A DNA stretch of 64,000 nt from the IMG/VR virus record IMGVR_UViG_3300030294_000005, positions 1 to 64,000 of that record, one strand, 5' to 3'. Both the position numbers and the translations under genes were made by a program. Of the stretch, positions 1 to 64,000 are shown one piece after another (positions within the stretch are counted from its first letter, which is position 1; each line of letters begins with the position of its first letter). The notes under the pieces are model-generated. The model did not search any database. It saw nothing but the letters and a program-made list of their open reading frames with translations, and had not been told where the DNA came from.

Positions 1-110
1 GCCCCTCAACCTATCTATCTGGTAAGGATGCGGTTAAAAAATATAAAGATGATGGATATATAGAAAAAGATAATAAGAAAGTTATAAGATTTGTAGAAGA
101 TCCTAAATAA
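1..110 (+). CDS. 3' end of an upstream gene (partial), ending ...KKVIRFVEDPK*
   Basis: Open frame from position 3 to TAA at 108-110. Confidence 0.6.
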   Translation, partial: PSTYLSGKDAVKKYKDDGYIEKDNKKVIRFVEDPK

Positions 111-127
111 CAATGAAGGTGAATTAA

Positions 128-955
128 TTGGATAAAGAAGTAGAATATTCGATATATGGAGATTGGGAAATGATAGAGCGTAATTCTGGAATTAAAAAAT
201 TTAATTCCATACTGGCTACTTATAAATGTAAAAGATGTGGGAATCTAAAAAATATGATTCCCTCTCAACTAATTCATTATAGAGTTGTTTGTGAAACTTG
301 TAAAAATAAATTCTATAAAAATCATTATATAGGAATGACATTTGGTAAATTAAAAATAGTAGAATATTTGGGTTTGAAAGATAAATATTATTATTATAAA
401 TGTATATGTTCTTGTAAAACAGATATATCGGATAGGGAATTTAGACTTTCTAATCTATTAAATGGCAATAGTGAATCATGTGGATGCGAACAAAATAAAC
501 AAACTCATGGATTAACAAATACTAGAATATATAAAATATATAGAGGAATGATAAGAAGATGTTATAATTTAAATGAAAGTAACTATGATAGATATGGTGG
601 TAGAGGAATATTTATTTGTGATGAATGGCTAATAGAAGAGAATGATCAAGGTCTTAAGAACTTTTATAATTGGTCTATTAGGAATGGATATAATGAAGAT
701 CTATCTATAGATAGAATTGATAATGATGGCCCATATGCACCATGGAATTGTAGGTGGACTACTGATAATGTACAAGCAAATAATACTAGTACAAATCATA
801 TTATAAATATTAATGGATATGATTATACTATATCACAGATTGCTTATAGATATTCTATAGAGTATAACTGGTTGTCAAATAAAATAAACAAAGGAATATC
901 TATAAATGAAATTATAAAAGATAAAAAAGAAAAACCTATACGTTTTATTGAATAA
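128..955 (+). CDS. Free-standing HNH-type homing endonuclease with N-terminal Cys-rich domains
   Basis: CKRC/CETC and KCICSC motifs, then HGLTNTRIY..GM..RCY, YGGRGI and SIDRIDNDGPY.PWNCRW...QANN (beta-beta-alpha-Me signature); paralogue at 62501. Confidence 0.8.
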   Translation: MDKEVEYSIYGDWEMIERNSGIKKFNSILATYKCKRCGNLKNMIPSQLIHYRVVCETCKNKFYKNHYIGMTFGKLKIVEYLGLKDKYYYYKCICSCKTDISDREFRLSNLLNGNSESCGCEQNKQTHGLTNTRIYKIYRGMIRRCYNLNESNYDRYGGRGIFICDEWLIEENDQGLKNFYNWSIRNGYNEDLSIDRIDNDGPYAPWNCRWTTDNVQANNTSTNHIININGYDYTISQIAYRYSIEYNWLSNKINKGISINEIIKDKKEKPIRFIE

Positions 956-975
956 AAATAGTAGAGGGTGATATT

Positions 976-1380
976 ATGGAATTTTTAATTATAGATGATG
1001 ATAATAGCAAGATAGAAAAAGTATCTAAATATATGGGCAGTAATACTTTATATGCTGCCCGTTCTTTTAATAGTGCATTACAAACTATATATGCCAGTAT
1101 ATGTACTAACATATATGATGGGGTTATATTAGATATGTCATTTCCTAGATTTGATAATGAACCATGGACTATAAAAAGTAATATGGGACTTCAAATACTA
1201 CATAGAATGAAGCATCGTAAAATAGATATTCCAGTATTAATATACTCATCTGAAAATAATAATGATACAAGTGAGTATAAAAATGTAAAAGGGTTTGTAT
1301 GCAATGATAATCATTGTATAGAGAAAGAGATTCTAGATTTTATTGATATATGCAATAAGATTAAAGAAAATAAATCATAA
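976..1380 (+). CDS. Stand-alone response-regulator receiver (CheY-like) domain
   Basis: FLIIDDD acidic pocket, VILDMSFP phospho-acceptor Asp, GLQIL helix, IPVLIYSS strand. Confidence 0.8.
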   Translation: MEFLIIDDDNSKIEKVSKYMGSNTLYAARSFNSALQTIYASICTNIYDGVILDMSFPRFDNEPWTIKSNMGLQILHRMKHRKIDIPVLIYSSENNNDTSEYKNVKGFVCNDNHCIEKEILDFIDICNKIKENKS

Positions 1381-1412
1381 CTGCATTATATTATATCAAA
1401 AGGAGTAAACTA

Positions 1413-1748
1413 ATGATTGAAGTTGGCAAAAAAGTAGTAATAAGAGATGCAATGGATAATAGCTTAATTGGTAAACCAGGAATTGTACAAGAGATGAGTG
1501 GAGGAGATAGTAGTAGTGGTCGTATTACATGTTGTAGATTAGAAATTGATGGTAAAAAAGGCTCATGGCTAAATGCATGGTCATTAGATAGTATTGAAGA
1601 AGTACTTGAAGTTAAAAACACATTATTCAATACATTTAGTTATGATGAAAGTAGGAGCACTGCTAAAAAACTTAGATATAAATATTTTGAGTTTAATGGA
1701 AATATTTATAATGTAGAGGATACTGAAATGAAAAGAATATTTAAATAA
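1413..1748 (+). CDS. Hypothetical protein
   Basis: ORF with AAGGAG RBS. Confidence 0.6.
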   Translation: MIEVGKKVVIRDAMDNSLIGKPGIVQEMSGGDSSSGRITCCRLEIDGKKGSWLNAWSLDSIEEVLEVKNTLFNTFSYDESRSTAKKLRYKYFEFNGNIYNVEDTEMKRIFK

Positions 1749-1771
1749 TAAATTAGCATACAAGTTAATAC

Positions 1772-1987
1772 TTGTATGCTAGAATATCTTTAAAGGAAGT
1801 GATATCAATGACTATTGGAATAAAAATAATGATATGTATAATAGCTTTACTACTTACTATAATAATGAAACGTGGAACACCAGCAAAAATTATGAGATAT
1901 GATATAATAGCATTTGTAATAATTTTTATAATTTATTTAATTATAATAGGGGTATTAGATATGGGTATATTTACCAAACTTGTTTAA
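1772..1987 (+). CDS. Small two-TM membrane protein (likely start ATG 1808)
   Basis: Two hydrophobic stretches; AGGAAG RBS before 1808. Confidence 0.55.
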   Translation: MYARISLKEVISMTIGIKIMICIIALLLTIIMKRGTPAKIMRYDIIAFVIIFIIYLIIIGVLDMGIFTKLV

Positions 1988-1999
1988 TCTAATTATTAT

Positions 2000-2020
2000 A
2001 ATTATATATTATAAATATGA
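2000..2020 (+). promoter_or_regulatory. Early (virion-RNAP type) promoter
   Basis: AATTATATATTATAAATATGA matches a consensus recurring upstream of about 17 accessory operons. Confidence 0.6.
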
Positions 2021-2052
2021 GTAATAAAAAAATTAAAGAAAGGTTGTAGTGA

Positions 2053-2514
2053 ATGAAAAATAAATCAACACTAATTTTAGTTATATCATTTCTTATATTC
2101 TTCTTTACACCGTTATCTAATAATTTTATATTTACTATTAGTATTACTCAATGGTTTTGTGTTTTATTCATATATTTTAAAATAAATAAAAGAGAGGCTG
2201 TACAAATGAAAGATAAAGCAATAACAATTTTAATTATTTCATCTATTATATTTTTATTAAGCATTGCTGGTAGTCATTATGTATTTGCTATTGGAGTAAC
2301 CCAGTGGGTTATTGTATTAGTTATAATTATGATATCAAAATTACATTGGTATCCATTAGATTTAATGAAGTTCAATGATACTAAATTAGATAAGGCATTA
2401 AAAGAACGAAAATATTTATCAGTTTTTGCTTATGCAATGTCTATGCCAGCTGTTGCTATAGGAGTTATATGGGTAGTAGTATTGGTTGTAATGGTTTGGT
2501 TTATTCAATTTTAA
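2053..2514 (+). CDS. Multi-pass membrane protein with an internal tandem duplication
   Basis: Two similar ~50 aa hydrophobic modules, each containing TQW. Confidence 0.6.
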   Translation: MKNKSTLILVISFLIFFFTPLSNNFIFTISITQWFCVLFIYFKINKREAVQMKDKAITILIISSIIFLLSIAGSHYVFAIGVTQWVIVLVIIMISKLHWYPLDLMKFNDTKLDKALKERKYLSVFAYAMSMPAVAIGVIWVVVLVVMVWFIQF

Positions 2515-2536
2515 AGATAAAAGGAGATGTTTTTTA

Positions 2537-2914
2537 ATGGATAATAATAAAGAAATTACTATAGGCGATAATAAATTATTAAACTCTAGTATTAATATTA
2601 GAATTGCTGAATTAAAAAAATTAAAAGCAAGTAATCCAGATTTAGAAAAAGATATTGATGAAAAAATCTGGGAATATAAAACAATGTTATATAAGTATCA
2701 ACAAGCTATTATGCCAGATCATGATCACGATGGACCAAAGTATATTAATGAAACTATTAAATCTGCCAATCCTAATAATAAAATAATAATAATGGAAGAG
2801 CCTAGCAATATTGAAAATATGCTTATACGATTTGCTAAACTTTTTGTACAGGATATGGCCAAGGGTGATAATCAAACCTTCATTCCTAAGATTATTGATG
2901 AAGTTAAAGAATAA
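2537..2914 (+). CDS. Hypothetical protein
   Basis: ORF with AAGGAG RBS. Confidence 0.6.
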   Translation: MDNNKEITIGDNKLLNSSINIRIAELKKLKASNPDLEKDIDEKIWEYKTMLYKYQQAIMPDHDHDGPKYINETIKSANPNNKIIIMEEPSNIENMLIRFAKLFVQDMAKGDNQTFIPKIIDEVKE

Positions 2915-2922
2915 AATATAAA

Positions 2923-2958
2923 AAACTAGTATCCAAATCGGATACTAGTTTATTTTTT
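2923..2958. terminator. Bidirectional intrinsic terminator
   Basis: AAACTAGTATCC-aaatc-GGATACTAGTTT stem with T/A tracts, between convergent genes. Confidence 0.7.
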
Positions 2959-2959
2959 A

Positions 2960-3781
2960 TTAAAAATTCTTATCGCAATAATTCATTATCTCATTCTGAA
3001 TATGAGATTCAAGATTTATAACTAAAATAGAACCATTCTTATCTACAAGTTGAACTCTTCTTCCTTTATCAACAATACCTATTGATTCATATAAAAGTTC
3101 AAACGATTCTAATACATTATTAAGATTACCTGATTCCATTTTTATATAATCAATAACTGATTGATTAGTTATAGGAATTATAAGTCCTGGATCATTATTT
3201 TGTAGTAATACGTTAGTACCGCTTATACCAGCAGATTCACTAACTACTTTTGTCATATATGCAGATTCATGTGATGGATAAATTACTCTATCCCATGTTA
3301 TGATTTTTATGTTCTTTACTTCAGCACCTCTACCTGTATTTTGTATAGTACCTAAAGCTCGTAATGACCATGATGGGAATTCTCCATCCATTATGTCATC
3401 ATTAAAATCTCTACCTAAATCATTATTACAGCCTCTAACATGAGCCATTATGTTGTTGCCATCAACCCATAATTTTAAGATCTTAGAACATGTATTATTA
3501 GGATCAATTGTTTGTTGTCGTCCTATATCTTTAAGCATTGGATGCCCATTTTCATTTTTCATATTACCTGTTTTTATTAATTCAAGAATTCTTGGACTTT
3601 TAGTTTCTGGTATTAATTCTTCTCCAGCATAGAATCTTCCATTTCTATTTTTTTTATTAATATCTTGTAATATTACTTCTACTGTTAATTTATCACTTTT
3701 ATCTCCAATGATAGTTGCTTCTTTTCTTTCAGAGGCAGCAGTTTCATTTATAATAAATCCTATTTTACTATCTAACATCAT
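2960..3781 (-). CDS. Prohead (core) protease, T4 gp21-like
   Basis: NRNGRFY, GHP (His), SWSLRALG (Ser) and WDRVIYPS motifs typical of gp21/S77 head-maturation proteases. Confidence 0.85.
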   Translation of the reverse strand: MMLDSKIGFIINETAASERKEATIIGDKSDKLTVEVILQDINKKNRNGRFYAGEELIPETKSPRILELIKTGNMKNENGHPMLKDIGRQQTIDPNNTCSKILKLWVDGNNIMAHVRGCNNDLGRDFNDDIMDGEFPSWSLRALGTIQNTGRGAEVKNIKIITWDRVIYPSHESAYMTKVVSESAGISGTNVLLQNNDPGLIIPITNQSVIDYIKMESGNLNNVLESFELLYESIGIVDKGRRVQLVDKNGSILVINLESHIQNEIMNYCDKNF

Positions 3782-3801
3782 ATACCTCCCTTTTACTTAT
3801 T

Positions 3802-3813
3802 TACTATGATGTT
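3802..3813 (-). promoter_or_regulatory. Late promoter AACA-N6-TA (protease)
   Basis: AACA-TCATAG-TA just upstream of the RBS. Confidence 0.6.
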
Positions 3814-3847
3814 ATTTTGATAAGAATTGTAAAAGCATATATTTTCA

Positions 3848-3925
3848 ACTATATACTATAAATATGAATAAAAGTTTAATAGTATCTTTTGTTTAAAAAA
3901 ATATAAACTATTTAATTTAAGGAGG
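3848..3925 (+). promoter_or_regulatory. Early promoter plus conserved structured 5' leader
   Basis: TATATACTATAAATATGAATAA, then an AATAGT...ACTATT stem ending before GGAGG. Confidence 0.5.
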
Positions 3926-3934
3926 ATTATTAAT

Positions 3935-4003
3935 ATGAAAAAAGTATCAATTCTTATTAAAAATATTCAGGAACCTAGAAAAAGAAGATGTGGAACAAAA
4001 TGA
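3935..4003 (+). CDS. 22-aa basic leader ORF (MKKVSILIKNIQEPRKRRCGTK)
   Basis: Uses the strong GGAGG RBS; its TGA lies 2 nt before ATG 4006. Confidence 0.4.
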   Translation: MKKVSILIKNIQEPRKRRCGTK

Positions 4004-4323
4004 AAATGCAAATTGAGTTATCAGAGATAGAAGAGTTTGCTAGAAACAAGATGCTCTTTGATGCTGGTAAAGTAATAAACAAAGACATAATGAATATGTT
4101 TATGGATATTACTAATAAATGTACTCAATATAGTTTTGGTAAAATATCTATTACTGAAGAATCTATTATTGTAGATATTGATCCAAAATGTTTTACTGAA
4201 TTTTTTGAATTACTAAATAAATTTCTAGTATTAATATTACCATCTGTTGAATATGGTATGGAACTAGGGGATATGGTAATAGAATCGATGCAATTATTTA
4301 ATAAAAAATGGGGAGGAAAATAA
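3988..4323 (+). CDS. Hypothetical protein, tandem paralogue 1 (likely start 4006)
   Basis: Shares a G.I(S/T)....KCF..F..(L/I)L......W pattern with the next ORF. Confidence 0.6.
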   Translation: MWNKMKMQIELSEIEEFARNKMLFDAGKVINKDIMNMFMDITNKCTQYSFGKISITEESIIVDIDPKCFTEFFELLNKFLVLILPSVEYGMELGDMVIESMQLFNKKWGGK

Positions 4324-4325
4324 TA

Positions 4326-4694
4326 ATGAGAATTAAAATTGACATGACAATTAAAGAGAGGGAGCATTTATTTAAATTATGTAGTTTGTTAAAAATTAAG
4401 ATGGCTCCTACTAAAGGAAAGTGGGGATGTATAACTCCAAGTTATGCATTTGTTGAAGAAAAATGTTTTATTGATTTTATAAAAATCCTAACAGCAATGG
4501 CACCTAAGATTATTAGTTTGTTTGACTTTGTATCAGCATTGCTTCCAATAATCAAAGATGCTTTTACTAAATTTGGTAATACATGGTATACTGATACTAC
4601 AAGTGTATCAGCAGTTGAATTTGATCAATATCAAACTGAATCAAATCCTGAAGATAAAAAACAAAGTAAGGATAAAGATAAAAAGAAATCTTAA
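4326..4694 (+). CDS. Hypothetical protein, tandem paralogue 2
   Basis: GGAGG RBS before ATG 4326; similar to the previous ORF. Confidence 0.6.
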   Translation: MRIKIDMTIKEREHLFKLCSLLKIKMAPTKGKWGCITPSYAFVEEKCFIDFIKILTAMAPKIISLFDFVSALLPIIKDAFTKFGNTWYTDTTSVSAVEFDQYQTESNPEDKKQSKDKDKKKS

Positions 4695-4751
4695 TAAAAA
4701 AGAGATAAACTAGTCATTGCTAGTTTATTTTTTATTTTTTATATATCTTCC

Positions 4752-4763
4752 AACATTATAATA
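4752..4763 (+). promoter_or_regulatory. Late promoter AACA-N6-TA (helicase)
   Basis: AACA-TTATAA-TA. Confidence 0.55.
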
Positions 4764-4784
4764 ATTAGAAAGAGGTGAGTTTAT

Positions 4785-6362
4785 ATGCCAAGAATTATAG
4801 TTAAACATTCTTCTATAGTATTAGAAGATTATAAATTGGGAGATTGCCAGAAATTAGAAAATTATTTTATGATATATAATCCTGTTACTCATGATTATGA
4901 ATATAGAGGATTAGATTATTCTGAAGAAGAAAATAGATTAATAATACCAAGAGGAATAGATGTTAATTTTATAGAGAAGTTAGTTGGAGTTACTGCAACT
5001 CTAGATACAAAATATGATGACTTTACTTATACGGATCAAACTATGATAAAGTTTCTTCCTAGAGATGCTACACAAAAACAAGCATTAAGATTTACATTAG
5101 GTGAAGGAGAATATAAGACTAATAAATTAAAGTCTCAATTATGTTTAAATCTTTCAACTGGTAAAGGAAAATCATATGTTGCTATAATGACATTGGCCTA
5201 TTCATCTATGAGAGGCATTGTTATAGCATCATCTCTAAATGTACTTCAACAATGGAAGAATTATATATTAGAATATACGGATATATCTGCTAAACAAATA
5301 TTTTTACTATCAGGAGTTGGTAGTATATTTAGTTTATTAAGAAAAGATATTTCTACTTATAAAATTATATTAGCATCGCATAATACAATAAAATCATATG
5401 GTGATACATATGGCTGGGATAAAGTTGGAGAATTATTTAAGTTTATGAAGATAGGAATTAAGTTTTATGATGAAGCACATCTTAATTTTGATAATATATA
5501 TAAGATAGATTATCATACTAATACTAAATATACTATGTATATAACAGCTACTCCAGCTAGGAGTAGTAAAGAACAAAATTTTATATATCAACTATACTTT
5601 AGAAATGTTCCATCAATAAATTTATTTGATGAAGATGAAGATCCACATACTAAATACATTGCTATAAAATATAATAGTCATCCATCTCCAAGAGATTTAA
5701 GTACATGTAAAAATCAATATGGTTTAGATAGGAATAAGTATGTAGGATATATTATTCAAAATGAAAATTATTATAAAATGCTTCATATAATATTAGAATT
5801 AGCATTGAAGCACGATGGAAAAAATCTATTTTATATAGGTACAAATAATGGTATAAAAATTACTAAAGCTTGGATCATAGAAAATTATCCAGAGTTAGAA
5901 CCTATGATAGGAGTTTATACTAGTGATGATTCTTTACGTAATCCTAGTGAAACAAAAGATCAACAATTAGATAAAAAGATAATATTATCAACTACAAAGT
6001 CATGTGGTACGGCTATGGATATAAAAGGCTTAAAAATGACTGTAGTACTAGCTGAACCATTCAAATCTGAAGTCTTAGCAAAGCAAACTTTAGGTAGAAC
6101 TAGAGACAGAGATACATTCTATATAGAAATAGTAGATGCAGGATTCTATCATATTAATAAATATTATAATCAGAAAAAAGATATATTTACAAAATATGCA
6201 ACGGAATGTTCTGATATATTTATGAGTGATGCTGAATTAGATAGTAAGGTTGCTAATATACTTAATAAGAGAACATTAGCTAGATTGAGAGGTTTAAGAG
6301 TTTCTCCTATAAGATTCCTTGAAGATGAAGAAAAAATAAGAGTAATTAAATTTGTAATATAA
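4785..6362 (+). CDS. SF2 DNA helicase (UvsW-like)
   Basis: Walker A STGKGKS, DEAH, TATP (motif III), QTLGRTR (motif VI). Confidence 0.9.
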   Translation: MPRIIVKHSSIVLEDYKLGDCQKLENYFMIYNPVTHDYEYRGLDYSEEENRLIIPRGIDVNFIEKLVGVTATLDTKYDDFTYTDQTMIKFLPRDATQKQALRFTLGEGEYKTNKLKSQLCLNLSTGKGKSYVAIMTLAYSSMRGIVIASSLNVLQQWKNYILEYTDISAKQIFLLSGVGSIFSLLRKDISTYKIILASHNTIKSYGDTYGWDKVGELFKFMKIGIKFYDEAHLNFDNIYKIDYHTNTKYTMYITATPARSSKEQNFIYQLYFRNVPSINLFDEDEDPHTKYIAIKYNSHPSPRDLSTCKNQYGLDRNKYVGYIIQNENYYKMLHIILELALKHDGKNLFYIGTNNGIKITKAWIIENYPELEPMIGVYTSDDSLRNPSETKDQQLDKKIILSTTKSCGTAMDIKGLKMTVVLAEPFKSEVLAKQTLGRTRDRDTFYIEIVDAGFYHINKYYNQKKDIFTKYATECSDIFMSDAELDSKVANILNKRTLARLRGLRVSPIRFLEDEEKIRVIKFVI

Positions 6363-6371
6363 TATTATTTC

Positions 6372-6454
6372 AATTATATATTATAAATATGAATAAAAGT
6401 TTATAATAGTATCTTTTATTTATAAAAATTAAAAAACTATTTATTTTAAGGAGG
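6372..6454 (+). promoter_or_regulatory. Early promoter plus conserved structured 5' leader
   Basis: AATTATATATTATAAATATGAATAAAAGTT...ATAGT...ACTATT...AAGGAGG. Confidence 0.55.
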
Positions 6455-6462
6455 ATATTAAT

Positions 6463-6843
6463 ATGGAAAAGACAATTCAAGAACCAATTAATTTAGCACA
6501 TGTGTATTCACAGAAAACATTAAATGAGGCTAAGGGTATAATATGTAATTCATTAAATAATCTATTTGGTAAAAATGTATTAGAACTCAAGAGTTCTATA
6601 GCTGAGGTTTCAAATGCAAATATGGGTGGTGTAAATAATCAGGTAATCAATTATGATTTACTTACTGGTAAACCATATTATCCAAATCAACAAGTTGCAC
6701 CACAGAACTTAACTGGAGCTAACAATGAAATGCCAACAACATTAATAACAAATCAAACCGATGATGTTAATAGTGATCTTTATCTAAGTATAGATAGATT
6801 GAATAAACTTGCACCAATAACAATTGATGAAGATTTAAAGTAA
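6463..6843 (+). CDS. Hypothetical protein
   Basis: ORF with AAGGAGG RBS. Confidence 0.65.
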   Translation: MEKTIQEPINLAHVYSQKTLNEAKGIICNSLNNLFGKNVLELKSSIAEVSNANMGGVNNQVINYDLLTGKPYYPNQQVAPQNLTGANNEMPTTLITNQTDDVNSDLYLSIDRLNKLAPITIDEDLK

Positions 6844-6896
6844 AAATTAAAGATAATATGGAAGCAATTCCATATTATTTTTTTAGGAGGTAAGAT

Positions 6897-7664
6897 ATGG
6901 AGGTCATAAAATTTATGCATCAGCAATATGAGAAGATATCCGATGATGTATATTATATAGGAAATAATGCGGTTTTAAAATTTAATGTATCATTGGCTCA
7001 TAAAGCAGAAGATGGTACTAGATATCCATATCATAAGGAATATGAATATTCATCAAGCAAGTATTCAAATATAGATTACAATCTAGTAACTATGAAAAGG
7101 AACTTTGATTATTTTATTTCTATAGAAAATGCAAAAAAAACAGATAGCAATGATAAAGAATATATTATGATACGTATAGAAGATATGTATTATGTACTTA
7201 ATCAATTAAAAATGGCATATAGATGGTTTACGGATAAAGAGTTTATTAACTTGTATAAATATGATGATAAGAAGAAAATGATAATATTTAATAGACCAGA
7301 TTCTATATGTATAAGTAATTTAGCTATGGATAAATATATTAAACTGGACCCTATAGTATTAGAATATTCTAATGGAGTTCAACAGGGTGGAATAAGAATG
7401 ACATTATCTAATGAAGGTAATTATGTAGATATTGGTATTCCAAAATTTGAAGGATTATTATATACATTAAGTACATTTAATATGTATGAGTGTGCTCAGA
7501 ATGTTATTAATTATCTTCAAAGACCTGAGTTAGGTACAAACTCTTATAAATTTAATAATGCTCAAGACACATCTAATAGTGGATATGTTGAAGGTGGAAA
7601 CAATAGACAAATAAAAGCTAATTCAAAGGGTAAATCATTCTTTGATAAAATGGATGAAATATAA
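6897..7664 (+). CDS. Conserved jumbo-phage hypothetical protein
   Basis: ORF with AGGAGG RBS; globular composition. Confidence 0.65.
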   Translation: MEVIKFMHQQYEKISDDVYYIGNNAVLKFNVSLAHKAEDGTRYPYHKEYEYSSSKYSNIDYNLVTMKRNFDYFISIENAKKTDSNDKEYIMIRIEDMYYVLNQLKMAYRWFTDKEFINLYKYDDKKKMIIFNRPDSICISNLAMDKYIKLDPIVLEYSNGVQQGGIRMTLSNEGNYVDIGIPKFEGLLYTLSTFNMYECAQNVINYLQRPELGTNSYKFNNAQDTSNSGYVEGGNNRQIKANSKGKSFFDKMDEI

Positions 7665-8043
7665 GGTGGTGTATAAAATGAGAATTAGAACTTTAATAAA
7701 AATGTATAATAATAAATTAGAGATCTATAGTGATGAGACTATTGATTTTACATTTGATATAATTCATAATAAAGTAGCTAAGACTATCATATATCATAAA
7801 GATGACGATAAATTTAAAGCTATTTTAATTTTACATGATGGAGATGTAATACACATCAGTGGTCTAATAAATTCTTATGTATTTATTAAAACAGATAATA
7901 CTAAATGGATTGTTCATGGTACTATAAAAGATAAAATATTAAAAAATAATAAGAAATATTTATTAGCAATAACTCCTGGATCAGCAATAAATGGATTATT
8001 TCATAATATTCAAAAACAGATAAAACTAGAGAGCGATCTCTAG
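7642..8043 (+). CDS. Hypothetical protein (likely start 7678)
   Basis: AAGGTGG RBS precedes ATG 7678; stop codon lies inside a terminator stem. Confidence 0.55.
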   Translation: MIKWMKYKVVYKMRIRTLIKMYNNKLEIYSDETIDFTFDIIHNKVAKTIIYHKDDDKFKAILILHDGDVIHISGLINSYVFIKTDNTKWIVHGTIKDKILKNNKKYLLAITPGSAINGLFHNIQKQIKLESDL

Positions 8044-8052
8044 TTTTATTTT

Positions 8053-8703
8053 TTATTTAGTTTTATATTCTTTAATTTGAAAACTATTAATTAATTTATT
8101 CATTGGTTTAAATGTTTCGGTTCCTATAGTGGTTGAAGTAGTTAAATCATTAAGATTGTCAAATCCATATAAATCTATATCAGCTTTATTAGGTACTAAT
8201 CCTCCAGATAATGCTAATGGAATATATATCTTATTACTTGCATCATAATATGCTGGTTTAATAGAATAATAGGTTGAATATTGTTTAATTAGATATAGAT
8301 TATTACTTATTTTAATTGTTTGATATCCAAATATATTACCCATAGTACCAGATAATTTTAATTTCCAATTAACGTCAGTATATGATAATAAAGTTTTACT
8401 TACATATAATGAAAAATCTTTTATTATAGCACCATTAGCAATTTGACCATATCCACAATTAATATTTAGATTAGATACTAATACATTTGATGAAAATATT
8501 AAATAAGCTGGAAACATATAAGTTCTAGCCCACCATGAAGTGCCTGAACCATTAAATATTCCACTTCCATTATAAGAATCATATGCATTAACTGATACAT
8601 ATTGCAATCCCGCATTAGCAGTAGTTGTATTTATTAAATTTAAAACTACCATATCAAGACTAGTTTGATAAATACTAGTTATTTTTAGCATGTAATAATA
8701 CAT
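8053..8703 (-). CDS. Hypothetical protein (possibly structural)
   Basis: GGAGG RBS; co-oriented with the upstream late gene. Confidence 0.55.
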   Translation of the reverse strand: MYYYMLKITSIYQTSLDMVVLNLINTTTANAGLQYVSVNAYDSYNGSGIFNGSGTSWWARTYMFPAYLIFSSNVLVSNLNINCGYGQIANGAIIKDFSLYVSKTLLSYTDVNWKLKLSGTMGNIFGYQTIKISNNLYLIKQYSTYYSIKPAYYDASNKIYIPLALSGGLVPNKADIDLYGFDNLNDLTTSTTIGTETFKPMNKLINSFQIKEYKTK

Positions 8704-8717
8704 AGATTATTCCTCCT

Positions 8718-9494
8718 CTATACTGTATACATTATAGGCTGATTTTGATTACCAGCTGATACGTAAGATTCTTTCAATGTAGCCATTACATCATCTCTCT
8801 TAGAAGCTTTATCTTGTAAATCTGATAATTTTAAATCTATATTTGCATATACGGTTTCTAATTGATCATACCATTTTAATTCATTATATAAATATCCAGC
8901 AACATCAGCAGTTGCTAAATCTTCAAAAAGTTCCATTTGTGTTGGAGATATAGTCATTAGATTGTCTGGATGTTTTAAGAAAACATCTATTTTAAATTCA
9001 GGAACTGTCATTGACATATCTGCTCCAGCTGAACTTAATAATTTAACTTTATTTGGAGCTTCAAATTCAAGAAATATTCCATTATTAAATAAAGATACCT
9101 GATCTGCTTTCATTTGAACCATTGCAATATCATCTAATGCAAATGAACTTGCATTAGCAAAGAAATCATATATACCAAATGATTGTGTATTAGATACTGA
9201 ACTTGCACCAAATTCTTGCCATCTTATATCCCTTACTCCTAGTATCTTCATATCACTAGGTATTAAATCTTCATCAATTAAAAAATATCCATTCTTTCTA
9301 TTTGATTGACTTAATGTTACTGGAAATTTATGAGGTATATATCTACTAAAAGTTGTTAATGATAATAAACTTATTATATCAGGCCATTTATCTTTTCTAA
9401 GATATTCTGGTAAATTTAATGGTCTAGTCCCAAGTTTAATTTCTATTTTTGAAATTAATTCACTCATATTATTAGTGTATGCCATATTATTCAC
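8718..9494 (-). CDS. Conserved virion structural protein (possible neck/head-completion)
   Basis: AACT-N6-TA late-type promoter upstream; resembles conserved jumbo-phage structural proteins (recognition only). Confidence 0.4.
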   Translation of the reverse strand: MNNMAYTNNMSELISKIEIKLGTRPLNLPEYLRKDKWPDIISLLSLTTFSRYIPHKFPVTLSQSNRKNGYFLIDEDLIPSDMKILGVRDIRWQEFGASSVSNTQSFGIYDFFANASSFALDDIAMVQMKADQVSLFNNGIFLEFEAPNKVKLLSSAGADMSMTVPEFKIDVFLKHPDNLMTISPTQMELFEDLATADVAGYLYNELKWYDQLETVYANIDLKLSDLQDKASKRDDVMATLKESYVSAGNQNQPIMYTV

Positions 9495-9568
9495 TCTCCT
9501 TAAGTTATTATATTGATTATTATATAGTTTAAATATAAAAACTATAATTTGTAAGACTTAATCATTAT

Positions 9569-9644
9569 AATTATATATTATAATAATGAATAAAAGTTAG
9601 TAGTTATCTTTATTCATAAAAAAATTATAAACTACTAAGAGGAG
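9569..9644 (+). promoter_or_regulatory. Early promoter plus conserved structured 5' leader
   Basis: AATTATATATTATAATAATGAATAA; TTAGTAGTT (9597-9605) pairs with AACTACTAA (9630-9638) next to the RBS. Confidence 0.6.
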
Positions 9645-9652
9645 ATATTAAA

Positions 9653-10186
9653 ATGTATTTTATACAAAATGAACTATACAATATAAAAGAAAAAAAGATA
9701 CCATCTTTAAAGTATAATGAAGAAGATTTTTTAAAATGGTTAGTTAATATTGCATGGCAAAATGCAGAAATGGAAACTGAAGCTCTTTGGAATATGCATC
9801 GTTTTTCAATACAGCCAATATATGAAATGATACAAATGCTAATACATATATATGGATTAAATATTGAGACTTTTGAAAAAATAATATCATCTATTGATGA
9901 TCAAAAACAAGCAAAATTAGAAGAGCAATATTATAAGGTATATGATAGAAATAAAAATGATAATGTTTCTATATATAGTTTTGAATTATTTTCTGGATTT
10001 AGATTTTTATTTGAATATTTCATTACTGAATATGTAAATGGTGAAATATTTACATTAATTGTTTGTAAAGATTGTAGAGAAGTATTTTTTGAAAGAGAAT
10101 CATACTGGCATATTAAAGATTTATGCGTTCCTAAGAGATGCTATAAATGTAGACAGAAAAGAAAGAAACATAATAAAGATATTTAA
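9653..10186 (+). CDS. Protein with C-terminal zinc ribbon (zf-trcl-like)
   Basis: CKDCREVF...PKRCYKCRQKRK. Confidence 0.65.
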   Translation: MYFIQNELYNIKEKKIPSLKYNEEDFLKWLVNIAWQNAEMETEALWNMHRFSIQPIYEMIQMLIHIYGLNIETFEKIISSIDDQKQAKLEEQYYKVYDRNKNDNVSIYSFELFSGFRFLFEYFITEYVNGEIFTLIVCKDCREVFFERESYWHIKDLCVPKRCYKCRQKRKKHNKDI

Positions 10187-10203
10187 TTAATGGGGGAATT
10201 CTA

Positions 10204-10620
10204 ATGGAAGAATTAAATGAAATTCAAATACAAGGGCTATGTGTAATGTATGATATTATAAATAATCTAATAAAAAATAATTATAAAATAATAAATGATC
10301 GTACAGCATTACCATTAACATATACTCCTGAAGCATTAGCAATAACTACTTTAGGTGATGTTGTATTATTAATAGACTATATAGGTATATATACTTTATA
10401 TGTAGTTTATGTAGATGTTGATAATATAGTTCATTTATCAACAACTGATATTGGAGGTATAATACATGGTGGAGATAGAAGATTAAATGTTGAAGAATAT
10501 AATAGAAGATGTGTATTTGAAAAGAGTAAAATTGTAAAAGTAATATATTTAAAAGATGATTTTACTGGAAAATTTAAAAGTATTATTGAATTTAATAGAT
10601 TTATTAGTAAATATAATTAA
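10204..10620 (+). CDS. Hypothetical protein
   Basis: ORF with GGGGG RBS. Confidence 0.6.
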   Translation: MEELNEIQIQGLCVMYDIINNLIKNNYKIINDRTALPLTYTPEALAITTLGDVVLLIDYIGIYTLYVVYVDVDNIVHLSTTDIGGIIHGGDRRLNVEEYNRRCVFEKSKIVKVIYLKDDFTGKFKSIIEFNRFISKYN

Positions 10621-10640
10621 AATTTTAGGAGGAGTTTATT

Positions 10641-11177
10641 ATGGAAAATACAATATTCTGTAGAAAATGTGGTAAAGAGGTTACTAAATCAGCAGCATTC
10701 TGCCCTAAGTGTGGTAAAGAATTAATAACTACATCATCACCAGTACAATCATTAGAATTTGCTTTTATGAGGCATAAAAGTTTAGGTAGACTTGATATTA
10801 GTCATATGTGTTCTGAAGTAAGTATAATTAATTCAACATTAAAACTTCAACAACAAAAAATACATCTTTATTGGTTTAAAAGTAAACCTATAGCTACGAT
10901 TCATAATATAATGGATATTGCTTCAATAAGAGTAGTAAGGATCTTTGATATCAGTGATATGATATTTGGTATTATATTTGCACTACTTGGATTTATTAAT
11001 CCACTATTTTTCATTGGTGCTGCATTATTGATTTGGGTAGGCATAGGCAAAAAGATTGAAATAAGGAAATCTAATGGTGCTGTTTTATCAATACCTAGTG
11101 GTAACAGTTCTGCATGTATGCAATTAGCACAGGTAATATCTTCTATCAATAGAGGTATTGTTGTTGATATAAAATAA
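10641..11177 (+). CDS. Zinc-ribbon membrane protein
   Basis: FCRKCG...FCPKCG N-terminus plus a hydrophobic hairpin. Confidence 0.7.
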   Translation: MENTIFCRKCGKEVTKSAAFCPKCGKELITTSSPVQSLEFAFMRHKSLGRLDISHMCSEVSIINSTLKLQQQKIHLYWFKSKPIATIHNIMDIASIRVVRIFDISDMIFGIIFALLGFINPLFFIGAALLIWVGIGKKIEIRKSNGAVLSIPSGNSSACMQLAQVISSINRGIVVDIK

Positions 11178-11183
11178 TAGGAG

Positions 11184-11477
11184 ATGCTGCATATGAGGGT
11201 TAAAGTAACACTTAATGAATTAATTAAATCACCATATACTGAAAATAATTATAATTATGTAACAGGGACTATTATTGATGAAATTTCTAGCACTGATTTA
11301 ATTACTTATATTAATTCACCAGCAGAGTTAGCTAAAATGTTAGAATCAAAACAATTTATTCTAATTCAAGAAGAGCATGATTATGAACATAGAATAAAAG
11401 ATTGTATAAGTAAAATACGATTCTATTCAATGCTATCGATAAGAAAAATAGAAATAATAGTACCAGATATTGACTAA
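11184..11477 (+). CDS. Hypothetical protein
   Basis: ORF with AGGAG RBS. Confidence 0.55.
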   Translation: MLHMRVKVTLNELIKSPYTENNYNYVTGTIIDEISSTDLITYINSPAELAKMLESKQFILIQEEHDYEHRIKDCISKIRFYSMLSIRKIEIIVPDID

Positions 11478-11555
11478 AGTATTTATAATAAAGTAGCTGT
11501 AGTAAGCTACTTTATTTTTTCTACGTTCCTGATGAAGATTAGGATATATATGATT

Positions 11556-11567
11556 AACAATATATTA
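11556..11567 (+). promoter_or_regulatory. Late promoter AACA-N6-TA
   Basis: AACA-ATATAT-TA. Confidence 0.55.
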
Positions 11568-11589
11568 AAGAAAAAATACTCAGAAAGGG

Positions 11590-14232
11590 ATGATTAAAAT
11601 GGTATCTATTGGAGATATAAGAAAAAGACAAATGTGTTTAAATATTAAAAACACATCAAGAGATTCTTCAGTTGATTTATTAATAGAAAATTGTAATAAA
11701 ACAAAATCAGTTGATGTTATAGAATCATATTTTAAGAATTGGCCATATAGTAGGAAAGAGAATTGTTATGAATTTACAGAAGCTGTAAATATATTAGAAA
11801 GCTTTAGTAAGAGAGTTAATAATGCGTCTATAACAAATAAAGCAATTAATTTATTTTCGGAGATGGTTTTAACTAAAACTGTAAATATGAAGACTGCTAA
11901 AAAAGTATTGGAATCAGTAAGTATTGATTCATCTTCTTTATTAGAAGAATGCAATAAATATATTGTATGTGATAGAATACTTTCTAATCATGATAAATTA
12001 GTTAAAAAAGGAATTAATGATTTAATGTCAAATACTGGATTACTATCTGAAAGTAAGATAGATGATTACGTTACAGTAGTATGCGAATTTATAGATAATA
12101 TTGATATGAAATTTCCAACAAAATATAATGTTGCATTAGAGAATACACTATATCTATTAGATAAACGTGGAGTTAAATATAATAGAAAAAGTGTATTAGA
12201 AAGTATCAATGATTATTTTTTTATTAATTTAGATGAAGAAAAATCAAGTGCTATGACTATAGTTTTAAAAGAAAGTGCAACATATTCAGATGAGGACAAG
12301 AAATCTATTATTATTGAATCAGCATATACAGATTTAGAAAAAGAAGATGAAGAACTAGGAATAGATTTAGATTTGAATGATGATGGAGAATTAGAATTCT
12401 CTACAGAGTCTGTTGCTGATGAAGTAAAAAATATATTAACTCAATTAAAAGCATTACCTAAGAAAACTCCAGAAGCTTTAAAAGAATTTATTAAGAAACT
12501 ATATACAAAATCAGCTGATAATATAATAGAGGAAACTCCTAACTTTTTAACTTGGATGAGAAAGTTTTTAATTTTTGGTACTATTGCTATATCGCCATAT
12601 CTCACAGTAATATCTTTCTTTGCAGATTTAGCAATGCAGGCTAAATTACAGAGATCCGAAACTGAAAAGATTGTAAAATCATATAAGAAAGAAAAAGAAA
12701 AATCAGAATCTAAGATGGCTAATTGTACTAATGAAAAAGAAAAAGAGAAACTAAAACAATATATAAAAGAACTAGATAAAGATATAGATAAATTAGAAGA
12801 GTATCAAGATACACTATTTAGTGAAAAAGAAATAGAGCAGAGAAATGATGAAGAAATGAATGAATCAGGTGAACTTGATATTCAAAATGCTATTACTCTA
12901 AAAGAATATATCACTATCTATCATCCTAAAGTTACAGCTCAAATGTATACATTAAGATCACAATTAGATGAATTCTTAAAATCAAAATATAAGAAGATAT
13001 ATGAGGCACAATGTGTATTATTAAATTCAATAGAAGAACTTAAGAGTTTTGAACATGCTAATATAGATTCAATATTATCTTATATTGGTTCTGATAATAA
13101 AGTATATGTAGATATAGCTAAGTTCTTAGGATTAAGATATAATGAATTAAATGATACAGATATTAATCAAGAAGATGTATTAAGTGATATATGCGATACA
13201 CTTCAATTAGATGTGGATTTCGATTTCTGTGTAATGTATGATGGAGAAGAAGATATGTATAATATATACCTATCATATAATAAACCAATTTTACTAGCAG
13301 ATGATAGTGATACAGAAATAGAAGAGCAAGTTCATATTAGTATATTAAAAGCATGTGCAATTATTAATATACTATCAGAACAATCATCAAAGATATCAGA
13401 AAAAGATGTAGACTACCTTCTAGATTTTATAGATGATAATATAGATATATTTGATATGGAAACAGTTAGTTGTATTGGTCAGTTTAGTGTTGTGGCTTCA
13501 GATATAATAAGTCCAAAAGTTATAGCTAATTTCTTTGAAGAAAGTGCTAATCTTATAAGAGAAAAAGAATCAGGTAATAATAAATATGTAAAACTAGCAA
13601 AGATTCAAGAAGGAATTAATGGAATGAAAATCTCCAAACCTAGAAGTACAAAATATCTTGGCATATATGATACCTATACTGATAATAAATTATTGCAAGA
13701 ATCTATGGAGTTACTTGATCAATTAACTATTAATGAAACATCAGTAGTTAATATTATGAAAATGGCTCAAGCCAAATTAAAAGATAATATGCAAAAGTTA
13801 TCAGATAAAGATAAATCTGTATCAAGACAATTAGATTTTGCTGTTGATCAAATGGTACAGAAAATGCAAAGGTCTGTTACCAATGATAATAGAGAAGCTG
13901 TTATTAAAGGATCTTTAATACCTTCTGCTTCTAAAGCATTAAAGATTGCACTTGTTAGTGGAGCAGCATTTGCTGTAGCTCCAGCAATAGCAATAATAGG
14001 AGTACTAGGTGGTATAGCTGCATCTAAACATGCAACAGATAAAGAAAGGCAATATATCCTAGATGAAATAGATGTTGAAAGCAAAGTTGTAGAAAAGAAA
14101 ATTCAACTAGCTGATAGATCAGATGATATGGCATCTATGGAAGAACTATTAAAAATACAACAGAAATTAAGAAGAGAAAAATCTAGAATACAATATAAGA
14201 AAAAAGATTACGTCCCTGGAAGAAAAGAATAA
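11590..14232 (+). CDS. Large virion (internal head) protein
   Basis: Head operon; many xxE|S sites (IIES, STES, MNES, LQES, INET); C-terminal hydrophobic Ala/Gly helix. Confidence 0.6.
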   Translation: MIKMVSIGDIRKRQMCLNIKNTSRDSSVDLLIENCNKTKSVDVIESYFKNWPYSRKENCYEFTEAVNILESFSKRVNNASITNKAINLFSEMVLTKTVNMKTAKKVLESVSIDSSSLLEECNKYIVCDRILSNHDKLVKKGINDLMSNTGLLSESKIDDYVTVVCEFIDNIDMKFPTKYNVALENTLYLLDKRGVKYNRKSVLESINDYFFINLDEEKSSAMTIVLKESATYSDEDKKSIIIESAYTDLEKEDEELGIDLDLNDDGELEFSTESVADEVKNILTQLKALPKKTPEALKEFIKKLYTKSADNIIEETPNFLTWMRKFLIFGTIAISPYLTVISFFADLAMQAKLQRSETEKIVKSYKKEKEKSESKMANCTNEKEKEKLKQYIKELDKDIDKLEEYQDTLFSEKEIEQRNDEEMNESGELDIQNAITLKEYITIYHPKVTAQMYTLRSQLDEFLKSKYKKIYEAQCVLLNSIEELKSFEHANIDSILSYIGSDNKVYVDIAKFLGLRYNELNDTDINQEDVLSDICDTLQLDVDFDFCVMYDGEEDMYNIYLSYNKPILLADDSDTEIEEQVHISILKACAIINILSEQSSKISEKDVDYLLDFIDDNIDIFDMETVSCIGQFSVVASDIISPKVIANFFEESANLIREKESGNNKYVKLAKIQEGINGMKISKPRSTKYLGIYDTYTDNKLLQESMELLDQLTINETSVVNIMKMAQAKLKDNMQKLSDKDKSVSRQLDFAVDQMVQKMQRSVTNDNREAVIKGSLIPSASKALKIALVSGAAFAVAPAIAIIGVLGGIAASKHATDKERQYILDEIDVESKVVEKKIQLADRSDDMASMEELLKIQQKLRREKSRIQYKKKDYVPGRKE

Positions 14233-14243
14233 TTAAATATTAA

Positions 14244-14279
14244 TATTGTACTGATAAATTTAGGTTTATCAGTACAATA
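14244..14279 (+). other. 15-bp perfect intercistronic hairpin without a U-tract
   Basis: TATTGTACTGATAAA-tttagg-TTTATCAGTACAATA immediately before an RBS. Confidence 0.6.
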
Positions 14280-14294
14280 AAAGGAGGAAATATT

Positions 14295-15236
14295 ATGGGA
14301 ATATATTCTAGTAAAGTAATTTTAGAAGTAAAGAAAACTGTTAAAGGAAAAACTGAAGATTTAGATAAAGATCCAGAAGATGAGCATAAAGACGATACTA
14401 CCCCTGCAACAGATTATAATATAGATGATACTGGTACTTCTAAAGATGATGATGAACCTGAAAAAGATCCAGACACTTCCGATGAAGATAATAAAGATAA
14501 TACCGATACTGATACCAATGATGATACAAATGACGAACATAAGAGTGATAGTACTTCTGCAACCGACTATAATGCAGATAGTGATACTAATAATGATAAT
14601 ACTGAAGATAATAATGATAATACTTCAGAAGATAATGATTATGATATACCTAATGATACAGACGAAAAAACAGATGATACTTCAGATAATGCTGAAGGTG
14701 ATAATGATCAATCAACAGATGCTAATGATTCTTCTACTGATTATTCAGTAGGTAATTCTGGAGAAGATAGTCAATCAGCAACTACATCTGGAGACGGTAC
14801 TGAACAAGACACAGATACTGCTGGACAAGAAGATCCAGGCGATGGGTCTGAAGATAATTTACAGGGAGGTGAAGGTGACACATCAGATTTACAAGGTTTA
14901 GAAACATCATTATTTAAAGATTTATCACAAGAGCAAATTAATATTAAAACTATGGAATTAAAAAATCAGTATTTAGAAATTTATAATGCTATTATAAATA
15001 TTATAAATAGATTAAATAGGGTTGCTAAGACCAGTGATAATATTAAGATTCTAGAATTTGTAATAAAGAAATTATTAGAGCTTAAAGATATATTATATTT
15101 CTATATGGTAAATACATTTGATACTAAAACCTATATAGAGAACTCGATAAACTATGAAGAATATTTAGCAACGTTAAATACTATGAACAAAATACTAGCT
15201 GAATTAAAATCACAGGATGGTAAGGAAAAGTCATAA
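14295..15236 (+). CDS. Acidic low-complexity head/scaffold-like protein
   Basis: Long D/E/T/N-rich region with repeated (T/N)DY motifs; helical C-terminal domain; directly upstream of the capsid gene; starts MGIY. Confidence 0.55.
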   Translation: MGIYSSKVILEVKKTVKGKTEDLDKDPEDEHKDDTTPATDYNIDDTGTSKDDDEPEKDPDTSDEDNKDNTDTDTNDDTNDEHKSDSTSATDYNADSDTNNDNTEDNNDNTSEDNDYDIPNDTDEKTDDTSDNAEGDNDQSTDANDSSTDYSVGNSGEDSQSATTSGDGTEQDTDTAGQEDPGDGSEDNLQGGEGDTSDLQGLETSLFKDLSQEQINIKTMELKNQYLEIYNAIINIINRLNRVAKTSDNIKILEFVIKKLLELKDILYFYMVNTFDTKTYIENSINYEEYLATLNTMNKILAELKSQDGKEKS

Positions 15237-15286
15237 TAATTGCCATTTTGGTATATTATAGAATAAACTTACAGTTGTTTATTTAT

Positions 15287-15298
15287 AACAATATAATA
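15287..15298 (+). promoter_or_regulatory. Late promoter AACA-N6-TA (capsid)
   Basis: AACA-ATATAA-TA. Confidence 0.6.
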
Positions 15299-15360
15299 AA
15301 TTGATAATACAATATTAATACAAATATTAACCAAATTTAAATTGGAAAGGAGATAATATT

Positions 15361-17046
15361 ATGCCAATAGTAGGAACCAGAAAAGTTTCAGACCTAGGTA
15401 GAGGATATGTAAATGATCCTATCAATACCTATGCTGCTTCTTTTAGAGATTTAGCCAAAGATATTTTAAATGAATCAGGTACTGATTTATTTACAGAGCC
15501 TTCAAAAGCTTTGCTATTACAAGGATCAAATGAAACAATGAGGAACTTCTTCGTTGAGAATTCTGCAGATCCAAAGAGTATGACTACATCAGAATATGAA
15601 GATCATATTCAAATGATGAATGAACAGTATTTAAATGATAGAGAGGCAATATTAGAGTATTCACCAGTTGGAGGATTTAACCCAGTAATAGGTATGTCTT
15701 TCCCAATTCATAAAAATATTCTAATGAACAATATCTTCGATAAAGGAGCTATTCAAAAAGTAGTAGCATCTTCACCTAAATTTACCATTTCAATGGAGAC
15801 AAGATTACTTATCACTCCAGATGGTAGAGAAATAGATATGTTTAAAAACCAGGATCAAATGACAGCAGCTATGGATGCAACAGTACCAGTTAAGGAAATT
15901 ACAGTTCCACTTCCAGAATTAGGTACTACTGATATGCTTGCTGCAATTGGAGCCGCTTCTACAGACAATTTATCTATAGAAACAAGAGTATCTTATGTAA
16001 AGATAGTTGATTCATATGAAATTGGAGACACTCTTCCTGATAAAACTGTTGCTACAGCAGCAACAACACTTGATAGATGGATTCCAACAAATCATCTTAA
16101 ATTTGCACCAAATTATGGTGGATTAGAAAGAGTTTTTGTTGAATCAGTTTCATATACAGATGTAAAAGGAATTGTTCAAGAAGATGTAATTTCTGGAGTT
16201 ATGAATAAGAATAAGATTCAAATATCCTCATTAAAAGGTCTTGTTAAAGCTGTAAAGATTTCAGCTAGAAAAGATGCTTCTAGTGCTATGCTTCAAACTT
16301 GTAGCGTATCATGGAAAGTTAAGACTGACATAGTTGAGATACCTAGTGCTATTCCAATAAATACACCAATATCTCCTGATGAAGTTAAAGATATCGGTGC
16401 TTTGTATCAGGTAAATCAATTATCAAAAATTATGAGTTTATTTAAAACAGTTCTTGAGAACTATAAAGATGATAAAATCAGACAGAGCTTGGATACTTCA
16501 TTTGAAACAATGGACCCAACTCAAAGGATTCAATCAAACTTTGACTTTGCTCCAAGATCTGGATACGCTTTGGACCATGTTGAATGGAGACATAAGACAT
16601 TCTTCGATTATCTTGATACTCATGTAACTAAGTTACTTCAGGTATTGAATGATCCTAATATGACAGTAACTGTATTTGGTAGACCTGATCTTATCAGAAA
16701 GATTACCCCAACTGAATATACTTACCAATCCCCAAGTGCTATCGGACCTGTTGAACTTGACTTTGTAAAGACAGTTACAACTTCCGATAAGAGAGTATAT
16801 CAATTTATTTCATCTCAGAAAATGAAGGGTTCAGATAATCTTATTATAGTTCTAAATCCAAGAAACACTGATAGAATTATCTATAGGATTTATGATTACC
16901 AGATGTATGTAAGTAATGAAATAAGAAATGCTCAAAACTATGCTCTTCCTGCAATCCATGCTTTTGAAAGATGGAAGTTTGTAGAATATCAGCCAGTACA
17001 GGGTCGTATGAATATACTAAACCCTACTGGATTAATAGAAGTATAA
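15361..17046 (+). CDS. Major capsid protein
   Basis: 561 aa; head-operon context; N-terminal LNE|S and FVE|N sites; P-domain-like C-terminus (YRIYDYQMYVSNE...PAIHAFER); followed by a strong terminator. Confidence 0.7.
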   Translation: MPIVGTRKVSDLGRGYVNDPINTYAASFRDLAKDILNESGTDLFTEPSKALLLQGSNETMRNFFVENSADPKSMTTSEYEDHIQMMNEQYLNDREAILEYSPVGGFNPVIGMSFPIHKNILMNNIFDKGAIQKVVASSPKFTISMETRLLITPDGREIDMFKNQDQMTAAMDATVPVKEITVPLPELGTTDMLAAIGAASTDNLSIETRVSYVKIVDSYEIGDTLPDKTVATAATTLDRWIPTNHLKFAPNYGGLERVFVESVSYTDVKGIVQEDVISGVMNKNKIQISSLKGLVKAVKISARKDASSAMLQTCSVSWKVKTDIVEIPSAIPINTPISPDEVKDIGALYQVNQLSKIMSLFKTVLENYKDDKIRQSLDTSFETMDPTQRIQSNFDFAPRSGYALDHVEWRHKTFFDYLDTHVTKLLQVLNDPNMTVTVFGRPDLIRKITPTEYTYQSPSAIGPVELDFVKTVTTSDKRVYQFISSQKMKGSDNLIIVLNPRNTDRIIYRIYDYQMYVSNEIRNAQNYALPAIHAFERWKFVEYQPVQGRMNILNPTGLIEV

Positions 17047-17057
17047 TTTTAATAACT

Positions 17058-17093
17058 AGTCTACAGTCTCTTGACTGTAGACTGTTATTTTTA
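17058..17093 (+). terminator. Intrinsic terminator
   Basis: AGTCTACAGTC-tctt-GACTGTAGACT followed by a T-tract. Confidence 0.75.
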
Positions 17094-17111
17094 AAAAAGG
17101 AGGTTATTTAA

Positions 17112-18266
17112 GTGAACACTATAGATTATGATTTCGGTTCTACATTAGAAGAAGTTATGTTTGCTATAAAAACAAATCCAGTATCTTCTGAATTAAAAAA
17201 GCTTAAGTATGAATTAAATAAGTTTTTTAAAGATTCTGAATGTAGAGAGATAATATACACAGAAAATGTTGATAAGTTGTTTTTTGGTATGTGTGTTATT
17301 CCTATGGTAACAGGTGATGATGCAATGAAAATACTAACTTCTAATGATAAGATAAGAATACAATCATATTATCTAGAATTGGACTCTAAATTATTTTCAA
17401 TTGGATTTACTTCTAGGGAGTTAGTTGCTATATTATTACATGAGATAGGTCATGTGGTAAATACATCAGAACCAGTTGAAGATGTAAGAAGATCTATTGA
17501 TATATATCTGGATAAAAATGATACAACAATTAAATTATCAGATGCTGCTCAATATAAAGATATATTAGCATTTGCAGTAAAAGATAGTATTAGAAAGTTT
17601 ACATCATTATTTTTAATGAATGATGATGAAATAATAGCAGATGAGTTCGCAGTAAGATGTGGATATGCTGCAGATTTAGAATCAGCATATGATAGAGTTC
17701 TTAAAAATATTGGAAGAGTTAATAGAGATGTAGATAATAAACTTATGGCTCTACAATGGACATTAAGATTATATACTGATGTAAAGTTTAAAAGAATTGG
17801 ATCTATTCATGTATTACAGAGGGCGAAGAAGATTACTGCCTCCGAATTAATGAATAGAGAAATGAGTATTGTAATTAGAGCATTAAATCAAATTGATGAT
17901 GATACTTTAATACAAGAATCATTAGATATATTGAAGCGTTCAAGCGACATCTATAAGAATTTCAAATATAAAGGCATGAGATCTTTAGAAGATGATTTAT
18001 ATGAGATTCAAATAAGAGTAAAAAATGTAGATGTTGAAGATGAAGCTTTATCTGTATTAAGAGAGATAAATTCACGATTAGCTATCATAGATGATTATGT
18101 AACATCTGAAAAATTGGATGAAGCTGATATGAATAGATGGTGGCAGTTAAAGAATAAGTATTTATTATTAAGAGATGAGTTATCTAAGAAGACAACTTAT
18201 GACTCAAAATATTATGGTTTATTTGTTCAAACCCCTACTGTTAAAAGTAGATCGGCTATGATGTAA
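17112..18266 (+). CDS. Virion protein with a zincin-like HExxH motif
   Basis: LLHEIGH plus downstream EIIADEFA; IQE|S site. Confidence 0.55.
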   Translation: MNTIDYDFGSTLEEVMFAIKTNPVSSELKKLKYELNKFFKDSECREIIYTENVDKLFFGMCVIPMVTGDDAMKILTSNDKIRIQSYYLELDSKLFSIGFTSRELVAILLHEIGHVVNTSEPVEDVRRSIDIYLDKNDTTIKLSDAAQYKDILAFAVKDSIRKFTSLFLMNDDEIIADEFAVRCGYAADLESAYDRVLKNIGRVNRDVDNKLMALQWTLRLYTDVKFKRIGSIHVLQRAKKITASELMNREMSIVIRALNQIDDDTLIQESLDILKRSSDIYKNFKYKGMRSLEDDLYEIQIRVKNVDVEDEALSVLREINSRLAIIDDYVTSEKLDEADMNRWWQLKNKYLLLRDELSKKTTYDSKYYGLFVQTPTVKSRSAMM

Positions 18267-18282
18267 TTACAAAAGTTATTTT

Positions 18283-18307
18283 AATCATATATTATATTAA
18301 TGAATAA
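18283..18307 (+). promoter_or_regulatory. Early promoter
   Basis: AATCATATATTATATTAATGAATAA. Confidence 0.55.
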
Positions 18308-18355
18308 ATCTGTAGTAGAATTATCTACTACAGATTTTATATGTTAAATTAGGAG

Positions 18356-18643
18356 ATGATTATTATAGATAAAAATATTAATGATATAGTCGACTTTGTA
18401 TCTAATCATTTAGATTCAATTGTATTTGCTGATGATTTAGTATTGGTACAATTAAAAGATAATAGTGGGTTTATTATATGTAAAAGTAGTACAAAAACTA
18501 TTTGTACAATAATGTCTAATAAAGAATATAATGAATTAATTAATTTAGTAAAATATCCATTAGAAATATCTATGATTATAATGAGTGAAGAATCAATACA
18601 TAATACTATGAAACATTGTTTAGAAGGTGATATATATGATTAA
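18356..18643 (+). CDS. Hypothetical protein
   Basis: ORF downstream of an early promoter. Confidence 0.5.
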   Translation: MIIIDKNINDIVDFVSNHLDSIVFADDLVLVQLKDNSGFIICKSSTKTICTIMSNKEYNELINLVKYPLEISMIIMSEESIHNTMKHCLEGDIYD

Positions 18644-19079
18644 AATAATAAAAGGAAACTTATTAGAAGCTGAGGAGAATATAATAGGTCATCAGGTCAA
18701 TTGTTTTACTCTTGGTAGTGGAATAGCAAAGCAAATAATAGATAAATATCCAGAGGTTTTATTTCAATTTAAAAAAGAAGTAAAAAATAACAATATAAAT
18801 ATGCTTGGAAGATGCCAATTTATAGAGATTGGTAAAGATAAGTATATAGCAAATGTATTTGCTCAATATAGATATGGATTAGATAAGCAGTATACTAGAT
18901 ATGATTGTTTATTACGATCTTTAAGTGAATTAAAAACAGAAGCTCAGTTTTATAATTATACAATAGCATTACCATATTATATAGGTTCTGGAAGAGGAGG
19001 AGGTGATACTGATGAAATACATCAAATCATATCACAAGTATTCTGGGACTATAATGTCTCATTGTACCGTTTGAAGTAA
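18627..19079 (+). CDS. Macrodomain (ADP-ribose hydrolase-like, TARG1/Poa1p-type; likely start 18636)
   Basis: IKGNLL, IIGHQVNC, GSGIA and ALPYYIGSGRGGG motifs. Confidence 0.85.
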   Translation: MIYMIKIIKGNLLEAEENIIGHQVNCFTLGSGIAKQIIDKYPEVLFQFKKEVKNNNINMLGRCQFIEIGKDKYIANVFAQYRYGLDKQYTRYDCLLRSLSELKTEAQFYNYTIALPYYIGSGRGGGDTDEIHQIISQVFWDYNVSLYRLK

Positions 19080-19137
19080 TAAAATATTATATGTATAACT
19101 ATAATATAAATTAAATATATTTAGGAGGATTAAGATT

Positions 19138-19911
19138 ATGGCTTTAGGAAATTATAATAATAATAGTAATGAGAAGAAAAATTATTCACCAACGGTATAT
19201 TCATCGTATGGTATGGGTAATCCAGAATCGACTGTAGATGCAAGTTTATTTTCAGCATCGTTTTGGAACAATATGATAAAGTTATCAATATCACCAAGAA
19301 AAAAAACAGATGATACTACTGTTAAATACGATACTGATAATGCTATAGCAATTTACTTAGCACATACAAAAGCTAATATATTTTATCAAGAAATTTGCAA
19401 ATTCCAAGAAAATCCAGATTTGTATGAGAATCAAGGAGTTGCATCTGGAGAAGGCTTAATATCAATTTCTAATGGAAAAGAATATGGAATTAATTGCCCA
19501 TGTATTATAATTAGAAAGATTGATGGAGAAACTGGAGCTTGTAAAAGTTCTTATGCATATCAGATAAAACAAGATTATCATTATGGTATAAGAAACTTTG
19601 ATCAGAAAACAAATGACTTTGATAAAGTGTTTTATAATAGTATAGAAATTGAAGAATTAAAAATATTATTGAAAACTTATTATGAATCAATGTCAGGAGC
19701 TGCTGCATACTCAGTTATAGATAATTTGAAGTATGATTTCTCAAGAGTTAATACTAAACTGGAACTCATTGGAGATAAAGTTGGAGTTGATTTTACTAGA
19801 AAAGGTGGAAATGCTGGTAATGGTAAATCATCATCTTCAATATTCAATACTAAAGAACCAAGAAACTTCTCATCATCTACATTGAATGATATAGAAGATC
19901 AGATAAACTAA
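19138..19911 (+). CDS. Conserved hypothetical protein (possible ssDNA-binding protein)
   Basis: Flexible G/S/N-rich and acidic C-terminal tail; AACT-N6-TA upstream; function is a guess. Confidence 0.35.
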   Translation: MALGNYNNNSNEKKNYSPTVYSSYGMGNPESTVDASLFSASFWNNMIKLSISPRKKTDDTTVKYDTDNAIAIYLAHTKANIFYQEICKFQENPDLYENQGVASGEGLISISNGKEYGINCPCIIIRKIDGETGACKSSYAYQIKQDYHYGIRNFDQKTNDFDKVFYNSIEIEELKILLKTYYESMSGAAAYSVIDNLKYDFSRVNTKLELIGDKVGVDFTRKGGNAGNGKSSSSIFNTKEPRNFSSSTLNDIEDQIN

Positions 19912-19983
19912 TTTAATAGTAGATCAGATATGATTATACATATCTGATTTATTTTTTTTTATTATAATAGGAAGTGAGGCTAA

Positions 19984-20238
19984 ATGACTGAAGACAAACT
20001 TAATATAGCTAATGATTTAGATAAAAAAATAAAAGATTTGCAGTTGTTTATAAATAAAGCTGAAAATAATTGGACTGGAAAGTTAATACAAAAATCGACA
20101 TATTGTATATTTAAAGTAGAGGCTTATGATTCGTCTATGGAAGCAGAATATTATTTAACCACAGATGAAAAGAATAAAATGATACAGGTTTTAAAAGATC
20201 GTTTAAGAGAATTAAAATTACAATTAGAAAGTTTGTAA
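19984..20238 (+). CDS. Hypothetical protein
   Basis: ORF. Confidence 0.5.
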   Translation: MTEDKLNIANDLDKKIKDLQLFINKAENNWTGKLIQKSTYCIFKVEAYDSSMEAEYYLTTDEKNKMIQVLKDRLRELKLQLESL

Positions 20239-20251
20239 TTTATTTTTTTGT

Positions 20252-20935
20252 TTGAAAGGATGGTTATATATGGAATATGGAAATAATATTTTAATTCCAT
20301 TTGATATGATATATGATATTGATATTGGAATTTTTAAATTAATGAAAAGTAGTTATAAGAATCCAATATATATACATGCAATGATGTTGTGCATATCTAA
20401 TAATAATTTTAAATATTTTATAATAAATTCTAAAACTTATGATCCATTAAATATATTACTAAGAGATGATTGCAAAGGTGAATCTATTGATATATTAAAT
20501 GATTTAATAGAAGAGGATTATGAAAGAATAGTAGAATTATCTGAACCTACAGATATCTTAGGATTGTTATCAGTATATTTAAAGAGTTCATTAGTTAAGA
20601 TCACTATTCTATGTACTACTGAAGAAGAAAGTAATAAAATAAAAAATACTAAGTTATTAGAGAATGCTAAAGTCATTATACAAAAAGATTATTCAAAAAT
20701 AAATATGGATGAATATGATTCTTTATTTATTAAGAAATATACTGAAGTTTTAAGATTCAAAAAGTTACAAGGAAAATCTATATTCATTGGGAATTATAAA
20801 TTTAATCAAGATGAAGAAAATACAACTAAATCTATTTATCCGCTAAAAGATATATCAATGCTAGTAGGAGACACTAATAGATTATATTTTATAGACTTAT
20901 ACACAACTGATGATACATATCCTATATATGGATAA
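20252..20935 (+). CDS. Conserved hypothetical protein (likely start 20270)
   Basis: AAGGATGG RBS before ATG 20270. Confidence 0.55.
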   Translation: MKGWLYMEYGNNILIPFDMIYDIDIGIFKLMKSSYKNPIYIHAMMLCISNNNFKYFIINSKTYDPLNILLRDDCKGESIDILNDLIEEDYERIVELSEPTDILGLLSVYLKSSLVKITILCTTEEESNKIKNTKLLENAKVIIQKDYSKINMDEYDSLFIKKYTEVLRFKKLQGKSIFIGNYKFNQDEENTTKSIYPLKDISMLVGDTNRLYFIDLYTTDDTYPIYG

Positions 20936-20970
20936 TATTATAAATAAATTTTAATTGGAGAGTGTTATAA

Positions 20971-22674
20971 ATGATAATATCAAACGTAGTAGCAAAAACA
21001 AAACTAAGACAAGTCCAATCTGAAACTTTAAGATTGATAAAAGAATATTTAATTACATCTTTTGGGCCAATGGCTTCTAATTCTATAATTGTTAAAGCTA
21101 CAGGTAATGCAGATGTAGTAACCCACTATTCTAAAGATGGACATACTATACTAAAAAGTATATTATTTAATGGTATAGTTGAACGAGCTGTTAGAGGAGA
21201 TTTAGAAGATTTGACTAGATATATAGTTAAAGAAGTTGGAGATGGAACAACATCTGCTATTGTATTATCATCATTAATATTTGATGAATTAATAAAAATG
21301 GAAACATCTGATTCACCATATGAAATTGTAAGAAATTTTAAAGAATGTACTGAACAAATTAAAAAAAATATTAAAAAAGAAGCACAAGTATTCGATATTG
21401 AAGCAGCATATAAAATAGCATTAATATCTACAAATGGAAATGAAACAGTTGCTGCTAATATTAAAAATATATATAAAGAATATGGTAATGATGTATTTAT
21501 TGATGTATCAACTTCTACCACAGATAAGACATATTTAAAATCATATGATGGTATGACATTAGAAAATGGATATAGTGATACAGCATTCATAAACAATTCT
21601 AAAAAAGGTGTAGCATCATTAAGAAATCCAAGAATATATGCATTTGAAGATCCTATTGATACTCCAGAAATGATAGCATTATTTAATTCTATTATAGAGC
21701 AGAATATTGTGACTCCATATGGTTCTACAGATGTAGAAGGTGCAGGGCCAATTCCTACAGTTATATTAGCACCTATGATATCTAAAGATTTAACTTCTTA
21801 TATGGATCAATTAGTTCAATTTATGTATAGATTTAAAGATGAAAATACAAGACCACCATTTTTATTAATATCAAACATCTATCAAAAAGAGCAATTTGTT
21901 GATGTTTGTAGATTATGCGGATGTAAAATGATAAAGAAATATATAAATCCAGATCAACAAGCTATTGATGTTGAAAAAGGATTAGCTCCTACATTAGATA
22001 CTATTGTTGATTTTTATGGACAAGCTGATGTTGTTGAGTCTGATGTTGTTAAAACTAAATTTATAAATCCAATGTTAATGCATGATAAGAGTAGTGGAGA
22101 ATTATCTCAAACATTTACTACATTGGTAAGTTTTTTAGAAAGTGAATTAAAGAAATCTCATGAAGAAGGACAAGATAATAAAGTAATAGGAACTTTGAAA
22201 AGAAGAATACATTCTTTAAAAGCTAATATGGTAGAATATCTTGTTGGTGGAGTTTCTACAACAGATAGAGATAGTGTTAGAGATTTAGTTGAAGATGCAG
22301 TATTAAATTGCAGATCAGCTGCTAAAAATGGTGTTGGTAGAGGTGCAAATTTTGAAGGATTAATTGCAACACAATATCTAAAAGATCAATATTATGATGA
22401 TAAAATATATGATTTAATATTTAATTCTTATGAAGAATTAGTTCGTATTTTATATAGAACTAAATATAGTGAAAAAGATACTGAAGTTAAATTAGCAACT
22501 GGTCTTAGAAATGGAATACCAATAAATTTAAGAACAGACATGTTTGAAAAAGATGTATTATGCTCAATAGATACAGATATAGTTATACTGGAAACCATAT
22601 CTAAAATAATAACTTTAATGTTTACATCTAATCAGTTTATTTGCCCAAGTCCAGCAGATAACCAATATCTATAA
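20971..22674 (+). CDS. groEL: Phage GroEL-like chaperonin
   Basis: KDGHTIL, VGDGTTSA (ATP-binding), SYDGMTL and EDAVLNCRSAAKNGV motifs. Confidence 0.85.
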   Translation: MIISNVVAKTKLRQVQSETLRLIKEYLITSFGPMASNSIIVKATGNADVVTHYSKDGHTILKSILFNGIVERAVRGDLEDLTRYIVKEVGDGTTSAIVLSSLIFDELIKMETSDSPYEIVRNFKECTEQIKKNIKKEAQVFDIEAAYKIALISTNGNETVAANIKNIYKEYGNDVFIDVSTSTTDKTYLKSYDGMTLENGYSDTAFINNSKKGVASLRNPRIYAFEDPIDTPEMIALFNSIIEQNIVTPYGSTDVEGAGPIPTVILAPMISKDLTSYMDQLVQFMYRFKDENTRPPFLLISNIYQKEQFVDVCRLCGCKMIKKYINPDQQAIDVEKGLAPTLDTIVDFYGQADVVESDVVKTKFINPMLMHDKSSGELSQTFTTLVSFLESELKKSHEEGQDNKVIGTLKRRIHSLKANMVEYLVGGVSTTDRDSVRDLVEDAVLNCRSAAKNGVGRGANFEGLIATQYLKDQYYDDKIYDLIFNSYEELVRILYRTKYSEKDTEVKLATGLRNGIPINLRTDMFEKDVLCSIDTDIVILETISKIITLMFTSNQFICPSPADNQYL

Positions 22675-22796
22675 ATAAATTATAAGTTATAAGGAAAGCA
22701 GCTTTTGCTTTCCTTATATTTTATTTATAAATACATAAAAGTATATTTTAATTTAACTAATAACTATTCAATAATGAATTCCTAGGGGGTTTTAGT

Positions 22797-23624
22797 ATGG
22801 AAATTACATTAGATCAATACATTGTTAATCCAATGGGTATCAAGAACTCTGTTTATTCAAATAAAGAAATGTATAGACAGTTATATGTAGAAAAACTTGA
22901 TAAAATATTAGTTAGAGAGGTTGGTAACGTAAAGTATTCCCTATTCTATGATAAAGATGGATCTTATTATATATTAATGAAAATTCCGTCAGAAGTATTA
23001 AAAGATTTTTATTATGACACAGTTATAATGTTTTATACTAATGATGAGACAATAAGATTACAAAGAACATTAAAAAATTATTTTGTTAAATTCTATTCAA
23101 ATGATCCATCATTTGTATATACCTTTGCACATGCTATGCTAAAGAATGATTTATTTATAAGAGATTTAGTACCTAGGATGTCCAAAGAAGCAGTCCAAAA
23201 AGTAGCAGCTCAAAAAAATCCAAAGAGTGAAGTAGGATACGTTAAATCATTATATTTTGAATATCTTTTAATAACTAATTATAATCTTTTGCAAAAAATT
23301 AAATTTGAATCAGAAGGTAAACCTTATGATAAGAAATCATTTTTAGCATTAATTACTCATGCTGATATTAAAGTACAAGATAGACAAGTTAAAGGTGAAG
23401 AGCTAGGAAAACAGAAAAGACTAGAAAAAGAAAAAGCTAAAAGAGATAAAATTCATAATGATAATTTTAATAGAACTGTTAGTCATCGTATTAACGGCCC
23501 TAATACTAATAATGACTTAATGATAAAGAAAACAAGAACAACATCTATAATTGGTAGATCAACTATTGATCATAATATATCAATAAAGAAAACAAAAATA
23601 ACGTCTAAGATAAAGAATAAATAA
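22797..23624 (+). CDS. Conserved hypothetical protein between the chaperonin and the sigma-like gene
   Basis: ORF; basic C-terminal tail. Confidence 0.6.
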   Translation: MEITLDQYIVNPMGIKNSVYSNKEMYRQLYVEKLDKILVREVGNVKYSLFYDKDGSYYILMKIPSEVLKDFYYDTVIMFYTNDETIRLQRTLKNYFVKFYSNDPSFVYTFAHAMLKNDLFIRDLVPRMSKEAVQKVAAQKNPKSEVGYVKSLYFEYLLITNYNLLQKIKFESEGKPYDKKSFLALITHADIKVQDRQVKGEELGKQKRLEKEKAKRDKIHNDNFNRTVSHRINGPNTNNDLMIKKTRTTSIIGRSTIDHNISIKKTKITSKIKNK

Positions 23625-23680
23625 TCATATATTATATAAATGTATAAAATATTCTTTATGGGAAGAAGGGGTTACACACT

Positions 23681-24607
23681 ATGAAAATTATTAAGTTTGT
23701 AGAAAGGGAATTCGTTACTGTAGATGATTGGGTTCCTGAGCCAGAGGATAAGATTTTTAGACACACTAAAGATTTTGTTATTTTACCAGTATCTAAGTAT
23801 TATAATATAGATAATGATGCATTAGATTATTTTAATATTTCTAAGAAAAGATGTTATAATGAGTATAAGATGAGAGAGCATATAACCCATTATATAAATT
23901 ATTTTCTAAAATTTTATGATACTCAACAAGAACTATTCTATATATATTCTAATTTAAAGTATTTAATAAGTTTAGATGAGTATGATAAGAAAGCATTCTT
24001 TTATGATTTAGACAAATATGTATTCTCATTGTCTATGAAAATAAAGATAAATCAAATGAATAGAGATAATTATTCTCTATCTCTTAAATATAAAAATAAG
24101 AAAGATCCATGTCTACAGTATACAAACAAACATGGATATATAATGATGGAAATGAGTTTGATGATGAATTTAATAATTCCATTGCTTACTCATTTTATAT
24201 ATACTAAAAAAATTAATGATTCTAATAAATTTTTATTAGAAGCGTTTGATTTAATTATAAGCAAATTTGGAATGGACTTATACAGTAAACTATATGAAAC
24301 ATCACTTACTAATATAAATAAGAATAAAGATAAAAATCCAATATGGAATAAACAAGATATCAGAGGTATAAATACAACCACACATGCAATTGATTCTGTA
24401 GAAAATATTATTTTACAAATAATGCCAAAATATGAATATTGCCAAAATATAATAGTATTTAATTATCAGGCAATAAAAAATAATATAGGATATAGAGTTA
24501 CTACAAGTGGTTATGAATTTACATTTATTCCATTGTCATCATCTAAGAGGGATGAGGATATGAATAGTGAATTTGATAAATTTGAATCCTATTTAACTAA
24601 GGCGGAT
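23681..24607 (+). CDS. Exon 1 of probable non-virion RNAP promoter-specificity (sigma-like, AR9 gp226/phiKZ gp68-type) subunit
   Basis: Splicing 24607^25197 gives ...YLTKAD|ESLYLQNK..., 495 aa; size and position two genes from the chaperonin match AR9 (gp226/gp228). Confidence 0.6.
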
Positions 24608-25196
24608 TTTAAGTAGTCCCATTAATGTAGTAACACATTAATGAAAACTCTTTGAATTGCTGGAATACTCTAATAGCTTAATTAACTACAACGTGATCTG
24701 TAAAGATGAGCGTGAATGTGATCGAAAGATAGAAAAAATAATTAAGATGAGGTATGATGATAGTAAATCTAACCCTTGATAACAATGAGTAACCGTAGCA
24801 GCGAAGTATATTTAATAATACATCCATATAGTAAATTTAATATCTAAAAGGAATAAAAATATGATAGCAATAAAAAATAGAGCTAGATTTACTGCTATAT
24901 CTAAAGATTATAATTTTTAATATTATTAAATATAAACGTTCAACGACTATCGAAAACTAATATACTAGTAAAGTCTAGTTAAAAATAAGGTATAGAAATA
25001 TACACGAAGTGAGTAGAGTACAGCCCAAGTGGGTAGATGCATTTTAGCCAATATAAGACATCTTTAAATGGAAGTGAAGAGTATCCTACTTATATATTAA
25101 ATATAAGGGATAATGATATAGTCTAGTCTTCTAGGGAAATCCTAGAGAAGTTCATAAGAGAACTGCATTAGAGTTGCGATCTAGTGTGAATATTCG
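24608..25196 (+). ncRNA. Group I intron, 589 nt, no endonuclease ORF
   Basis: 5' U.G P1 (GGAT/GTCC); P GAATTGCTGGAA 24654; Q TAGCAGCGAAG 24796; R GTTCAACGACTA 24938; S GATATAGTCT 25115; terminal G 25196 restores the frame. Confidence 0.9.
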
Positions 25197-25757
25197 GAAA
25201 GTCTGTATTTACAAAATAAAGTAAATTGTCAAGAAACAATGAATAAGATAACTAATCATTTTGGCCCATTTGATCAAAAAGAAATAGATTTCTATATGGG
25301 ACAATTAACACAAGATGGAAAAACAATAATAAATGATTTCCAAAAGAATTTAATATTTAATCTATTCTATAAATATTTTGGAGACTCTGTTAGTATAAAA
25401 GCTATTAATAAAGAAGACTATGTTAAATTAATGATAACAGCTAAAAGAATTTTATCATCTAATAATATGGTAATATTACCCTATATAGTCAGCGGTAGAG
25501 TTAATAGACTTCCACAAAGAAAAAATATAAATAAAAAAGAATTAAATAAAATACAGAGTTCGCCATATTTTGATTACATTACTAAGAAATATAACAATCC
25601 TAAGATAGAGAAGTATATATTCTCTGTGATAGCAACGATATTGGTATCTGATTTTCAAATAATTGATTATTATGATAAAGAACTTAATGGTAAGCATATA
25701 GAAATGATACCAGATATAGTATGTGAAGAAATTCTTATGTATATAATGAGTATATAG
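25197..25757 (+). CDS. Exon 2 of the sigma-like RNAP subunit
   Basis: In frame from GAA 25197 through ATG 25239 to stop. Confidence 0.8.
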   Translation, partial: ESLYLQNKVNCQETMNKITNHFGPFDQKEIDFYMGQLTQDGKTIINDFQKNLIFNLFYKYFGDSVSIKAINKEDYVKLMITAKRILSSNNMVILPYIVSGRVNRLPQRKNINKKELNKIQSSPYFDYITKKYNNPKIEKYIFSVIATILVSDFQIIDYYDKELNGKHIEMIPDIVCEEILMYIMSI

Positions 25758-25856
25758 CCTTATTGCGAGAGTATAGGTATTTATTAATTTAATTACTCAT
25801 CCAGATAGGACAACCTATCTGGATATTTTTTATTAAGAAAGGATGATAGTGATTAT

Positions 25857-26159
25857 ATGAAAAAATTAATAATAGCAATACTATTATTAATACTAGTATT
25901 TTTTGGAGGTTATGAAGGATACTTTATTTATAGTAGATATCAAGAAAATAATTGTAGTATTAAGATTGAAACAGTTTCTGCACAAATAATTAATAGACAG
26001 CAACCTGATAAAGTTACTATAGAATATAAGGATACTATAGTTATAATTAATAATAAAGAACTATATAATCAAGACATTCATCTAATGGTAAAAATGAAAT
26101 TAAAAACATATACTCAACCTAACAAAGAAGTATATAAAAAAGAACTATCTATAAATTAA
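25857..26159 (+). CDS. Small secreted or membrane-anchored protein
   Basis: MKK plus hydrophobic N-terminus. Confidence 0.6.
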   Translation: MKKLIIAILLLILVFFGGYEGYFIYSRYQENNCSIKIETVSAQIINRQQPDKVTIEYKDTIVIINNKELYNQDIHLMVKMKLKTYTQPNKEVYKKELSIN

Positions 26160-26182
26160 TTATAAGAAAGGATGATAGAAAA

Positions 26183-26380
26183 ATGCATATGCTAAGTAAT
26201 GAGGGAATTATAAAGATTGAGAAAAAATCATTTATTAAAAGATTATTTTGTAAACACCTTGATATTATTACTGGAGAAAGTTGTAGTTCAATGGGACTTA
26301 TGCGTATCTCTGGACAAGATATTATTACAGCTTGTAAAAAATGTGGAACGATTATAAATCGTCAATCTACAAATTATTAG
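26183..26380 (+). CDS. Small putative Zn-binding protein
   Basis: LFCKH...CKKCG motif. Confidence 0.55.
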   Translation: MHMLSNEGIIKIEKKSFIKRLFCKHLDIITGESCSSMGLMRISGQDIITACKKCGTIINRQSTNY

Positions 26381-26397
26381 ATAGGAGGATATATTAA

Positions 26398-26700
26398 ATG
26401 GATATAGTAATAAAATTTAATGATAAAAAAATAGGGGTTAAAGATGTAATACAAGTTAAACCTGAGGAAATAGAAGAGTTATTAACTAAAATAATAGATG
26501 AGTTGGTAACTGAATATACAAAAGGCGATTACGAAATACATGATTTATTAAATTCAATATGTATTAATGATCTATCTATATCTGATGTAACTACTATTTA
26601 TGCTAGATTATATCATATAATAGAAAGTGATACAATTTTAAGAAAATATTGTGAAGGAGGATATGTAAACGTAGCTACTAATACTATATATCCTAGATAA
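26398..26700 (+). CDS. Hypothetical protein
   Basis: AGGAGG RBS. Confidence 0.6.
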   Translation: MDIVIKFNDKKIGVKDVIQVKPEEIEELLTKIIDELVTEYTKGDYEIHDLLNSICINDLSISDVTTIYARLYHIIESDTILRKYCEGGYVNVATNTIYPR

Positions 26701-26718
26701 AGAAAAGAAGGTGCCTGA

Positions 26719-27762
26719 GTGGATATCTCTAGTAGATTAAAAGAAGTATTATTACAGATTCCTTCAGCTAGATTAGCAGCTGGAGGACATGAAGTTATTA
26801 TGATTTGTCCATATTGTGGCGGATCTAAAACAGATAAAAATGCAAGAAAGTTTTATGTAAGTTTACCAACAGATGATACTCCAAGCCTATTTCATTGTTA
26901 TTATGTTAACTGCCTTGTTGGGGGAGTTACGACTAAAGATAAATTATTAGAATGGGGTGTATATGATCAAGAAACTGCAATAGAATTAACTAAATATAAT
27001 AAGTATTCACTATCTTTAGATAAAAATAAAAAATTTAAAGATAGTGAAGTATATAAATTAGATAATAGATTTGTTTCAGATAATCAATTATCGCAGACTA
27101 AATTAAAATATATAAATAATAGATTGGGAATAAATCTATCTTATAATGATTTATTAGATAAGAAGATTGTATTAAACTTAAGAGATTTATTAGATTCTAA
27201 TAATATATCAGAATATACAAGAGATGTTAGAATTGTAAATGAGTTAGATCAATCTTTTATTGGATTTATATCTCAAGATAATGCGTTTGTAAATCTAAAG
27301 AATTTAAGACCTGGTAAAGTATATAAGTCAATAGATACAAGATTTGTTAATTATAATATATTTGGTAAGATAGATAACACACAAATGTATTATACTATAC
27401 CAACACAGATAGATTTAGCAAATCCTAATAGAATAAAGGTGCATGTAGCAGAAGGTGGTTATGATATATTATCAATATATTATAACATGTATCCTAATCA
27501 TGAGCATTCAATCTATTCTGCTATACTAGGTGGAGGATACCTAGGAATATGCAAACATTTTATTCATACAATGAAATTGATAAATATTGAATTTCATATT
27601 TTTATTGATAATGATGTTGATGATTATATTATATATACTATAAATGAATATTTAAAAGTATATAACATACCATTATATCTTCATAAAAATATGTATCCAA
27701 AAGAAAAAGATTTTGGAGTTAGAATTACCAATATAAAAGAGCAAATATCTTTAATAAGATGA
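26719..27762 (+). CDS. DNA primase (Zn finger plus TOPRIM)
   Basis: CPYCG...FHCY..NC zinc finger; VAEGGYD and FIDND TOPRIM acidic motifs. Confidence 0.8.
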   Translation: MDISSRLKEVLLQIPSARLAAGGHEVIMICPYCGGSKTDKNARKFYVSLPTDDTPSLFHCYYVNCLVGGVTTKDKLLEWGVYDQETAIELTKYNKYSLSLDKNKKFKDSEVYKLDNRFVSDNQLSQTKLKYINNRLGINLSYNDLLDKKIVLNLRDLLDSNNISEYTRDVRIVNELDQSFIGFISQDNAFVNLKNLRPGKVYKSIDTRFVNYNIFGKIDNTQMYYTIPTQIDLANPNRIKVHVAEGGYDILSIYYNMYPNHEHSIYSAILGGGYLGICKHFIHTMKLINIEFHIFIDNDVDDYIIYTINEYLKVYNIPLYLHKNMYPKEKDFGVRITNIKEQISLIR

Positions 27763-27835
27763 TAACTTAATGTCATTAAAATATATAAGAGTTAATTCTC
27801 TTATATATTTTTATTTTTTATGTACTAATAACATT

Positions 27836-27847
27836 AACAATTAAATA
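27836..27847 (+). promoter_or_regulatory. Late promoter AACA-N6-TA
   Basis: AACA-ATTAAA-TA. Confidence 0.55.
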
Positions 27848-27865
27848 AGAAGGAGATGATATTAT

Positions 27866-29089
27866 ATGAGTAGTAAGTTTACGAATACAAAAAGAATGGA
27901 CACAATATCATCATTAGTAGATGGTATTAAAACTAGATTGAATAATCCATACTATATAAATACAGATCAGAAACCAACTGTAACAACTTATTATAATCAA
28001 GATATAAAAAAGTCAACATTAGACGAAGGCTCTAAAACAACCTATTCTAATATAGGAGAAAATAGTTCTATAAAGCTTAATAAAATAAACAATATGTTTA
28101 TATATGGAATAAGTAAAATAAGTATTAATTTAGGAAATGGAGATTTTGGATTAGAGTCAGATCCTATAGAAGGTGAAGGCACTATACTACCTAATACTAT
28201 TATACCATATCCAAATGATTATTTTTCTATAAACTATATAGAGAGAAATCTATTATTCAAAGTAACTTCTGTGTCATTTGATACTATAGAAAATGGTTCT
28301 AACTTATATAAAATTGAATATAAATTAGATCAAGTAACAGATGATAATATAAAGAATCAAATAGTAAATGAATTTGATTTTATAGTAGATAATACTGGAA
28401 CTGTATTCAATCCTATAATTAAAAGTACAGATTTTAAAATAATAAAAGAATTAGAGGATGTAGTTCAAAGATTAATTAAATATTATAAAGACTTATTTTT
28501 TAATTCAAGAGTACAAGCTTTCACATTTACTTATAATAACAGTTATTTCTATGATCCTTATATGATAGAGTTTATTATACGTAATAGATTATTGGATAAG
28601 GATGATGATAATTTTCTATATGTAACTCATCAAACAATAATTACTAGTACTTTTTCTATAGATTATGATAAAACATTCTTTAGATATGTAGAAGTAAATG
28701 ATAGAAATGGATTTACTCCTAAGATATCATCACAAGCTATAGTAATAGATAATCCATTATCAATGTTATCATCAAGATTAGAAGATTACTTTGAGATACA
28801 ATATACTTATCCACAGAACTTAGTAAGAGAAACTATCTCAAATTATAGTATAGATTTGCTTAATAAAATTAAATCAAATAAAAAATATGATATATTAGAT
28901 GATAATAATTATTTAAATATATTTATAAAATATTTTAATAATGAGGATCTATTAATTGATGATATAAAATATTTAAACAAAGTAGATTACAAATCTAGTA
29001 TACAATTATTCTATAATATACCTATTATAATTTATATAATTAATAAACAAATAGAAAGATTGTTGCTGAAAAACCAAGATATTGATTAA
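27866..29089 (+). CDS. Conserved virion structural protein (possible head-closure/neck)
   Basis: Late promoter; beta-barrel-like ILPNTI.P.PNDYF...LFKVTSV segment. Confidence 0.45.
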   Translation: MSSKFTNTKRMDTISSLVDGIKTRLNNPYYINTDQKPTVTTYYNQDIKKSTLDEGSKTTYSNIGENSSIKLNKINNMFIYGISKISINLGNGDFGLESDPIEGEGTILPNTIIPYPNDYFSINYIERNLLFKVTSVSFDTIENGSNLYKIEYKLDQVTDDNIKNQIVNEFDFIVDNTGTVFNPIIKSTDFKIIKELEDVVQRLIKYYKDLFFNSRVQAFTFTYNNSYFYDPYMIEFIIRNRLLDKDDDNFLYVTHQTIITSTFSIDYDKTFFRYVEVNDRNGFTPKISSQAIVIDNPLSMLSSRLEDYFEIQYTYPQNLVRETISNYSIDLLNKIKSNKKYDILDDNNYLNIFIKYFNNEDLLIDDIKYLNKVDYKSSIQLFYNIPIIIYIINKQIERLLLKNQDID

Positions 29090-29129
29090 TTAAAATAATT
29101 TTTATGTAATTATTGATTTATAAATAGTT

Positions 29130-29141
29130 AACAAGTATGTA
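29130..29141 (+). promoter_or_regulatory. Late promoter AACA-N6-TA
   Basis: AACA-AGTATG-TA. Confidence 0.55.
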
Positions 29142-29171
29142 ATAAGAATTTATGAAAGGAGTGATACCTGA

Positions 29172-29342
29172 ATGAACGAGTTACTAAGCAGTTTAGATGG
29201 TATATTATTTTTAGAAACAGCTACAGAATTGCAAGAAGAAGCTGAAGATGCAGATTTCAATTTTATAGATAGTATGATGCTAGATAGCGATGATAGTGAT
29301 TTTACAGAAGAAGATGATGAGGAGGAAAGTCCATATGTATAA
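29172..29342 (+). CDS. 56-aa highly acidic peptide (missed by the ORF track)
   Basis: AAAGGAG RBS; MNELLSSLDGILFLETATELQEEAEDADF...EEESPYV*. Confidence 0.6.
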   Translation: MNELLSSLDGILFLETATELQEEAEDADFNFIDSMMLDSDDSDFTEEDDEEESPYV

Positions 29343-29904
29343 AATAGTTAATATTAAACCAAGTGGTCCAGTTTATTCTTTACGAGTACCAATTATATCT
29401 CCAGTAATGGGTGTCCAAATGAGTGTTGGTGATATATTAAGATGTATCCATTCTAGAGCGGCTGTAACAGAAATACTTCCTAATGGTGAAAAAATTGCAT
29501 TGAATTTATCTAATTATGATAAAGATAATTCTAAAGAAGTAGTTCCTGTTGAAGTAAAAGAATTAGAGATAACTGTACTTGATAAAGAACCAGTTCAGAT
29601 AAAAAAAGAAGATCCTATTAAACATAAGATTAAAAAAGAAGTGCCTGTTGAAAGTATAGAAGATTTGAAAGCAAAGATACAAGATAAAGTTCAAGAAATA
29701 CCTAAAAAAGAAATAGTTCCTGAACCTATTAAAAAAGAAATAGTTCCTGAAATTATAGAAGATTTAAAGGTAGAAACTAAAGAACCTGAACAAATAGTAG
29801 TTACTACTGTTGAAAATACATCTAAAGAAGATGTAAAATCTATAGATTCAGATCCAGCTTATTTCAAAGAAGTTGAAAAGCAAAAAGAAAAAATAAAAAA
29901 ATAA
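29335..29904 (+). CDS. Hypothetical protein with E/K/P-rich repetitive tail
   Basis: GAGGAGG RBS before ATG 29335; KKEIVPE repeated. Confidence 0.6.
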   Translation: MYKIVNIKPSGPVYSLRVPIISPVMGVQMSVGDILRCIHSRAAVTEILPNGEKIALNLSNYDKDNSKEVVPVEVKELEITVLDKEPVQIKKEDPIKHKIKKEVPVESIEDLKAKIQDKVQEIPKKEIVPEPIKKEIVPEIIEDLKVETKEPEQIVVTTVENTSKEDVKSIDSDPAYFKEVEKQKEKIKK

Positions 29905-30085
29905 AATATAAAAACTCAGAAGATAGCAATTGCTATCTTCTGAATTATTTATCATTATTAATATCATCATATCACCTTTAATTAATCTTCAGTGCCTATA
30001 GTCATATTATCATCCATCGTTATCACCACCTTAAGTGGCGATATAATGCTATATCATAATGTCATCAATTTGTATAATTGATTAA

Positions 30086-30529
30086 TTAAAATATAGCATT
30101 CAAATGGGATAATTTTGATATAGTAGAACCAGAAAATACTACTATTTTCTTACTAAGTATTATTTTTTTACATACATTATCTTTAGTAATGAGTTTGCAC
30201 TCTTCAATATAAGCTATACAATTCGAATCTATCTCTGATACAAAGTAATTAGTTTCAATAAACCCATCTAGTGATTTTACTACTGCATTATCTTTATATT
30301 TAATTTTACCAAATAGTGGTGTAACTGATTTTTTAATGATAGTATCCATTTTCTTTGATTCAAATTTATACATTGATAATTCTTTTTCAATGTAATTAAT
30401 ATCTGTTTCGAATGTTAATGGACATTCCTCATCATTTAGAATCTCACGAATAAAGTTGATTTTATCCTCCGTAAAATCATCGCTCTTACCTTTTACCATC
30501 TTTAATCTTTTGATAGTTGTTTTTTCCAT
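30086..30529 (-). CDS. Hypothetical protein
   Basis: AAGGAG RBS and early promoter upstream. Confidence 0.6.
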   Translation of the reverse strand: MEKTTIKRLKMVKGKSDDFTEDKINFIREILNDEECPLTFETDINYIEKELSMYKFESKKMDTIIKKSVTPLFGKIKYKDNAVVKSLDGFIETNYFVSEIDSNCIAYIEECKLITKDNVCKKIILSKKIVVFSGSTISKLSHLNAIF

Positions 30530-30592
30530 TACTGCATCGCTCTCCTTCGTAATTTTGTTAAATCAATATTGCTACAATTATATAATATATGT

Positions 30593-31045
30593 TTAAAAAT
30601 TAGCAGTTTTACAATATAGATTATTTACATAATTCCAATCTATTTTATCTTTATAATCATTTATAAACTTATCAGATACGTTTTGTCTAATTATAATATC
30701 ATCAATCTCAACCTTATCTATAACTTTTCTTATTAATTCTTCAGGTATATCTTGAGATATAGACATTGTTTTCCAATCTAATATATCTTTATATTTAAAC
30801 ATAAATCTTACAGATAATTTTTGGTTCTCACATATAATACTAACTAAGCTCTCTCTATTTATATATTTTTCAATAAAAGTCTCAGGTAATTCCTGATATG
30901 TAAATAATACCCTCATAGAGATTCTAGATAAATTATCTATTATAATAGGTCTAGGAACATAGTATTCTTTACATAATTCATTCCAATTTATTATACTTGG
31001 GTCTTCCTTAATTAATTTTGATAGTTTATTACTTAATTCTTTCAT
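30593..31045 (-). CDS. Tryptophan-repeat family protein
   Basis: ~23 aa Q.LS..FI.KY.D.(L/I)DW repeats. Confidence 0.65.
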   Translation of the reverse strand: MKELSNKLSKLIKEDPSIINWNELCKEYYVPRPIIIDNLSRISMRVLFTYQELPETFIEKYINRESLVSIICENQKLSVRFMFKYKDILDWKTMSISQDIPEELIRKVIDKVEIDDIIIRQNVSDKFINDYKDKIDWNYVNNLYCKTANF

Positions 31046-31081
31046 AACCCCTTCATCTCCCGTTAATTATATTAATATATA

Positions 31082-31110
31082 ATGTATATATGATTTCTCA
31101 TATATACATT
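31082..31110. terminator. Hairpin downstream of RNAP exon 2
   Basis: ATGTATATATGA-tttc-TCATATATACAT perfect stem. Confidence 0.5.
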
Positions 31111-31133
31111 ACTATCATATTTATAATATATAA

Positions 31134-31331
31134 TTAAAAAATTGGATCTGACACTTTTGTTTCAGGTAGAATTAATGTAAGATTATATAATGATTGAATA
31201 GCTTCATTTGATGATGTTCTTATATTTAACCCACCTAAAGATATATAATGAGATTTAGCCTGCATATGCTCTTCTAATTCTTGATTAGCTTCTATTGTAT
31301 ATGCTGCTTTTACTGTAACCTGATCTCCATC
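31134..31331 (-). CDS. rpoC: Exon 2 (65 aa) of the virion RNAP beta'-N subunit (missed by the ORF track)
   Basis: DGDQVTVKAAYTIEANQEL...SDPIF*; completes the catalytic GGDY|DGD motif. Confidence 0.85.
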   Translation of the reverse strand, partial: DGDQVTVKAAYTIEANQELEEHMQAKSHYISLGGLNIRTSSNEAIQSLYNLTLILPETKVSDPIF

Positions 31332-32621
31332 TATTTAACGCCCTTATTCTGGATGCTGAGCACTTATATTTTTATATAAGATTGGACTATATTATACCTT
31401 TCGGCCCGCCTCTTTCGATTTAAAGGATTTAATACCTACCACAAAGTGGCCCTACTCTACTCACTTCAGAAGTGTATCCACCTCTTAATTTTAACTAGAA
31501 GTATTACTAGTATATCAGCTTTCGATAGTCTCTGAACCTTCTACCAATTATAATCTTTAGATATATCGAGATAAGCATCTCTTCGTCGTATTCGTCCTAT
31601 GAATCCACGACATTGTTCATAAGTTCCAGGTAAATTTAATTCACGTATTATCTCACCAGTTCTTTTACCATCTTGCAATAATTTACATACTCCAATAATA
31701 TATTCATCATAATTCATAAACTTTTTAGCAGAAGGGATATTATATAAGCATGATATTGATTGCCACCTTAAACCTTGAGCTATATGACTTACAATAAATC
31801 TATTATTTTCATTAACCTCTAATCCAGCTATTTCAAGTGTATTTCCATAATTAAATCCATCTTCTAATGCTTTGCATATAAAATGAATTTGTTTATTTGT
31901 TAATCTTGACATACCATTATCTTCACCAGCAGTAATTTCACCATGGCTCCAATTATGATTATTTATATATGGAGTGCTATAATCTATTTCTCTTGCTCCA
32001 TTTTCTATGGCATGATCTACATTTTCTTGTGGTGTAATCCATTCAAGATTTTCAATTCTATTATTGAATTTACATAGATCCTTATGATTAACAAATATTT
32101 TATTTTCTGGATCTGAATTTATTATAAACATTATTGCAACTAATACATGAATTCTATATGTAGATCTTGTATTATTATTGTTCATTAATTGTGTTGATAA
32201 ATAAGTATCTACAATAGTTGATAATAGTTTACCTGATTTCTTATTCATAATTTTACCGAAATTACTTATTTGATATAAATCATGTTTTATATTTAAACAT
32301 TCTAAATCTACCCAAATAACTTCATTTTCAAATGTTATCGGTCTATACATAATTAATCACCTCTTAATGTATAGTTACTTGATCGGTAGACTAGTATTAT
32401 AATTGATAGCTTGGCTGCTGATTATCCATTGTTTATAAGGGTTAGGAATGTTTCACCATACCTCATCTTAATTATTTTTCTTATCTTTCGATTACATTCA
32501 CGCCTATCCATTACAGATTACGTTGTAGTATAATTAAGTTTTAGAGTATTCCAGCAGTTTAAGCGGTTTTTGTTTTAGGGAATTTCGCCCAAGGTAGACT
32601 ACAATGTATAAGATTAGGTTC
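31332..32621 (-). ncRNA. Group I intron (1290 nt) in the RNAP catalytic motif, carrying an HNH gene
   Basis: P1 GACTAT/GTAGTC with U.G; P AACTGCTGGAA 32559-32549; Q AATCAGCAGCCAAG 32423-32410; R GTTCAGAGACTA 31537-31526; S AATATAGTCC 31393-31384. Confidence 0.9.
31541..32350 (-). CDS. Intron-encoded NUMOD4-HNH homing endonuclease (I-HmuI-like)
   Basis: YQISNFGKI, IHVLVA..F and VNHKD..K.NN...NLEW.T..EN..HA; lies between intron Q and R elements. Confidence 0.9.
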   Translation of the reverse strand: MYRPITFENEVIWVDLECLNIKHDLYQISNFGKIMNKKSGKLLSTIVDTYLSTQLMNNNNTRSTYRIHVLVAIMFIINSDPENKIFVNHKDLCKFNNRIENLEWITPQENVDHAIENGAREIDYSTPYINNHNWSHGEITAGEDNGMSRLTNKQIHFICKALEDGFNYGNTLEIAGLEVNENNRFIVSHIAQGLRWQSISCLYNIPSAKKFMNYDEYIIGVCKLLQDGKRTGEIIRELNLPGTYEQCRGFIGRIRRRDAYLDISKDYNW

Positions 32622-34106
32622 ATAGTCTCCACCTATAGCAGTAAGATATAGATTACATATATTCAATGTATCTATAAATTTATTACTTGTATCCTTTTCT
32701 ATATCTTCTTTTCTTATCTTAGGATAATACTTATAAAACTTATTATCATACCACATAGGTTCTATATCTTTCGTAGAAGATACAACTATTTTTGAAGGAT
32801 ATTGATTAAAATAACTATCCATAGGATATCTTGTTATTAATATTTTTTTATCACTTGAGCATTCAATACAAGCCATATATATTAAATCACACCAAGTTAG
32901 ATTTCTTCCTATTAATGGAGTTTTTAATATTTCTTCATTTGTAGCATCATCAATATCTAAATTTCTTCCTTTAAAATTCATATGAATAGTTTTCTTTTCA
33001 TCATTAGGAACTTCTATAGCAATAAATCTATTTGAATATCCATGTATAAATCTATCAAGTTCTTTCTTTATTCTAATATCAGAGAATTCTATTAATGGAT
33101 CTTTTACTTTTATATATTTTACTTCAGTACTATCCTTTTCTATATAAGGATACATTCCATTTCCAGAGAATTCATTTTCAAAGAATCTTCTTATCCAAAA
33201 TTCTACATAAGGATATAAATTTGTACATAATGATGATAGTGGAACTGCAGTATGATCTAGATCTACCATCAAGTCCTCTAATCTTTCTACTCTTAAATTT
33301 GGAGCAGATAAAACTAATCTTGAAGAATAATCGGCAGTCTTAGACATTACTGATCTTTTTATTATACCTTTTTTTCCATATATATTTGGTTCTTGTGATA
33401 ACCAAGCATATATTGCTAATAATATTTCTTGAACTCTTCCTTTAGAAGCAGTTGACATTGTTAAACCATAATCAGCAGTTTCTTTTAAAGATCTAACCGC
33501 TATTATTAGATTATCATATAACTTATTAATTTCTCCTACTCCTATTACAGTTGCTTCAGTATTTACATCTCTATAATATGCTGGTATTACTATACATTTC
33601 TTTACAAATAATTTATCTTTATTATTTTTTATGAATTGTATTTTAGTGTCTCTTTTATCTGAATCAGTAGTTCCTATTTTAATGATATCAATATTATCTT
33701 TTAAGAACTTAATACCATTTTTTCCATTCTCTTCATCTTCTACAAAATCACCTTTTGAATTTATAGAATACTTTTTTGTACCATGAACAATCTCTCTAAC
33801 TCTTTTATCCATTTGACACCATAATTTATATACTAATGGATGTAGAAAGTATTCGGTGAGGTCTATATATGCATATTTATTAGCTCTCTCATCTGTTGAT
33901 ATACCGAATATAGTATTAGATAGGAGTCCCCTTTCTGTTGGTACACCCTTTCTTACAAAATACACAGGATCAGTCACTTCTTCTATATCATTTGCTTTAA
34001 CAAATATATCTGGTTCCAATATTTCTAATTTAAAATGTTCTTCTATTGCACTTTCTAATGCAGTTTGTAATATATTAAACTTAAAATCATCTTTCAATTT
34101 TCTCAT
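32622..34106 (-). CDS. rpoC: Exon 1 of virion RNA polymerase beta' N-terminal subunit (phiKZ gp180-type); 560 aa when spliced
   Basis: GLLSNTIFG, AYIDL, VIPAYYRD, MSKTADYSSRLVLSAP and LITRYP beta' motifs, with DYDGD near the C-terminus as in phiKZ-like vRNAP. Confidence 0.85.
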
Positions 34107-34166
34107 CTCCTTTATAAATATGTTTAAACAAATTAAGGTATCTGGTAAATACCAGATACCTTTTAT

Positions 34167-34475
34167 TTAATTTAATTTATCTATAAGCTTTACATTTAAA
34201 ATATTATAATTTAAAGTCAATATTGGGATAAAGATATGTCCATATTTAGATACTTCTTTACGCTGTATTACATTATAAAGTCTTGAAGCATCATCGCATC
34301 CTTTAAATATAACATCAAATGATATATGATTATTATTATCATTGGCATTTACATCTACATTTTTATATTCAACTATCAGATCATGTAATGCCATTATCTC
34401 ATCAAAATAATGTATAATATCTTTTATATCATCTATATTATTTATAGTAACATTATTGGCTAATATTAAAGACAC
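34167..34475 (-). CDS. Hypothetical protein in the late operon
   Basis: ORF with GGGGTG RBS. Confidence 0.55.
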   Translation of the reverse strand: MSLILANNVTINNIDDIKDIIHYFDEIMALHDLIVEYKNVDVNANDNNNHISFDVIFKGCDDASRLYNVIQRKEVSKYGHIFIPILTLNYNILNVKLIDKLN

Positions 34476-34481
34476 GATTTA

Positions 34482-34646
34482 TCACACCCCTTCTGTAATA
34501 GTTTCAACTAATGTTTGTGCTGCTGCTTCTTTTTGACCTTCTTCAGTTGACAACCGTTGTACCATTCTACAATATAACCCATGGAATAACCAATTGGGCA
34601 TATCTATTACTTCGGTTATACTAGCTTTACCTTTAAAATTAGACAT
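34482..34646 (-). CDS. 54-aa ORF (MSNFKGKASITEVIDMPNW...), possibly the -1 frameshift extension of the upstream gene
   Basis: Open frame extends ~22 codons upstream of the ATG, just past a CTTTTTA run; no clear RBS. Confidence 0.55.
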   Translation of the reverse strand: MSNFKGKASITEVIDMPNWLFHGLYCRMVQRLSTEEGQKEAAAQTLVETITEGV

Positions 34647-34654
34647 GAATCTGT

Positions 34655-36121
34655 CTAGTTTGTCGATGTATTCGCTATACCCGCCAACTGATGACGTGTA
34701 AAAAGTAATGTTTCAGCAGACATTTCTTGTTCAGGTATTACAGTTTTACATTTAGGACATTCGACTTCTGGTAATATATATACTATCTCATCATGCTTTT
34801 CATTAATTACGTTTATAAGAGAATTAAATGAATAAAATTGGTCGGATGTTAGAGTTTGTAATATTTGTGAATACTTTCTAATTTTACCCTTAATGGTCTT
34901 TACTGCATTATCAGGGTATTGTTTTATATCTATTGGTTGTAAATCATTTTCTTCTCTATTAATATAATAGATACAATCTACATAAGATATTAATGATAAT
35001 AAATCGCTGTATGTTGTAGTAAACTTCTCATCTAATATAACATTTTCAAATATTATATTATAAATAGATGGTTCTCTTAATCCTATTACATAGTCATCAG
35101 ATACTTGAACTAGCTCAACATCGTATTTATTTACACTTGCAGTATCTTTAGCAAATATATCTGCAACTAACTTCTTAGCAGCATCATTTTTATATTTTAC
35201 CATATCATCTATTTCAGTATCTTTCATAAAGATATTTGAACAATGTGGACAATTGTATGGTATTGAATTTACACCCTCAAAACTAGCTTTATAAGCTGTA
35301 AAGTATATATGATTTATATCAAAGAAATTAAGTAATTTAACCCATTCTTCTATAGTCTTAGGTTTATTAGGATCAATAACATGATCAAATAAGATACCAT
35401 AAATTTCTCTATAAGTATCAAATCTATTTTTAGAAGAGGATTTTGGATCTAATTTCTGAATCTCTAATCCACCAAATGATTCCATTGATATAGGAATACC
35501 TGTAGCTGGAAGAACCCAACTGATTGTTCTCTTAGTTGATAGATTTGTTTTAAGTGAATTTAATACTGATATTGGTTTTTTTGATATAGAGAATGATGCT
35601 AAATCTATTATATTAATAACTGGTTTTATTTTACTTTTTATTACTGATTTAACTTCTGCTAATTGTTTATTAGATTCAGCTTCTAATTCTTCATCATCTT
35701 CATCATCTAAATCTTCATTCTTTATAAATATACTACTACCAGCAGCTTTATCTATCATTACATGAGATTCTTTAATTTTAGTCTCTTCTTCATTATCTTC
35801 ATCATCTTCACCCTCAGCCATTCTCATTAATGAAGATTTATCATGATGTTCTTCTGGGAAAATTACTTTTTCATCTTCATCAGAAGCTAAAGTTTCAATT
35901 ATTTCATCCCTTCTAATATCTACTTCTTTTTCTTTTCTTTCTATTGCTTTATTAACATTACCTAATATATCATCTAGTCTTTTTTCCATTGGATCTTTCT
36001 TTGATGAATTAGGTCTTATTTCTGCTGCAGATACCTCTTTTAATTTTTTACTACTAGTTACCTTTGCAGTATCAGTAGTTGATTTTAAATCTTTTAAAGT
36101 TACAACTTTTTTATCGTCCAT
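34655..36121 (-). CDS. Baseplate hub/tail assembly protein (T4 gp26/gp51-like) with acidic N-terminus
   Basis: YNCPHC and ECPKC zinc knuckles; adjacent to the gp25-like gene. Confidence 0.55.
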   Translation of the reverse strand: MDDKKVVTLKDLKSTTDTAKVTSSKKLKEVSAAEIRPNSSKKDPMEKRLDDILGNVNKAIERKEKEVDIRRDEIIETLASDEDEKVIFPEEHHDKSSLMRMAEGEDDEDNEEETKIKESHVMIDKAAGSSIFIKNEDLDDEDDEELEAESNKQLAEVKSVIKSKIKPVINIIDLASFSISKKPISVLNSLKTNLSTKRTISWVLPATGIPISMESFGGLEIQKLDPKSSSKNRFDTYREIYGILFDHVIDPNKPKTIEEWVKLLNFFDINHIYFTAYKASFEGVNSIPYNCPHCSNIFMKDTEIDDMVKYKNDAAKKLVADIFAKDTASVNKYDVELVQVSDDYVIGLREPSIYNIIFENVILDEKFTTTYSDLLSLISYVDCIYYINREENDLQPIDIKQYPDNAVKTIKGKIRKYSQILQTLTSDQFYSFNSLINVINEKHDEIVYILPEVECPKCKTVIPEQEMSAETLLFTRHQLAGIANTSTN

Positions 36122-36140
36122 TTTAATTTCCTCCCTTATT

Positions 36141-36509
36141 TTATAGATCTGATAATTTTAATATTTGATTGTTAAAATCAGTATTAAATATATATAAGGT
36201 ATTATCTACCTTTATACTTATTCTAATATCAAGTGAAGATATTTGTTCTACTTGAACTGTTACCGCATTTAAACTTGGTAAATATTTTGCTATTTGATTA
36301 GATACTTCTGTTTGTAAATCATTTAGTTTATCCATATCCATATATCTATATCGTTCTATAAGTCCTACACCCATATCTGGATGGGTTTGGCTTGATCCTG
36401 GTATTCTTAATAGTAGTCTTATTAGTAATAAATAAATTGCATCATTACCTGTTTTTATATTAGGTCGTTTAAACTTATCTACAGAAAGAGTATATTCATT
36501 TAGGTTCAA
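36141..36509 (-). CDS. Baseplate wedge gp25-like protein
   Basis: 122 aa; LLLRIPGS..THPDMGVGL..RY pattern of the GPW/gp25 family. Confidence 0.65.
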   Translation of the reverse strand: MNLNEYTLSVDKFKRPNIKTGNDAIYLLLIRLLLRIPGSSQTHPDMGVGLIERYRYMDMDKLNDLQTEVSNQIAKYLPSLNAVTVQVEQISSLDIRISIKVDNTLYIFNTDFNNQILKLSDL

Positions 36510-36666
36510 GATTCTTATCCCTCCTTATATGCTAATTTATTTTATAGTTTAATTTATATATTTATACAGTAGGCTAATTTAATATATAATGTAAAACTTA
36601 ATATGATAATATATTATATACTTAGATAGTAATAAATATTTAAAAAATAAAGGGGATGTATTAAAA

Positions 36667-36960
36667 ATGTTATTAAAAACTAAACAATTCTGTGAATTAG
36701 CAAAAGAAGGTAAATTGAAAATATTAATGCCTATGTCAAAAATACATTATGAATTAGGATTAATACCTTACAGCATTTCTAGCGATAAAAAAGATATGGT
36801 ACAATGTACTGTAGAAAAGTATAAAGATGTAAAAATAGAAAGTTGCTATAAAATTGTTTTAAAAGCTACAGATAAAAGATATGGAAAAGAAAATTTCTAT
36901 ATAGAAGATTTGTTGGGTCTTATAGATTCTGGATATATTAAGTGTAGCATACATTTGTAA
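36667..36960 (+). CDS. Hypothetical protein
   Basis: AAGGGG RBS. Confidence 0.6.
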   Translation: MLLKTKQFCELAKEGKLKILMPMSKIHYELGLIPYSISSDKKDMVQCTVEKYKDVKIESCYKIVLKATDKRYGKENFYIEDLLGLIDSGYIKCSIHL

Positions 36961-36974
36961 AACTTATTCATTAT

Positions 36975-37055
36975 AATTATATATTATAATAATGAATAAT
37001 AGTTAGTAGTAATCTATTATTCAAACAAAAATATAAAAACTGCAAACAAAGGAGA
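36975..37055 (+). promoter_or_regulatory. Early promoter plus conserved structured 5' leader
   Basis: AATTATATATTATAATAATGAATAA; GTAGT pairs with ACTGC before AAGGAG. Confidence 0.55.
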
Positions 37056-37064
37056 ATACATATT

Positions 37065-37259
37065 ATGGAACGTAGAAATAATGTAGTAAAAGTACAAGGT
37101 ATAGTAGATACTAGGAAACGTGTAAGAATATTTGGAAAAAGATACATACTTAAAGAATCTGCTAGAAAAAGATATTGGGTTATAGCTAATGTATTAGGAT
37201 GGTTAATAGCAATAGGCATATTAGGAACATTATCATATATGGTATGGTCAAGAATATAA
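37065..37259 (+). CDS. Small membrane protein
   Basis: C-terminal TM helix; AAGGAG RBS. Confidence 0.6.
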   Translation: MERRNNVVKVQGIVDTRKRVRIFGKRYILKESARKRYWVIANVLGWLIAIGILGTLSYMVWSRI

Positions 37260-37264
37260 TTTAA

Positions 37265-37507
37265 TTGGAGGTTTTAATAATGACAATTACAGTACCAGAT
37301 CCTAAATATAAAGTTGGTCAACTCGTTAAATTTGATGCTAGTATGTTATCATGCACTATAACTGTAAAGATAACTAAAGCAACATTAGTAGTAGATGTTA
37401 CTACTAAAGAATCTTATTATAAATATGATATTAAACATCATGCTGTAACTAATGGATGGTCTTGGGATAATATAGAAGAAAAGATTTTAGATTTGGCTAA
37501 TAATTAA
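37265..37507 (+). CDS. Small SH3/KOW-like hypothetical protein
   Basis: PKYKVGQLVKF...YKYDI pattern. Confidence 0.5.
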   Translation: MEVLIMTITVPDPKYKVGQLVKFDASMLSCTITVKITKATLVVDVTTKESYYKYDIKHHAVTNGWSWDNIEEKILDLANN

Positions 37508-37529
37508 TTAAAATTGGAGTGATTTATTA

Positions 37530-37772
37530 ATGAATTGGAATGAAGATAAATGGCAAAATGGAGAAGCGGAGCATCCTAATTATATAGTTAAATCAGATAA
37601 TGTAGCAGTTCCATTTTTTGATTTAGTATATGCTAATGCTTGGAAAAATAAACTTTGTAAATGTAATACTGAAGTTAGTATATTGGATTTAACTAAATAT
37701 GATTGGGTTGCCAATCCTGCACATATTAAATTTCATAAATTAAATAAGGAGAAAAACTATGGCAAGATATAG
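37530..37772 (+). CDS. Hypothetical protein
   Basis: GGAG RBS. Confidence 0.55.
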   Translation: MNWNEDKWQNGEAEHPNYIVKSDNVAVPFFDLVYANAWKNKLCKCNTEVSILDLTKYDWVANPAHIKFHKLNKEKNYGKI

Positions 37773-38031
37773 TGATAAGGATTTAAAAATACTAAAAAGA
37801 TTAAGATTCCAATTTAAAATTATTAATTTTATTTGGAAGTTAACCTATAGACTCAATTCTAGAATTGAGCATCTTAAAGATAAAAATAGAAACACTAAAT
37901 TAGCAATTGCTCGTAAATATCAAAATGAAGATTTGGCAAATGCTATAAAGTTATTAGCTGATGTATGTGATGGTGATAATAAGTATGGCAATAAAAGTAT
38001 AGTTTCTGAGATAAGTCATGACAAAATATAA
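37759..38031 (+). CDS. Paralogue family A, copy 1
   Basis: Shared N-terminus M..Y.(S)DKDL...KKLRF..KII.FI..L. Confidence 0.7.
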   Translation: MARYSDKDLKILKRLRFQFKIINFIWKLTYRLNSRIEHLKDKNRNTKLAIARKYQNEDLANAIKLLADVCDGDNKYGNKSIVSEISHDKI

Positions 38032-38422
38032 TAGTGATAAAGATTTAAAAGCAATCATTAGTAATGAGGAATTCAAAAAAGTAAAAAAATTAAGATTTAA
38101 ATTTAAAATTATTTATTTCATTTCTAAATTAATTAATGAAAAAAGTTCTAAAATTGAAAATCTTAAATATAAAACTTTTGATGCTATGTTATCAATTGCT
38201 GATAAACATAAAAAGAAAGAATTAAAAAATGAAGTTGATTCATTGACATCATATTTGTTAGATCAAGATAACAAAAATGGAATAAATTCAAAAATAGTAT
38301 ATTTGCCACAAGATAAAGAAAGCACTGATTATATAATGAGTAAATCTTTAGCTGAAAAATTATCAAATCCATTAGTAAAACCTTGTAAAATAGAAATAAA
38401 AGAAGAGGATAAATTGAAATAA
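38018..38422 (+). CDS. Paralogue family A, copy 2
   Basis: As above; C-terminal DYIMSKSLAEKLSNPLVK. Confidence 0.7.
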   Translation: MTKYNSDKDLKAIISNEEFKKVKKLRFKFKIIYFISKLINEKSSKIENLKYKTFDAMLSIADKHKKKELKNEVDSLTSYLLDQDNKNGINSKIVYLPQDKESTDYIMSKSLAEKLSNPLVKPCKIEIKEEDKLK

Positions 38423-38436
38423 TAAGGAGAAAAATT

Positions 38437-39114
38437 ATGGCAAAATATAGTAATAAAGATTTAAGAGCAATTACTAATAATAAGGAATTTAAAGAAATAA
38501 AAAAATTAAGATTTCAACTAAAAATTATTAATTTTATTTCTAGATTAACCAATGAGAACAATTTTAAAATTCAGGAACTTAAAAATAAAAATTTCAATTC
38601 TATACTATTATTTATTGATAAGTATAAAAAGAATGAATTACCAAGTAGAATAAATTTATTAACATCATATTTATTGAATGAGAAAAAAGTAATTAATAAA
38701 TATGATGAAAGAGGAAATCTAATTCATTATAAAGATTATAAGAATACTGAATATTGGAAACAATATGATGAAAAAGGAAACTTAATTCATTATAAAGATT
38801 CTAGGAATATTGAGTATTGGATGGATTATGATGAGAAAGAAAATATAATTCATTATAAAGATTGCGATGAAGAATGTTGGAGAGGGTATGATGATAAAAG
38901 AAATATAATTTATTATAAAAATTCCCGCAATTTTGAATATTGGAAACAATATGATGAAAAAGGAAATCTAATCAATTATAATTGTTATGATATGTATGGA
39001 TTAGAAGCTGATTATATAATGATGAGTAAATCTTTTGCTGAAAAAATATCAAAACCATTAGTAAAAAATTGTATACTAAAACCATCTTATATGCTATCAC
39101 ATTGGCACTATTAA
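38437..39114 (+). CDS. Paralogue family A, copy 3, with inserted YD-like 21-aa repeats
   Basis: YDE.GNLIHYKD...EYW repeats; C-terminal DYIMMSKSFAEKISKPLVK. Confidence 0.7.
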   Translation: MAKYSNKDLRAITNNKEFKEIKKLRFQLKIINFISRLTNENNFKIQELKNKNFNSILLFIDKYKKNELPSRINLLTSYLLNEKKVINKYDERGNLIHYKDYKNTEYWKQYDEKGNLIHYKDSRNIEYWMDYDEKENIIHYKDCDEECWRGYDDKRNIIYYKNSRNFEYWKQYDEKGNLINYNCYDMYGLEADYIMMSKSFAEKISKPLVKNCILKPSYMLSHWHY

Positions 39115-39136
39115 GATAATAAAGGGGATATATATT

Positions 39137-39703
39137 ATGGCATTATTAAGAATACCTATGGAAAAGGTTGTAGAATTTTTAAATATATTTGCAATTAATG
39201 GTACTGAATTTGTTGTCAAGGAAATTAAGATTTTTAAAAATATAGAAGTGTTTGATGGCCATTATAGTCCATTAAGTTCTATAAAAGTTATAACTTCTAA
39301 TAAAAATTTAAAAGGATTAGAAGCTGCTAGAGATAATCATAGAAATCTAATTTATGAAAAAATTATTGATGGAGATAATAATGAACCAATAATAATTTTT
39401 AATAAAAATAAAATTGATAAAAATGAGGTAATTATCTTTGAAATAAATATGGATGGATATATTCATGGACAAGATTTATTAGCAGCATTAAAATTTGGAA
39501 CACCTTTATTTAGTAATTATTTAAAATTTAATCCAGAAGATTTGAATAAATTTCTAACATCAGAATCTAATGCTCAATGGCATTTAGCATTTAATGCTAA
39601 AAAAGAAAAATTTGAAAATACTCTTTCTTATGGTATTAGATCTGAGACAGCAAAATTAGCTGCTGAATTAATTGAATTAGAATATGGTTTTAATATTTAT
39701 TAA
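39137..39703 (+). CDS. Hypothetical protein
   Basis: AAGGGG RBS. Confidence 0.6.
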   Translation: MALLRIPMEKVVEFLNIFAINGTEFVVKEIKIFKNIEVFDGHYSPLSSIKVITSNKNLKGLEAARDNHRNLIYEKIIDGDNNEPIIIFNKNKIDKNEVIIFEINMDGYIHGQDLLAALKFGTPLFSNYLKFNPEDLNKFLTSESNAQWHLAFNAKKEKFENTLSYGIRSETAKLAAELIELEYGFNIY

Positions 39704-39758
39704 ATAATAAATAGACTGGTGTGTAAGCCAGTTTATTTTTTTAATTCAAATATTATTA

Positions 39759-39770
39759 AACATAAGAATA
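39759..39770 (+). promoter_or_regulatory. Late promoter AACA-N6-TA
   Basis: AACA-TAAGAA-TA. Confidence 0.6.
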
Positions 39771-39795
39771 ATATAATAATTAGGAGTTGATTAAT

Positions 39796-41280
39796 ATGGG
39801 AATTTACAATCCTACAAATAATATAATTCATTTAAATGAACTAGCTATATTATTAGAAACGACTGGTGTAGAAAGAAAATGGAAATGTCCTTATTGTGAT
39901 TATCATGATACAAGAGAAAGATTAGTAAGTCATGTTGATGATGAACATGAAGATATGTTATCAGAAGATTATCCTGCATCAAGAGCTGTATTTAATTATA
40001 TAAATAAAAAGGATCATGGTTCTTGTATTGTATGTAAAAAAGAAACTAAATGGAATGATGAGACTTGGAGATATGAAAGATTATGCGAAATGCCAAAATG
40101 TGAGAAAGAATATATAGCTGGAATGAGAGCTAATATGGTTGGTGTATTTGGTAAAGAGAATTTATTAAATGATCCAGAACAACAAAAAAAGATGTTATCT
40201 AATAGAAAAATCTCAGGAACATATAAATTTGAAGATGGTGGTATTAGATCATACTGTGGTTCTTATGAAAAGAAATTATTAGAGTTTTATGATAAAGTTG
40301 TACGTGCTCATTCTAAAGATGTAATCACTCCTGGTCCTGTAATACAATATCAATATCAAGGAAAAACATTGAATTGGATTACTGATGTATACTATGTGCC
40401 AGCAAATCTGGTCCATGATGTAAAAGATGGTGGAGATAATCCTAACAATAGGCAAATGGATGACTATAGAGCTAAGCAAGATGCAAAAGAAGACGATATT
40501 TCTAAATTAAACAAATATAACTATATAAGATTAACTAATAATAATTTTGATCAATTACTATTGATACTTGCTGAAATAAAATATCAAATGATTGATCCGA
40601 ATAAAGAAAATAATACTGATTATATTATAAGAATAAATGAATCTGAATTAGGAGGGGCTATGCCAAATCAAAATAACCAATCAGACAATGCTTATATCAT
40701 ACCATATCTAATGGATAATTCTTTTAATATTGCTTTATCTACTGATAAGTATTTCTCTAATATGTATAAGATAAAAGATAATAAAATAGAAAAAGGATCT
40801 ATCAAAGATTTATATGAGAGTAAATATAATGTATACAAATATACTGGAGATAATTTTAAAGAAGTATATAAAAGTATATTAGAAGATTATAATAATAAAA
40901 CAAATATAGATAATAGATTCTATCTATATGAAAAAGTATGTGGGAAAAACTTATTAAGTATGGATCAATTAATATTTGATGAAAACTTAGAAGACTGTGC
41001 TGACGCATTTATTGAATCAGTATTAGATACTCAGATAAATGAAGCTACACTTATTCATCTTGCTAATAAAGAAACCCATAGTTTATTATACACAGAGTTA
41101 ACTGATATGCTAGATATAAATAGTAAGAAAAGGATATTATTCAATAATGAAAATACAAATATATTACAAGACATGAATGGATACTTTATATATAATGAAC
41201 AAAGTGATAGAAGAACAAAATCTTATGATAGTATATCATCAATACCTTATATAAATATTATGATTAATAGACTAGCTTAA
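39796..41280 (+). CDS. Virion protein with C2H2/C4 zinc fingers and a PD-(D/E)xK-like nuclease domain
   Basis: CPYC..H....H, CIVC...C and TDVYYVPANLVHDVKDG; starts MGIY at ATG 39796 (AGGAG RBS). Confidence 0.55.
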   Translation: MGIYNPTNNIIHLNELAILLETTGVERKWKCPYCDYHDTRERLVSHVDDEHEDMLSEDYPASRAVFNYINKKDHGSCIVCKKETKWNDETWRYERLCEMPKCEKEYIAGMRANMVGVFGKENLLNDPEQQKKMLSNRKISGTYKFEDGGIRSYCGSYEKKLLEFYDKVVRAHSKDVITPGPVIQYQYQGKTLNWITDVYYVPANLVHDVKDGGDNPNNRQMDDYRAKQDAKEDDISKLNKYNYIRLTNNNFDQLLLILAEIKYQMIDPNKENNTDYIIRINESELGGAMPNQNNQSDNAYIIPYLMDNSFNIALSTDKYFSNMYKIKDNKIEKGSIKDLYESKYNVYKYTGDNFKEVYKSILEDYNNKTNIDNRFYLYEKVCGKNLLSMDQLIFDENLEDCADAFIESVLDTQINEATLIHLANKETHSLLYTELTDMLDINSKKRILFNNENTNILQDMNGYFIYNEQSDRRTKSYDSISSIPYINIMINRLA

Positions 41281-41364
41281 TTGCTAGTCTTTTTTTTTTG
41301 TTGATATTATAATTTTTAATTATATATTATATATATGAATAAAATATAAGGAGATGTTTTTATT
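41269..41364 (+). repeat. Terminator-early promoter-RBS cassette
   Basis: AGACTAGC-ttaatt-GCTAGTCT, T-tract, AATTATATATTATA..ATGAATAAAATATAA..GGAGATGT. Confidence 0.75.
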
Positions 41365-41775
41365 ATGAAAGATTATAAAAATATACATAGTTTTAGTGAA
41401 GGACTAGCAGCTGTAGAATCAAAACATAAATGGGGATTTATTAATAAAGAAGGAGAAGAAGCTATACCATGTAAATATTGGCAAGTATATGATTTTTGTG
41501 AAGGATTAGCATCGGTAGAATTAGATAATAAGTATGGATGTATAGATAAGACTGGTAAAGAAGTTATACCGTTTAAATATGATTTTATATCTAGTTTTAA
41601 AGAAGGATTAGCATTGGTAGAATTGAATAATAAGATGGGATTTATTAATACAAAAGGAGAGGAGGTTGTACAATTAATATATAATAAAGTATATGATTTC
41701 AAAGAAGATTTAGCAGTTGTAATATCATTAGAGGGGGAATTTTGTGTTATAAATAGGAATGGTAAAAGATTATAA
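41365..41775 (+). CDS. WG-repeat protein 1
   Basis: F.EGLA.V....KWGFI...G.E.IP..Y repeats; no signal peptide. Confidence 0.9.
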   Translation: MKDYKNIHSFSEGLAAVESKHKWGFINKEGEEAIPCKYWQVYDFCEGLASVELDNKYGCIDKTGKEVIPFKYDFISSFKEGLALVELNNKMGFINTKGEEVVQLIYNKVYDFKEDLAVVISLEGEFCVINRNGKRL

Positions 41776-41780
41776 TTAAT

Positions 41781-41881
41781 AGACTAGCTTAGTTGCTAGT
41801 TTATTTTTTTTTGTTAAATTTAATAATAATTATATATTATATACATGAATAAAATATAATTTATAAGGAGATGTTTTTATT
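41781..41881 (+). repeat. Terminator-early promoter-RBS cassette
   Basis: Near-identical to the 41269 and 49995 cassettes. Confidence 0.75.
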
Positions 41882-42226
41882 ATGGAAAAAGAATTAAATT
41901 TAAAACAATTATTATTAACTAAAGATATTAAGAAAGGATTAAATTCTGATCTATTTAGTGATAAATCAGAATTAAAAGCTGCATTAAACAAAGTCATATC
42001 ATTTGATGGCGATAATCAAATACGTGTAGATGCGGTTGTTGATGGAAAAGATGTATCATTTGAAAATACCCTATATAAAAAAGAACTATATCTATTAGAG
42101 TCAAGAGTGTTTGATAAAAAAACTGATAGTTTTATTGGTGCATATTTAAAGGTTGTTGAATCTGATGGACATGTATTAGATTTAAATAATGTATGGGGAA
42201 CTACTGATTGGAATGTAGTAAAATAA
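41882..42226 (+). CDS. Hypothetical protein within the WG array
   Basis: Own cassette promoter and RBS. Confidence 0.65.
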   Translation: MEKELNLKQLLLTKDIKKGLNSDLFSDKSELKAALNKVISFDGDNQIRVDAVVDGKDVSFENTLYKKELYLLESRVFDKKTDSFIGAYLKVVESDGHVLDLNNVWGTTDWNVVK

Positions 42227-42250
42227 AATTTATAAGGAGATGTTTTAATT

Positions 42251-42901
42251 ATGAAAGAATACGATAAATCATTTGGATTTTTTGAAGGATTAGCATCAGT
42301 ATCATTAGATGGAAAATGGGGATTTATTAATAATAAAGGTGAAGAGATAATACCATTAATATATGATTATGGATTTAATTTCAATGAAGGACTAGCTAAA
42401 ATAACATTGAATGGCAAATACGGATATATTAATACTATAGGTAAAGAAATAATACCATGTAAATATGATATGTTAACTAGAATTTCTGAAGGATTAACTG
42501 CAGTAAGGGGGAATGATTATAAATGGGGATATATTAATATAAAAAATGAATTAGTAATACTATATAAATATGATTTTGCGGGAAATTTTAGAGAAGGGTT
42601 TGCCCGTATAAGAATAGGCCACGAATGGGGATATATTAATACTAAAGGTGAAGAGATAATACCATGTAGATATAGTATGGCAAGAAAATTTTCAAATGGT
42701 ATAGCTAAGGTTCGTATAGGTAAATTGTGGGGATTAATCAATAAAGAAGGAAAAGAATTAGCTCCTATTATATATAAAACTATATCTGATTTTAAAGATG
42801 GTATTGCTGAAATAGAAATAGATGATAAATTTGGATTTATGAATACTGAAGGAAAAGTAATAGCAATATATAAATATACTATATCAGATACTAGAGATTA
42901 G
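42251..42901 (+). CDS. WG-repeat protein 2
   Basis: WG repeats. Confidence 0.9.
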   Translation: MKEYDKSFGFFEGLASVSLDGKWGFINNKGEEIIPLIYDYGFNFNEGLAKITLNGKYGYINTIGKEIIPCKYDMLTRISEGLTAVRGNDYKWGYINIKNELVILYKYDFAGNFREGFARIRIGHEWGYINTKGEEIIPCRYSMARKFSNGIAKVRIGKLWGLINKEGKELAPIIYKTISDFKDGIAEIEIDDKFGFMNTEGKVIAIYKYTISDTRD

Positions 42902-43007
42902 ATTAATTAATAGACTGGCTTAACTGTTAGTCTATTTTTTTTGTTAAATTTAATAATAATTATAATATAAACAATTATATAAATAAAGATTATAGGAGGA
43001 ATATGAT

Positions 43008-43622
43008 ATGAGGGAATATGATAGTATACATGATTTTCAAGATGGATTAGCATCAGTAAAATTAGGTAATAAATGGGGTTTTATCAATACTAAAGGTGAA
43101 GAAATAATTCCATTTATATATGATTATGGATTTAATTTTAAAGATGGTCTAGGAATGGTAGAATTGAATGGTAAATGGGGATGTATAGATAAGAATGGTA
43201 AAGAAATAATATCATGTAAATATGATCAGATATTTACATTTTATAATGGCTTAGCATCTATAGAATTGAATAATAAATATGGGTATATAGATAAAACTGG
43301 TAAAGTAATAATTCCAATAATGTATGATTATGTATATGACTTTACCGAAGAATTAATACGAGTACAATTAAATAATAAAACAGGGTTTATTAATATAGAA
43401 AATAAAATAATAATACCATTAATATATGATCATACTTATAGTTTTATTAAAGATGGAATGATTTCAGTAGAATTGAATGGTAAATGTGGATATATAAATA
43501 TAAAAGGCGAAGAAGTAATACCTTGTATATATGATGAAATATATGATTTTCAAGAAGGTTTAGCAGGTGTTAAATTAAATAATAAATTCTATTTTATAGA
43601 TAAAAGTGGTAAAAAATTATAG
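43008..43622 (+). CDS. WG-repeat protein 3
   Basis: WG repeats. Confidence 0.9.
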   Translation: MREYDSIHDFQDGLASVKLGNKWGFINTKGEEIIPFIYDYGFNFKDGLGMVELNGKWGCIDKNGKEIISCKYDQIFTFYNGLASIELNNKYGYIDKTGKVIIPIMYDYVYDFTEELIRVQLNNKTGFINIENKIIIPLIYDHTYSFIKDGMISVELNGKCGYINIKGEEVIPCIYDEIYDFQEGLAGVKLNNKFYFIDKSGKKL

Positions 43623-43664
43623 TATTAACAACTATATAAAATAAAATTTATTGGGGGAATTAAT

Positions 43665-44039
43665 ATGAATGAAAAAATCAAAGCTCAAATCTGTTTTGCA
43701 GGAACTGCAAATCTAGAAAAGGTAAAAGAACAACTAGTACAATTAAAGAATGAAAATAAATATGAATTTCATTGTTGCTTTTTACCAAGGCATATAGTAG
43801 TTGAAAAAGGATTTACAACAGATATAATTGATATGCTTGAAAATACATTAGGTGATGATCTTATATGGGAACTAAAAGAATATAAATCATTTGATGATAT
43901 TATGAAAGATTTATATACTGTAAGAGAGCACGTTGCTAATACAGTAAATAGAATGTTTGTTTTAGATTCAGGTACTGCTAGAGGTGTTGCTAAAGAAATT
44001 GAGCTATTCACTTCTGCAAAAGTTATAATGATGCCTTAA
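43665..44039 (+). CDS. Small Rossmann-like protein (possible SLOG/nucleoside-deoxyribosyltransferase fold)
   Basis: ICFAGT N-terminal strand-loop; RMFVLDSGTARGVAKEIELF resembles the SLOG/NDT G-T..E motif. Confidence 0.4.
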   Translation: MNEKIKAQICFAGTANLEKVKEQLVQLKNENKYEFHCCFLPRHIVVEKGFTTDIIDMLENTLGDDLIWELKEYKSFDDIMKDLYTVREHVANTVNRMFVLDSGTARGVAKEIELFTSAKVIMMP

Positions 44040-44046
44040 GAAAGTT

Positions 44047-44142
44047 AAACTAGAGATTGATTTCTCTAGTTTATTTTTTGCCAAATTTAATAATAACCAT
44101 ATATTATACATATGAATAAATTTATAAGGAGATGTTTTAATT
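44047..44142 (+). repeat. Terminator-early promoter-RBS cassette
   Basis: AAACTAGAGA-ttgatt-TCTCTAGTTT; AACCATATATTATACATATGAATAA; TTTATAAGGAGATGTTTTAATT. Confidence 0.7.
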
Positions 44143-44292
44143 ATGAATATATATGATAATATACTTAGTGAAGGATTAATAAGATCAAGACGAGATAATA
44201 AATGGGGGTTTAGTAATAAAGAAGGAGAAGAAGTAATACCCTGTATGTGCCACGATCCTATATTATATTTAAATAAGGAGACATCTAAATGA
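44143..44292 (+). pseudogene. Truncated single WG repeat (49 aa)
   Basis: MNIYDNILSEGL...KWGFSNKEGEEVIPC, then loses the pattern; stop overlaps the next ATG. Confidence 0.6.
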
Positions 44293-44822
44293 AAGAATAT
44301 GATATTAAAAATGGATTAATAATAGTAATGCTAAATGATAAATGGGGATTAATGAATAAAGATAATGAAGAAATTATACCATGTATATATGATCATATAT
44401 TTAAATTCGAAGAAGGGATAGCTCCAGTTTCATTAAATGGTAAGATGGGGTTTATTAATACAAAAGGCGAAGAAATAATTCCATGTAAATATATATATAA
44501 TTCATATAATACTATTTTTCATGATGGGCTTTCCCCAGTAAGAGTAGATAATAAATTTGGATATATTAATAAAAAAGGTGAAGAAATAATACCATTAAAA
44601 TATGATATGGCTTGTTATTTTAGAGAAGGATTAGCATCTGTAAATCTAAATGATAAATGGGGATTTATTAATACAAAAGGTGAAGAAGTAGTACCATTGA
44701 TATATGAAAATGCATTATTTAGTTTTGATAAAAAAATATTATGTGTAAGAACAAAGAGTGGATGGGGTACTATTAATAAGGATGATATATTATTTGATAA
44801 AGAGGATGTTCTAAATGAATGA
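44289..44822 (+). CDS. WG-repeat protein 4
   Basis: WG repeats. Confidence 0.9.
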   Translation: MKEYDIKNGLIIVMLNDKWGLMNKDNEEIIPCIYDHIFKFEEGIAPVSLNGKMGFINTKGEEIIPCKYIYNSYNTIFHDGLSPVRVDNKFGYINKKGEEIIPLKYDMACYFREGLASVNLNDKWGFINTKGEEVVPLIYENALFSFDKKILCVRTKSGWGTINKDDILFDKEDVLNE

Positions 44823-45420
44823 ATTAGGATTTGTATCTACTTATCATGAAGGACTTTTTAGAACGATAAAGGATGGTAAATGGGGTTTTATTGATAAAAC
44901 TGGTAAAATAATAATACCATATAAATATGATTTTGCATATAATTTTATGAATGGAATTGCATTTGTAAAACTAAATGGTAAATGTGGATTTATTAATAAG
45001 AAAGATAAAGAAATTGTATTAATAAAATATGACGATATATCTGATTTTAATGAAAAAATATCTATAGTAAAGCTTAATGATAAGTGGGGATTAATAGATA
45101 ATCGTGGAAGAGAAATAATACCATTAAGATATGATTGGATATCTAGATTAGAAAGGGTATTTAAAATAGGAAAGGTATCTAAATTTGATGATTATATTGC
45201 AACAGTAAGGCTAGACAATAAATATGGATTAATAAATGTAAAAGGGGAGGAGATAACACCTATAAAATATGATGATGTATTTGAATTTGATAAGAATGGA
45301 TTTGCAATAGTAAAAGCAAATGATAAATTTGGAGCTATTAATAAAGAAGGCAAAGAAGTTATACCATGTGAATATGATAAAACATCTAATTTTAATGATA
45401 TGGTTAAAGGGGGATATTAA
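44815..45420 (+). CDS. WG-repeat protein 5
   Basis: WG repeats. Confidence 0.9.
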   Translation: MNELGFVSTYHEGLFRTIKDGKWGFIDKTGKIIIPYKYDFAYNFMNGIAFVKLNGKCGFINKKDKEIVLIKYDDISDFNEKISIVKLNDKWGLIDNRGREIIPLRYDWISRLERVFKIGKVSKFDDYIATVRLDNKYGLINVKGEEITPIKYDDVFEFDKNGFAIVKANDKFGAINKEGKEVIPCEYDKTSNFNDMVKGGY

Positions 45421-46248
45421 ATGAAAAAATATGACTATGTATTTAGTTTTAATGATGGATTAGCAAAAGTAGTATTGAATGATAAATGGGGATTTATTAA
45501 TAAAAAAGAAGAAGAAGTAATACCATTAATATATGATATCGTATCTAAATTTAATAAAAGATTAATAGCTGTAAACATTAATAATAAATGTGGAATTATT
45601 AACAGAAAAGGTAAAATAATAATTCCATTAATATATGATAATATGTCTCAATATATTAATAATGATCATATGATAAAAGTAACACTTAATGGTGGTTGGG
45701 GATTTATCAACACTAATAATAAAGTTGTAGTCCCATTAAAATATGATGATATAAGTGAATTTAGTAAAGGGCTTTGCTCATTTAGACTGGATGAAAAATG
45801 GGGTATTATAAATAGAAGGGGTAAAGAAACAGTTTCATGTAAATATGATGATATAGATGAGTTTGAAAATGGATTAGCAGCTGTAAAACTAAATAATAAA
45901 TGGGGTGTTATTAATAAACGAGATAAAGAAATAATACCAATAAAATATGATGATATATTTAGTTTTGATAAAAAAAGACTTCTAGTAGTATTGAATAATA
46001 AATATGGATTAATTAATAGAAATGATGAAGAAATAGTTTCATGTAAATATGATTATATAGATGATTTTATTGATGGATTATCAATGGTGAAATTAAATGA
46101 TAAATTTGGATTCATTGATAGAAATGGTAAAGAAGTTATACCATTAATATATAATGAAGCACATAATTTTCATAATAAGCATACTATAGTAAAATTAAAT
46201 GATAAGTGGATATATATAAATAAAGCTGGTAAAGAAATACAATTATAA
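45421..46248 (+). CDS. WG-repeat protein 6
   Basis: WG repeats. Confidence 0.9.
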   Translation: MKKYDYVFSFNDGLAKVVLNDKWGFINKKEEEVIPLIYDIVSKFNKRLIAVNINNKCGIINRKGKIIIPLIYDNMSQYINNDHMIKVTLNGGWGFINTNNKVVVPLKYDDISEFSKGLCSFRLDEKWGIINRRGKETVSCKYDDIDEFENGLAAVKLNNKWGVINKRDKEIIPIKYDDIFSFDKKRLLVVLNNKYGLINRNDEEIVSCKYDYIDDFIDGLSMVKLNDKFGFIDRNGKEVIPLIYNEAHNFHNKHTIVKLNDKWIYINKAGKEIQL

Positions 46249-46261
46249 GGGGATGTATTAA

Positions 46262-46771
46262 ATGAAAAAATATGATGATCTAGGTAGTTTTAGTGAAGGT
46301 TTAGCTGAGATTAGATTAGGTAGTAAATGGGGGTTTATTAATAGAGAATTAGTAGAGGTTATACCATGTAAATATAGTTCTGCAGAACTTTTTAGTGAAG
46401 GTTTAGCAGTGGTATCATTAGATGGTAAATTTGGATATATAGATAAGGCTGGTAAAGAAGTTATACAGTGTAAGTATGATTATGCATATGATTTTATTGA
46501 AGGAATGGCATTAGTAAGATTAGATGATAATATAGGATATATTAATAAAGAAGGTAAAGAAGTTATATCGTTAATATATGCTAATGGTTATGAATTTTGT
46601 GGTGGCTTAGCAATAGTAGAATCAGGTTGTAGAATGGGATTTGTTGATAAAAAAGGTGAAGAAGTAATTCCATTAATATTTGATGAAGTATATGATTTCA
46701 AAGAAGATTTAGCAGTTGTAAAATTAAATGGTAAATGTTATTTCATAAATAAAGTTGGTGAAGAAATATAA
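46262..46771 (+). CDS. WG-repeat protein 7
   Basis: 169 aa; tandem duplicate of the next gene (534-bp period). Confidence 0.9.
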   Translation: MKKYDDLGSFSEGLAEIRLGSKWGFINRELVEVIPCKYSSAELFSEGLAVVSLDGKFGYIDKAGKEVIQCKYDYAYDFIEGMALVRLDDNIGYINKEGKEVISLIYANGYEFCGGLAIVESGCRMGFVDKKGEEVIPLIFDEVYDFKEDLAVVKLNGKCYFINKVGEEI

Positions 46772-46795
46772 TATAAAAAAGGTGGTATATATTAA

Positions 46796-47305
46796 ATGAA
46801 AAAATATGATGATCTTAATAGATTTTATGAAGGATTAGCAGAAATTAGATTGGGTGATAAATATGGATTTATTAATAAAGAATTGATAGAAGTTGTTCCA
46901 TGTAAATATGATTTCATATCTAGTTTTAGTGAGGGATTAGCAATAGTTGGATTAGATAAGAAATATGGCTTTATTAATAAAGATGGTGAAGAAGTTATAC
47001 CATTAAAATATGATTATGTGTGTGATTTTAATGAAGAACTTGCTTTAGTAAAATTGAATGATAAGATGGGATATATTAATAAAGAAGGTAAAGAAGTTAT
47101 ACCATTGATATATGATGATGTATATGATTTTCATAAAGGATTAGCCATAGTAGTATTGGATAATAAATGGGGATTTATTGATAAAGAAGGTAAAGTAATC
47201 ATATCCTTAATATATGATGAAGCATATGATTTTCATAAAGGTTTAGCAGTTGTAAGATTAAATAGTAAATGTTATTTTATAAACAAAGCTGGTAAAGAAA
47301 TATAA
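46796..47305 (+). CDS. WG-repeat protein 8
   Basis: 169 aa; same start MKKYDDL, same end EI* and same downstream spacer as protein 7. Confidence 0.9.
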   Translation: MKKYDDLNRFYEGLAEIRLGDKYGFINKELIEVVPCKYDFISSFSEGLAIVGLDKKYGFINKDGEEVIPLKYDYVCDFNEELALVKLNDKMGYINKEGKEVIPLIYDDVYDFHKGLAIVVLDNKWGFIDKEGKVIISLIYDEAYDFHKGLAVVRLNSKCYFINKAGKEI

Positions 47306-47328
47306 TATAAAAAAGGTGGTATGTATTA

Positions 47329-47781
47329 ATGTATAAAGTAATAGGTAAATTTCAAGAATTAGATGGAATAGAAAAAGAAAGTCTTAGTGAAATTAAAAAA
47401 GAACTAGGTCTTATTGGTTCATTATCTGCAGATGTAGGAAATATTGAATTATATTATACAGATGATGGTAACACATATGCTATAACTAAAGACAGTGAGT
47501 ATTATTATGGTAATAAGGGTGATACAGAAGATATTATTATTGCAAGGAATAAGCAAGGAAGACCTAGAGATACTATGACATTAGGAGATGTATCTAATAT
47601 ATTAAAAGAGCAAAATCCTAATGTATTATTAAATGATGTAAAATTATATGATAAATTTCTTAATCCCATTATGAGTATTGCTATTAATAATAAAAAGAAA
47701 CTTATTAGTTTATTAACAGATAGTGATTTTGTTGGAATTAATAAGCCAGCAAAAGTTTTAAGTGATATCAACTTTAAATAA
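47329..47781 (+). CDS. Hypothetical protein
   Basis: AAGGTGG RBS. Confidence 0.6.
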   Translation: MYKVIGKFQELDGIEKESLSEIKKELGLIGSLSADVGNIELYYTDDGNTYAITKDSEYYYGNKGDTEDIIIARNKQGRPRDTMTLGDVSNILKEQNPNVLLNDVKLYDKFLNPIMSIAINNKKKLISLLTDSDFVGINKPAKVLSDINFK

Positions 47782-47810
47782 TATATTTTAATTATAAAGG
47801 AGTAAAGTTT

Positions 47811-47990
47811 ATGGACGAAGATAGTATAAAAGTAGGAGATATCATTATAGGGACTGGTGATACTATGGAGATGGTATGTTCAGTAAAAGATAATATGATA
47901 TATACATTTGATGATAATACGTACAATACAAATGATGTCATAAAAGTAAAACCTAATTTAAATAAAACTAGACCAACTCCTAATATATAA
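47811..47990 (+). CDS. 59-aa hypothetical protein, paralogue of 49821-50003 (missed by the ORF track)
   Basis: MDEDSIKVGDIIIGTGD... versus MDRNDIKIADIIIGVGD...; AAGGAG RBS. Confidence 0.7.
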   Translation: MDEDSIKVGDIIIGTGDTMEMVCSVKDNMIYTFDDNTYNTNDVIKVKPNLNKTRPTPNI

Positions 47991-48045
47991 ATATAATAAA
48001 CCAGCTTAATTGCTGGTTTATTTTTTTGTCAATTGTATATTTTTT

Positions 48046-48120
48046 AATTATATATTATAATAATGAATAAAAGTTAGTAGTAAATCTGTATTCAATAAAA
48101 TTATAAACTACTAAAAGGAG
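48046..48120 (+). promoter_or_regulatory. Early promoter plus conserved structured 5' leader
   Basis: AATTATATATTATAATAATGAATAAAAG; TTAGTAGT pairs with ACTACTAA before AAGGAG. Confidence 0.6.
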
Positions 48121-48127
48121 ATATTAA

Positions 48128-49222
48128 ATGATTAATAATAAAAAAAGAAACATGGAAATATATAATTTAAAAAATGAAGGAAAAACTTATAAAGAAATAG
48201 CGATTATATATAAATTAACTCCAGAAAGAATACGTCAAATATGGTATAGAGTTGATAGACAGATTAATTATATAAAAACACCAAATTTAAATATAGATAT
48301 TGATCAATTATGTGATAATATGTATAAAATATCAAATTCAAATGTAGATGAGGATATATTAAAAACTTACATTGATATTTGTCACTATGATAGAAATATA
48401 GTGAGTGAAATAGCAAAAGATTTTAATATATCTATATATAGTAATGATCAATTAGATGAAAAATATTTTTCAAGTTTAGATAGTAAGGTATATAATTACA
48501 ATTATACTGGAAATGATTATTTAAAACGATTGGAACCTTACGGATTCATTTCTAATTCTAAGCATAATGATGAAATGTATATTTATAATTTAATAGAAAT
48601 AGATAAGTATTTCGAGATATATACTATAAATGAATTAGTCTCTGTATTAGGAATTACTGATAGTATAAATAATTATAAAAGAGAATATCTTATAAATAAA
48701 TTACAAAATAGTATAATTGAAAAATCAGATATTCTTAGATTAGTAGATGCATTGATAATATATTTAAATAATGATAAAATAAAAATATATGGTAGTTCAT
48801 TAAAATATAATATTTTAAAAGAAAAATTAAATTCAGCTTTAGGAAATCATATATATTTAGATAGTATTTATAAATTAGTTAAAGCTGGTCATTTAAAAGA
48901 ATTTGTTAAACCAATAAATAAACCTTTATATAAATGTATAACAGTAAATACTAGTATAGAATTCAATAAATGTTTTTATGATAGTTATACTACATTTACT
49001 GATAACTTAGAACAGTGTAAAAAAGAGTGTAATAATAGAGAAGTTGCACCTCTTGGATATCCTCAATTTTTATATGATATACAGCATATGCATAGTATAA
49101 TAACATTAAAACATGGAGTATATGTTGATATAGTAGAATTGAAAGAACAATTTAAATTAGATGAACCAAAATTTGATATTAATAAATATAGATATTTTTG
49201 CATATATGATAAAACAATATAA
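48128..49222 (+). CDS. Protein with an N-terminal sigma70 region-4-like HTH
   Basis: EGKTYKEIAIIYKLTPERIRQI. Confidence 0.6.
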   Translation: MINNKKRNMEIYNLKNEGKTYKEIAIIYKLTPERIRQIWYRVDRQINYIKTPNLNIDIDQLCDNMYKISNSNVDEDILKTYIDICHYDRNIVSEIAKDFNISIYSNDQLDEKYFSSLDSKVYNYNYTGNDYLKRLEPYGFISNSKHNDEMYIYNLIEIDKYFEIYTINELVSVLGITDSINNYKREYLINKLQNSIIEKSDILRLVDALIIYLNNDKIKIYGSSLKYNILKEKLNSALGNHIYLDSIYKLVKAGHLKEFVKPINKPLYKCITVNTSIEFNKCFYDSYTTFTDNLEQCKKECNNREVAPLGYPQFLYDIQHMHSIITLKHGVYVDIVELKEQFKLDEPKFDINKYRYFCIYDKTI

Positions 49223-49295
49223 TAGAAAGGATGATAGAAAAATGCATATAGAATATAATGAATTAAAGAAATAAAATTATAAAGGAGTATTTAAT

Positions 49296-49790
49296 ATGGG
49301 TATATACAATGTAAATAAAATTATAACTGAATCTTATGACACTAATGCTGATATAAATAAAATTATAACAAGTTTATCTAGTAAGGAAAGAGACAATCTC
49401 CTTAAGCGTCCTGGATCTATAGAACAATCATATACAACTGTATATGAAAAAATAGAAAAGGTAGATAGGGTTGTTGCAGGTTATATTAGATTAAATAAAC
49501 CAGAGGAAGGTCCAATATATTGCTTAGAGTTTGCAATACGTTCAGAGTTTAGGCATCGTGGCTTAGCATATAACATGCTAAAAGAAGCATTAGAAAGCAA
49601 TTCTAAACAACGTTTTATAATATCTCATCCAGATAATGATAATATAGGTTCTCAGAAAGTAGTAGAGAAGGCTGGATTTAAATTACTAGAAAGACAAAAA
49701 TATGTATCTATTTATCTTTATGATAAAAAGTTTCCAAATCATACAGCAAAGCAAATCTATAGTAGTATAGAAGGTGAGACTAAAGACTGA
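49296..49790 (+). CDS. GNAT acetyltransferase, probably virion-packaged
   Basis: EFRHRGLA (motif A), NIGSQKVVEKAGF (motif B); starts MGIY...IITE|S. Confidence 0.8.
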   Translation: MGIYNVNKIITESYDTNADINKIITSLSSKERDNLLKRPGSIEQSYTTVYEKIEKVDRVVAGYIRLNKPEEGPIYCLEFAIRSEFRHRGLAYNMLKEALESNSKQRFIISHPDNDNIGSQKVVEKAGFKLLERQKYVSIYLYDKKFPNHTAKQIYSSIEGETKD

Positions 49791-49820
49791 TATTAATAAA
49801 TTATAAAGGGGTAAGGTTGT

Positions 49821-50003
49821 GTGGATAGAAATGATATAAAAATAGCAGATATTATTATAGGGGTAGGCGATGTTAAAGAAGTAGTATATCTAATAAAAAA
49901 TAATATCGTATATACTTGTGAAGGTAATAAATATAATATAGGCGATGTTATAAAAGTAAGATCTAATATAATCAAAAGTAAATTCGTTCCTATAATAGAC
50001 TAG
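49821..50003 (+). CDS. 60-aa hypothetical protein
   Basis: Paralogue of 47811. Confidence 0.65.
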   Translation: MDRNDIKIADIIIGVGDVKEVVYLIKNNIVYTCEGNKYNIGDVIKVRSNIIKSKFVPIID

Positions 50004-50097
50004 CTTAATTGCTAGTCTATTTTTTTTGTCAAATTATATAATAATTATATATTATATACATGAATAAAATATAATTTATAAATGGAGATGTATTAAA
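49995..50097 (+). repeat. Terminator-early promoter-RBS cassette
   Basis: Near-identical to 41781-41881. Confidence 0.75.
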
Positions 50098-50472
50098 ATG
50101 GAAAAAGAAACTGAAGTAAAGAAAATTAATTTTGTAGATAATATAAAAGATAAGGAACTTAATACAATTAATATTATAGCTTATATTGCTTTTAATACTA
50201 GTACTATAGAATTATTAAAGACAATAATAATTCCTGATTTAGAAGCTATAATATCGAGTTATAAGGCTGAATTAGGATATGATTATGAACATAATATCCA
50301 AATTGATGATATGTATTCATCAAATATATCTCTATCTCAAATATTTAAAATACAAGAGATGATATTTGGATCTAATTTATCATATGATGATAAACTTATA
50401 TATTATGCAACTATGTATAATATAGCTTGTAAATTATTAAATAAATTAAGTAAGCAAAAAATATTTAGTTAG
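50098..50472 (+). CDS. Hypothetical protein
   Basis: Cassette promoter and RBS. Confidence 0.6.
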   Translation: MEKETEVKKINFVDNIKDKELNTINIIAYIAFNTSTIELLKTIIIPDLEAIISSYKAELGYDYEHNIQIDDMYSSNISLSQIFKIQEMIFGSNLSYDDKLIYYATMYNIACKLLNKLSKQKIFS

Positions 50473-50566
50473 ATATAGTGTTAAGACTAGAGATTAATCT
50501 CTCTAGTTTTATTTTTTATTTAGTATTTAACTTATTAATAAAATATAAGTTTAGGGGTGTTGGGAT

Positions 50567-51613
50567 ATGAAAAATATATATTATGATTACCAGACTAATA
50601 ACAAAACTTTTTTAGATATGTATTCGCATCTAAAAAAATTAGGAATAACTAACAATAATTTCTTTCTTATTATTCTTAATAAAGATTTAGTAGGAGTAGA
50701 TCCTTTTAATGAAAATCTTTCTACTTCACAAAAAATTGAAATTATAGAAGAATGTAGGTTAAACTATTGGTATTTCTTAAGAGAAGTTATAAGATTTAAT
50801 TATTCGTCTTCTATTGATATTAAGCCATATATTTTAAATAGTGCAAATTTAGCATTTAATTTCTGTGTAGATATGAATATGAATATATTTTATGAATCTC
50901 CTTCTGTAGAAACTGGTAAAACAACATCAGTAATAGCACGTTTATTATGGGAATATATGTTTGCGTTAAATAGCAAATGTACTATGAGTAATAGTACGTT
51001 TAACAATGTAAAATTAAGTTTGGAATATATTAAAAAATATAAATCAATGCTTCCAATATATATACGTGATTCAGATAATATAGATATAGCTACAAGTAGA
51101 TTTGTTATAAATAAATTAAATGCAAATTGTATTAAAGTAATACCTGTTGCTAGTAGCGAAACTTCTGCAAGTAATTTAGGTAGAGGTGTATTTGGAAGAG
51201 TATTCTTAGATGAGTTTGCATTTACTCCATTTAATAAATTATTATATAAAGCAATGTGTCCATATATAGCAGAATTTAGATTGCGTGATACTAATAATAG
51301 ACATAATTATACTCCTAGTGGTATTATAATTGCTACAATGCCAGCCGATATAGCTGATGATACTGCATTATTTGCATATCAATTAGAACAAGAAGCTGTT
51401 AAATTTGATGAGTCTTGGTATGATATTAGTTATGAAAATTTACAACAATTGATTGAAAAAAACACATTAGAAATATCATTCGTACTTATAAGATTTAATT
51501 ATAAAGATTTAGGTTTAGATAAGGAATGGTTCGAATCTAGATGTAAAGATTTCAATAATGATTATAAATCTATACAAAGAGAGACTCTTCTAAACTGGGA
51601 TAATTGTAACTAA
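50567..51613 (+). CDS. Terminase large subunit paralogue, ATPase part only
   Basis: YYDYQT.N.TFL, NYWYFLREV, ETGKT (Walker A), VFLDEFAF (Walker B); ends at 348 aa with no nuclease domain. Confidence 0.65.
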   Translation: MKNIYYDYQTNNKTFLDMYSHLKKLGITNNNFFLIILNKDLVGVDPFNENLSTSQKIEIIEECRLNYWYFLREVIRFNYSSSIDIKPYILNSANLAFNFCVDMNMNIFYESPSVETGKTTSVIARLLWEYMFALNSKCTMSNSTFNNVKLSLEYIKKYKSMLPIYIRDSDNIDIATSRFVINKLNANCIKVIPVASSETSASNLGRGVFGRVFLDEFAFTPFNKLLYKAMCPYIAEFRLRDTNNRHNYTPSGIIIATMPADIADDTALFAYQLEQEAVKFDESWYDISYENLQQLIEKNTLEISFVLIRFNYKDLGLDKEWFESRCKDFNNDYKSIQRETLLNWDNCN

Positions 51614-51752
51614 TTTTTATAACACTCAAAACTAGAGATTTAAGGTCTCTAGTTCTATTTTTTACATAACATAAAAATAATCTGAATAATGTGATGTATT
51701 CGGATTTGTTATTATAATACCTTGACTGGTGTTCAGCTATCCCCCTCTTAAT

Positions 51753-51777
51753 CAAGAGAACCTTATGGGTTCTCTTG
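51753..51777. terminator. Stem-loop, terminator-like
   Basis: CAAGAGAACC-ttatg-GGTTCTCTTG. Confidence 0.55.
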
Positions 51778-51778
51778 G

Positions 51779-51839
51779 TTTTGTTTATTGTATATTTACA
51801 AAATTATAATGATATATTATAAATATACAATAAACAAAA
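51779..51839. repeat. Perfect 20-bp inverted repeat with 21-nt spacer
   Basis: TTTTGTTTATTGTATATTTA ... TAAATATACAATAAACAAAA. Confidence 0.85.
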
Positions 51840-51864
51840 TATATAATAAAAAAGGAGGATTGTT

Positions 51865-52251
51865 GTGGGAGTAAAGTTTGGATATTTAATAAAACCAGAC
51901 AAAATAAAAACATCAGCTATATATATTCATACACCAGAGTGCTACGAAACTAATTTAATAATTTCTAAAGAAACTACATCTGAGGAAATAGAAGGCTATG
52001 TACTCTATAATACTACAAAAGATAATAAGGATTTATGTTTCACACCTGAATTAGACAATGGAATGTCTGAATCTGATTGTGATAATATAATCGTAATAAT
52101 AGATATGATATGTCAGAATGAACAAAGCATTAGTAAATTTATTTCATTGGAGGAGATTAATAAAATAAAGAAAGAAAAGTATGAATTATCAATTATAAAA
52201 CAAGCTAAGAAGAATGTAAATATTATAATGGAGGAGCATAGATTAATATGA
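51865..52251 (+). CDS. Hypothetical protein
   Basis: AGGAGG RBS, GTG start. Confidence 0.55.
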   Translation: MGVKFGYLIKPDKIKTSAIYIHTPECYETNLIISKETTSEEIEGYVLYNTTKDNKDLCFTPELDNGMSESDCDNIIVIIDMICQNEQSISKFISLEEINKIKKEKYELSIIKQAKKNVNIIMEEHRLI

Positions 52252-52625
52252 AAAGAAAATTTGCAAGAATAAGAATTTGTAAAAGAGGAATGACAGAAAA
52301 ACATCCTAATCAGCATATAGATGGAGATTTAATGTGCACTAATAAAATTTATAATGAAGCTATAACTTTTGTTGTTAATTGGAAACCTGATAAAGAAATT
52401 AAACAGTTTGTTGATCTATACTGCCCTGATTATATAAACAAAATAATAAATAACAATATAGAGGTCAGCATCTATTATCCAATTGATATCACAGATCTTA
52501 TAATTTATCTAGAGTCCGAATCTATATTAAAACTAGATAGTGTTAGCAAAAGAAATATAATAAAAAACAAAGATATAAAAAAATTATCATTAATGTATAG
52601 GAGGGATAAAAATGTTATCGGTTAA
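52248..52625 (+). CDS. Hypothetical protein
   Basis: GGAGG RBS. Confidence 0.55.
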   Translation: MKRKFARIRICKRGMTEKHPNQHIDGDLMCTNKIYNEAITFVVNWKPDKEIKQFVDLYCPDYINKIINNNIEVSIYYPIDITDLIIYLESESILKLDSVSKRNIIKNKDIKKLSLMYRRDKNVIG

Positions 52626-52830
52626 AGATCTAGCACTCATAAAATATTTTAATAAAGCAATATTGAGTTTAAGATATGGTAAAAAAATAGAGTATCAATT
52701 AATTGATACTGAAGAACTTGTTAAAGAGCATATAATCAGTATTCATAAATTAGATGATGAGCATTTTATCGTAAAGCTCATTTATAAATTATCAATAGAT
52801 GATGTGTGTAGTATAAATAAATCAGCTTAG
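52612..52830 (+). CDS. Hypothetical protein
   Basis: GGAGG RBS; stop lies within a terminator stem. Confidence 0.55.
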   Translation: MLSVKDLALIKYFNKAILSLRYGKKIEYQLIDTEELVKEHIISIHKLDDEHFIVKLIYKLSIDDVCSINKSA

Positions 52831-52894
52831 TTGCTGATTTATTTTTTAATACTAATCTAATAATATAACTTTATTATAATTATATATTATAGTA

Positions 52895-53419
52895 TTGGAT
52901 GAAAAAAATAAGGGGGAATTAAATATTATGATAATAAAAAAATTATCAGGACATACTAATTATAATCATAATAATATACAAGAATCATGCTTAGATTGTG
53001 AAGAATGTAGACATGAAAATTGTAAATGGTGTAAAGAAGAATTTTATATTCAAGACAAAAAATTTAATAGTTTTAAAGACGCTACAGATTTTGAAAATGA
53101 ATTAATAAAATTAATACCATTTAATAAAGAAGGATACTTACCTATAGGAGATAATTATTTCTTTATTAAAGATAAGACATTATTTATCCACCTATTTTTG
53201 GAAAATAAATCTATAGATGCCAGATGTAGTAAAAAGTCATCTTTATATGCTGAAAAGTTTGTAATGGTAACTAACAGACAATTGCTTTATAGTAAATGTA
53301 CATGTAAAGATAAAAATTATGATGATGGGAATTCTTGTCATAGATATGGTTGTAATAATAATATTTGTTATGATAAAATGAGTATTAGTGAAACTGCTGG
53401 AAAACAATGGATTATATAA
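52895..53419 (+). CDS. Cys-rich hypothetical protein
   Basis: CLDC..C....CKWC and C-terminal Cys cluster. Confidence 0.55.
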   Translation: MDEKNKGELNIMIIKKLSGHTNYNHNNIQESCLDCEECRHENCKWCKEEFYIQDKKFNSFKDATDFENELIKLIPFNKEGYLPIGDNYFFIKDKTLFIHLFLENKSIDARCSKKSSLYAEKFVMVTNRQLLYSKCTCKDKNYDDGNSCHRYGCNNNICYDKMSISETAGKQWII

Positions 53420-53482
53420 ATGTATTTATATTAAAACTAGAGATTCTATTCTCTAGTTTTATTTTTTGTTGAATATTAGGTA

Positions 53483-53494
53483 AACATAAGGATA
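53483..53494 (+). promoter_or_regulatory. Late promoter AACA-N6-TA
   Basis: AACA-TAAGGA-TA. Confidence 0.6.
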
Positions 53495-53509
53495 ATATTA
53501 TATAAGGAG

Positions 53510-56500
53510 ATGATTTATATGGGAGTTTATGATGCAACTAAATTTCATGAAATAAAAACGAATGAAAGAGAAATAGAAAAGTATAAAGTTCAATATCCTA
53601 AATTATCACATGTAAGATGTGATAAAGAAAATGAAGGAATAATACTAGATAATAATGGAGCATTTGTAGCAATTATTCAATGGGATAACAAGTCTAAATA
53701 TATAGTAGCTTTAGAAGTTGCTCCAGAGTATCGTAAAAATGGAATTGGTAAATACTTATTAAAAAAAGCCTATTCTAAAGGTATAAATAAATTATCAGTA
53801 AATAAGAGTAATACATCTGCTATAAAGTTATATATTAAGAGTGGATATAAAGAAGAAAAAACCGATAAGACTATGATATATATGATTAAAGAATCCACTA
53901 TAAATGAAAACTATTTTTTTAGTGGCGATGATATAGTATTAAATATAGAAAAATGGAAAGCAGATTCACCGAATAATATACTATATGTAACTGGATTAAG
54001 TGGTAGTGGAAAGACTACACTAGCAGCAGAATATGAAAAAAAGTATAATGCTGAAATGTTTGAAATAGATGGTTTGGAATATAGTTATGACGCATCTAAA
54101 AGTAAATTATTACAAAAAGCAAAAGATAAATATCCAGAATATGCTGAAGCATTAAAAAATGACTGGAAAGATTTAAAAGGAAATCCAGGAGTAGATTTAT
54201 TAATAAGAGTTTTATTATATGTAATTAAAGAAATGAAGGATTCTGGAAAATTATATATATTAGATGGGGTACAAATATTTCAATGGTTAGATCCTGATAC
54301 TTTAAAAAGTCAACCATTAATTATTAAAGGAACATCTATGACTAAAAGTATATATCAAAGATTTAAAAGAAATGGTGGAGATAAAATAGATTGGATTGCT
54401 GAACTACGTAATAAATTTCCACAATTGTTTAAAAGATATCTAAAAGATGAAAAGGAAGTTAGTACATTTAAAAAATCAATAAAAGAATCATATAATATAG
54501 GAGATCAATTTAGTTGGGAAACTTTTGGTGGAAACAAATATTCTGGAATAATCTCAGAAATAGATAGCAATGTTTTAATTGTTAAATTAAAAGATGGAAC
54601 ACAGAAAGCTGTTGAGATGAGAGAATCTTCTACTGCTGATACAGATGATATTAATGATTGGGAAAAGAATACTAATTCAGAATTGATTGGTGATGATTCA
54701 AACAATCTATCAGAGTTAGAGAAGGAAAAGAATAATTATGATATGCTTATTTATAAACAAAAAAGAGTAGCAGATTGGAAGAGTGAAGAATTATTTGGTA
54801 AAGATAATACTGAAAGATATGATGAATTAAAAGATAAATATTTAAAAACTATTGATAATTTTGATGATGTATATAATACTCCACAAATAAATACCGAAGC
54901 ATCTATATCATCAGCAGATGGATTTGAAATAGACGATTCTAAAGATAATGAATATACTAAATTAAGCGATGATCCAAATAATGAAGTTCCAGGATATGAT
55001 TCAGCTACTTTAAAACAAGCTATAATGTGGTGCAATAATACAATGGTAAGTATGATATTACCAGTTGGATCTTTAAAAGAATTAGAAGATTCTTATGTTA
55101 AATGGAGATCAATGACTAGAAAGCATCAAAGAGATAGTGATAATAAAAGTATAGAATTATTTGGAATGAATAATTTAGAACATTTTGATTATTTAAAATC
55201 AAAATTTATTGGTACTCAAAGTAGTGGAGATAAATCATATGATACTACATCAGTACTAGATGTGTCTGGTAAAGCAATAGAAATAGATCAGATACGAGAT
55301 GATTTAACTGCAAATGGCAATACGAATGGAAATGCAAATGGAGACATGCATGAATCATCTATGTTGGATTATGGTATATCATTATTAAGAATAAATAATA
55401 TTATAACAGAAGATATCTGTTCTAATATAGTAAAAGAAAATGCTATAAAAGATATAAAAAATAAACTTAATAACGCATATGATAAATCATATGATTCACT
55501 TCCAACACAATTACCATACTTTTCATTTAATGAAATACAATCTAGAATAGACACCTCTAACCCATACAAATATGCTGGTCTTAGTAAAGATATAAGTTTA
55601 AAAACATGGTTAGAGAGTTATTCCTTGATATGTAGTGGGATACTCGATTCTAGAATGAAAGAGTATACTCCATTATGGATAACTAAACTAGATAGTCTAT
55701 ATAGAGATTTATATAAAGCAACGGATGATACAAAGATACATCAATTAAAAGAAAATATATTATTATTAGGATGGAATCCAGAAGTTAATTTTACTTATGA
55801 AAATAGAATTAAGGCTACTGATAGATGCATGTCTATCATATCAGAGTATTATAAAGATAATTCTATAAATTTATCTCCATTAATTAATAATATAAATTTA
55901 AATAATAATGTAATAACTGAGCAAAATAAAAAAGATGAATTATATCCAATATATATATTATTATCATATACTAGTACTATTGCAGGAAAGGTAATATCAA
56001 GAGTTACAGATAGTATATATTCTCATGCTTGTTTAAGTCTTGATTCATCACTTCAAAAACTATATAGTTTTAATGCAAACGTGCATGGGTTCTCACTAGA
56101 ATCTATAACTGAGTATCTGAAGTATAATAAGAATAGTATAATACAACTCAGTTGTGTATTTGTTAAAGCTCCAGACTTATCTATTATAGAATCTGGATTA
56201 AATGATTTATTATTGAATATAAGAAATACATCATATAGCTTTTTAAATATACTTGGAATAATGTTAGACAAATCTATACAGCTAAATAATTCTATGATAT
56301 GTTCTCAATTTGTAGATTATATGTTTAAATCAATAAATGTAGATATAACTAATAAACCAAGTGGATTAGTAATGCCTAAAGATTTTCAAGTGTTAAAGAA
56401 TAATAAAGTATATAAATTATATGAAGGAAAGATAGCTGACTATAATAGTCAGAAGATTAATTCAATGATGAATGTACTAATAAAGAAAGCTATATATATA

Positions 56501-57097
56501 AAAGAGAGTTTAAATATAATAAATGAGTCACAATTTATAGACACACTATCAAAGAACTCCAATGACATTAATATTATAGCATACTTGAATCAATCACATG
56601 ATATACTGGAAGCTAGTAATCAATTAATATATAATGATTATATAGATCCATATATAAATATATCTTGCATGACTGAATCAAAAGAATTTCCAGTTCAATT
56701 TGATAAAGATGGTAATCTTCTAATTAGAAATAAGAAAAATATAGATTTTGAAGTTGAATACTCTAAAGCACATAAGCTATTAAAGATATATGATAGCACT
56801 GATAATACAGAAGGTATGAAATATGAACTATCTAAACTATGGTTTCTAAATTTATTACTAGAAGATATGATCTATACTCAAAAGAATAAAGATCCAGAAT
56901 ATTTAAAAGTAAGAGCAAGATCTTTAAATGATTTTAATAAGTATATTATTGTAGTGTCTAAACAAGATAAAGATTTTAATTTTACTGAGTACTATAATAA
57001 TACTCCATTTAGTGATGAGACAACAAAGATAAATAGTAGCACATTAAAATATACTGGAGAAATACTAGAAAAGATATTAAAACATTTAATCCATTAA
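53510..57097 (+). CDS. Multi-domain virion polyprotein: GNAT, P-loop kinase, small beta-barrel, permuted NlpC/P60 and conserved domains (likely start 53519)
   Basis: EYRKNGIG/NTSAIKLY; YVTGLSGSGKTT; YSHACLSLD...MICSQFV; domains separated by xxE|S-type sites. Confidence 0.75.
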   Translation: MIYMGVYDATKFHEIKTNEREIEKYKVQYPKLSHVRCDKENEGIILDNNGAFVAIIQWDNKSKYIVALEVAPEYRKNGIGKYLLKKAYSKGINKLSVNKSNTSAIKLYIKSGYKEEKTDKTMIYMIKESTINENYFFSGDDIVLNIEKWKADSPNNILYVTGLSGSGKTTLAAEYEKKYNAEMFEIDGLEYSYDASKSKLLQKAKDKYPEYAEALKNDWKDLKGNPGVDLLIRVLLYVIKEMKDSGKLYILDGVQIFQWLDPDTLKSQPLIIKGTSMTKSIYQRFKRNGGDKIDWIAELRNKFPQLFKRYLKDEKEVSTFKKSIKESYNIGDQFSWETFGGNKYSGIISEIDSNVLIVKLKDGTQKAVEMRESSTADTDDINDWEKNTNSELIGDDSNNLSELEKEKNNYDMLIYKQKRVADWKSEELFGKDNTERYDELKDKYLKTIDNFDDVYNTPQINTEASISSADGFEIDDSKDNEYTKLSDDPNNEVPGYDSATLKQAIMWCNNTMVSMILPVGSLKELEDSYVKWRSMTRKHQRDSDNKSIELFGMNNLEHFDYLKSKFIGTQSSGDKSYDTTSVLDVSGKAIEIDQIRDDLTANGNTNGNANGDMHESSMLDYGISLLRINNIITEDICSNIVKENAIKDIKNKLNNAYDKSYDSLPTQLPYFSFNEIQSRIDTSNPYKYAGLSKDISLKTWLESYSLICSGILDSRMKEYTPLWITKLDSLYRDLYKATDDTKIHQLKENILLLGWNPEVNFTYENRIKATDRCMSIISEYYKDNSINLSPLINNINLNNNVITEQNKKDELYPIYILLSYTSTIAGKVISRVTDSIYSHACLSLDSSLQKLYSFNANVHGFSLESITEYLKYNKNSIIQLSCVFVKAPDLSIIESGLNDLLLNIRNTSYSFLNILGIMLDKSIQLNNSMICSQFVDYMFKSINVDITNKPSGLVMPKDFQVLKNNKVYKLYEGKIADYNSQKINSMMNVLIKKAIYIKESLNIINESQFIDTLSKNSNDINIIAYLNQSHDILEASNQLIYNDYIDPYINISCMTESKEFPVQFDKDGNLLIRNKKNIDFEVEYSKAHKLLKIYDSTDNTEGMKYELSKLWFLNLLLEDMIYTQKNKDPEYLKVRARSLNDFNKYIIVVSKQDKDFNFTEYYNNTPFSDETTKINSSTLKYTGEILEKILKHLIH

Positions 57098-57148
57098 GTA
57101 CTGTAGTAGGGGTAACTCCCTACTATAATATTTTTTTACAATATAATC

Positions 57149-57160
57149 AACAAGTTAATA
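57149..57160 (+). promoter_or_regulatory. Late promoter AACA-N6-TA (dcd)
   Basis: AACA-AGTTAA-TA. Confidence 0.55.
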
Positions 57161-57189
57161 ATATAATAGATATGGGGGTTGAATAATAA

Positions 57190-57711
57190 ATGATATTAAC
57201 AGGAATGCAAATTAAAAAAGAAATAGAGGCTGGTAATATATTTATATCAGACTTTGATGAAAAAAGATTAGGTCCTAATTCATACAATTTAAGATTATAT
57301 AATAAGCTAATGATATATGCAAATGACGTATTAGATATGAAAAGAAAAAATAACTGTATAGAACTAACAATACCAAAAGAAGGACTTATATTAGAACCTG
57401 GAGAATTATATCTAGGTAAGACAATAGAATATACTGAATGTGGTAATTTTGTTCCAATGATTGAAGGCAGATCTAGTGTAGCTAGATTGGGTCTTAAGGT
57501 CCATTTAACTGCAGGATTCGGCGATATAGGAAATAAACTTTCATGGACATTAGAGTTAGAAGCTACTAAACGTATTAGAATATATCCTGATGTAGAGGTA
57601 TGTCAGATATATTATAATACAGTTATGGGAGATACCTCAATACGATATGATGGTAAGTATCAAAATGGTAAAGAAATAGAACCTAGTAAACTATATAAAG
57701 ATTTTGAATAA
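57190..57711 (+). CDS. dcd: dCTP deaminase
   Basis: MILT...I, PNSYNLRL, EGRSSVARLG, AGFGD.G and WTLEL motifs of the trimeric dCTP deaminase family. Confidence 0.9.
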   Translation: MILTGMQIKKEIEAGNIFISDFDEKRLGPNSYNLRLYNKLMIYANDVLDMKRKNNCIELTIPKEGLILEPGELYLGKTIEYTECGNFVPMIEGRSSVARLGLKVHLTAGFGDIGNKLSWTLELEATKRIRIYPDVEVCQIYYNTVMGDTSIRYDGKYQNGKEIEPSKLYKDFE

Positions 57712-57766
57712 AAGAGTAGGAGAAATCCTACTCTTTATTTTTTTATAATCATATAAACTTATAAAT

Positions 57767-57790
57767 AATCATATATTATAATAATGAATA
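57767..57790 (+). promoter_or_regulatory. Early promoter
   Basis: AATCATATATTATAATAATGAATA. Confidence 0.6.
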
Positions 57791-57809
57791 AAAATTAAGG
57801 AGTGATATA

Positions 57810-58217
57810 ATGACTGAATTTATTTATAAAAATGGAGAAGATAATGCAACAAATTTTTTCATATCAAAACAATTAGAAAAATATAAAGTTAAAACTATAT
57901 TAGAATTATACAAAACTCTATCTAAAGAAATTATTAATACATCTTCTTTTATTAAGTCTGATGATGAAAAAAGATTTATTCTTTTAAGTACATTTAAATT
58001 AGTATTTAATGAATATAATAGATTAGAATCGTATAAGTGTATTAATTATTCAAATATTATTTCAAAAGAAGAATTTAAAAATACAATGATTAAAATTAAT
58101 AATATTGATAGTATTAAGATTAGATGTAAAGAAGCAGATAATTTGATGATAAAAACATTATCTAGTCTAGGGTATGATGAAGGAATAAATATATATAAAA
58201 ATAGAGAGGGTATTTAA
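57810..58217 (+). CDS. Hypothetical protein
   Basis: AAGGAG RBS. Confidence 0.6.
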   Translation: MTEFIYKNGEDNATNFFISKQLEKYKVKTILELYKTLSKEIINTSSFIKSDDEKRFILLSTFKLVFNEYNRLESYKCINYSNIISKEEFKNTMIKINNIDSIKIRCKEADNLMIKTLSSLGYDEGINIYKNREGI

Positions 58218-58218
58218 A

Positions 58219-58710
58219 ATGAAAATAATATTAGTTAAAGAAGAAAATGGTCTTTTATATGAAGTTGCAAAGATTGTCTATAAGAATAAACCTACAGGAT
58301 TTATCTTTAAACCTTCAACTCAGTTAGATATAATTGGTAAAATGATAACTGATGAAACTGATAAAGATAAGCAAGATATTATAATAAGAGATTTTAGTTA
58401 TATTAAAAATTTATTTAGTCCATTATTAGAAAAAAATAATGAGATTATTAAAAAGGATGAAAATGAAACTAGAATAAAAATAATTAATAGATATCTAGCA
58501 ATGATGGCTTGTAGATATGGTTTAACAATTATTGATTTGAATAAAGATGGAAGATATTATGAGTTACATAAAAGATACATATATAGAAGAGTTAAACCAT
58601 TTACTAGGCCAGCTATGATGCATGAAAATCTATCATATCCTATATCTGCATTAAATGAATGTATTAAAAAAAATAATGAAGCTTTTTTTGGCACTAAAAA
58701 AGTTAAATAA
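58219..58710 (+). CDS. Paralogue family B, copy 1
   Basis: Shared ~120 aa MKIILVKE..GFLYEV..IVYK.KP.GF.FK domain. Confidence 0.75.
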   Translation: MKIILVKEENGLLYEVAKIVYKNKPTGFIFKPSTQLDIIGKMITDETDKDKQDIIIRDFSYIKNLFSPLLEKNNEIIKKDENETRIKIINRYLAMMACRYGLTIIDLNKDGRYYELHKRYIYRRVKPFTRPAMMHENLSYPISALNECIKKNNEAFFGTKKVK

Positions 58711-58724
58711 GGGAGATATGTAAA

Positions 58725-59120
58725 ATGAAAATAATATTAGTTAAAGAAAAAGAAGACGGCTTTTTCTATGAAGTTGTAAAAGTTATTTATAGAAAAAAGG
58801 CTATAGGATTCACTTTTAAAGTTTCAACTAAATTAAATATATTTGGTAGAATGATAGCAGATGAGACTGATAAAGATAAGCAAAATGAAATAATAAATGA
58901 TTTTAATAATATTAAAGATATCTTTTATTCCCATATTGGAGAAGATATAGATATTGGTGAAGAAAATAAAAGTATGAAGGAAATTATTAATACATACTTA
59001 ACAAAAATAACTACTAAGTATGGTTTAATACTTATTGATTTTAAAAAAGATAAAGATTTTTATCAATGTTATAAAAAAGGTATATATAAAAGAGTTGAAC
59101 CAATTACTCAAAAAATCTAA
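58725..59120 (+). CDS. Paralogue family B, copy 2
   Basis: Core domain only. Confidence 0.75.
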   Translation: MKIILVKEKEDGFFYEVVKVIYRKKAIGFTFKVSTKLNIFGRMIADETDKDKQNEIINDFNNIKDIFYSHIGEDIDIGEENKSMKEIINTYLTKITTKYGLILIDFKKDKDFYQCYKKGIYKRVEPITQKI

Positions 59121-59146
59121 ATAAAGATCTAAGGGAGCATATAAAA

Positions 59147-59755
59147 ATGAAAATAATATTAGTTAAAGAAACAGAAAATGGATTCTTACATGAAGTAGTA
59201 AAGGTTGTTTATAAAGACTATCCTTCTAAATTTACTTTTAGAGGCGTGGTTCAATTACAGATAGTTGGAAAGATGATAGCTAATGAAACTGATAAAAATA
59301 AACAAAATATAATAATATCAGATTTTAGTAATATTCAAGATATACTAGGATTTTATTTAGGAAGGGATTATGATTATGATAATATCAATTCTAATAAAAA
59401 TATTAATAGAGAAGATTTGATAAGAACATATTTAGCAATGATAGCTAGTAAATATGGATTATCATTAATTGATTTGAAAAAAGATAAAGATCTTTATGAA
59501 TTATATAAAGAAGGAATTTATATAAAGAAGCAATTTAATAATGATAATAAAGGTATTAGAGATAATTTAATACCAAAATTAATATTTAGTTATAGAGTTG
59601 GTGGTATTCCAATAATGAATATTGAATATGATAAAGAAACATCGCAACGCCCTATACCTGTTTCAGCATTTGCTAATGCAAAAGAATTAGTTTATACTAT
59701 AAATCCAATTACTGGACAAAAAGCTTATTTTGCTATTAAAAATAAATCTAAATAA
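59147..59755 (+). CDS. Paralogue family B, copy 3
   Basis: Core domain plus unique C-terminus. Confidence 0.75.
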   Translation: MKIILVKETENGFLHEVVKVVYKDYPSKFTFRGVVQLQIVGKMIANETDKNKQNIIISDFSNIQDILGFYLGRDYDYDNINSNKNINREDLIRTYLAMIASKYGLSLIDLKKDKDLYELYKEGIYIKKQFNNDNKGIRDNLIPKLIFSYRVGGIPIMNIEYDKETSQRPIPVSAFANAKELVYTINPITGQKAYFAIKNKSK

Positions 59756-59775
59756 AAATTAAGGAGATATGTAAA

Positions 59776-60492
59776 ATGAAAATAATATTAGTTAAAGAAA
59801 AAGAAGATGGTTTTTTATATGAAGTTGCAAGGATTGTCTATAAAAATAAGCCTGTAGGATTTACTTTTAAACCTTCAACTCAATTAGATGTGATTGGTAA
59901 AATGATAACTGATGAAATTGATAAAGATAAACAAAATGATATAATAGGTGACTTTAGTTGTATTAAAGATCTATTTTATTCATATTTAGGAGATGATTAT
60001 GAGATTAATAGTGAGTTTGCAAATGAGAATAGAATGCAAACAATTAGGATGTATCTATCAGTAATAGCTAATAAATATAATTTAATAATTATTGATTTGA
60101 AAAAAGATAAAGATTTTTATGAATTATATAAAAAAGGTATATATAGAAAAATTAAAACTAAACCAGTCGATTTACCCAAAGATAAGGAAGTTAAAACAAA
60201 TGCAATAAATTTAATAGATAAACTAATCACTCGCAGTCCTAAAATGGGAGGAGACCCTAGTTATACGTCAGTTAGTCTTAAGCATATACAACCACCTTTA
60301 CCAGAATATTTGATGTATAAAAAACAAGATAAAATAATAGATGATTTTATAGAAAAGGTAATAACTAGTATATATTCTTATGCAGGAATACCACCATCAT
60401 TACTTGATAATCCTATAAAACAAGATATAGTAAGTATATCAAAAAATGATATAGTTTTAGCAATGACTAAAGCTTATAAAAATGAAAATTAA
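59776..60492 (+). CDS. Paralogue family B, copy 4
   Basis: Core domain plus C-terminus shared with copy 5 (IYSYAGIP). Confidence 0.75.
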   Translation: MKIILVKEKEDGFLYEVARIVYKNKPVGFTFKPSTQLDVIGKMITDEIDKDKQNDIIGDFSCIKDLFYSYLGDDYEINSEFANENRMQTIRMYLSVIANKYNLIIIDLKKDKDFYELYKKGIYRKIKTKPVDLPKDKEVKTNAINLIDKLITRSPKMGGDPSYTSVSLKHIQPPLPEYLMYKKQDKIIDDFIEKVITSIYSYAGIPPSLLDNPIKQDIVSISKNDIVLAMTKAYKNEN

Positions 60493-60506
60493 GGGAGATA
60501 TGTAAA

Positions 60507-61226
60507 ATGAAATTAATATTAGTTAAAGAAAAAGAAGATGGTTTTTTATATGAAACTGCAAAGATTGTCTATAAGAATAAACCTATAGGTTTTGTTTTTA
60601 AAGTTTCAATTGAATTAAGTGTTGTAGGAAGAATGATAGCAGATGAAATTAATAAAACTAATCAAACTAGAATAATAGATGATTTTAATTATATTAAAGA
60701 TGTATTACATGATTATTCAAAAACAGATGATGGTGATATAATTATTGGAAATATTAGAACTCTTATAATTACTAGGTATTTGGAATTTATAGCTAATAAA
60801 TATGGATTAGTATTGATTAATTTAAACAAAGATAAAAAAATCTATCAATTATATAAAAAAGGTATATATAAAAAAGGCAAGATTAATCCAATTGATTGTT
60901 TTAAAGATGAAGAAGTTAGAAAAAATACAGTAGATTTAATAAATAAGAAAGTTATTCGTAATCCTAAAATAGAAACTGGGCCTAGTTATATTAGTAAAAT
61001 AGATCCCGCTTCTATATTATCAACTAATCTTAAGTATATACAACCTTCACTTGAGCACATGTATGAAAATACTAATCTTTCAGATGATATGATTAAGAAT
61101 ATATATTCTTATATTGGAATACCTCAACCAATACTTGATGATATTAAAAAAGGGAAGGATTATTCATATTCTATTGATACACTTTCAGATGAAATAAAAC
61201 AATGTATAACAAATTTACCACAATGA
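60507..61226 (+). CDS. Paralogue family B, copy 5
   Basis: Core domain plus C-terminus (IYSYIGIP). Confidence 0.75.
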   Translation: MKLILVKEKEDGFLYETAKIVYKNKPIGFVFKVSIELSVVGRMIADEINKTNQTRIIDDFNYIKDVLHDYSKTDDGDIIIGNIRTLIITRYLEFIANKYGLVLINLNKDKKIYQLYKKGIYKKGKINPIDCFKDEEVRKNTVDLINKKVIRNPKIETGPSYISKIDPASILSTNLKYIQPSLEHMYENTNLSDDMIKNIYSYIGIPQPILDDIKKGKDYSYSIDTLSDEIKQCITNLPQ

Positions 61227-61235
61227 AAATGTAAT

Positions 61236-61484
61236 ATGCTCTCAGTAATGATTAAAAATTATAAAGATATTATTAAAAATGAAAATAATATAAACTCTGA
61301 CGAATCTAGTGGTGAGCAAGGGACCTATTCTGTAAGTAATAAAATAGAACCTGATACTAATTATATTAGTAAAAAAGATTTTATTAATACATCAATTAAT
61401 CTTAAACCTGCACAAGATCCTAATCATGGTATTTACAAAGGTGATAAATTTTTAGAACCAGATAAGAATAATAAAAAAGAATAG
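61236..61484 (+). CDS. Hypothetical protein, possible remnant of a family B C-terminus
   Basis: NYISK.....INLK resembles SYISK.....TNLK of copy 5. Confidence 0.4.
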   Translation: MLSVMIKNYKDIIKNENNINSDESSGEQGTYSVSNKIEPDTNYISKKDFINTSINLKPAQDPNHGIYKGDKFLEPDKNNKKE

Positions 61485-61508
61485 TTTGTACCATTTTACT
61501 TTTATTTA

Positions 61509-61520
61509 AACATATCTATA
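61509..61520 (+). promoter_or_regulatory. Late promoter AACA-N6-TA
   Basis: AACA-TATCTA-TA. Confidence 0.55.
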
Positions 61521-61535
61521 ATAATATAGATAGGA

Positions 61536-62462
61536 GTGATTAATGTGAAAATAACTTTAGGTGACAAATATTATAAAGCAGATGAAGAAGGTAATATAGA
61601 AATAATAAGAGTTCAAAAAATAAAAACAGGTTCGATTATTGTATTGGATGATAAAAAAGAAAGACATTCTATATCAGAAATTGAGCTTGATGATTATACA
61701 AGATTAAAACCAGATGCATATATAACTTTTAGTATTGTAACTTTGGAACAAAATATGAGAGATATTATTGTTAGTATGCATAGAAGAAAAGATATTGATG
61801 AGGGTATTGAAGCACCATATGCCGCTTGTAGACAAAATATATTAGATATATTTGCAAATCAAATTGTTAAAAATGATACGTATTATATTGGATGTAGTAT
61901 GAGTAAAGATACATGTCCTTCTGATGTTGATTTTGGTATTATCATTGCCTGTAATTCTATACATAAAATGTATATGGTTTCAGCATATATAGATGATAGA
62001 TTAACTGATTGGTTGGATATTGTACCTTCAAAACAATTTGATACTGTTCTTGTAAATATTTTTGGAAACATAGCTAATGCTAATTTACAAGGATATTCTA
62101 AAACTTTAAAAGAGTTATTAGAAGTTAATTGCTTTATGTATGATTTTCATAAAGGATTTAATATAGATCAAGTTCCATTTAATATAAAATATAACGAAGA
62201 TACATTTGAATTAGACTTTAAACAAACTAAATACTTAGAAGACTTATATAAAGTTGAAATAAGTAGAACGTATGTTGCTAAGTTTACTAAAGAAATAAGT
62301 TTATCAAAAATAAAAAGATATTATGTTTTAATAAATGATATGAATGATAATTTATTTGTAATAGCTTATGATATGGGTAAGTATATAAATAGAACGTTCA
62401 AAGAAAATTTAGTTAATAAAAAAGATTTGGTTGAACTCTTAAAATATAAAATGAGAAAATAG
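61536..62462 (+). CDS. Conserved hypothetical protein
   Basis: AGGAG RBS; late promoter. Confidence 0.6.
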   Translation: MINVKITLGDKYYKADEEGNIEIIRVQKIKTGSIIVLDDKKERHSISEIELDDYTRLKPDAYITFSIVTLEQNMRDIIVSMHRRKDIDEGIEAPYAACRQNILDIFANQIVKNDTYYIGCSMSKDTCPSDVDFGIIIACNSIHKMYMVSAYIDDRLTDWLDIVPSKQFDTVLVNIFGNIANANLQGYSKTLKELLEVNCFMYDFHKGFNIDQVPFNIKYNEDTFELDFKQTKYLEDLYKVEISRTYVAKFTKEISLSKIKRYYVLINDMNDNLFVIAYDMGKYINRTFKENLVNKKDLVELLKYKMRK

Positions 62463-62500
62463 ATTAATGAGTATATTATTATATTAGGAGGTGATTATTA

Positions 62501-63406
62501 ATGAGTAGACAAGTGGTTATTGACTACGATGATGATAAAAAATGCAGAAGAGGTATATATGGAGAATGGGAATTAATAAAAGAATATTGTAATGATAGAG
62601 CTAATGATGGTTCTATATTATCTAAATACAAATGTAAAATATGTAATAATATTATATTTGTAACTAAGCATAGAATGGATAAATCAAGACATGTATGCAA
62701 AATATGTACTGAAAATTATTATAAATATAACTTTATAGGAAAAACATATAATAGATTAACTATTATAAAGTATGCATATACTGATAAAGATAGTAATCAT
62801 TATTATTATTGTAAATGCTCATGTAATAATCTAATGCTAGAAACTCCAATTAGATTATCTCATTTAAAAGATGAAGATATACAATCATGTGGATGTATAA
62901 GATTAGAAAAGATTAAAGAAAAATTAACAACACATGGATTATCTAATACTAGATTATATAGTATATATGATGCAATGATACGAAGATGCTATGATATTAA
63001 TAATCCAAATTATTATAGATATGGGAAAAGAGGAATTTATGTATGTAATGAATGGTTAGAAGATGATGGATTAAATAATTTTTATAATTGGGCTATTGAA
63101 AATGGCTATAGAGATGACTTGACTATAGATAGAATGGATAATGATGAAATATATGCTCCTTGGAATTGTAGATGGGCAACAAAGATTGAACAAGCAAATA
63201 ATAGAAGTAGTTGCACTTCTATAAATATAATGGGAACCAATTATACTAAAACCGAAATTTCTAGAAAATATAGTATAAATAAATATATATTAAATAAGCA
63301 TATTAATAATGGTGAGCGAATAGAAGATTTAGTAAATGCTATATGTAAATTAAAAATACCTATATCAATTAATACTAAACAAAAAGTTATCAGTTTTTAC
63401 AAGTAA
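62501..63406 (+). CDS. Free-standing HNH-type homing endonuclease
   Basis: HGLSNTRLY, TIDRMDN..IYAPWNCRWAT..EQANN; paralogue of 128-955. Confidence 0.8.
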   Translation: MSRQVVIDYDDDKKCRRGIYGEWELIKEYCNDRANDGSILSKYKCKICNNIIFVTKHRMDKSRHVCKICTENYYKYNFIGKTYNRLTIIKYAYTDKDSNHYYYCKCSCNNLMLETPIRLSHLKDEDIQSCGCIRLEKIKEKLTTHGLSNTRLYSIYDAMIRRCYDINNPNYYRYGKRGIYVCNEWLEDDGLNNFYNWAIENGYRDDLTIDRMDNDEIYAPWNCRWATKIEQANNRSSCTSINIMGTNYTKTEISRKYSINKYILNKHINNGERIEDLVNAICKLKIPISINTKQKVISFYK

Positions 63407-63539
63407 TATTAAATGTCATTAATGTGTATAATTATAAAATATTTTATAAAGTAAATAAAATTATAATTATATATTATTATAATGAAAACAATAATATATT
63501 ACCAATAATAATATATTATTAGAAAAGTACTAAGACAGA

Positions 63540-63551
63540 AACATTAGTATA
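63540..63551 (+). promoter_or_regulatory. Late promoter AACA-N6-TA (an early-type motif also lies at ~63465)
   Basis: AACA-TTAGTA-TA. Confidence 0.55.
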
Positions 63552-63579
63552 ATAATAAAAAAAGGGAGAGATTAAAATT

Positions 63580-64000
63580 ATGCAAAATCAAAACCAAGCT
63601 CAAGCACAGAAAACAACAACAACACCAGCCCAGGAGGAACCATTAAGTTTAGATGTAGAACCAATCAAATTTGATGGGCTAATTAAATCAAAATTAATCA
63701 CAACTATAGGTATTGGAAAATTAGTTTGGGAATTATTTAAACCAGTATTCCCAGAGTATGAAGGATGCATTATTCAGCCAGATCAATATGGCCAGTTACA
63801 AATAACTTTATACTTTAAAGATAAAGGAAAATTAACTGATACTAATGCACTTAAGGCTGTCACTCCTATTGGATTGAATCAGCATAGTAGTAGTGCTTAT
63901 GAAAAAATTGCAGCAATTAATCAGAGATTTTCTGCTAGTAAATTTGAACTTACTAAAGATGCCAAGGAAATTCTTGGAGAGTTTTATTGGGTAAGAAACA
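63580..64000 (+). CDS. 5' part of a conserved hypothetical protein (runs off the window)
   Basis: AGGGAG RBS; MQNQNQAQAQKTTTTPAQEEPLSLDVEPIKFDG..., open to the window end. Confidence 0.7.
   Translation, partial: MQNQNQAQAQKTTTTPAQEEPLSLDVEPIKFDGLIKSKLITTIGIGKLVWELFKPVFPEYEGCIIQPDQYGQLQITLYFKDKGKLTDTNALKAVTPIGLNQHSSSAYEKIAAINQRFSASKFELTKDAKEILGEFYWVRN

What the first reader, a model, noticed from the sequence alone, without database searches (positions are those of the whole stretch)
31326..32627. Non-canonical splice junction: intron must end in omega-A, or be cut after G instead of U
Seen: exon 1 reads GGA GAC TAT|G AACC... and the 3' end reads ...GCGTTAAATA|GAT GGA GAT CAG. Canonical splicing (after U, after G31331) gives DY-MEIRLQ* and destroys the catalytic DYDGD; the upstream G puts TAA in frame. 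The frame is restored only by a 5' cut after U32622 with terminal A31332, or a 5' cut after G32621 with terminal G31331 (same mRNA). P1 (GACTAT/GTAGTC) and P10 (exon GATG with intron CATT abutting the U.G pair) favour omega-A, while P7 looks canonical. Known: group I introns almost always end in omega-G bound at the P7 G-site; exceptions are rare. The gene is essential, so the intron should splice.
Basis: partly seen in the sequence, partly recalled or inferred. Interest (0 to 1): 0.68.

Follow-up and report, generated by a model that had tools for sequence, protein, structure and literature searches.

The report
Phage self-splicing intron ending in A
A self-splicing intron that splits the catalytic motif of a giant phage's RNA polymerase gene ends in A instead of the almost universal G; the same oddity recurs in related phages, so it looks like a real, working exception, not a sequencing error.

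Summary
On the minus strand, a 1290-nt group I intron (32621..31332) carrying an HNH homing-endonuclease ORF sits between the Tyr and Asp codons of the DYDGD catalytic motif of a jumbo-phage virion RNA polymerase beta' gene. Only three junctions restore DYDGD: U/A, G/G and A/A (nucleotide before the 5' cut / last intron nucleotide). None is canonical. The sequence is identical in three assemblies, so a random error is unlikely. I read both junctions of 20 homologous introns at the same site. Fifteen end in G. Five lineages, including the window, end in A. In the other four the intron starts with A, so U-1 with a terminal A is the only junction that gives the motif. P1, P10 and P9.0 all place A31332 at the omega position. 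The guanosine-binding pair in P7 is unchanged in both classes. A tree of the intron cores requires at least two omega changes. The exons flanking one omega-A intron are under purifying selection. A +1-shifted pathway cannot be excluded for the window alone. There is a precedent: one Coxiella 23S rRNA intron lacks omega-G. So this is a new, recurrent instance of a rare known exception. No transcript evidence was available.

The parts
32622..34106 (-). Exon 1 of the virion-type RNA polymerase beta' (N-terminal half) gene, 495 codons, ending ...GGDY
   Evidence: ORF. tblastn gives 28-35% identity to beta' subunits of jumbo phages LPJP1, BpSp, AR9/PBS1 and Staphylococcus jumbo phages. Metagenomic relatives reach 78% identity.
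31332..32621 (-). Group I intron, 1290 nt, phage IA2-like, with extra hairpins between P7 and P3'
   Evidence: Boundaries follow from the DYDGD constraint. The core helices were mapped by hand. The core is similar to other phage group I introns, one of them annotated as such. Homologous same-site introns hit Rfam Intron_gpI (L040 49.2 bits, L227 38 bits).
31134..31331 (-). Exon 2 (DGDQVTVKAAYTIEANQEL...PIF, 65 codons plus stop)
   Evidence: Translation; aligns with the C-terminal ends of intron-less homologues.
32622..32628 (-). P1 exon strand AGACUAU; U32622 is the -1 nucleotide of the 5' splice site
   Evidence: Seven pairs, with U32622.G32602 as the terminal wobble. The U.G is invariant in 11 of 11 aligned relatives. 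P1 has compensatory changes (L404 GAUUAU/GUAAUC and L381 GACUUU/GGAGUC).
32596..32606 (-). Internal guide sequence: CAUU (32606-32603, P10 strand), then GUAGUCU (32602-32596, P1 strand)
   Evidence: P10 = exon-2 GAUG (31331-31328) with CAUU, abutting the U.G pair. P10 covaries in L344 (GACGG with CCGUU).
31541..32350 (-). Homing-endonuclease ORF, 269 aa, in the P6a loop, preceded by a GAGGTG ribosome-binding site. Its last codons form the 3' strand of P6a.
   Evidence: Pfam HNH_3 at 26.2 bits (cut-off 24.8); NUMOD4 at 19.6 bits, below its cut-off. The 14-bp P6a helix is 32409-32396 with 31554-31541.
32552..32566 (-). 5' strands of P3 (CCGCUU, 32566-32561) and P4 (CUGCUG, 32557-32552)
   Evidence: They pair with AGGCGG (31411-31406) and CAGCAG (32420-32415). 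P3 shows many compensatory changes among relatives.
31525..31532 (-). P7 5' strand GAGACUAU, with a bulged A and the G of the guanosine-binding G-C pair
   Evidence: Pairs with AUAGUCC at 31390-31384. The same element occurs in the omega-G relative L039.
31384..31411 (-). P3 3' strand (31411-31406), P8 hairpin GCC-GAAA-GGU (31405-31396), J8/7, and P7 3' strand AUAGUCC (31390-31384)
31363..31383 (-). J7/9 (AAU, 31383-31381) and the P9 hairpin (31380-31363). A31382 and U31381 can pair with U31333 and A31334 to form P9.0.
   Evidence: An analogous 2-bp P9.0 just before the terminal nucleotide can be drawn in L039, L175, L227, L344 and L381 (read).
31332..31332 (-). Omega position: A, where 15 homologous introns have G
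32621..32621 (-). First intron nucleotide, G. Because it equals the first exon-2 nucleotide (G31331), the junction is formally ambiguous.
   Evidence: G at this position also occurs in the omega-G relatives L038, L039 and L040.

Best explanation
A mobile group I intron of the phage IA2-like type, carrying an HNH homing endonuclease in P6a, sits between the Tyr and Asp codons of the DYDGD metal-binding motif of the virion RNA polymerase beta' gene. Proposed pathway (inferred): exogenous guanosine, bound at an unaltered G-C site in P7, attacks after U32622, which forms the U.G wobble that closes P1. The freed 5' exon then attacks the bond between A31332 and G31331. That bond is positioned by P10 (GAUG with CAUU, stacked directly on P1) and by a 2-bp P9.0. 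The intron therefore ends in A (omega-A), and the mRNA reads GAC UAU GAU GGA GAU. Shown here: the sequence, its reproducibility, the core helices, and the comparative pattern. In this same-site intron family omega is G in 15 lineages and A in 5, with no change in the guanosine-binding pair. The second splicing step in this family therefore appears to tolerate A. Not shown: the chemistry and its efficiency.
For: 1. Only U/A, G/G or A/A junctions restore DYDGD in the window.
2. Four other same-site intron lineages end in A and start with A, so U-1 with omega-A is their only solution.
3. One of these lineages is seen in four or more contigs from different samples, with and without the endonuclease ORF. 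Its flanking exons, including the downstream one, give dN/dS of about 0.15 between the two variants. So the downstream exon is read in frame.
4. P1 with the invariant U.G pair, and P10 abutting it, are supported by compensatory changes. P9.0 fits the A.
5. The window's A31332 is identical in three assemblies.
6. Each of the three covarying P7 classes (GAG/CC, CAG/CG, AACG/CU) contains both omega-A and omega-G introns. The core tree requires at least 2 omega changes and 4 on the best tree. So the A is a recurrent, tolerated state.
7. G as the first intron nucleotide is not associated with omega-A (1 of 5 against 3 of 14). The shifted route is therefore not what permits the A.
8. Precedent: a Coxiella 23S rRNA group I intron 'lacks the canonical omegaG' (title cited).
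Against: There is no transcript or biochemical evidence. No spliced-length protein identical to the window's phage or to L236 exists in the protein collection. The guanosine-binding G-C pair is canonical. From my own knowledge of the model introns (Tetrahymena G414 mutants; Michel 1989; Been and Perrotta 1991), an omega-A is poorly ligated unless that pair becomes A-U. G31331 lies next door and could compete as omega, which would give a frameshifted mRNA. P10 is no longer in omega-A introns (4-6 pairs) than in omega-G introns (3-9 pairs), so no compensating feature was identified. The three assemblies of the window's phage are nearly clonal (0-1 differences), so they rule out random error but are not independent lineages. 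L344, L227 and L381 each rest on one contig at the 3' junction.
Confidence: 0.7

Rival explanations
1. Both splice sites are shifted by one nucleotide. Guanosine attacks after G32621, which can form a G.U pair with U32603 and so extend P1. G31331 then serves as a normal omega-G. The mRNA is the same as under omega-A, and the intron is 32620..31331.
For: It is formally one of the three solutions. It keeps a G in the guanosine site. P1 can extend by G32621.U32603 and A32620-U32604.
Against: The cleavage-site pair would be a reversed G.U instead of the U.G that is invariant in all 11 aligned relatives. The four other omega-A lineages cannot use this route yet keep the A. The omega-G relatives L038, L039 and L040 also start with G and use U|G. 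P10 would lose its first pair, and P9.0 would not fit.
Confidence: 0.15
2. The ribozyme mostly splices canonically (after U32622, with G31331 as omega) and makes a frameshifted, truncated product (DY-MEIRLQ*). Only a small fraction of transcripts is joined correctly. The A is then a mildly deleterious or expression-limiting mutation, not a well-tolerated state.
For: G31331 is adjacent to the omega position and P7 is canonical. From my own knowledge, model introns choose nearby G residues when omega is mutated. The virion polymerase is needed in few copies.
Against: The A has persisted in at least two clades and in diverged variants under purifying selection. P10 and P9.0 disfavour the shifted 3' site. 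This reading differs from the main explanation only in efficiency, which cannot be computed.
Confidence: 0.1
3. Artefact or dead gene. A31332 is an assembly or sequencing error, or the intron no longer splices and the gene is a pseudogene.
For: The window's relatives mostly have G at this position (15 of 20 lineages).
Against: The base is identical in two IMG/VR contigs from different samples and in one ENA assembly. Four other lineages have the same feature. Both exons are intact and conserved. The exons flanking the L175/L236 omega-A intron show dN/dS of about 0.15.
Confidence: 0.04

Closest known systems
Coxiella burnetii 23S rRNA group I intron Cbu.L1917 (Raghavan et al. 2007, J Bacteriol 189:6572)
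   Same: A natural group I intron that lacks the canonical omega-G (title as cited). From my memory of the abstract, the terminal nucleotide is A and the intron still self-splices in vitro and in vivo.
   Different: It is a subgroup IB2 intron in a bacterial rRNA gene (for the subgroup), known as a single lineage. [quoted passage not shown] The G/A switch recurs among homologous introns at one site. The full text was not held, so details of the precedent are unverified here.
Bacillus phage AR9 g145 (virion RNAP beta' N-half), second intron
   Same: The same gene in a related jumbo phage. It is a group I intron with a homing endonuclease inside the same catalytic loop.
   Different: It is inserted 3 nt downstream (DYD|GD) and is canonical: GAU| at the 5' site and ...UUUUG| at the 3' site.
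The second intron in this window (24608..25196, + strand)
   Same: A paralogous ribozyme in the same genome. It shares about 80% identity over 181 nt of the 5' core and 70% over 131 nt of the 3' core, with the same R and S elements.
   Different: Its junction, fixed by intron-less homologues (...YLTKQDESLYLQ...), is canonical: GAU| ... UUCG|GAA. It holds only a remnant of the endonuclease ORF.
Phage IA2 introns such as T4 td and nrdB, Twort orf142 and SPO1 DNA polymerase; also the PhiPA3 gp210 intron described
   Same: Self-splicing introns in essential phage genes, with a homing endonuclease in a peripheral loop, inserted at highly conserved codons (my own knowledge; PMC11620839 abstract).
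   Different: To my knowledge all of these end in G.
Engineered Tetrahymena ribozymes with P7 G264-C311 changed to A-U (Michel et al. 1989; Been and Perrotta 1991)
   Same: Splicing that uses an adenine-type nucleotide at the guanosine site or at omega (recalled from memory).
   Different: There the binding pair had to be changed. Here the G-C pair is unchanged in omega-A and omega-G introns alike.

Membership tests
Group I intron (Rfam RF00028) | P1 helix in which the last exon nucleotide, U, forms a U.G wobble with the internal guide sequence | tested here: met
   AGACUAU with GUAGUCU; U32622.G32602. The U.G is invariant and P1 has compensatory changes among 11 relatives.
Group I intron (Rfam RF00028) | Conserved core P3-P8, including P4/P6 and P3/P8, and P7 with a bulged nucleotide next to the guanosine-binding G-C pair | tested here: met
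   All helices were located by hand and are complementary. In relatives, 20 of 32 predicted pairs show compensatory changes. The P7 closing pair covaries (G-C, C-G, A-U).
Group I intron (Rfam RF00028) | Significant match to the family covariance model | tested here: inconclusive
   The window gives no hit, as expected with an 810-nt ORF inside P6a. Homologous ORF-less same-site introns score 49.2 bits (L040, E 7e-10; gathering score 50) and 38 bits (L227, an omega-A intron, E 2e-6).
Group I intron (Rfam RF00028) | The last intron nucleotide is G (omega-G) | tested here: not met
   A31332. Fifteen same-site homologues have G and four other lineages have A.
Group I intron (Rfam RF00028) | Guanosine-initiated self-splicing | not testable with these tools
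   Needs in vitro transcription and splicing, or RNA data.
Subgroup IA2-like phage introns | Extra hairpins (P7.1, P7.2) between P7 and the 3' strand of P3; ORF in a peripheral loop | tested here: inconclusive
   Hairpins at 31511-31494 and 31474-31462 and the conserved GAGUAGAGUA block lie between P7 and P3'. They were assigned by eye, not by a subgroup model.
HNH homing endonuclease | HNH domain above the curated threshold; location inside a mobile intron | tested here: met
   Pfam HNH_3 at 26.2 bits against a cut-off of 24.8. NUMOD4 at 19.6 bits is below its cut-off of 23.4. Cleavage activity was not tested.
Multisubunit RNA polymerase beta' (jumbo-phage virion enzyme, N-terminal half) | Homology to beta' and the D-x-D-G-D metal-binding motif | tested here: met
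   tblastn hits to annotated beta' subunits of AR9, PBS1, LPJP1 and others. The motif is restored only after splicing. Pfam gave no hit on the separate exons.
Natural group I introns without omega-G (Coxiella Cbu.L1917 type) | A non-G terminal nucleotide together with demonstrated splicing | tested here: inconclusive
   The terminal A is shown by sequence and by comparative constraint. Splicing is inferred from conservation and purifying selection, not observed.

The most novel reading that the evidence does not exclude
In this lineage of phage group I introns the second splicing step has an intrinsically relaxed requirement for the terminal nucleotide: G or A, with no C or U seen in 20 lineages. 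The first step still uses an ordinary guanosine pocket. Either the A is accommodated in an unchanged G-C site, or the 3' splice site is chosen by P10 and P9.0 alone. Natural near-isogenic pairs (window and L039; L175/L227 and L059/L090/L428; L344/L381 and L346) would then make the long-studied question of omega recognition directly testable with natural sequences.
Probability: 0.5. Interest if true: 0.7.

Novelty: new member of a known kind. Interest (0 to 1): 0.58.

Why it matters
The terminal G of group I introns is treated as universal, both in textbooks and in annotation rules. One intron-mapping pipeline, for example, scores candidate junctions by U-1 and omega-G. Here the reading frame of an essential catalytic motif fixes the junction, and a quarter of the homologous same-site introns end in A. 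That gives three things:

- A second natural case, and to my knowledge the first in a phage or a protein-coding gene, of a ribozyme that does without omega-G.
- A set of natural G/A pairs with the same core, which could be used to ask how the guanosine site or P10/P9.0 selects the 3' splice site.
- A practical warning. Gene callers and intron mappers that insist on a terminal G will report the RNA polymerase beta' genes of these jumbo phages as frameshifted or broken.

Tried and rejected
**Rfam on the window.** The intron region at a permissive threshold and the whole window at the gathering threshold gave nothing. The ORF splits the core, so I relied on ORF-less homologues instead.

**Sequencing error.** Rejected after finding identical sequence in L004 and L158.

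**Other junctions.**
- A cut after U32624 with G31331 as omega uses canonical nucleotides and is in frame. It gives DYGD, losing a catalytic Asp, and U32624 is Watson-Crick paired in P1.
- Upstream G residues put TAA in frame or insert residues into the motif.
- A separate start for exon 2 is unlikely: the ATG at 31330 is out of frame, and the first in-frame Met lies 22 codons into the exon.

**Direct evidence of spliced mRNA.** I looked in the protein collection for a full-length protein identical to the exons of the window's phage or of L236. None was found; the best full-length hits are 78% and 74% identical.

**A feature that compensates for omega-A.** P7 class, P10 length and first intron nucleotide show no association with omega-A.

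**Sampling limits.**
- The wide pattern scans were mostly chance matches. Only about 10% of loci were relevant.
- The alignment-based scan was biased towards intron-less alleles, because one of its patterns was GGDYDGD.
- L429 and L430 end before the 3' junction.

**Literature.** The full text of Raghavan et al. 2007 and related Coxiella papers is not held. Only the title could be verified. Searches for other natural omega-A introns found none, but most older literature is not in the library.

**Not used.** No complex prediction, structure prediction or representative-protein search was needed.
Full report
**What is there**

The feature lies on the minus strand of a 25% G+C window. The window is identical to IMG/VR contig 3300030294_000005, which is 236 kb. 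An ORF at 34106..32559 encodes the N-terminal half of a multisubunit RNA polymerase beta' subunit. It is 28-35% identical to the virion or beta' subunits of jumbo phages LPJP1, BpSp, AR9/PBS1 and Staphylococcus jumbo phages, and up to 78% identical to metagenomic proteins.

The ORF leaves the conserved sequence after ...LTAIGGDY and runs 20 junk codons into an intron. The remainder (DGDQVTVKAAYTIEANQEL...) resumes at 31331. Intron-less homologues read G[AG]D[YF]DGD without interruption. The spliced mRNA must therefore read GAC UAU GAU GGA GAU.

**Checking the observation**

Joining U32622 to A31330, with G31331 as omega, gives DY-MEIRLQ*.

I enumerated all cut pairs around both junctions. Exactly three restore the motif:

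| 5' cut after | Last intron nucleotide |
|---|---|
| U32622 | A31332 |
| G32621 | G31331 |
| A32620 | A31330 |

The in-frame combinations with canonical nucleotides (U and G) give DYGD or insert residues, which destroys the three-Asp metal site.

The 1601 nt around the intron are identical in a second IMG/VR contig from another sample. An ENA assembly is 100% identical over 6008 nt, including the 3' junction. Two further ENA contigs cover the 5' junction with one mismatch each elsewhere. A random sequencing or assembly error is therefore very unlikely.

**Is it a group I intron?**

Rfam finds nothing in the window. The likely reason is that an 810-nt ORF splits the core. That ORF matches Pfam HNH_3 above its cut-off and NUMOD4 below its cut-off.

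The elements can be placed by hand and are complementary:
- P1: AGACUAU with GUAGUCU, with U32622.G32602 as the closing wobble.
- P3, P4 and P6.
- A 14-bp P6a whose 3' strand is the end of the endonuclease ORF.
- P7 with a bulged A and a G-C pair at the guanosine site.
- P8 and P9.
- P10: exon-2 GAUG with CAUU, directly abutting P1.
- A possible 2-bp P9.0: A31382-U31381 with A31334-U31333.

The 5' core is 72-80% identical to other phage introns, one of them annotated as a group I intron. The P7 element is shared with 30 IMG/VR loci. ORF-less homologues at the same site match Rfam Intron_gpI: L040 scores 49.2 bits and L227 scores 38 bits. An alignment of 11 such introns recovers P1, P3, P5, P6 and P6a, with compensatory changes in 20 of 32 pairs and an invariant U.G at the 5' splice site.

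**The decisive comparison**

About a quarter of the 120 closest proteins stop just after GDY, which means they carry an intron at the same place. I fetched contigs by exact-protein look-up and by pattern scans. This let me read both junctions of 20 distinct same-site introns.

- **Fifteen end in G directly before GAYGGNGAY:** L038, L039, L040, L043, L059, L090, L157, L286, L307, L337, L343, L345, L346, L404 and L428.
- **Five lineages end in A:** the window; L175/L236/L308/L334 (...ACUACCA|GAUGGC); L227 (...AAAUCA|GAUGGA); L344 (...UAAACA|GACGGU); and L381 (...UCCGAA|GAUGGG).

In the four non-window cases the intron begins with A. The enumeration then finds a single solution: U-1 and a terminal A.

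P1 and P10 covary with the exons in these introns. Examples are L381 GACUUU/GGAGUC, L404 GAUUAU/GUAAUC, and L344 GACGG/CCGUU. The guide sequence therefore points at the same junction. A 2-bp P9.0 can be drawn immediately before the terminal nucleotide in all five omega-A introns (sequences).

**Is the A functional?**

The L175-type intron occurs in at least four contigs from different samples. It appears as a 388-nt ORF-less form and as a 1107-nt form with an endonuclease gene, and both have the same 3' end. Between those two variants the flanking exons, including the one downstream of the intron, differ at 9 synonymous and 5 non-synonymous codons out of 134. This gives dN/dS of about 0.15. 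The counts are small, but they are what an in-frame, translated exon 2 would show.

A maximum-likelihood tree of the intron cores puts L175 and L227 in one well-supported clade. The window, L344 and L381 fall in the other half, among omega-G introns. The well-supported branches force at least two changes of omega state, and the best tree needs four.

The three covarying P7 classes (GAG/CC, CAG/CG, AACG/CU) each contain both states. The guanosine-binding G-C pair is unchanged throughout. No feature I examined tracks the A:
- P10 is 4-6 pairs in omega-A introns and 3-9 pairs in omega-G introns.
- The first intron nucleotide is G in 1 of 5 omega-A introns and in 3 of 14 omega-G introns.

**Interpretation for the window**

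The window's intron is the only omega-A member that also starts with G. It alone therefore has the formal alternative of shifting both cuts by one nucleotide. Several points favour omega-A:
- The relatives cannot use the shifted route, yet they keep the A.
- The omega-G relatives L038, L039 and L040 also start with G and cut after the U.
- The U.G wobble is invariant.
- P10 and P9.0 fit A31332.

I put omega-A at about 0.7. The shifted route, alone or as a side path, is at about 0.15. Predominant mis-splicing to G31331 with only a minor correct product is at about 0.1. An artefact or dead gene is at about 0.04.

How an A is handled by an unchanged guanosine pocket is not explained. By my recollection, work on model introns (Tetrahymena G414 mutants, and the G264-C311 to A-U switch) found that omega-A is a poor substrate unless the pocket is changed.

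**Controls in the same genome and gene**

A second, paralogous intron lies at 24608..25196 on the plus strand. It shares about 80% identity over 181 nt of the 5' core and about 70% over 131 nt of the 3' core. Intron-less homologues fix its junction as ...GCG GAU| ... UUCG|GAA AGU, which is canonical.

In Bacillus phage AR9 the homologous gene (g145) carries an intron 3 nt downstream (DYD|GD), with canonical U and G.

**Comparison with what is known**

Reviews and an intron-mapping pipeline treat omega-G as a defining feature, while natural C at -1 is acknowledged. One natural exception is on record: Raghavan et al. 2007, whose title states that one of the two Coxiella burnetii 23S rRNA introns 'lacks the canonical omegaG'. 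From memory, that intron ends in A and still self-splices. The full text was not available to me.

The present case is therefore a new member of a rare known exception. It differs in several respects: subgroup (IA2-like, not IB2), host gene (a protein-coding gene whose frame fixes the junction), host (jumbo phages), and recurrence within one homologous family. My searches found no other report of this, but the library lacks most older subscription literature.

**Limits**

Everything about the chemistry is inferred. There are no RNA data. Three of the omega-A lineages (L227, L344, L381) rest on a single contig at the 3' junction. The assemblies of the window's phage are nearly clonal.

Noticed in passing
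window 24608..25196 (+ strand): A second group I intron of the same structural family, 589 nt. It interrupts an unannotated gene (exons 23681..24607 and 25197..25757). Intron-less homologues read ...FESYLTKQDESLYLQNKVNCQETM..., which fixes a canonical junction (GAU| ... UUCG|). It holds only a short ORF (MIAIKNRARFTAISKDYNF) whose end resembles the C-terminus of the endonuclease in the other intron, so it looks like a decayed homing-endonuclease gene. Rfam did not report it at the gathering threshold.
   Followed up: partly
L404:5960-6490 (IMGVR_UViG_3300032167_000242): In a relative, the two codons GAT TAT (Asp-Tyr of the motif) form a 6-nt micro-exon between two group I introns. One intron is inserted after GG and ends ...AAUACG. 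The other is the same-site intron and ends ...AUUUAG.
   Followed up: partly
relatives of the gene: P0017, P0022, P0044, P0124, P0127; L415:5383-5470; L175:6027-6397; L002/L427 (AR9): The catalytic loop is a hot spot for introns. Besides DY|DGD, relatives are interrupted after GG, after DYD (AR9), after DYDG, and about 65 codons upstream (after TRYP..., also the first AR9 intron). L175 carries two introns where L236 has one. The upstream L175 intron scores 77 bits on Rfam Intron_gpI and ends in G.
   Followed up: partly
window 31541..31554 and 32396..32409: The last 14 nt of the endonuclease ORF, stop codon included (GAUUAUAAUUGGUAG region), form the 3' strand of a 14-bp P6a helix with the sequence just after P6. 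Translation of the ORF's end and folding of the ribozyme should therefore compete.
   Followed up: no
L175:6965-6982: The last 18 nt of the L175-type intron read GDYILP in frame with exon 2 and resemble the end of exon 1. This is probably a by-product of the P9 stem being similar to the guide sequence. ACUAC in this stretch could also pair with the guide sequence.
   Followed up: no
window 32562..32621: Exon 1's reading frame continues 20 codons into the intron (EPNLIHCSLPWAKFPKTKTA), across P1, P2 and the 5' strand of P3. The recurring 'HCSL' in the read-through tails of relatives is simply the translated guide sequence CAUUGUAGUCU.
   Followed up: yes

What the first reader, a model, noticed from the sequence alone, without database searches (positions are those of the whole stretch)
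41365..47305. Array of eight signal-less WG-repeat-only proteins plus a fragment: a diversifying binder library?
Seen: ~6 kb encoding 8 proteins (136-275 aa) made almost entirely of ~34-35 aa F.EGLA.V....KWG(F/Y)I...G.E.IP..Y units. They differ in repeat number and surface residues, have no signal peptide or other domain, and mostly have early promoters. There are signs of ongoing turnover: a 534-bp tandem duplication (46262/46796) and a one-repeat relic (44143). Known: WG/KWG repeats usually occur in secreted or lipoprotein bacterial proteins and their function is unclear. Inference: cytoplasmic, possibly hetero-oligomeric beta-propeller/solenoid binders that titrate host defence or signalling proteins.
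Basis: partly seen in the sequence, partly recalled or inferred. Interest (0 to 1): 0.7.

Follow-up and report, generated by a model that had tools for sequence, protein, structure and literature searches.

The report
Early WG-repeat gene array in jumbo phage
A 236-kb phage from peat carries a cluster of eight small genes (plus a stub and one distant copy) made only of a bacterial 'WG' beta-repeat; they are switched on by the phage's earliest promoters and absent from all its known relatives, so they are probably host-targeting accessory proteins, but there is no sign that they are diversifying now.

Summary
Window 41365-47305 encodes eight intact proteins (136-275 aa) made only of 34-aa PF14903 WG repeats, with no signal peptide. 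There is also a 49-aa one-repeat ORF, and a tenth copy at 106 kb in the genome. The host record is a 236-kb, 25%-GC jumbo phage from peat that has its own multisubunit RNA polymerase.

New points:
- Seven of the eight genes, plus the stub and the distant copy, sit behind a promoter matching the published AR9 virion-polymerase early consensus. The strict form occurs 30 times genome-wide against 1.6 expected.
- All 33 related phage records lack WG repeats. The array lies in a 12-kb island that is about 1 kb in the closest relative.
- Confident models show open arcs of compact four-stranded blades, not closed propellers.

- The youngest duplication (G/H) is 21% diverged.
- Repeats show no recent turnover, and the genome has no reverse transcriptase.
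- Three assemblies and four further runs are identical.
- The variable positions are those of the whole family.
- Bacteria hold similar tandem arrays, including signal-less ones.

Best reading: an old, horizontally acquired, early-expressed family of cytoplasmic binding scaffolds. Their targets are unknown.

The parts
41322..41337 (+). Early promoter motif ATATATTAT-N6-G driving gene A
   Evidence: Matches the AR9 virion-RNAP early consensus (PMC5312081). It is one of 45 genomic sites against about 12 expected.
41365..41775 (+). WG gene A, 136 aa, 4 repeats
   Evidence: PF14903 at 139 bits; repeats mapped.
41778..41805 (+). Intrinsic terminator after A
   Evidence: 11-bp stem followed by a T-run. 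Eight terminators found in the region against 0.6 expected.
41832..41847 (+). Early promoter motif driving orf114 and B
41882..42226 (+). orf114, non-WG, no family match
   Evidence: It is the only gene of this interval conserved in relative G016 (40% identity). No Pfam or PHROG hit.
42251..42901 (+). WG gene B, 216 aa, 6 repeats
   Evidence: PF14903 at 205 bits.
42909..42936 (+). Intrinsic terminator after B
42942..42983 (+). Degenerate copy of the promoter cassette upstream of C
   Evidence: 80% identical to the cassette family (D8), but it fails the strict early motif.
43008..43622 (+). WG gene C, 204 aa, 6 repeats
   Evidence: PF14903 at 235 bits.
43665..44039 (+). orf124, non-WG, no family match
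44046..44073 (+). Intrinsic terminator
44099..44114 (+). Early promoter motif driving the relic-D-E-F-G-H operon
44143..44292 (+). 49-aa ORF with one WG repeat (the 'relic'); it leads the operon and overlaps the start of D by ATGA
   Evidence: Closest to the first repeat of A: 58-63% identity over 36-42 aa depending on the alignment.
44289..44822 (+). WG gene D, 177 aa, 5 repeats
44815..45420 (+). WG gene E, 201 aa, 5 repeats plus a degenerate linker
45421..46248 (+). WG gene F, 275 aa, 8 repeats
   Evidence: PF14903 at 262 bits. AF2 model pLDDT 92.
46262..46771 (+). WG gene G, 169 aa, 5 repeats
   Evidence: Old duplicate of H.
46796..47305 (+). WG gene H, 169 aa, 5 repeats
   Evidence: AF2 model pLDDT 97, pTM 0.87.
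47329..47990 (+). Two non-WG ORFs (150 aa and 59 aa) closing the same transcription unit
   Evidence: No terminator or promoter lies between H and 47995.
47995..48022 (+). Intrinsic terminator ending the operon

Best explanation
The array is a lineage-specific expansion of bona fide WG-repeat (PF14903) proteins inside an accessory island of a peat jumbo phage of the AR9/phiR1-37 type.

**Shown**
- Ten family members, all made of 34-aa repeats only and lacking export signals.
- They are organised in four terminator-bounded transcription units.
- Three of those units, and the distant copy, start at a promoter with the sequence and spacing of the AR9 virion-RNA-polymerase early promoter.
- All known relatives of the phage lack the family.
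- The scaffold positions are under purifying selection.
- Predicted structures are very confident open arcs of compact four-stranded blades, with the curvature of 8-10-bladed propellers.

**Inferred**
- An ancestral WG gene was captured from a bacterium, where such genes commonly form tandem arrays. It was then multiplied by whole-gene duplication, with the terminator-promoter-RBS cassette carried along. This happened long ago.
- The proteins are made in the host cytoplasm within minutes of DNA injection. They act as soluble binding scaffolds whose exposed, family-variable strand positions contact host macromolecules, contributing to takeover or to neutralising host conflict systems.

I put about 0.85 on the descriptive part and about 0.35 on the host-protein-binder function.
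For: - **Family and architecture:**
- **No signal peptide:**
- **Phage identity:** 236-kb virus record, 95% complete. RNAP beta subunit, major head protein and GroEL present. Distant capsid similarity to phiR1-37, LPJP1 and Staphylococcus jumbo phages.
- **Early promoter:**
  - ATATATTAT-N5-TGA occurs 30 times against 1.6 expected;
  - 40 of 45 sites of the looser form are intergenic, nearly all correctly oriented upstream of an ORF;
  - the published AR9 consensus is AAATATATATTAT-(6N)-G+1 (PMC5312081).
- **Terminators:** 8 found against 0.6 expected.
- **No AACA-type late-like motif in the array**.
- **Accessory status:** 0 of 33 related records have WG repeats, 13 of them at least 90% complete. 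The interval is 12.2 kb here and about 1 kb in G016.
- **Largest paralogue family in the genome**.
- **Selection (G vs H):** scaffold omega 0.27 (0.15-0.49); variable sites 1.37 (0.61-3.9).
- **Structure:** pLDDT 92 and 97. Best full-length matches are arcs of 8-10-bladed propellers, rmsd 4.2-5.2 A for H.
- **Bacterial arrays as the likely source type:**
- **Link to conflict systems:** WG_beta_rep is enriched next to type XI retron loci alongside conflict-system domains (PMC13712802).
Against: - No expression data: no RNA run was listed.
- No binding partner is known, and the host is unidentified.
- The family has no characterised function in any organism.
- There is no match to defence-system models (PADLOC) or to any PHROG family.
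- Positive selection is not demonstrated.
- Gene C lacks a consensus promoter and follows a terminator, so it may be poorly expressed.
- The closest homologues are at most 56-58% identical and scattered over many phyla, so neither donor nor host can be named.
Confidence: 0.6

Rival explanations
2. Ligand sponge or lectin-like role: each blade binds the same small molecule or glycan, for example a signalling nucleotide or an envelope precursor. The multi-blade arcs would act as high-capacity sequestering proteins early in infection.
For: - Polar residues are unusually conserved in every repeat (K17, N/D22, E27, Y33, D34), along with an aromatic at position 18, as in lectin-type propellers.
- Many bacterial homologues are extracytoplasmic.
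- Early expression fits known phage sponges, but that comparison comes from my own knowledge and was not tested here.
Against: - No ligand is known for any WG repeat.
- Conserved polar residues can be purely structural, as in WD40; this is established knowledge, not a test made here.
Confidence: 0.15
3. Phage-internal role: virion, assembly or replication-compartment component rather than a host-directed factor.
For: Beta-propeller-like scaffolds often organise complexes. BamB is among the best fold matches.
Against: - Early-type promoters and no late-like motif.
- Absent from all 33 relatives, which share the structural module.
- Located in an accessory island.
Confidence: 0.1
4. Functionless passenger: captured bacterial DNA that duplicated neutrally and is decaying.
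For: - A truncated one-repeat ORF.
- A degenerate promoter before C.
- Irregular linkers in D, E and F.
- Overall omega of 0.44-0.55 is high for a phage gene.
Against: - All eight genes and all 48 repeats are in frame.
- Scaffold omega is 0.27 with an upper bound of 0.49.
- Consensus promoters, ribosome-binding sites and terminators are kept.
- GC content equals the rest of the genome.
- The tight, overlapping operon D-H is preserved.
Confidence: 0.07

Closest known systems
Bacterial WG repeat-containing proteins (Pfam PF14903), including their tandem arrays
   Same: - Same repeat at high score and the same per-position conservation profile.
- Bacteria also hold tandem arrays: seven adjacent genes in [Eubacterium] yurii, eight in a Spirochaetota MAG, and several clusters in a Clostridia MAG.
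- The Clostridia arrays are also signal-less and WG-only.
   Different: - The phage copies are shorter (103-275 aa against 207-632 aa).
- They lack the conserved 20-aa N-terminal leader of the Clostridia set, and the signal peptides or anchors of the others.
- They are transcribed from phage virion-polymerase promoters.
- They lie in a virus. Only 6 of 50,697 deposited phage records match protein F. In the three I examined, the repeats sit in single large frames rather than an array. PHROGs has no such family.
BamB / PQQ-like and other 8-10-bladed beta-propellers
   Different: - No sequence membership in those families.
- Global TM is only 0.35-0.58.
- The best matches are arcs of larger rings rather than closed propellers of the same blade number.
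- Blade number varies from 3 to 8 within one family.
AR9 early genes and virion-RNAP early promoters
   Same: Promoter sequence and spacing (ATATATTAT-N6-G), strong over-representation, intergenic placement, and downstream clusters of small unknown ORFs each followed by a terminator.
   Different: - The phage is only distantly related to the nearest cultured jumbo phages of this kind (22% capsid identity to phiR1-37 and LPJP1).
- Transcription start sites are not mapped here.
- AR9 is not reported to carry WG proteins: a paper search returned no phage study of this repeat, and no Bacillus phage record matched protein F.
Lineage-specific expansions of repeat or small-domain proteins in jumbo phages and giant viruses
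   Same: One family multiplied in one lineage inside a large viral genome. Examples are the roughly 35 zinc-ribbon copies in Bacillus phage G (PMC7824862) and the BTB/WD40 paralogues of mimiviruses seen among the viral fold matches.
   Different: A different fold and family, a much smaller family, a tandem layout, and a defined early promoter class.

Membership tests
Pfam PF14903 WG_beta_rep | Repeated ~35-aa unit scoring above the curated gathering threshold | tested here: met
   139-262 bits per protein against a 25.6 cut-off. 45 repeat matches in the genome.
Pfam PF14903 WG_beta_rep | Conserved aromatic-Gly core and the F..GLA.V / IP..YD flanks | tested here: met
   F5 93%, G19 90%, I21 92%, Y33 97%, D34 94%. 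Position 18 is W, Y or F in 36 of 48 repeats. The profile correlates 0.84 with homologues.
Pfam PF14903 WG_beta_rep | All-beta repeat structure | tested here: met
   AF2 models at pLDDT 92 and 97 contain strands only, four per repeat.
Secreted or lipoprotein WG proteins (the common bacterial form) | N-terminal signal peptide or lipobox | tested here: not met
   Maximum hydrophobicity is 0.4-1.9 in the phage copies, against 2.4 or more in 50 of 120 homologues. This feature is not defining for PF14903 itself.
Closed beta-propeller | Four-stranded antiparallel blades | tested here: met
   DSSP of both models. Local matches to propeller blades at rmsd 2.3-3.8 A.
Closed beta-propeller | Ring closure with a fixed blade number | tested here: inconclusive
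   - The best full-length matches are arcs of 8-10-bladed rings.
- TM to closed 5-, 6- or 8-bladed designs is 0.5 or less.
- Blade number varies from 3 to 8.
- The N-terminal 'MK.YD' plus a truncated last repeat could be a velcro signature or simply a blade-boundary offset.
AR9-type virion-RNAP early promoter | Consensus AAATATATATTAT-(6N)-G | tested here: met
   Sites at 41322, 41832, 44099 and genome 106741(-) match ATATATTAT-N6-G. Consensus taken from PMC5312081.
AR9-type virion-RNAP early promoter | Over-representation, intergenic placement and orientation towards genes | tested here: met
   45 observed against about 12 expected. The strict form is 30 against 1.6. 40 of 45 sites are intergenic.
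AR9-type virion-RNAP early promoter | Transcription start 6 nt downstream and early appearance without protein synthesis | not testable with these tools
   No RNA run was listed. The phage is uncultured.
Diversity-generating retroelement target | Reverse transcriptase plus a template/variable repeat pair | tested here: not met
   No RVT_1 match in the genome. No near-identical repeat pair in the array.
Known anti-defence proteins | Sequence or profile similarity to a characterised inhibitor | not testable with these tools
   No dedicated anti-defence library is offered. PHROGs and PADLOC gave nothing meaningful.

The most novel reading that the evidence does not exclude
The phage WG arcs are a new class of early host-takeover or anti-defence proteins. 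They would act by mimicking, or co-assembling head-to-tail with, host WG-repeat modules. Examples of such modules are the WG accessory proteins found next to type XI retrons and the cytoplasmic WG arrays of low-GC Clostridia. This would poison or decoy a host conflict or signalling system, with the different blade numbers (3, 4, 5, 6, 8) allowing combinatorial ring completion.
Probability: 0.12. Interest if true: 0.8.

Novelty: new variant of a known kind. Interest (0 to 1): 0.5.

Why it matters
PF14903 is a widespread bacterial repeat with no known function, and it often occurs in large lineage-specific arrays.

A phage that has captured a minimal, signal-less version and placed it under its very first promoters offers a simple handle on what these repeats bind. 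Whatever the phage copies target in the first minutes of infection is probably relevant to the cellular family as well.

It also adds a clear case of an accessory paralogue expansion in an uncultured AR9-like jumbo phage. In addition, it shows that the AR9 early-promoter grammar holds in a lineage only about 22% identical in capsid sequence to the nearest cultured jumbo phages of that kind (phiR1-37, LPJP1).

Tried and rejected
- **Homodimer prediction of H (two copies):** 'no answer', score 0.00. It is evidence neither for nor against binding.
- **Alignment-based locus search in IMG/VR:** failed, because no stretch was conserved enough.
- **Degenerate KWGFINK DNA pattern in IMG/VR:** gave 13 foreign contigs, none with a real WG repeat.
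- **Single-protein searches in IMG/VR and JGI metagenomes:** returned only the same phage at 100%, then 54% or less. No sister lineage is available for copy-number or surface comparison.
- **Two loose promoter regexes:** matched no more often than chance and were dropped.
- **dN/dS methods:**
  - ML dN/dS gave a saturated dS (2.4), and YN00 failed numerically.
  - Omega of 2.05 at variable sites chosen from the phage copies themselves is circular, so I replaced it with classes defined on the homologues only.
- **AACA-type late motif:** not over-represented genome-wide, only concentrated in intergenic DNA, so its absence from the array is weak evidence.
- **Donor or host search with H:** scattered phyla, no signal.
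- **tRNA scan of the window:** none found.
- **PDB sequence search:** nothing.
- **PADLOC, NCBIfam and PHROGs:** nothing meaningful.
- **RNA runs:** none was listed.
- **Joints in the read lay-out:** they have short sides (20-38 nt) at 85% likeness, and I take them as cross-mapping between repeats.
- **Rejected alternatives:**
  - bacterial contamination, because the array is flanked by phage genes, carries phage promoters and is identical in three assemblies;
  - a closed propeller with a fixed blade number.


Full report
**What is there**

The window is the first 64 kb of a 236,184-bp virus record estimated 95% complete. GC content is about 25%. Public runs holding the sequence are peat metagenomes.

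The genome encodes a multisubunit RNA polymerase beta subunit, a major head protein and a GroEL. Its capsid is only about 22% identical to those of phiR1-37, LPJP1 and the Staphylococcus jumbo phages. It is therefore an uncultured, distant member of the AR9/phiR1-37-like jumbo phages.

Between 41365 and 47305 lie eight intact ORFs, A to H, of 136-275 aa. Each matches Pfam PF14903 WG_beta_rep far above threshold and nothing else. A profile built from the repeats finds 48 units of 34 aa:
- A4, B6, C6, D5, E5, F8, G5, H5;
- one in a 49-aa ORF at 44143-44292;
- three in a tenth member at genome 106385-106696 on the minus strand.

The proteins are repeats from end to end. Most open with 'MK.YD', the tail of a repeat. 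A, C, F, G and H end in a shared truncated repeat. None has a hydrophobic N-terminus.

Two other assemblies are 100% identical over 21.5 and 20.5 kb. Contigs from four more runs show no differences over the pieces that lie on the array. The array is therefore real.

**Transcription**

The 5' half of the array is built from a repeated terminator-promoter-RBS cassette. Intrinsic terminators stand at 41778, 42909, 44046 and 47995, part of eight found in the region against 0.6 expected.

Upstream of A, of orf114 (and hence B), and of the 49-aa ORF (and hence D-H) lies ATATATTAT-N6-G followed by AATAAA.
- The published early promoter of AR9, read by the injected virion polymerase, is AAATATATATTAT-(6N)-G+1 (PMC5312081).
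- Genome-wide, the motif occurs 45 times against about 12 expected.
- The stricter ATATATTAT-N5-TGA occurs 30 times against 1.6 expected.
- 40 of the 45 sites are intergenic, and nearly all point at an ORF.
- The distant copy X has one too.

Gene C has only a degenerate version and follows a terminator, so its expression is doubtful. An AACA-type motif occurs upstream of the capsid and other structural genes but not in the array. That motif is not statistically robust. No RNA run was listed, so early expression is inferred and not shown.

**Origin and age**

None of 33 related phage records has a single WG repeat. These have 48-65% capsid identity, or share the neighbouring endonuclease, and 13 are at least 90% complete.

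In the closest complete relative, the endonuclease, the orf114 homologue and the large GNAT-AAA protein are adjacent within about 1 kb. Here the same interval is 12.2 kb. WG is the largest paralogue family in the genome.

Every phage copy has another phage copy as its best hit. Outside hits are at most 56-58% identical and spread over many phyla. This fits a single capture followed by in-phage expansion, but no donor can be named.

The expansion is old:
- G and H, the closest pair, are 64% identical in protein and 79% in DNA.
- The nearest repeat lies in another protein for 46 of 48 units. Terminal repeats correspond colinearly between proteins, and identity within proteins equals identity between them.
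- No long DNA repeat exceeds 77% identity.
- The genome has no reverse transcriptase.

**Selection**

For G against H, omega is 0.44-0.55 by counting methods. I then defined site classes from bacterial homologues alone:
- scaffold positions give 0.27 (0.15-0.49);
- the nine family-variable positions give 1.37 (0.61-3.9).

Both copies are therefore maintained, and their exposed positions change at about the neutral rate or faster. The variability profile of the phage repeats correlates 0.84 with that of 286 repeats from homologues. The pattern belongs to the family and is not special to the phage.

**Structure**

AlphaFold2 models of F and H are very confident (pLDDT 92 and 97, pTM 0.72 and 0.87). 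They are all-beta, with four short strands per repeat.

The prediction is thus an open, propeller-like arc, and blade number varies from 3 to 8. The variable positions alternate (1/3, 11/13, 18/20) along three neighbouring strands, which suggests one variable face per blade. That is an inference, because I could not read the coordinates. A homodimer job gave no answer.

**Comparison with what is known**

The repeat has no characterised function. It is reported as an accessory module beside type XI retrons (PMC13712802) and as a lipoprotein in P. aeruginosa (PMC8855297).

Tandem arrays are common in bacteria:
- [Eubacterium] yurii and a Spirochaetota MAG have arrays of signal-bearing proteins.
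- A 27%-GC Clostridia chromosome has arrays of signal-less WG-only proteins with a conserved 20-aa leader.

In phages the family is rare. Six of 50,697 deposited records match protein F. In the three of those I examined, the repeats lie in single large frames and not in an array. PHROGs has no such family.

**Verdict**

It is a new variant of a known kind. The family and the tandem-array habit are known from bacteria. The phage location, the minimal form and the early-promoter control are new.

Noticed in passing
window 58219-61226: A second tandem paralogue family: five adjacent genes of 131-239 aa, with no NCBIfam or PHROG match for the members tested. An early-promoter motif lies at 57771, two genes upstream (the first downstream ORF, 57810-58217, is not a family member).
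   Followed up: partly
window 37759-39114: A three-member paralogue family ending in a 225-aa protein with YD/RHS-like repeats (TIGR01643 at 28 bits; weak PF05593). This is another repeat protein just upstream of the array.
   Followed up: partly
window 47811-47990 and 49821-50003: Two paralogous 59-60-aa ORFs of unknown function. One closes the WG operon and the other lies 2 kb downstream.
   Followed up: no
whole genome (G000), e.g. window 2004, 6376, 9573, 18287, 36979, 48050, 50047, 57771: AR9-type early promoter motif at 45 sites, often followed by AATAAA and, about 10 nt on, by a conserved GTTAGTAG element. This gives a ready-made map of the early regulon of an uncultured jumbo phage. 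The kinship with AR9 and phiR1-37 raises the untested possibility of uracil-containing DNA.
   Followed up: partly
window 53510-57097: A 1195-aa protein combining an N-terminal GNAT acetyltransferase, an AAA-type ATPase and an enoyl-CoA hydratase-like region. It is conserved in relative G016 at 36% identity.
   Followed up: no
L148, L149, L150 (Clostridia MAG CANRQA01, contigs C1, C2, C46): Chromosomal tandem arrays of signal-less WG-only proteins that all open with a conserved ~20-aa leader (consensus close to MTRNGFVNENVEKMCKKKYD). This could be a targeting or processing signal. The phage copies lack it.
   Followed up: partly
L036-L038, gene at 10001-10594: In a Bacteroidota-like contig, a signal-bearing WG protein sits in a cluster with an FHA protein, a PP2C phosphatase and a Ser/Thr kinase. 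This hints at a signalling context for some cellular WG proteins.
   Followed up: no
window 39787-41280: A 497-aa protein with an N-terminal zinc-finger-like motif and a phage endonuclease domain (phrog_15137) lies directly upstream of the array. It is conserved next to orf114 in G016, so it is not part of the insertion, but it marks the island's left border.
   Followed up: partly
window 15286, 11555, 4752, 49213: TAACA(A/T)TAT-type motif upstream of the capsid gene and other genes. It resembles the AR9 late promoter core AACA. It is concentrated in intergenic DNA but not over-represented genome-wide.
   Followed up: partly
window 42000-48000: GC skew on the coding strand rises to 0.45-0.54 across the array, against 0.2-0.3 elsewhere. 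This probably reflects the G-rich codons of the Gly/Glu/Lys-rich repeat. GC content itself matches the genome.
   Followed up: no

Follow-up and report, generated by a model that had tools for sequence, protein, structure and literature searches.

A putative late protein of an uncultured AR9-like jumbo phage combines a conserved carrier with exchangeable enzyme modules and predicted prohead protease sites

Results

Organization of the locus

The window analysed here, 64,000 nucleotides of the uncultured viral record IMGVR_UViG_3300030294_000005 (positions 1 to 64,000), contains at 53510-57097 on the plus strand an uninterrupted open reading frame of 1195 codons; residue numbers below refer to this reading frame and all features of the gene lie on the plus strand. 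The likely true start is the ATG at 53519 (1192 aa), as the ribosome binding site AAGGAG at 53504-53509 abuts the first ATG and lies 9 nt from that at 53519-53521 (Met4), which is also where P0001, the 1192-aa public protein from JGI, begins. The residues MGVY, which an earlier note on this sequence had described as a tag, are therefore the probable N-terminus. The gene is apparently monocistronic, being preceded by an intrinsic terminator-like hairpin that ends the upstream unit (53432-53461; 12-bp stem plus T-run; 4 such sites were found versus 0.6 expected in the region) and followed by a terminator-like hairpin at 57102-57127. A sequence at 53483-53494, AACA-TAAGGA-TA, matches the AR9 late promoter consensus AACA-(6N)-TA/G (PMC5312081), and the same motif class lies upstream of the prohead protease gene, the gene for an 880-aa head protein and the major capsid protein (MCP) gene, while no early-type ATATATTAT motif is present; the pattern is short, however, and AACA-N6-TW arises by chance about 0.09 times per 90 nt, so that the late promoter named in the earlier note is suggestive rather than proven. 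The gene lies outside the head-gene cluster, among small genes with early-type promoters.

Domain architecture

The first module (aa 9-126; 53534-53887) is a GNAT acetyltransferase domain, which exceeded the Pfam cut-offs over residues 33-119 (PF13673, 34 bits, cut-off 23.6; PF13508, 34.1, cut-off 27; PF00583, 33.3, cut-off 20.7), contains an intact RxxGxG acetyl-CoA motif (RKNGIGK), was modelled by AF2 with pLDDT >90 and matched RimI/Naa60/PAT-like GNATs in Foldseek searches. It is followed by a P-loop kinase-like domain (aa 142-325; 53933-54484) with the Walker A sequence GLSGSGKT. In 19 copies of this module, GxxGxGK, an Asp, E/D-G and a lid Arg are invariant or nearly so, and a profile built from them hit adenylate kinase-, shikimate kinase- and AdkA-like chains in the PDB, although all Pfam and NCBIfam hits were below cut-off. 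A small predicted beta-barrel (aa 333-369; 54506-54616; moderate pLDDT) completes the N-terminal region and is also found at the N-terminus of the orthologue P0003.

The remainder of the protein begins with two copies of a ~70-aa four-helix repeat (aa 375-448 and 498-567; 54632-55210), related by reciprocal HMM hits (E 1e-18 to 1e-30) and separated by an acidic disordered linker (449-492), and continues with a helical domain, hel3 (aa 618-781; 55361-55852). Next is a permuted papain-like domain of YiiX/C92 type (aa 811-993; 55940-56488), which was matched to 3kw0 (BcPPNE) by phmmer (E 0.007) and by Foldseek (E 4.7e-4, TM normalized to the target 0.59), and to YiiX (2if6; Foldseek E 0.037, TM 0.59). 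His839 (in YSHAC) precedes Cys931 (in MICSQ), in the permuted order, and these residues align with His49 and Cys154 of 3kw0 (numbering from PMC3142127); in 46 homologues the Cys is invariant and the His at least 90% conserved, while the third polar residue may be Asn855 or Glu864. Because PF05708 gave no hit at E<=1, the domain should be classified at the superfamily or clan level only. A small helical spacer, link5 (aa 1006-1049; 56525-56656), which is replaced by cargo in other phages, leads to the C-terminal domain (aa 1062-1195; 56693-57094). The latter is the best-conserved module, had no solved or named relative in our searches, and is also attached to nuclease- or kinase-bearing proteins that lack the peptidase-like domain.

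A strict Glu-containing motif is enriched at module boundaries

The earlier note proposed that sites of the form xxE separate the domains. This loose pattern is not discriminating, and the phiKZ-type pattern [SAG]xE is not enriched in the protein (13 observed versus 13 expected), whereas the stricter motif [ILMV]-x-E-[SAG] is a real signal. [IM]xES occurs 8 times versus 0.86 expected, a count reached in none of 5000 shuffled sequences. For [ILMV]xE[SAG], all other ORFs of the window together gave 43 sites versus 42.5 expected, and only this ORF (10 versus 3.2) and that of the 880-aa head-module protein (11590-14232, plus strand; 11 versus 3.7) stood out, apart from one 114-aa ORF (2 versus 0.3, p=0.04). 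The 880-aa protein contains a segment like the AR9 g115 "virion protein", shares the AR9 head-module gene order, and belongs to a family with 170 sites versus 60 expected. Three further sites (E182, E225 and E232) lie in the C-terminal tail of the prohead protease (2960-3781, minus strand), which was assigned to the gp21/S77 and phiKZ gp175/S80 families by Pfam (PF03420 Peptidase_S77, 44.9 bits, cut-off 27; PF20034 S80, 29.4, cut-off 23.4) and by PHROG ("head maturation protease"); C-terminal autoprocessing is known in SPN3US and phiKZ (PMC5694885). The MCP carries the predicted site LNE38|S (15466-15477, plus strand), which served as our reference for the motif. Among 120 MCP orthologues, 102 have a strict site at residues 30-45, 175 of 324 sites fall in the first 100 residues, and the mature part shows no excess. 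The motif itself is inferred rather than measured.

Within the protein, E128, E133, E326, E372, E615, E804, E999 and E1056 lie in coil or low-pLDDT linkers between predicted domains, and E1006 lies on the first turn of a helix just after its linker. In contrast, 13 of 16 non-strict [ILMV]xE sequences lie in helices or strands. NTE463, which the earlier note had listed as a site, does not fit the motif, while IIE894-S and LYE972-G fit it but lie inside secondary structure of the YiiX-like domain. The linker between the GNAT and P-loop modules (53885-53911; disordered at 130-138) carries the predicted sites IKE128|S and INE133|N. Among homologues, [ILV]-[NDT]-E-[SGN] is conserved at the start of 15 of 18 P-loop modules, and a motif follows 13 of 17 GNAT module ends, although in the homologues P0025, P0029 and P0038 the INES of the P-loop module lies at residues 2-5, such that this element could be part of the fold rather than a site. 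IKE326|S (54479-54490) ends the P-loop module, MRE372|S (54617-54628) marks the cargo/carrier junction, and MHE615|S (55346-55357) precedes hel3 at a position that is poorly conserved in homologues. ITE804|Q (55913-55924; disordered at 800-807) lies in the linker before the peptidase-like domain, where [ILMV]xE is present in 28 of 46 aligned homologues; 69 of 90 peptidase modules are preceded by a motif. After this domain lie IKE999|S and INE1006|S (56498-56530), with the motif present at these positions in 39 of 46 and 20 of 46 homologues, respectively, and following 76 of 90 peptidase module ends. MTE1056|S (56669-56680; disordered at 1051-1062) precedes the C-terminal domain, with a motif present in 37 of 46 homologues and before 56 of 93 C-terminal modules, so that sites are not universal.

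Conservation of the sites at domain boundaries, a condition on which the proposal had been said to stand or fall, was examined across 97 homologues. The observed to expected ratio was 4.58 within 10 residues of module ends and 1.51 in module interiors (Fisher odds ratio 3.1, p 1e-29), although homologues are not independent and the p-values are therefore inflated. Twelve decoy motifs (including E to D, Q or K, reversed order, S/A/G at P3, charged or hydrophobic P1' and shifted spacing) gave ratios of 0.7-1.75. In independent architectures, such as those of the homologues L035 and L038, every junction from hel3 onward carries a site.

Enzyme modules differ among related phages

The helical repeats, hel3, the YiiX-like domain and the C-terminal domain form the conserved, single-copy part of the family, while the enzyme modules vary. 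The latter are found in at least four slots: at the N-terminus, between hel3 and the peptidase-like domain, between the peptidase-like and C-terminal domains (the main slot in other phages), and after the C-terminal domain. They include GNAT, P-loop kinase-like, NUDIX, HD, metallophosphatase, HAD, transglutaminase-like, DUF6582 and Zn-finger endonuclease domains. Orthologous loci followed by a dCTP deaminase gene carry different cargo or none, indicating exchange at a syntenic position. A tblastn search of GenBank phages found no homologue, only metagenomic relatives appear in BFVD, and no relative occurs in a cultured phage; neither these nor a Foldseek search of the PDB revealed homology to known inner-body, ejection or internal proteins.

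Discussion

The observation recorded in the earlier note holds: the reading frame is intact, the domains it named are confirmed at the level described above, and sites of a precise protease-like type (aliphatic P3, Glu P1, small P1') lie at domain boundaries. Its interpretation, that a packaged polyprotein is matured in the head into separate acetyltransferase, kinase and amidase effectors whose domains may swap between phages, is only partly supported. Domains do swap, and a gp21-family protease is encoded, but the architecture is that of a conserved carrier plus optional cargo rather than of three equivalent effector cassettes. The papain-like "amidase" is part of the conserved single-copy core, not a swappable effector, and its closest solved relatives are proposed lipid-amide hydrolases, not proven peptidoglycan amidases (PMC3142127).

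We propose, with a probability of roughly 0.6, that the gene encodes a late-expressed internal head protein in which the carrier (helical repeats, hel3, YiiX-like hydrolase and C-terminal domain) takes the polypeptide into the prohead, and the RimI-like GNAT and the P-loop kinase-like NTPase are its cargo. During head maturation the prohead protease would cut after Glu at [I/L/V/M]-x-E|[S/A/G] motifs in the inter-module linkers, releasing the YiiX-like domain, each cargo enzyme and the C-terminal domain as separate polypeptides, and those that remain in the capsid would enter the next host with the DNA and act before any phage gene is expressed. Our analysis shows by computation the domain identities, that of the P-loop domain as kinase-like only, and their intact catalytic motifs, the linker motif with its specificity, its placement at module boundaries and its concentration in head-morphogenesis proteins of this phage, the exchange of cargo at a syntenic locus and the presence of the protease, while presence in the virion, late expression, cleavage, the retention of particular fragments, ejection and the targets of the enzymes are inferred from sequence and predicted structure alone. 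Known gp21/gp175 substrates mostly lose terminal propeptides and are not dissected into several functional enzymes, which weighs against this model. It remains possible, although somewhat less likely than not, that a whole clade of uncultured AR9-like jumbo phages (847 cluster representatives at E<=1e-30) possesses a "plug-and-play" capsid cargo system, in which the carrier loads arbitrary enzymes through at least four slots, each flanked by prohead protease sites, and maturation converts one gene product into a phage-specific cocktail of free, pre-made enzymes injected with the DNA. Such a cocktail could include acetyltransferase, kinase, NUDIX, HD, phosphatase or nuclease activities, and these may be immediate counter-defence or takeover factors, needed before the virion RNA polymerase has produced anything.

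Other explanations appear unlikely but are not excluded. The protein might be a cytoplasmic multi-enzyme protein that is never packaged, its linker motif being unused or serving another purpose, such as regulated cleavage in the cytoplasm. The gene is adjacent to nucleotide-metabolism genes, including that of a dCTP deaminase in conserved synteny, and away from the head cluster, and cargo such as P-loop kinase, NUDIX, HD and phosphatase domains could serve dU-DNA nucleotide metabolism. However, this would not explain a position-specific, decoy-controlled protease-type motif at module boundaries that is otherwise confined to head proteins, or why unrelated enzymes are always attached to the same non-enzymatic carrier modules. 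A related and also improbable idea is that the protein enters the prohead and is cut, but that its pieces are expelled during maturation like T4 gp22, gp67 and gp68, in which case nothing would be delivered to the next host and the enzymes would act only during assembly. Its multiple closely spaced sites and acidic helical segments (pI 4.1-5.3) do resemble scaffold or propeptide material, and propeptide fragments generally leave the head (PMC10052503), but three or more folded enzymes of very varied chemistry with intact active sites are difficult to justify as disposable scaffold. Furthermore, the predicted enzyme fragments are 14-22 kDa and basic (pI 8.9-9.4), as are retained, DNA-associated internal proteins such as those of T4.

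It is also doubtful that a different enzyme is responsible for the proposed cleavage. The YiiX-like domain itself might cut the linkers in cis or trans, before or after delivery, as its cysteine hydrolase dyad is conserved in nearly every family member and polyvalent proteins are thought to autoprocess through embedded peptidases (PMC5512222). Canonical NlpC/P60 enzymes cleave after (D-iso)Glu. Nevertheless, the same motif marks the MCP propeptide region, the protease tail and the 880-aa head protein, none of which has such a domain, and homologues without the peptidase-like domain still show an excess of sites (P0054, 8 versus 2.3; P0098, 12 versus 4.1). In addition, YiiX and BcPPNE have a hydrophobic S1 pocket (PMC3142127), which fits poorly with Glu at P1, while aliphatic-x-Glu is the signature of T4 gp21. 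Least likely is processing by the M48-like zincin encoded beside the MCP gene (17112-18266), a position conserved in AR9 (g118, "zincin protease"). Although zincins are the most common proposed processing enzymes of polyvalent proteins, the Pfam match is marginal (E 6e-4, just below cut-off), and Glu at P1 with a P3 determinant and Ser at P1' is the documented specificity of the gp21/gp175/gp245 proteases.

Comparison with known systems

Processed internal head proteins and polyvalent proteins are both known, and the protein described here has features of each. T4 Alt is an enzyme that is packaged in the head, cut by gp21 after aliphatic-x-Glu (ITE-6 and LTE-619; PMC5694885) and injected with the DNA to act on host proteins. 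Alt, however, is a single enzyme that loses short terminal peptides, while here several unrelated enzymes and a large conserved carrier share one chain with predicted sites in almost every linker, and we detected no sequence homology to Alt or the internal proteins. The phiKZ inner-body proteins and SPN3US ejection proteins are jumbo phage head proteins processed by an S80 protease at multiple x-x-Glu motifs, with Ser preferred at P1', as for SPN3US gp245, and with C-terminal self-cleavage of the protease (PMC10052503, PMC5694885). Those proteases require Ala, Ser or Gly at P3, where the present motif is aliphatic, and their substrates lose N-terminal propeptides and carry no recognizable enzyme cassettes.

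The polyvalent proteins of phages and conjugative elements (Iyer, Burroughs, Anand, de Souza and Aravind 2017; PMC5512222) likewise combine several conflict-type enzyme domains, GNAT and kinases among them, in one polypeptide, vary extensively in architecture and are predicted to travel with the DNA and be released proteolytically. The present protein shares with them two or more unrelated effector-type domains and extensive architectural variation among relatives, but hallmark domains (zincin, LPD, ArdC-N and others) were not detected by Pfam in it at E<=1 or in 16 homologues at E<=0.001. The peptidases listed for polyvalent proteins are zincin, assemblin-like, DD and LonC, none being papain-like, whereas here release is proposed to depend on the separate prohead protease acting at defined linker motifs, and a fixed carrier with defined cargo slots is present. 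The YaeF/YiiX (MEROPS C92) enzymes BcPPNE and YiiX share the permuted His-Cys order, conserved dyad and predicted fold of the papain-like domain, but are stand-alone cytoplasmic proteins of ~190 aa and of unknown physiological role, while here the domain is embedded in a phage carrier. Finally, in the MuF-fused polymorphic toxins of temperate phages and in the P1 Dar/DdrB system (the latter cited in PMC5512222) a conserved head-associated module carries variable toxin or anti-restriction domains into the capsid for delivery. In these systems the carrier is a different one (MuF or DarA), the cargo sits at one end only, and protease sites do not flank each module.

Genomic context

The window is a 25% G+C portion of a 236-kb uncultured jumbo phage, IMG/VR UViG 3300030294_000005, whose major capsid protein (MCP) is distantly related to those of phiR1-37, Listeria LPJP1 and the Staphylococcus S6 group. 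The gene order of its head module, which consists of a motif-rich head protein, a small ORF, the MCP and a zincin, mirrors that of g115-g118 in Bacillus phage AR9, although the protease that sits beside g115 in AR9 lies about 8 kb upstream here. The zincin (17112-18266, +) is M48-like (Pfam E 6e-4) and directly follows the MCP, as does the AR9 g118 'zincin protease'. The window also encodes a split RNA polymerase beta subunit, a GroEL and a dCTP deaminase, while no tRNA genes were found in it. Tandem paralogous small ORFs, both beginning MKIILVKE, are present at 58219-58710 and 58725-59120 (+), and several ORFs of similar size at 44289-47781 may form another paralogue array.

The ORF of interest (53510-57097, 1195 aa) is intact. 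Because the AAGGAG ribosome-binding site abuts the first ATG and lies 9 nt from the ATG at 53519, the real product probably starts 'MGVY...' and has 1192 aa, which is also where P0001, a 1192-aa public protein from JGI, begins; residues are nevertheless numbered here from the first ATG. A tblastn search with the whole protein and with its C-terminal third against 50,697 GenBank phage records returned nothing, or only marginal 'cysteine peptidase' hits in Fusobacterium phages (E 0.01).

Domain content and predicted structure

Pfam places a GNAT domain at residues 33-119, above cut-off. In an AF2 model of the N-terminal region (1-380, mean pLDDT 82.7), the GNAT domain spans 9-126 and is followed by a disordered stretch (130-138), a P-loop domain (142-325), a small beta-barrel (333-369) and a disordered tail (371-380). 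Foldseek puts the GNAT nearest to RimI, Naa60 and PAT-type protein acetyltransferases. A profile of 19 P-loop modules retains Walker A, an Asp, an E/D-G and a lid Arg, and hits adenylate-, shikimate- and AdkA-like kinases, so that the domain is kinase-like without an assigned substrate.

The AF2 model of the core (373-1195, pLDDT 75.9) contains, in order, two copies of a ~70-aa four-helix repeat (375-448 and 498-567) around an acidic disordered linker, a helical domain (618-781), an alpha/beta domain (811-993), a small helical spacer (1006-1049) and a C-terminal domain (1062-1195). The repeats were confirmed by reciprocal HMM hits. The alpha/beta domain matches the permuted papain-like enzymes 3kw0 and YiiX both by sequence and by fold; its Cys931 is invariant and its His839 nearly invariant. 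No solved or named relative was found for any other part of the core: NCBIfam gave nothing for the core, ESM Atlas scored <0.5 on the C-terminal domain, and a profile of that domain found nothing meaningful in the PDB. An HMM search for paralogous carrier modules elsewhere in the window found none, detecting only a stand-alone GNAT.

A putative cleavage motif at module boundaries

The earlier note proposed that prohead-protease sites of the form xxE separate the enzyme domains. This pattern by itself is not a test, since the protein has 78 Glu, but the observation holds in that the proposed sites share a narrower pattern. In this protein [IM]xES occurs 8 times against 0.86 expected, and no shuffle in 5000 reaches 8, while the [SAG]xE motif of the phiKZ/SPN3US type is at expectation and was rejected for this phage. 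For [ILMV]xE[SAG], all other ORFs in the window together give 43 against 42.5 expected. Apart from a 114-aa ORF that reaches p=0.04 (2 vs 0.3), only two proteins in the window clearly stand out, namely this one (10 vs 3.2) and the 880-aa product of 11590-14232 (+) (11 vs 3.7). The latter lies in the head module and contains a segment like AR9 virion protein g115; seven of its sites occur in the first 243 aa at 25-50 aa spacing, it has a K/E-rich region and two hydrophobic membrane-like stretches, and its family shows 170 sites vs 60 expected. It looks like a heavily processed scaffold or core protein. The protease has three sites in its C-terminal tail, where the SPN3US and phiKZ proteases cut themselves. 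Among 120 MCP orthologues, 102 have a strict site at residues 30-45 (LNE38, followed by Ser, in this phage), and 175 of 324 sites fall in the first 100 residues, whereas the mature region has no excess. A stand-alone 164-aa GNAT at 49296-49790 (+) has an ITE motif followed by Ser at residue 12, a possible short propeptide like the six-residue one of T4 Alt.

Thus, in this clade the motif, which was derived from sequence statistics rather than from mapped termini, behaves like a prohead-protease recognition site. The protease at 2960-3781 belongs to the T4 gp21 family (Pfam S77, with S80); T4 gp21 cuts after Leu/Ile-x-Glu, including ITE-6 and LTE-619 of the ejected enzyme Alt, and SPN3US gp245 prefers Ser at P1'.

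In the predicted structures, the strict sites E128, E326, E372, E615, E999 and E1056 are in coil or low-confidence linkers, E1006 and E1034 are at helix ends, and E894 and E972 are inside the papain-like domain and are probably not cut. In contrast, 13 of the 16 non-strict [ILMV]xE sequences are inside helices or strands. HMMs of eight modules were built and mapped on all homologues. Core and cargo were aligned separately. In the 97 proteins other than the query, the motif is 4.58x enriched within 10 residues of module ends, 1.51x in module interiors and 2.72x in unassigned regions (Fisher OR 3.1, p about 1e-29, although the sequences share ancestry and are not independent). Twelve decoy patterns, in which Glu was replaced by Asp, Gln or Lys, the order was reversed, P3 was aromatic, polar or S/A/G, P1' was charged or hydrophobic, or the spacing was altered, give 0.7-1.75x at boundaries; the signal is therefore not linker composition.

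Motifs follow 76/90 papain-like modules and precede 69/90; they precede 56/93 C-terminal modules and 15/18 P-loop modules, and follow 13/17 GNAT modules. Some sites are poorly conserved, and the INES of the P-loop module sits at residues 2-5 in three proteins, so that it may be structural. In IMG/VR loci with independently arranged cargo, such as those designated L035 and L038, every junction from the helical domain onward carries one site, while the repeat-repeat and repeat-helical junctions usually carry none. The conserved pattern is thus one in which the repeats and helical domain form a single unit, followed by the papain-like domain, each cargo domain and the C-terminal domain, with sites between all of these units.

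A conserved carrier with exchangeable cargo

Most of the 98 first-pass homologues are ~800 aa and match only residues ~380-1195. The enzymes are optional and mobile: GNAT and P-loop are N-terminal here, but elsewhere they lie between the papain-like and C-terminal domains, between the helical and papain-like domains, or between the two repeats. Other relatives carry NUDIX, HD, calcineurin-like phosphoesterase, HAD, a transglutaminase-like domain, DUF6582, or SAP + DUF6434. A subgroup lacking the papain-like domain joins the AR9/S6-type Zn-finger endonuclease to the same repeats, P-loop, helical and C-terminal modules (proteins P0090-P0094 of other phages). The Zn-finger endonuclease of the phage studied here (39787-41280, +) has almost the same promoter and leader as the carrier gene (AAACATAAGaATAATAT), and may be another delivered enzyme.

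The C-terminal domain occurs once per contig in 38 distinct IMG/VR contigs (39 loci), most of them 210-265 kb. In 16 of the 38 loci examined the gene is followed by a dCTP deaminase, as it is here (57190-57711, +), and those syntenic genes still carry no cargo, one or two P-loops, GNAT, GNAT + P-loop in either order, or unknown inserts of 270-330 aa. Together with the AR9-like promoters and head module, the deaminase hints at a PBS1/AR9-like dU-containing genome. Some orthologues (IMG/VR loci L020, L024, L032 and L033; 495-540 aa) appear to lack the helical repeats, which may be real or may reflect the choice of start codon or a split gene. The neighborhood of the homologue P0029 on a 323-kb contig was uninformative, because its genes are almost all unannotated. 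An exhaustive profile search found 847 cluster representatives at E<=1e-30, with lengths of 485-2121 aa. The suggestion in the earlier note that domains swap between phages is therefore strongly supported, but the papain-like domain belongs to the conserved core rather than to the swappable set.

Promoter-like and terminator-like elements

The gene is bracketed by terminator-like hairpins at 53432-53461 and 57102-57127. Of 73 genes in the window, 19 have the AR9 early element ATATATTAT upstream, against ~3.6 expected, and a separate set of 17 has AACA-N6-TW, against ~6.5 expected; only one gene has both. The second set includes the protease, the 880-aa protein, the MCP and the carrier gene (AACA-TAAGGA-TA at 53483-53494). 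Examples of the early type (ATATATTATW) are at 2005-2030, 9570-9600, 48050-48075 and 52880-52895, and of the late type at 3813, 11556, 15287, 39759 and 53483. The two classes correspond to the experimentally defined AR9 early (AAATATATATTAT-6N-G) and late (AACA-6N-TA/G) promoters (PMC5312081), which suggests an AR9-like two-polymerase transcription program and supports late expression of the carrier gene by analogy only. Sigma-70-type promoter matches are at chance level in this AT-rich DNA (49 vs 47) and were not used.

Discussion

We propose that the protein is made late, that its conserved non-enzymatic modules take it into the prohead, and that the gp21-type protease then cuts it at the linker motifs. 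For this phage, cleavage would yield the GNAT (14.5 kDa, pI 9.4), the P-loop domain (22.4 kDa, pI 8.9), a 5-kDa barrel, an acidic repeat fragment (27.7 kDa, pI 4.4), the helical domain (21.9 kDa), the papain-like enzyme (22.2 kDa, pI 9.0), a 5.8-kDa spacer and the C-terminal domain (16.6 kDa). The predicted enzyme fragments are basic (pI 8.9-9.4), while the non-enzymatic carrier fragments are acidic (pI 4.1-5.3), and this charge split could decide which pieces stay with the DNA. That the basic enzyme fragments may remain and be ejected while acidic pieces leave is speculation. While the domain assignments, the motif statistics and the exchange of cargo rest on comparisons of sequences and predicted structures, everything about packaging, cleavage and ejection is inference, and the gene is not in the head cluster. 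The interpretation in the earlier note, of a packaged polyprotein matured in the head into separate effectors, is thus only partly supported.

The closest solved relatives of the papain-like domain have a hydrophobic S1 pocket and are proposed to hydrolyze lipid-amino-acid amide bonds (PMC3142127). A role at the host envelope during entry is therefore as plausible as peptidoglycan cleavage, and the same pocket argues against this domain being the enzyme that cuts after Glu.

If the model holds, the motif plus the carrier modules would provide a rule for predicting which proteins these uncultured jumbo phages inject, with no need for virion proteomics. It would also provide a catalogue of pre-packaged enzymes that act at time zero of infection, which is the least understood phase of jumbo-phage biology and the phase in which host defenses must be neutralized, as well as a natural design for loading foreign enzymes into large capsids and releasing them by maturation cleavage, which would be useful for engineered phages in laboratory systems. 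Furthermore, it would extend the role of gp21-type proteases from trimming propeptides to dissecting a true polyprotein, a strategy familiar from RNA viruses but not documented for tailed phages. Even if packaging were refuted, the carrier/cargo family and the sharply defined linker motif would remain unexplained features of a very large protein family.

A literature search found no paper describing a carrier with protease-flanked cargo slots, and it is this proposed arrangement that is new, whereas protease-processed internal head proteins and multi-enzyme phage proteins are known. The protein has no detectable homology to T4 Alt and the internal proteins, to the phiKZ/SPN3US inner-body or ejection proteins, or to the 'polyvalent proteins' (PMC5512222). 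It lacks the hallmark zincin and LPD domains, and papain-like peptidases are not among the four peptidase superfamilies listed for polyvalent proteins. Nevertheless, in how it is proposed to work, the system resembles T4 Alt and the internal proteins, and the phiKZ/SPN3US inner-body or ejection proteins, and it also fits the concept of polyvalent proteins.
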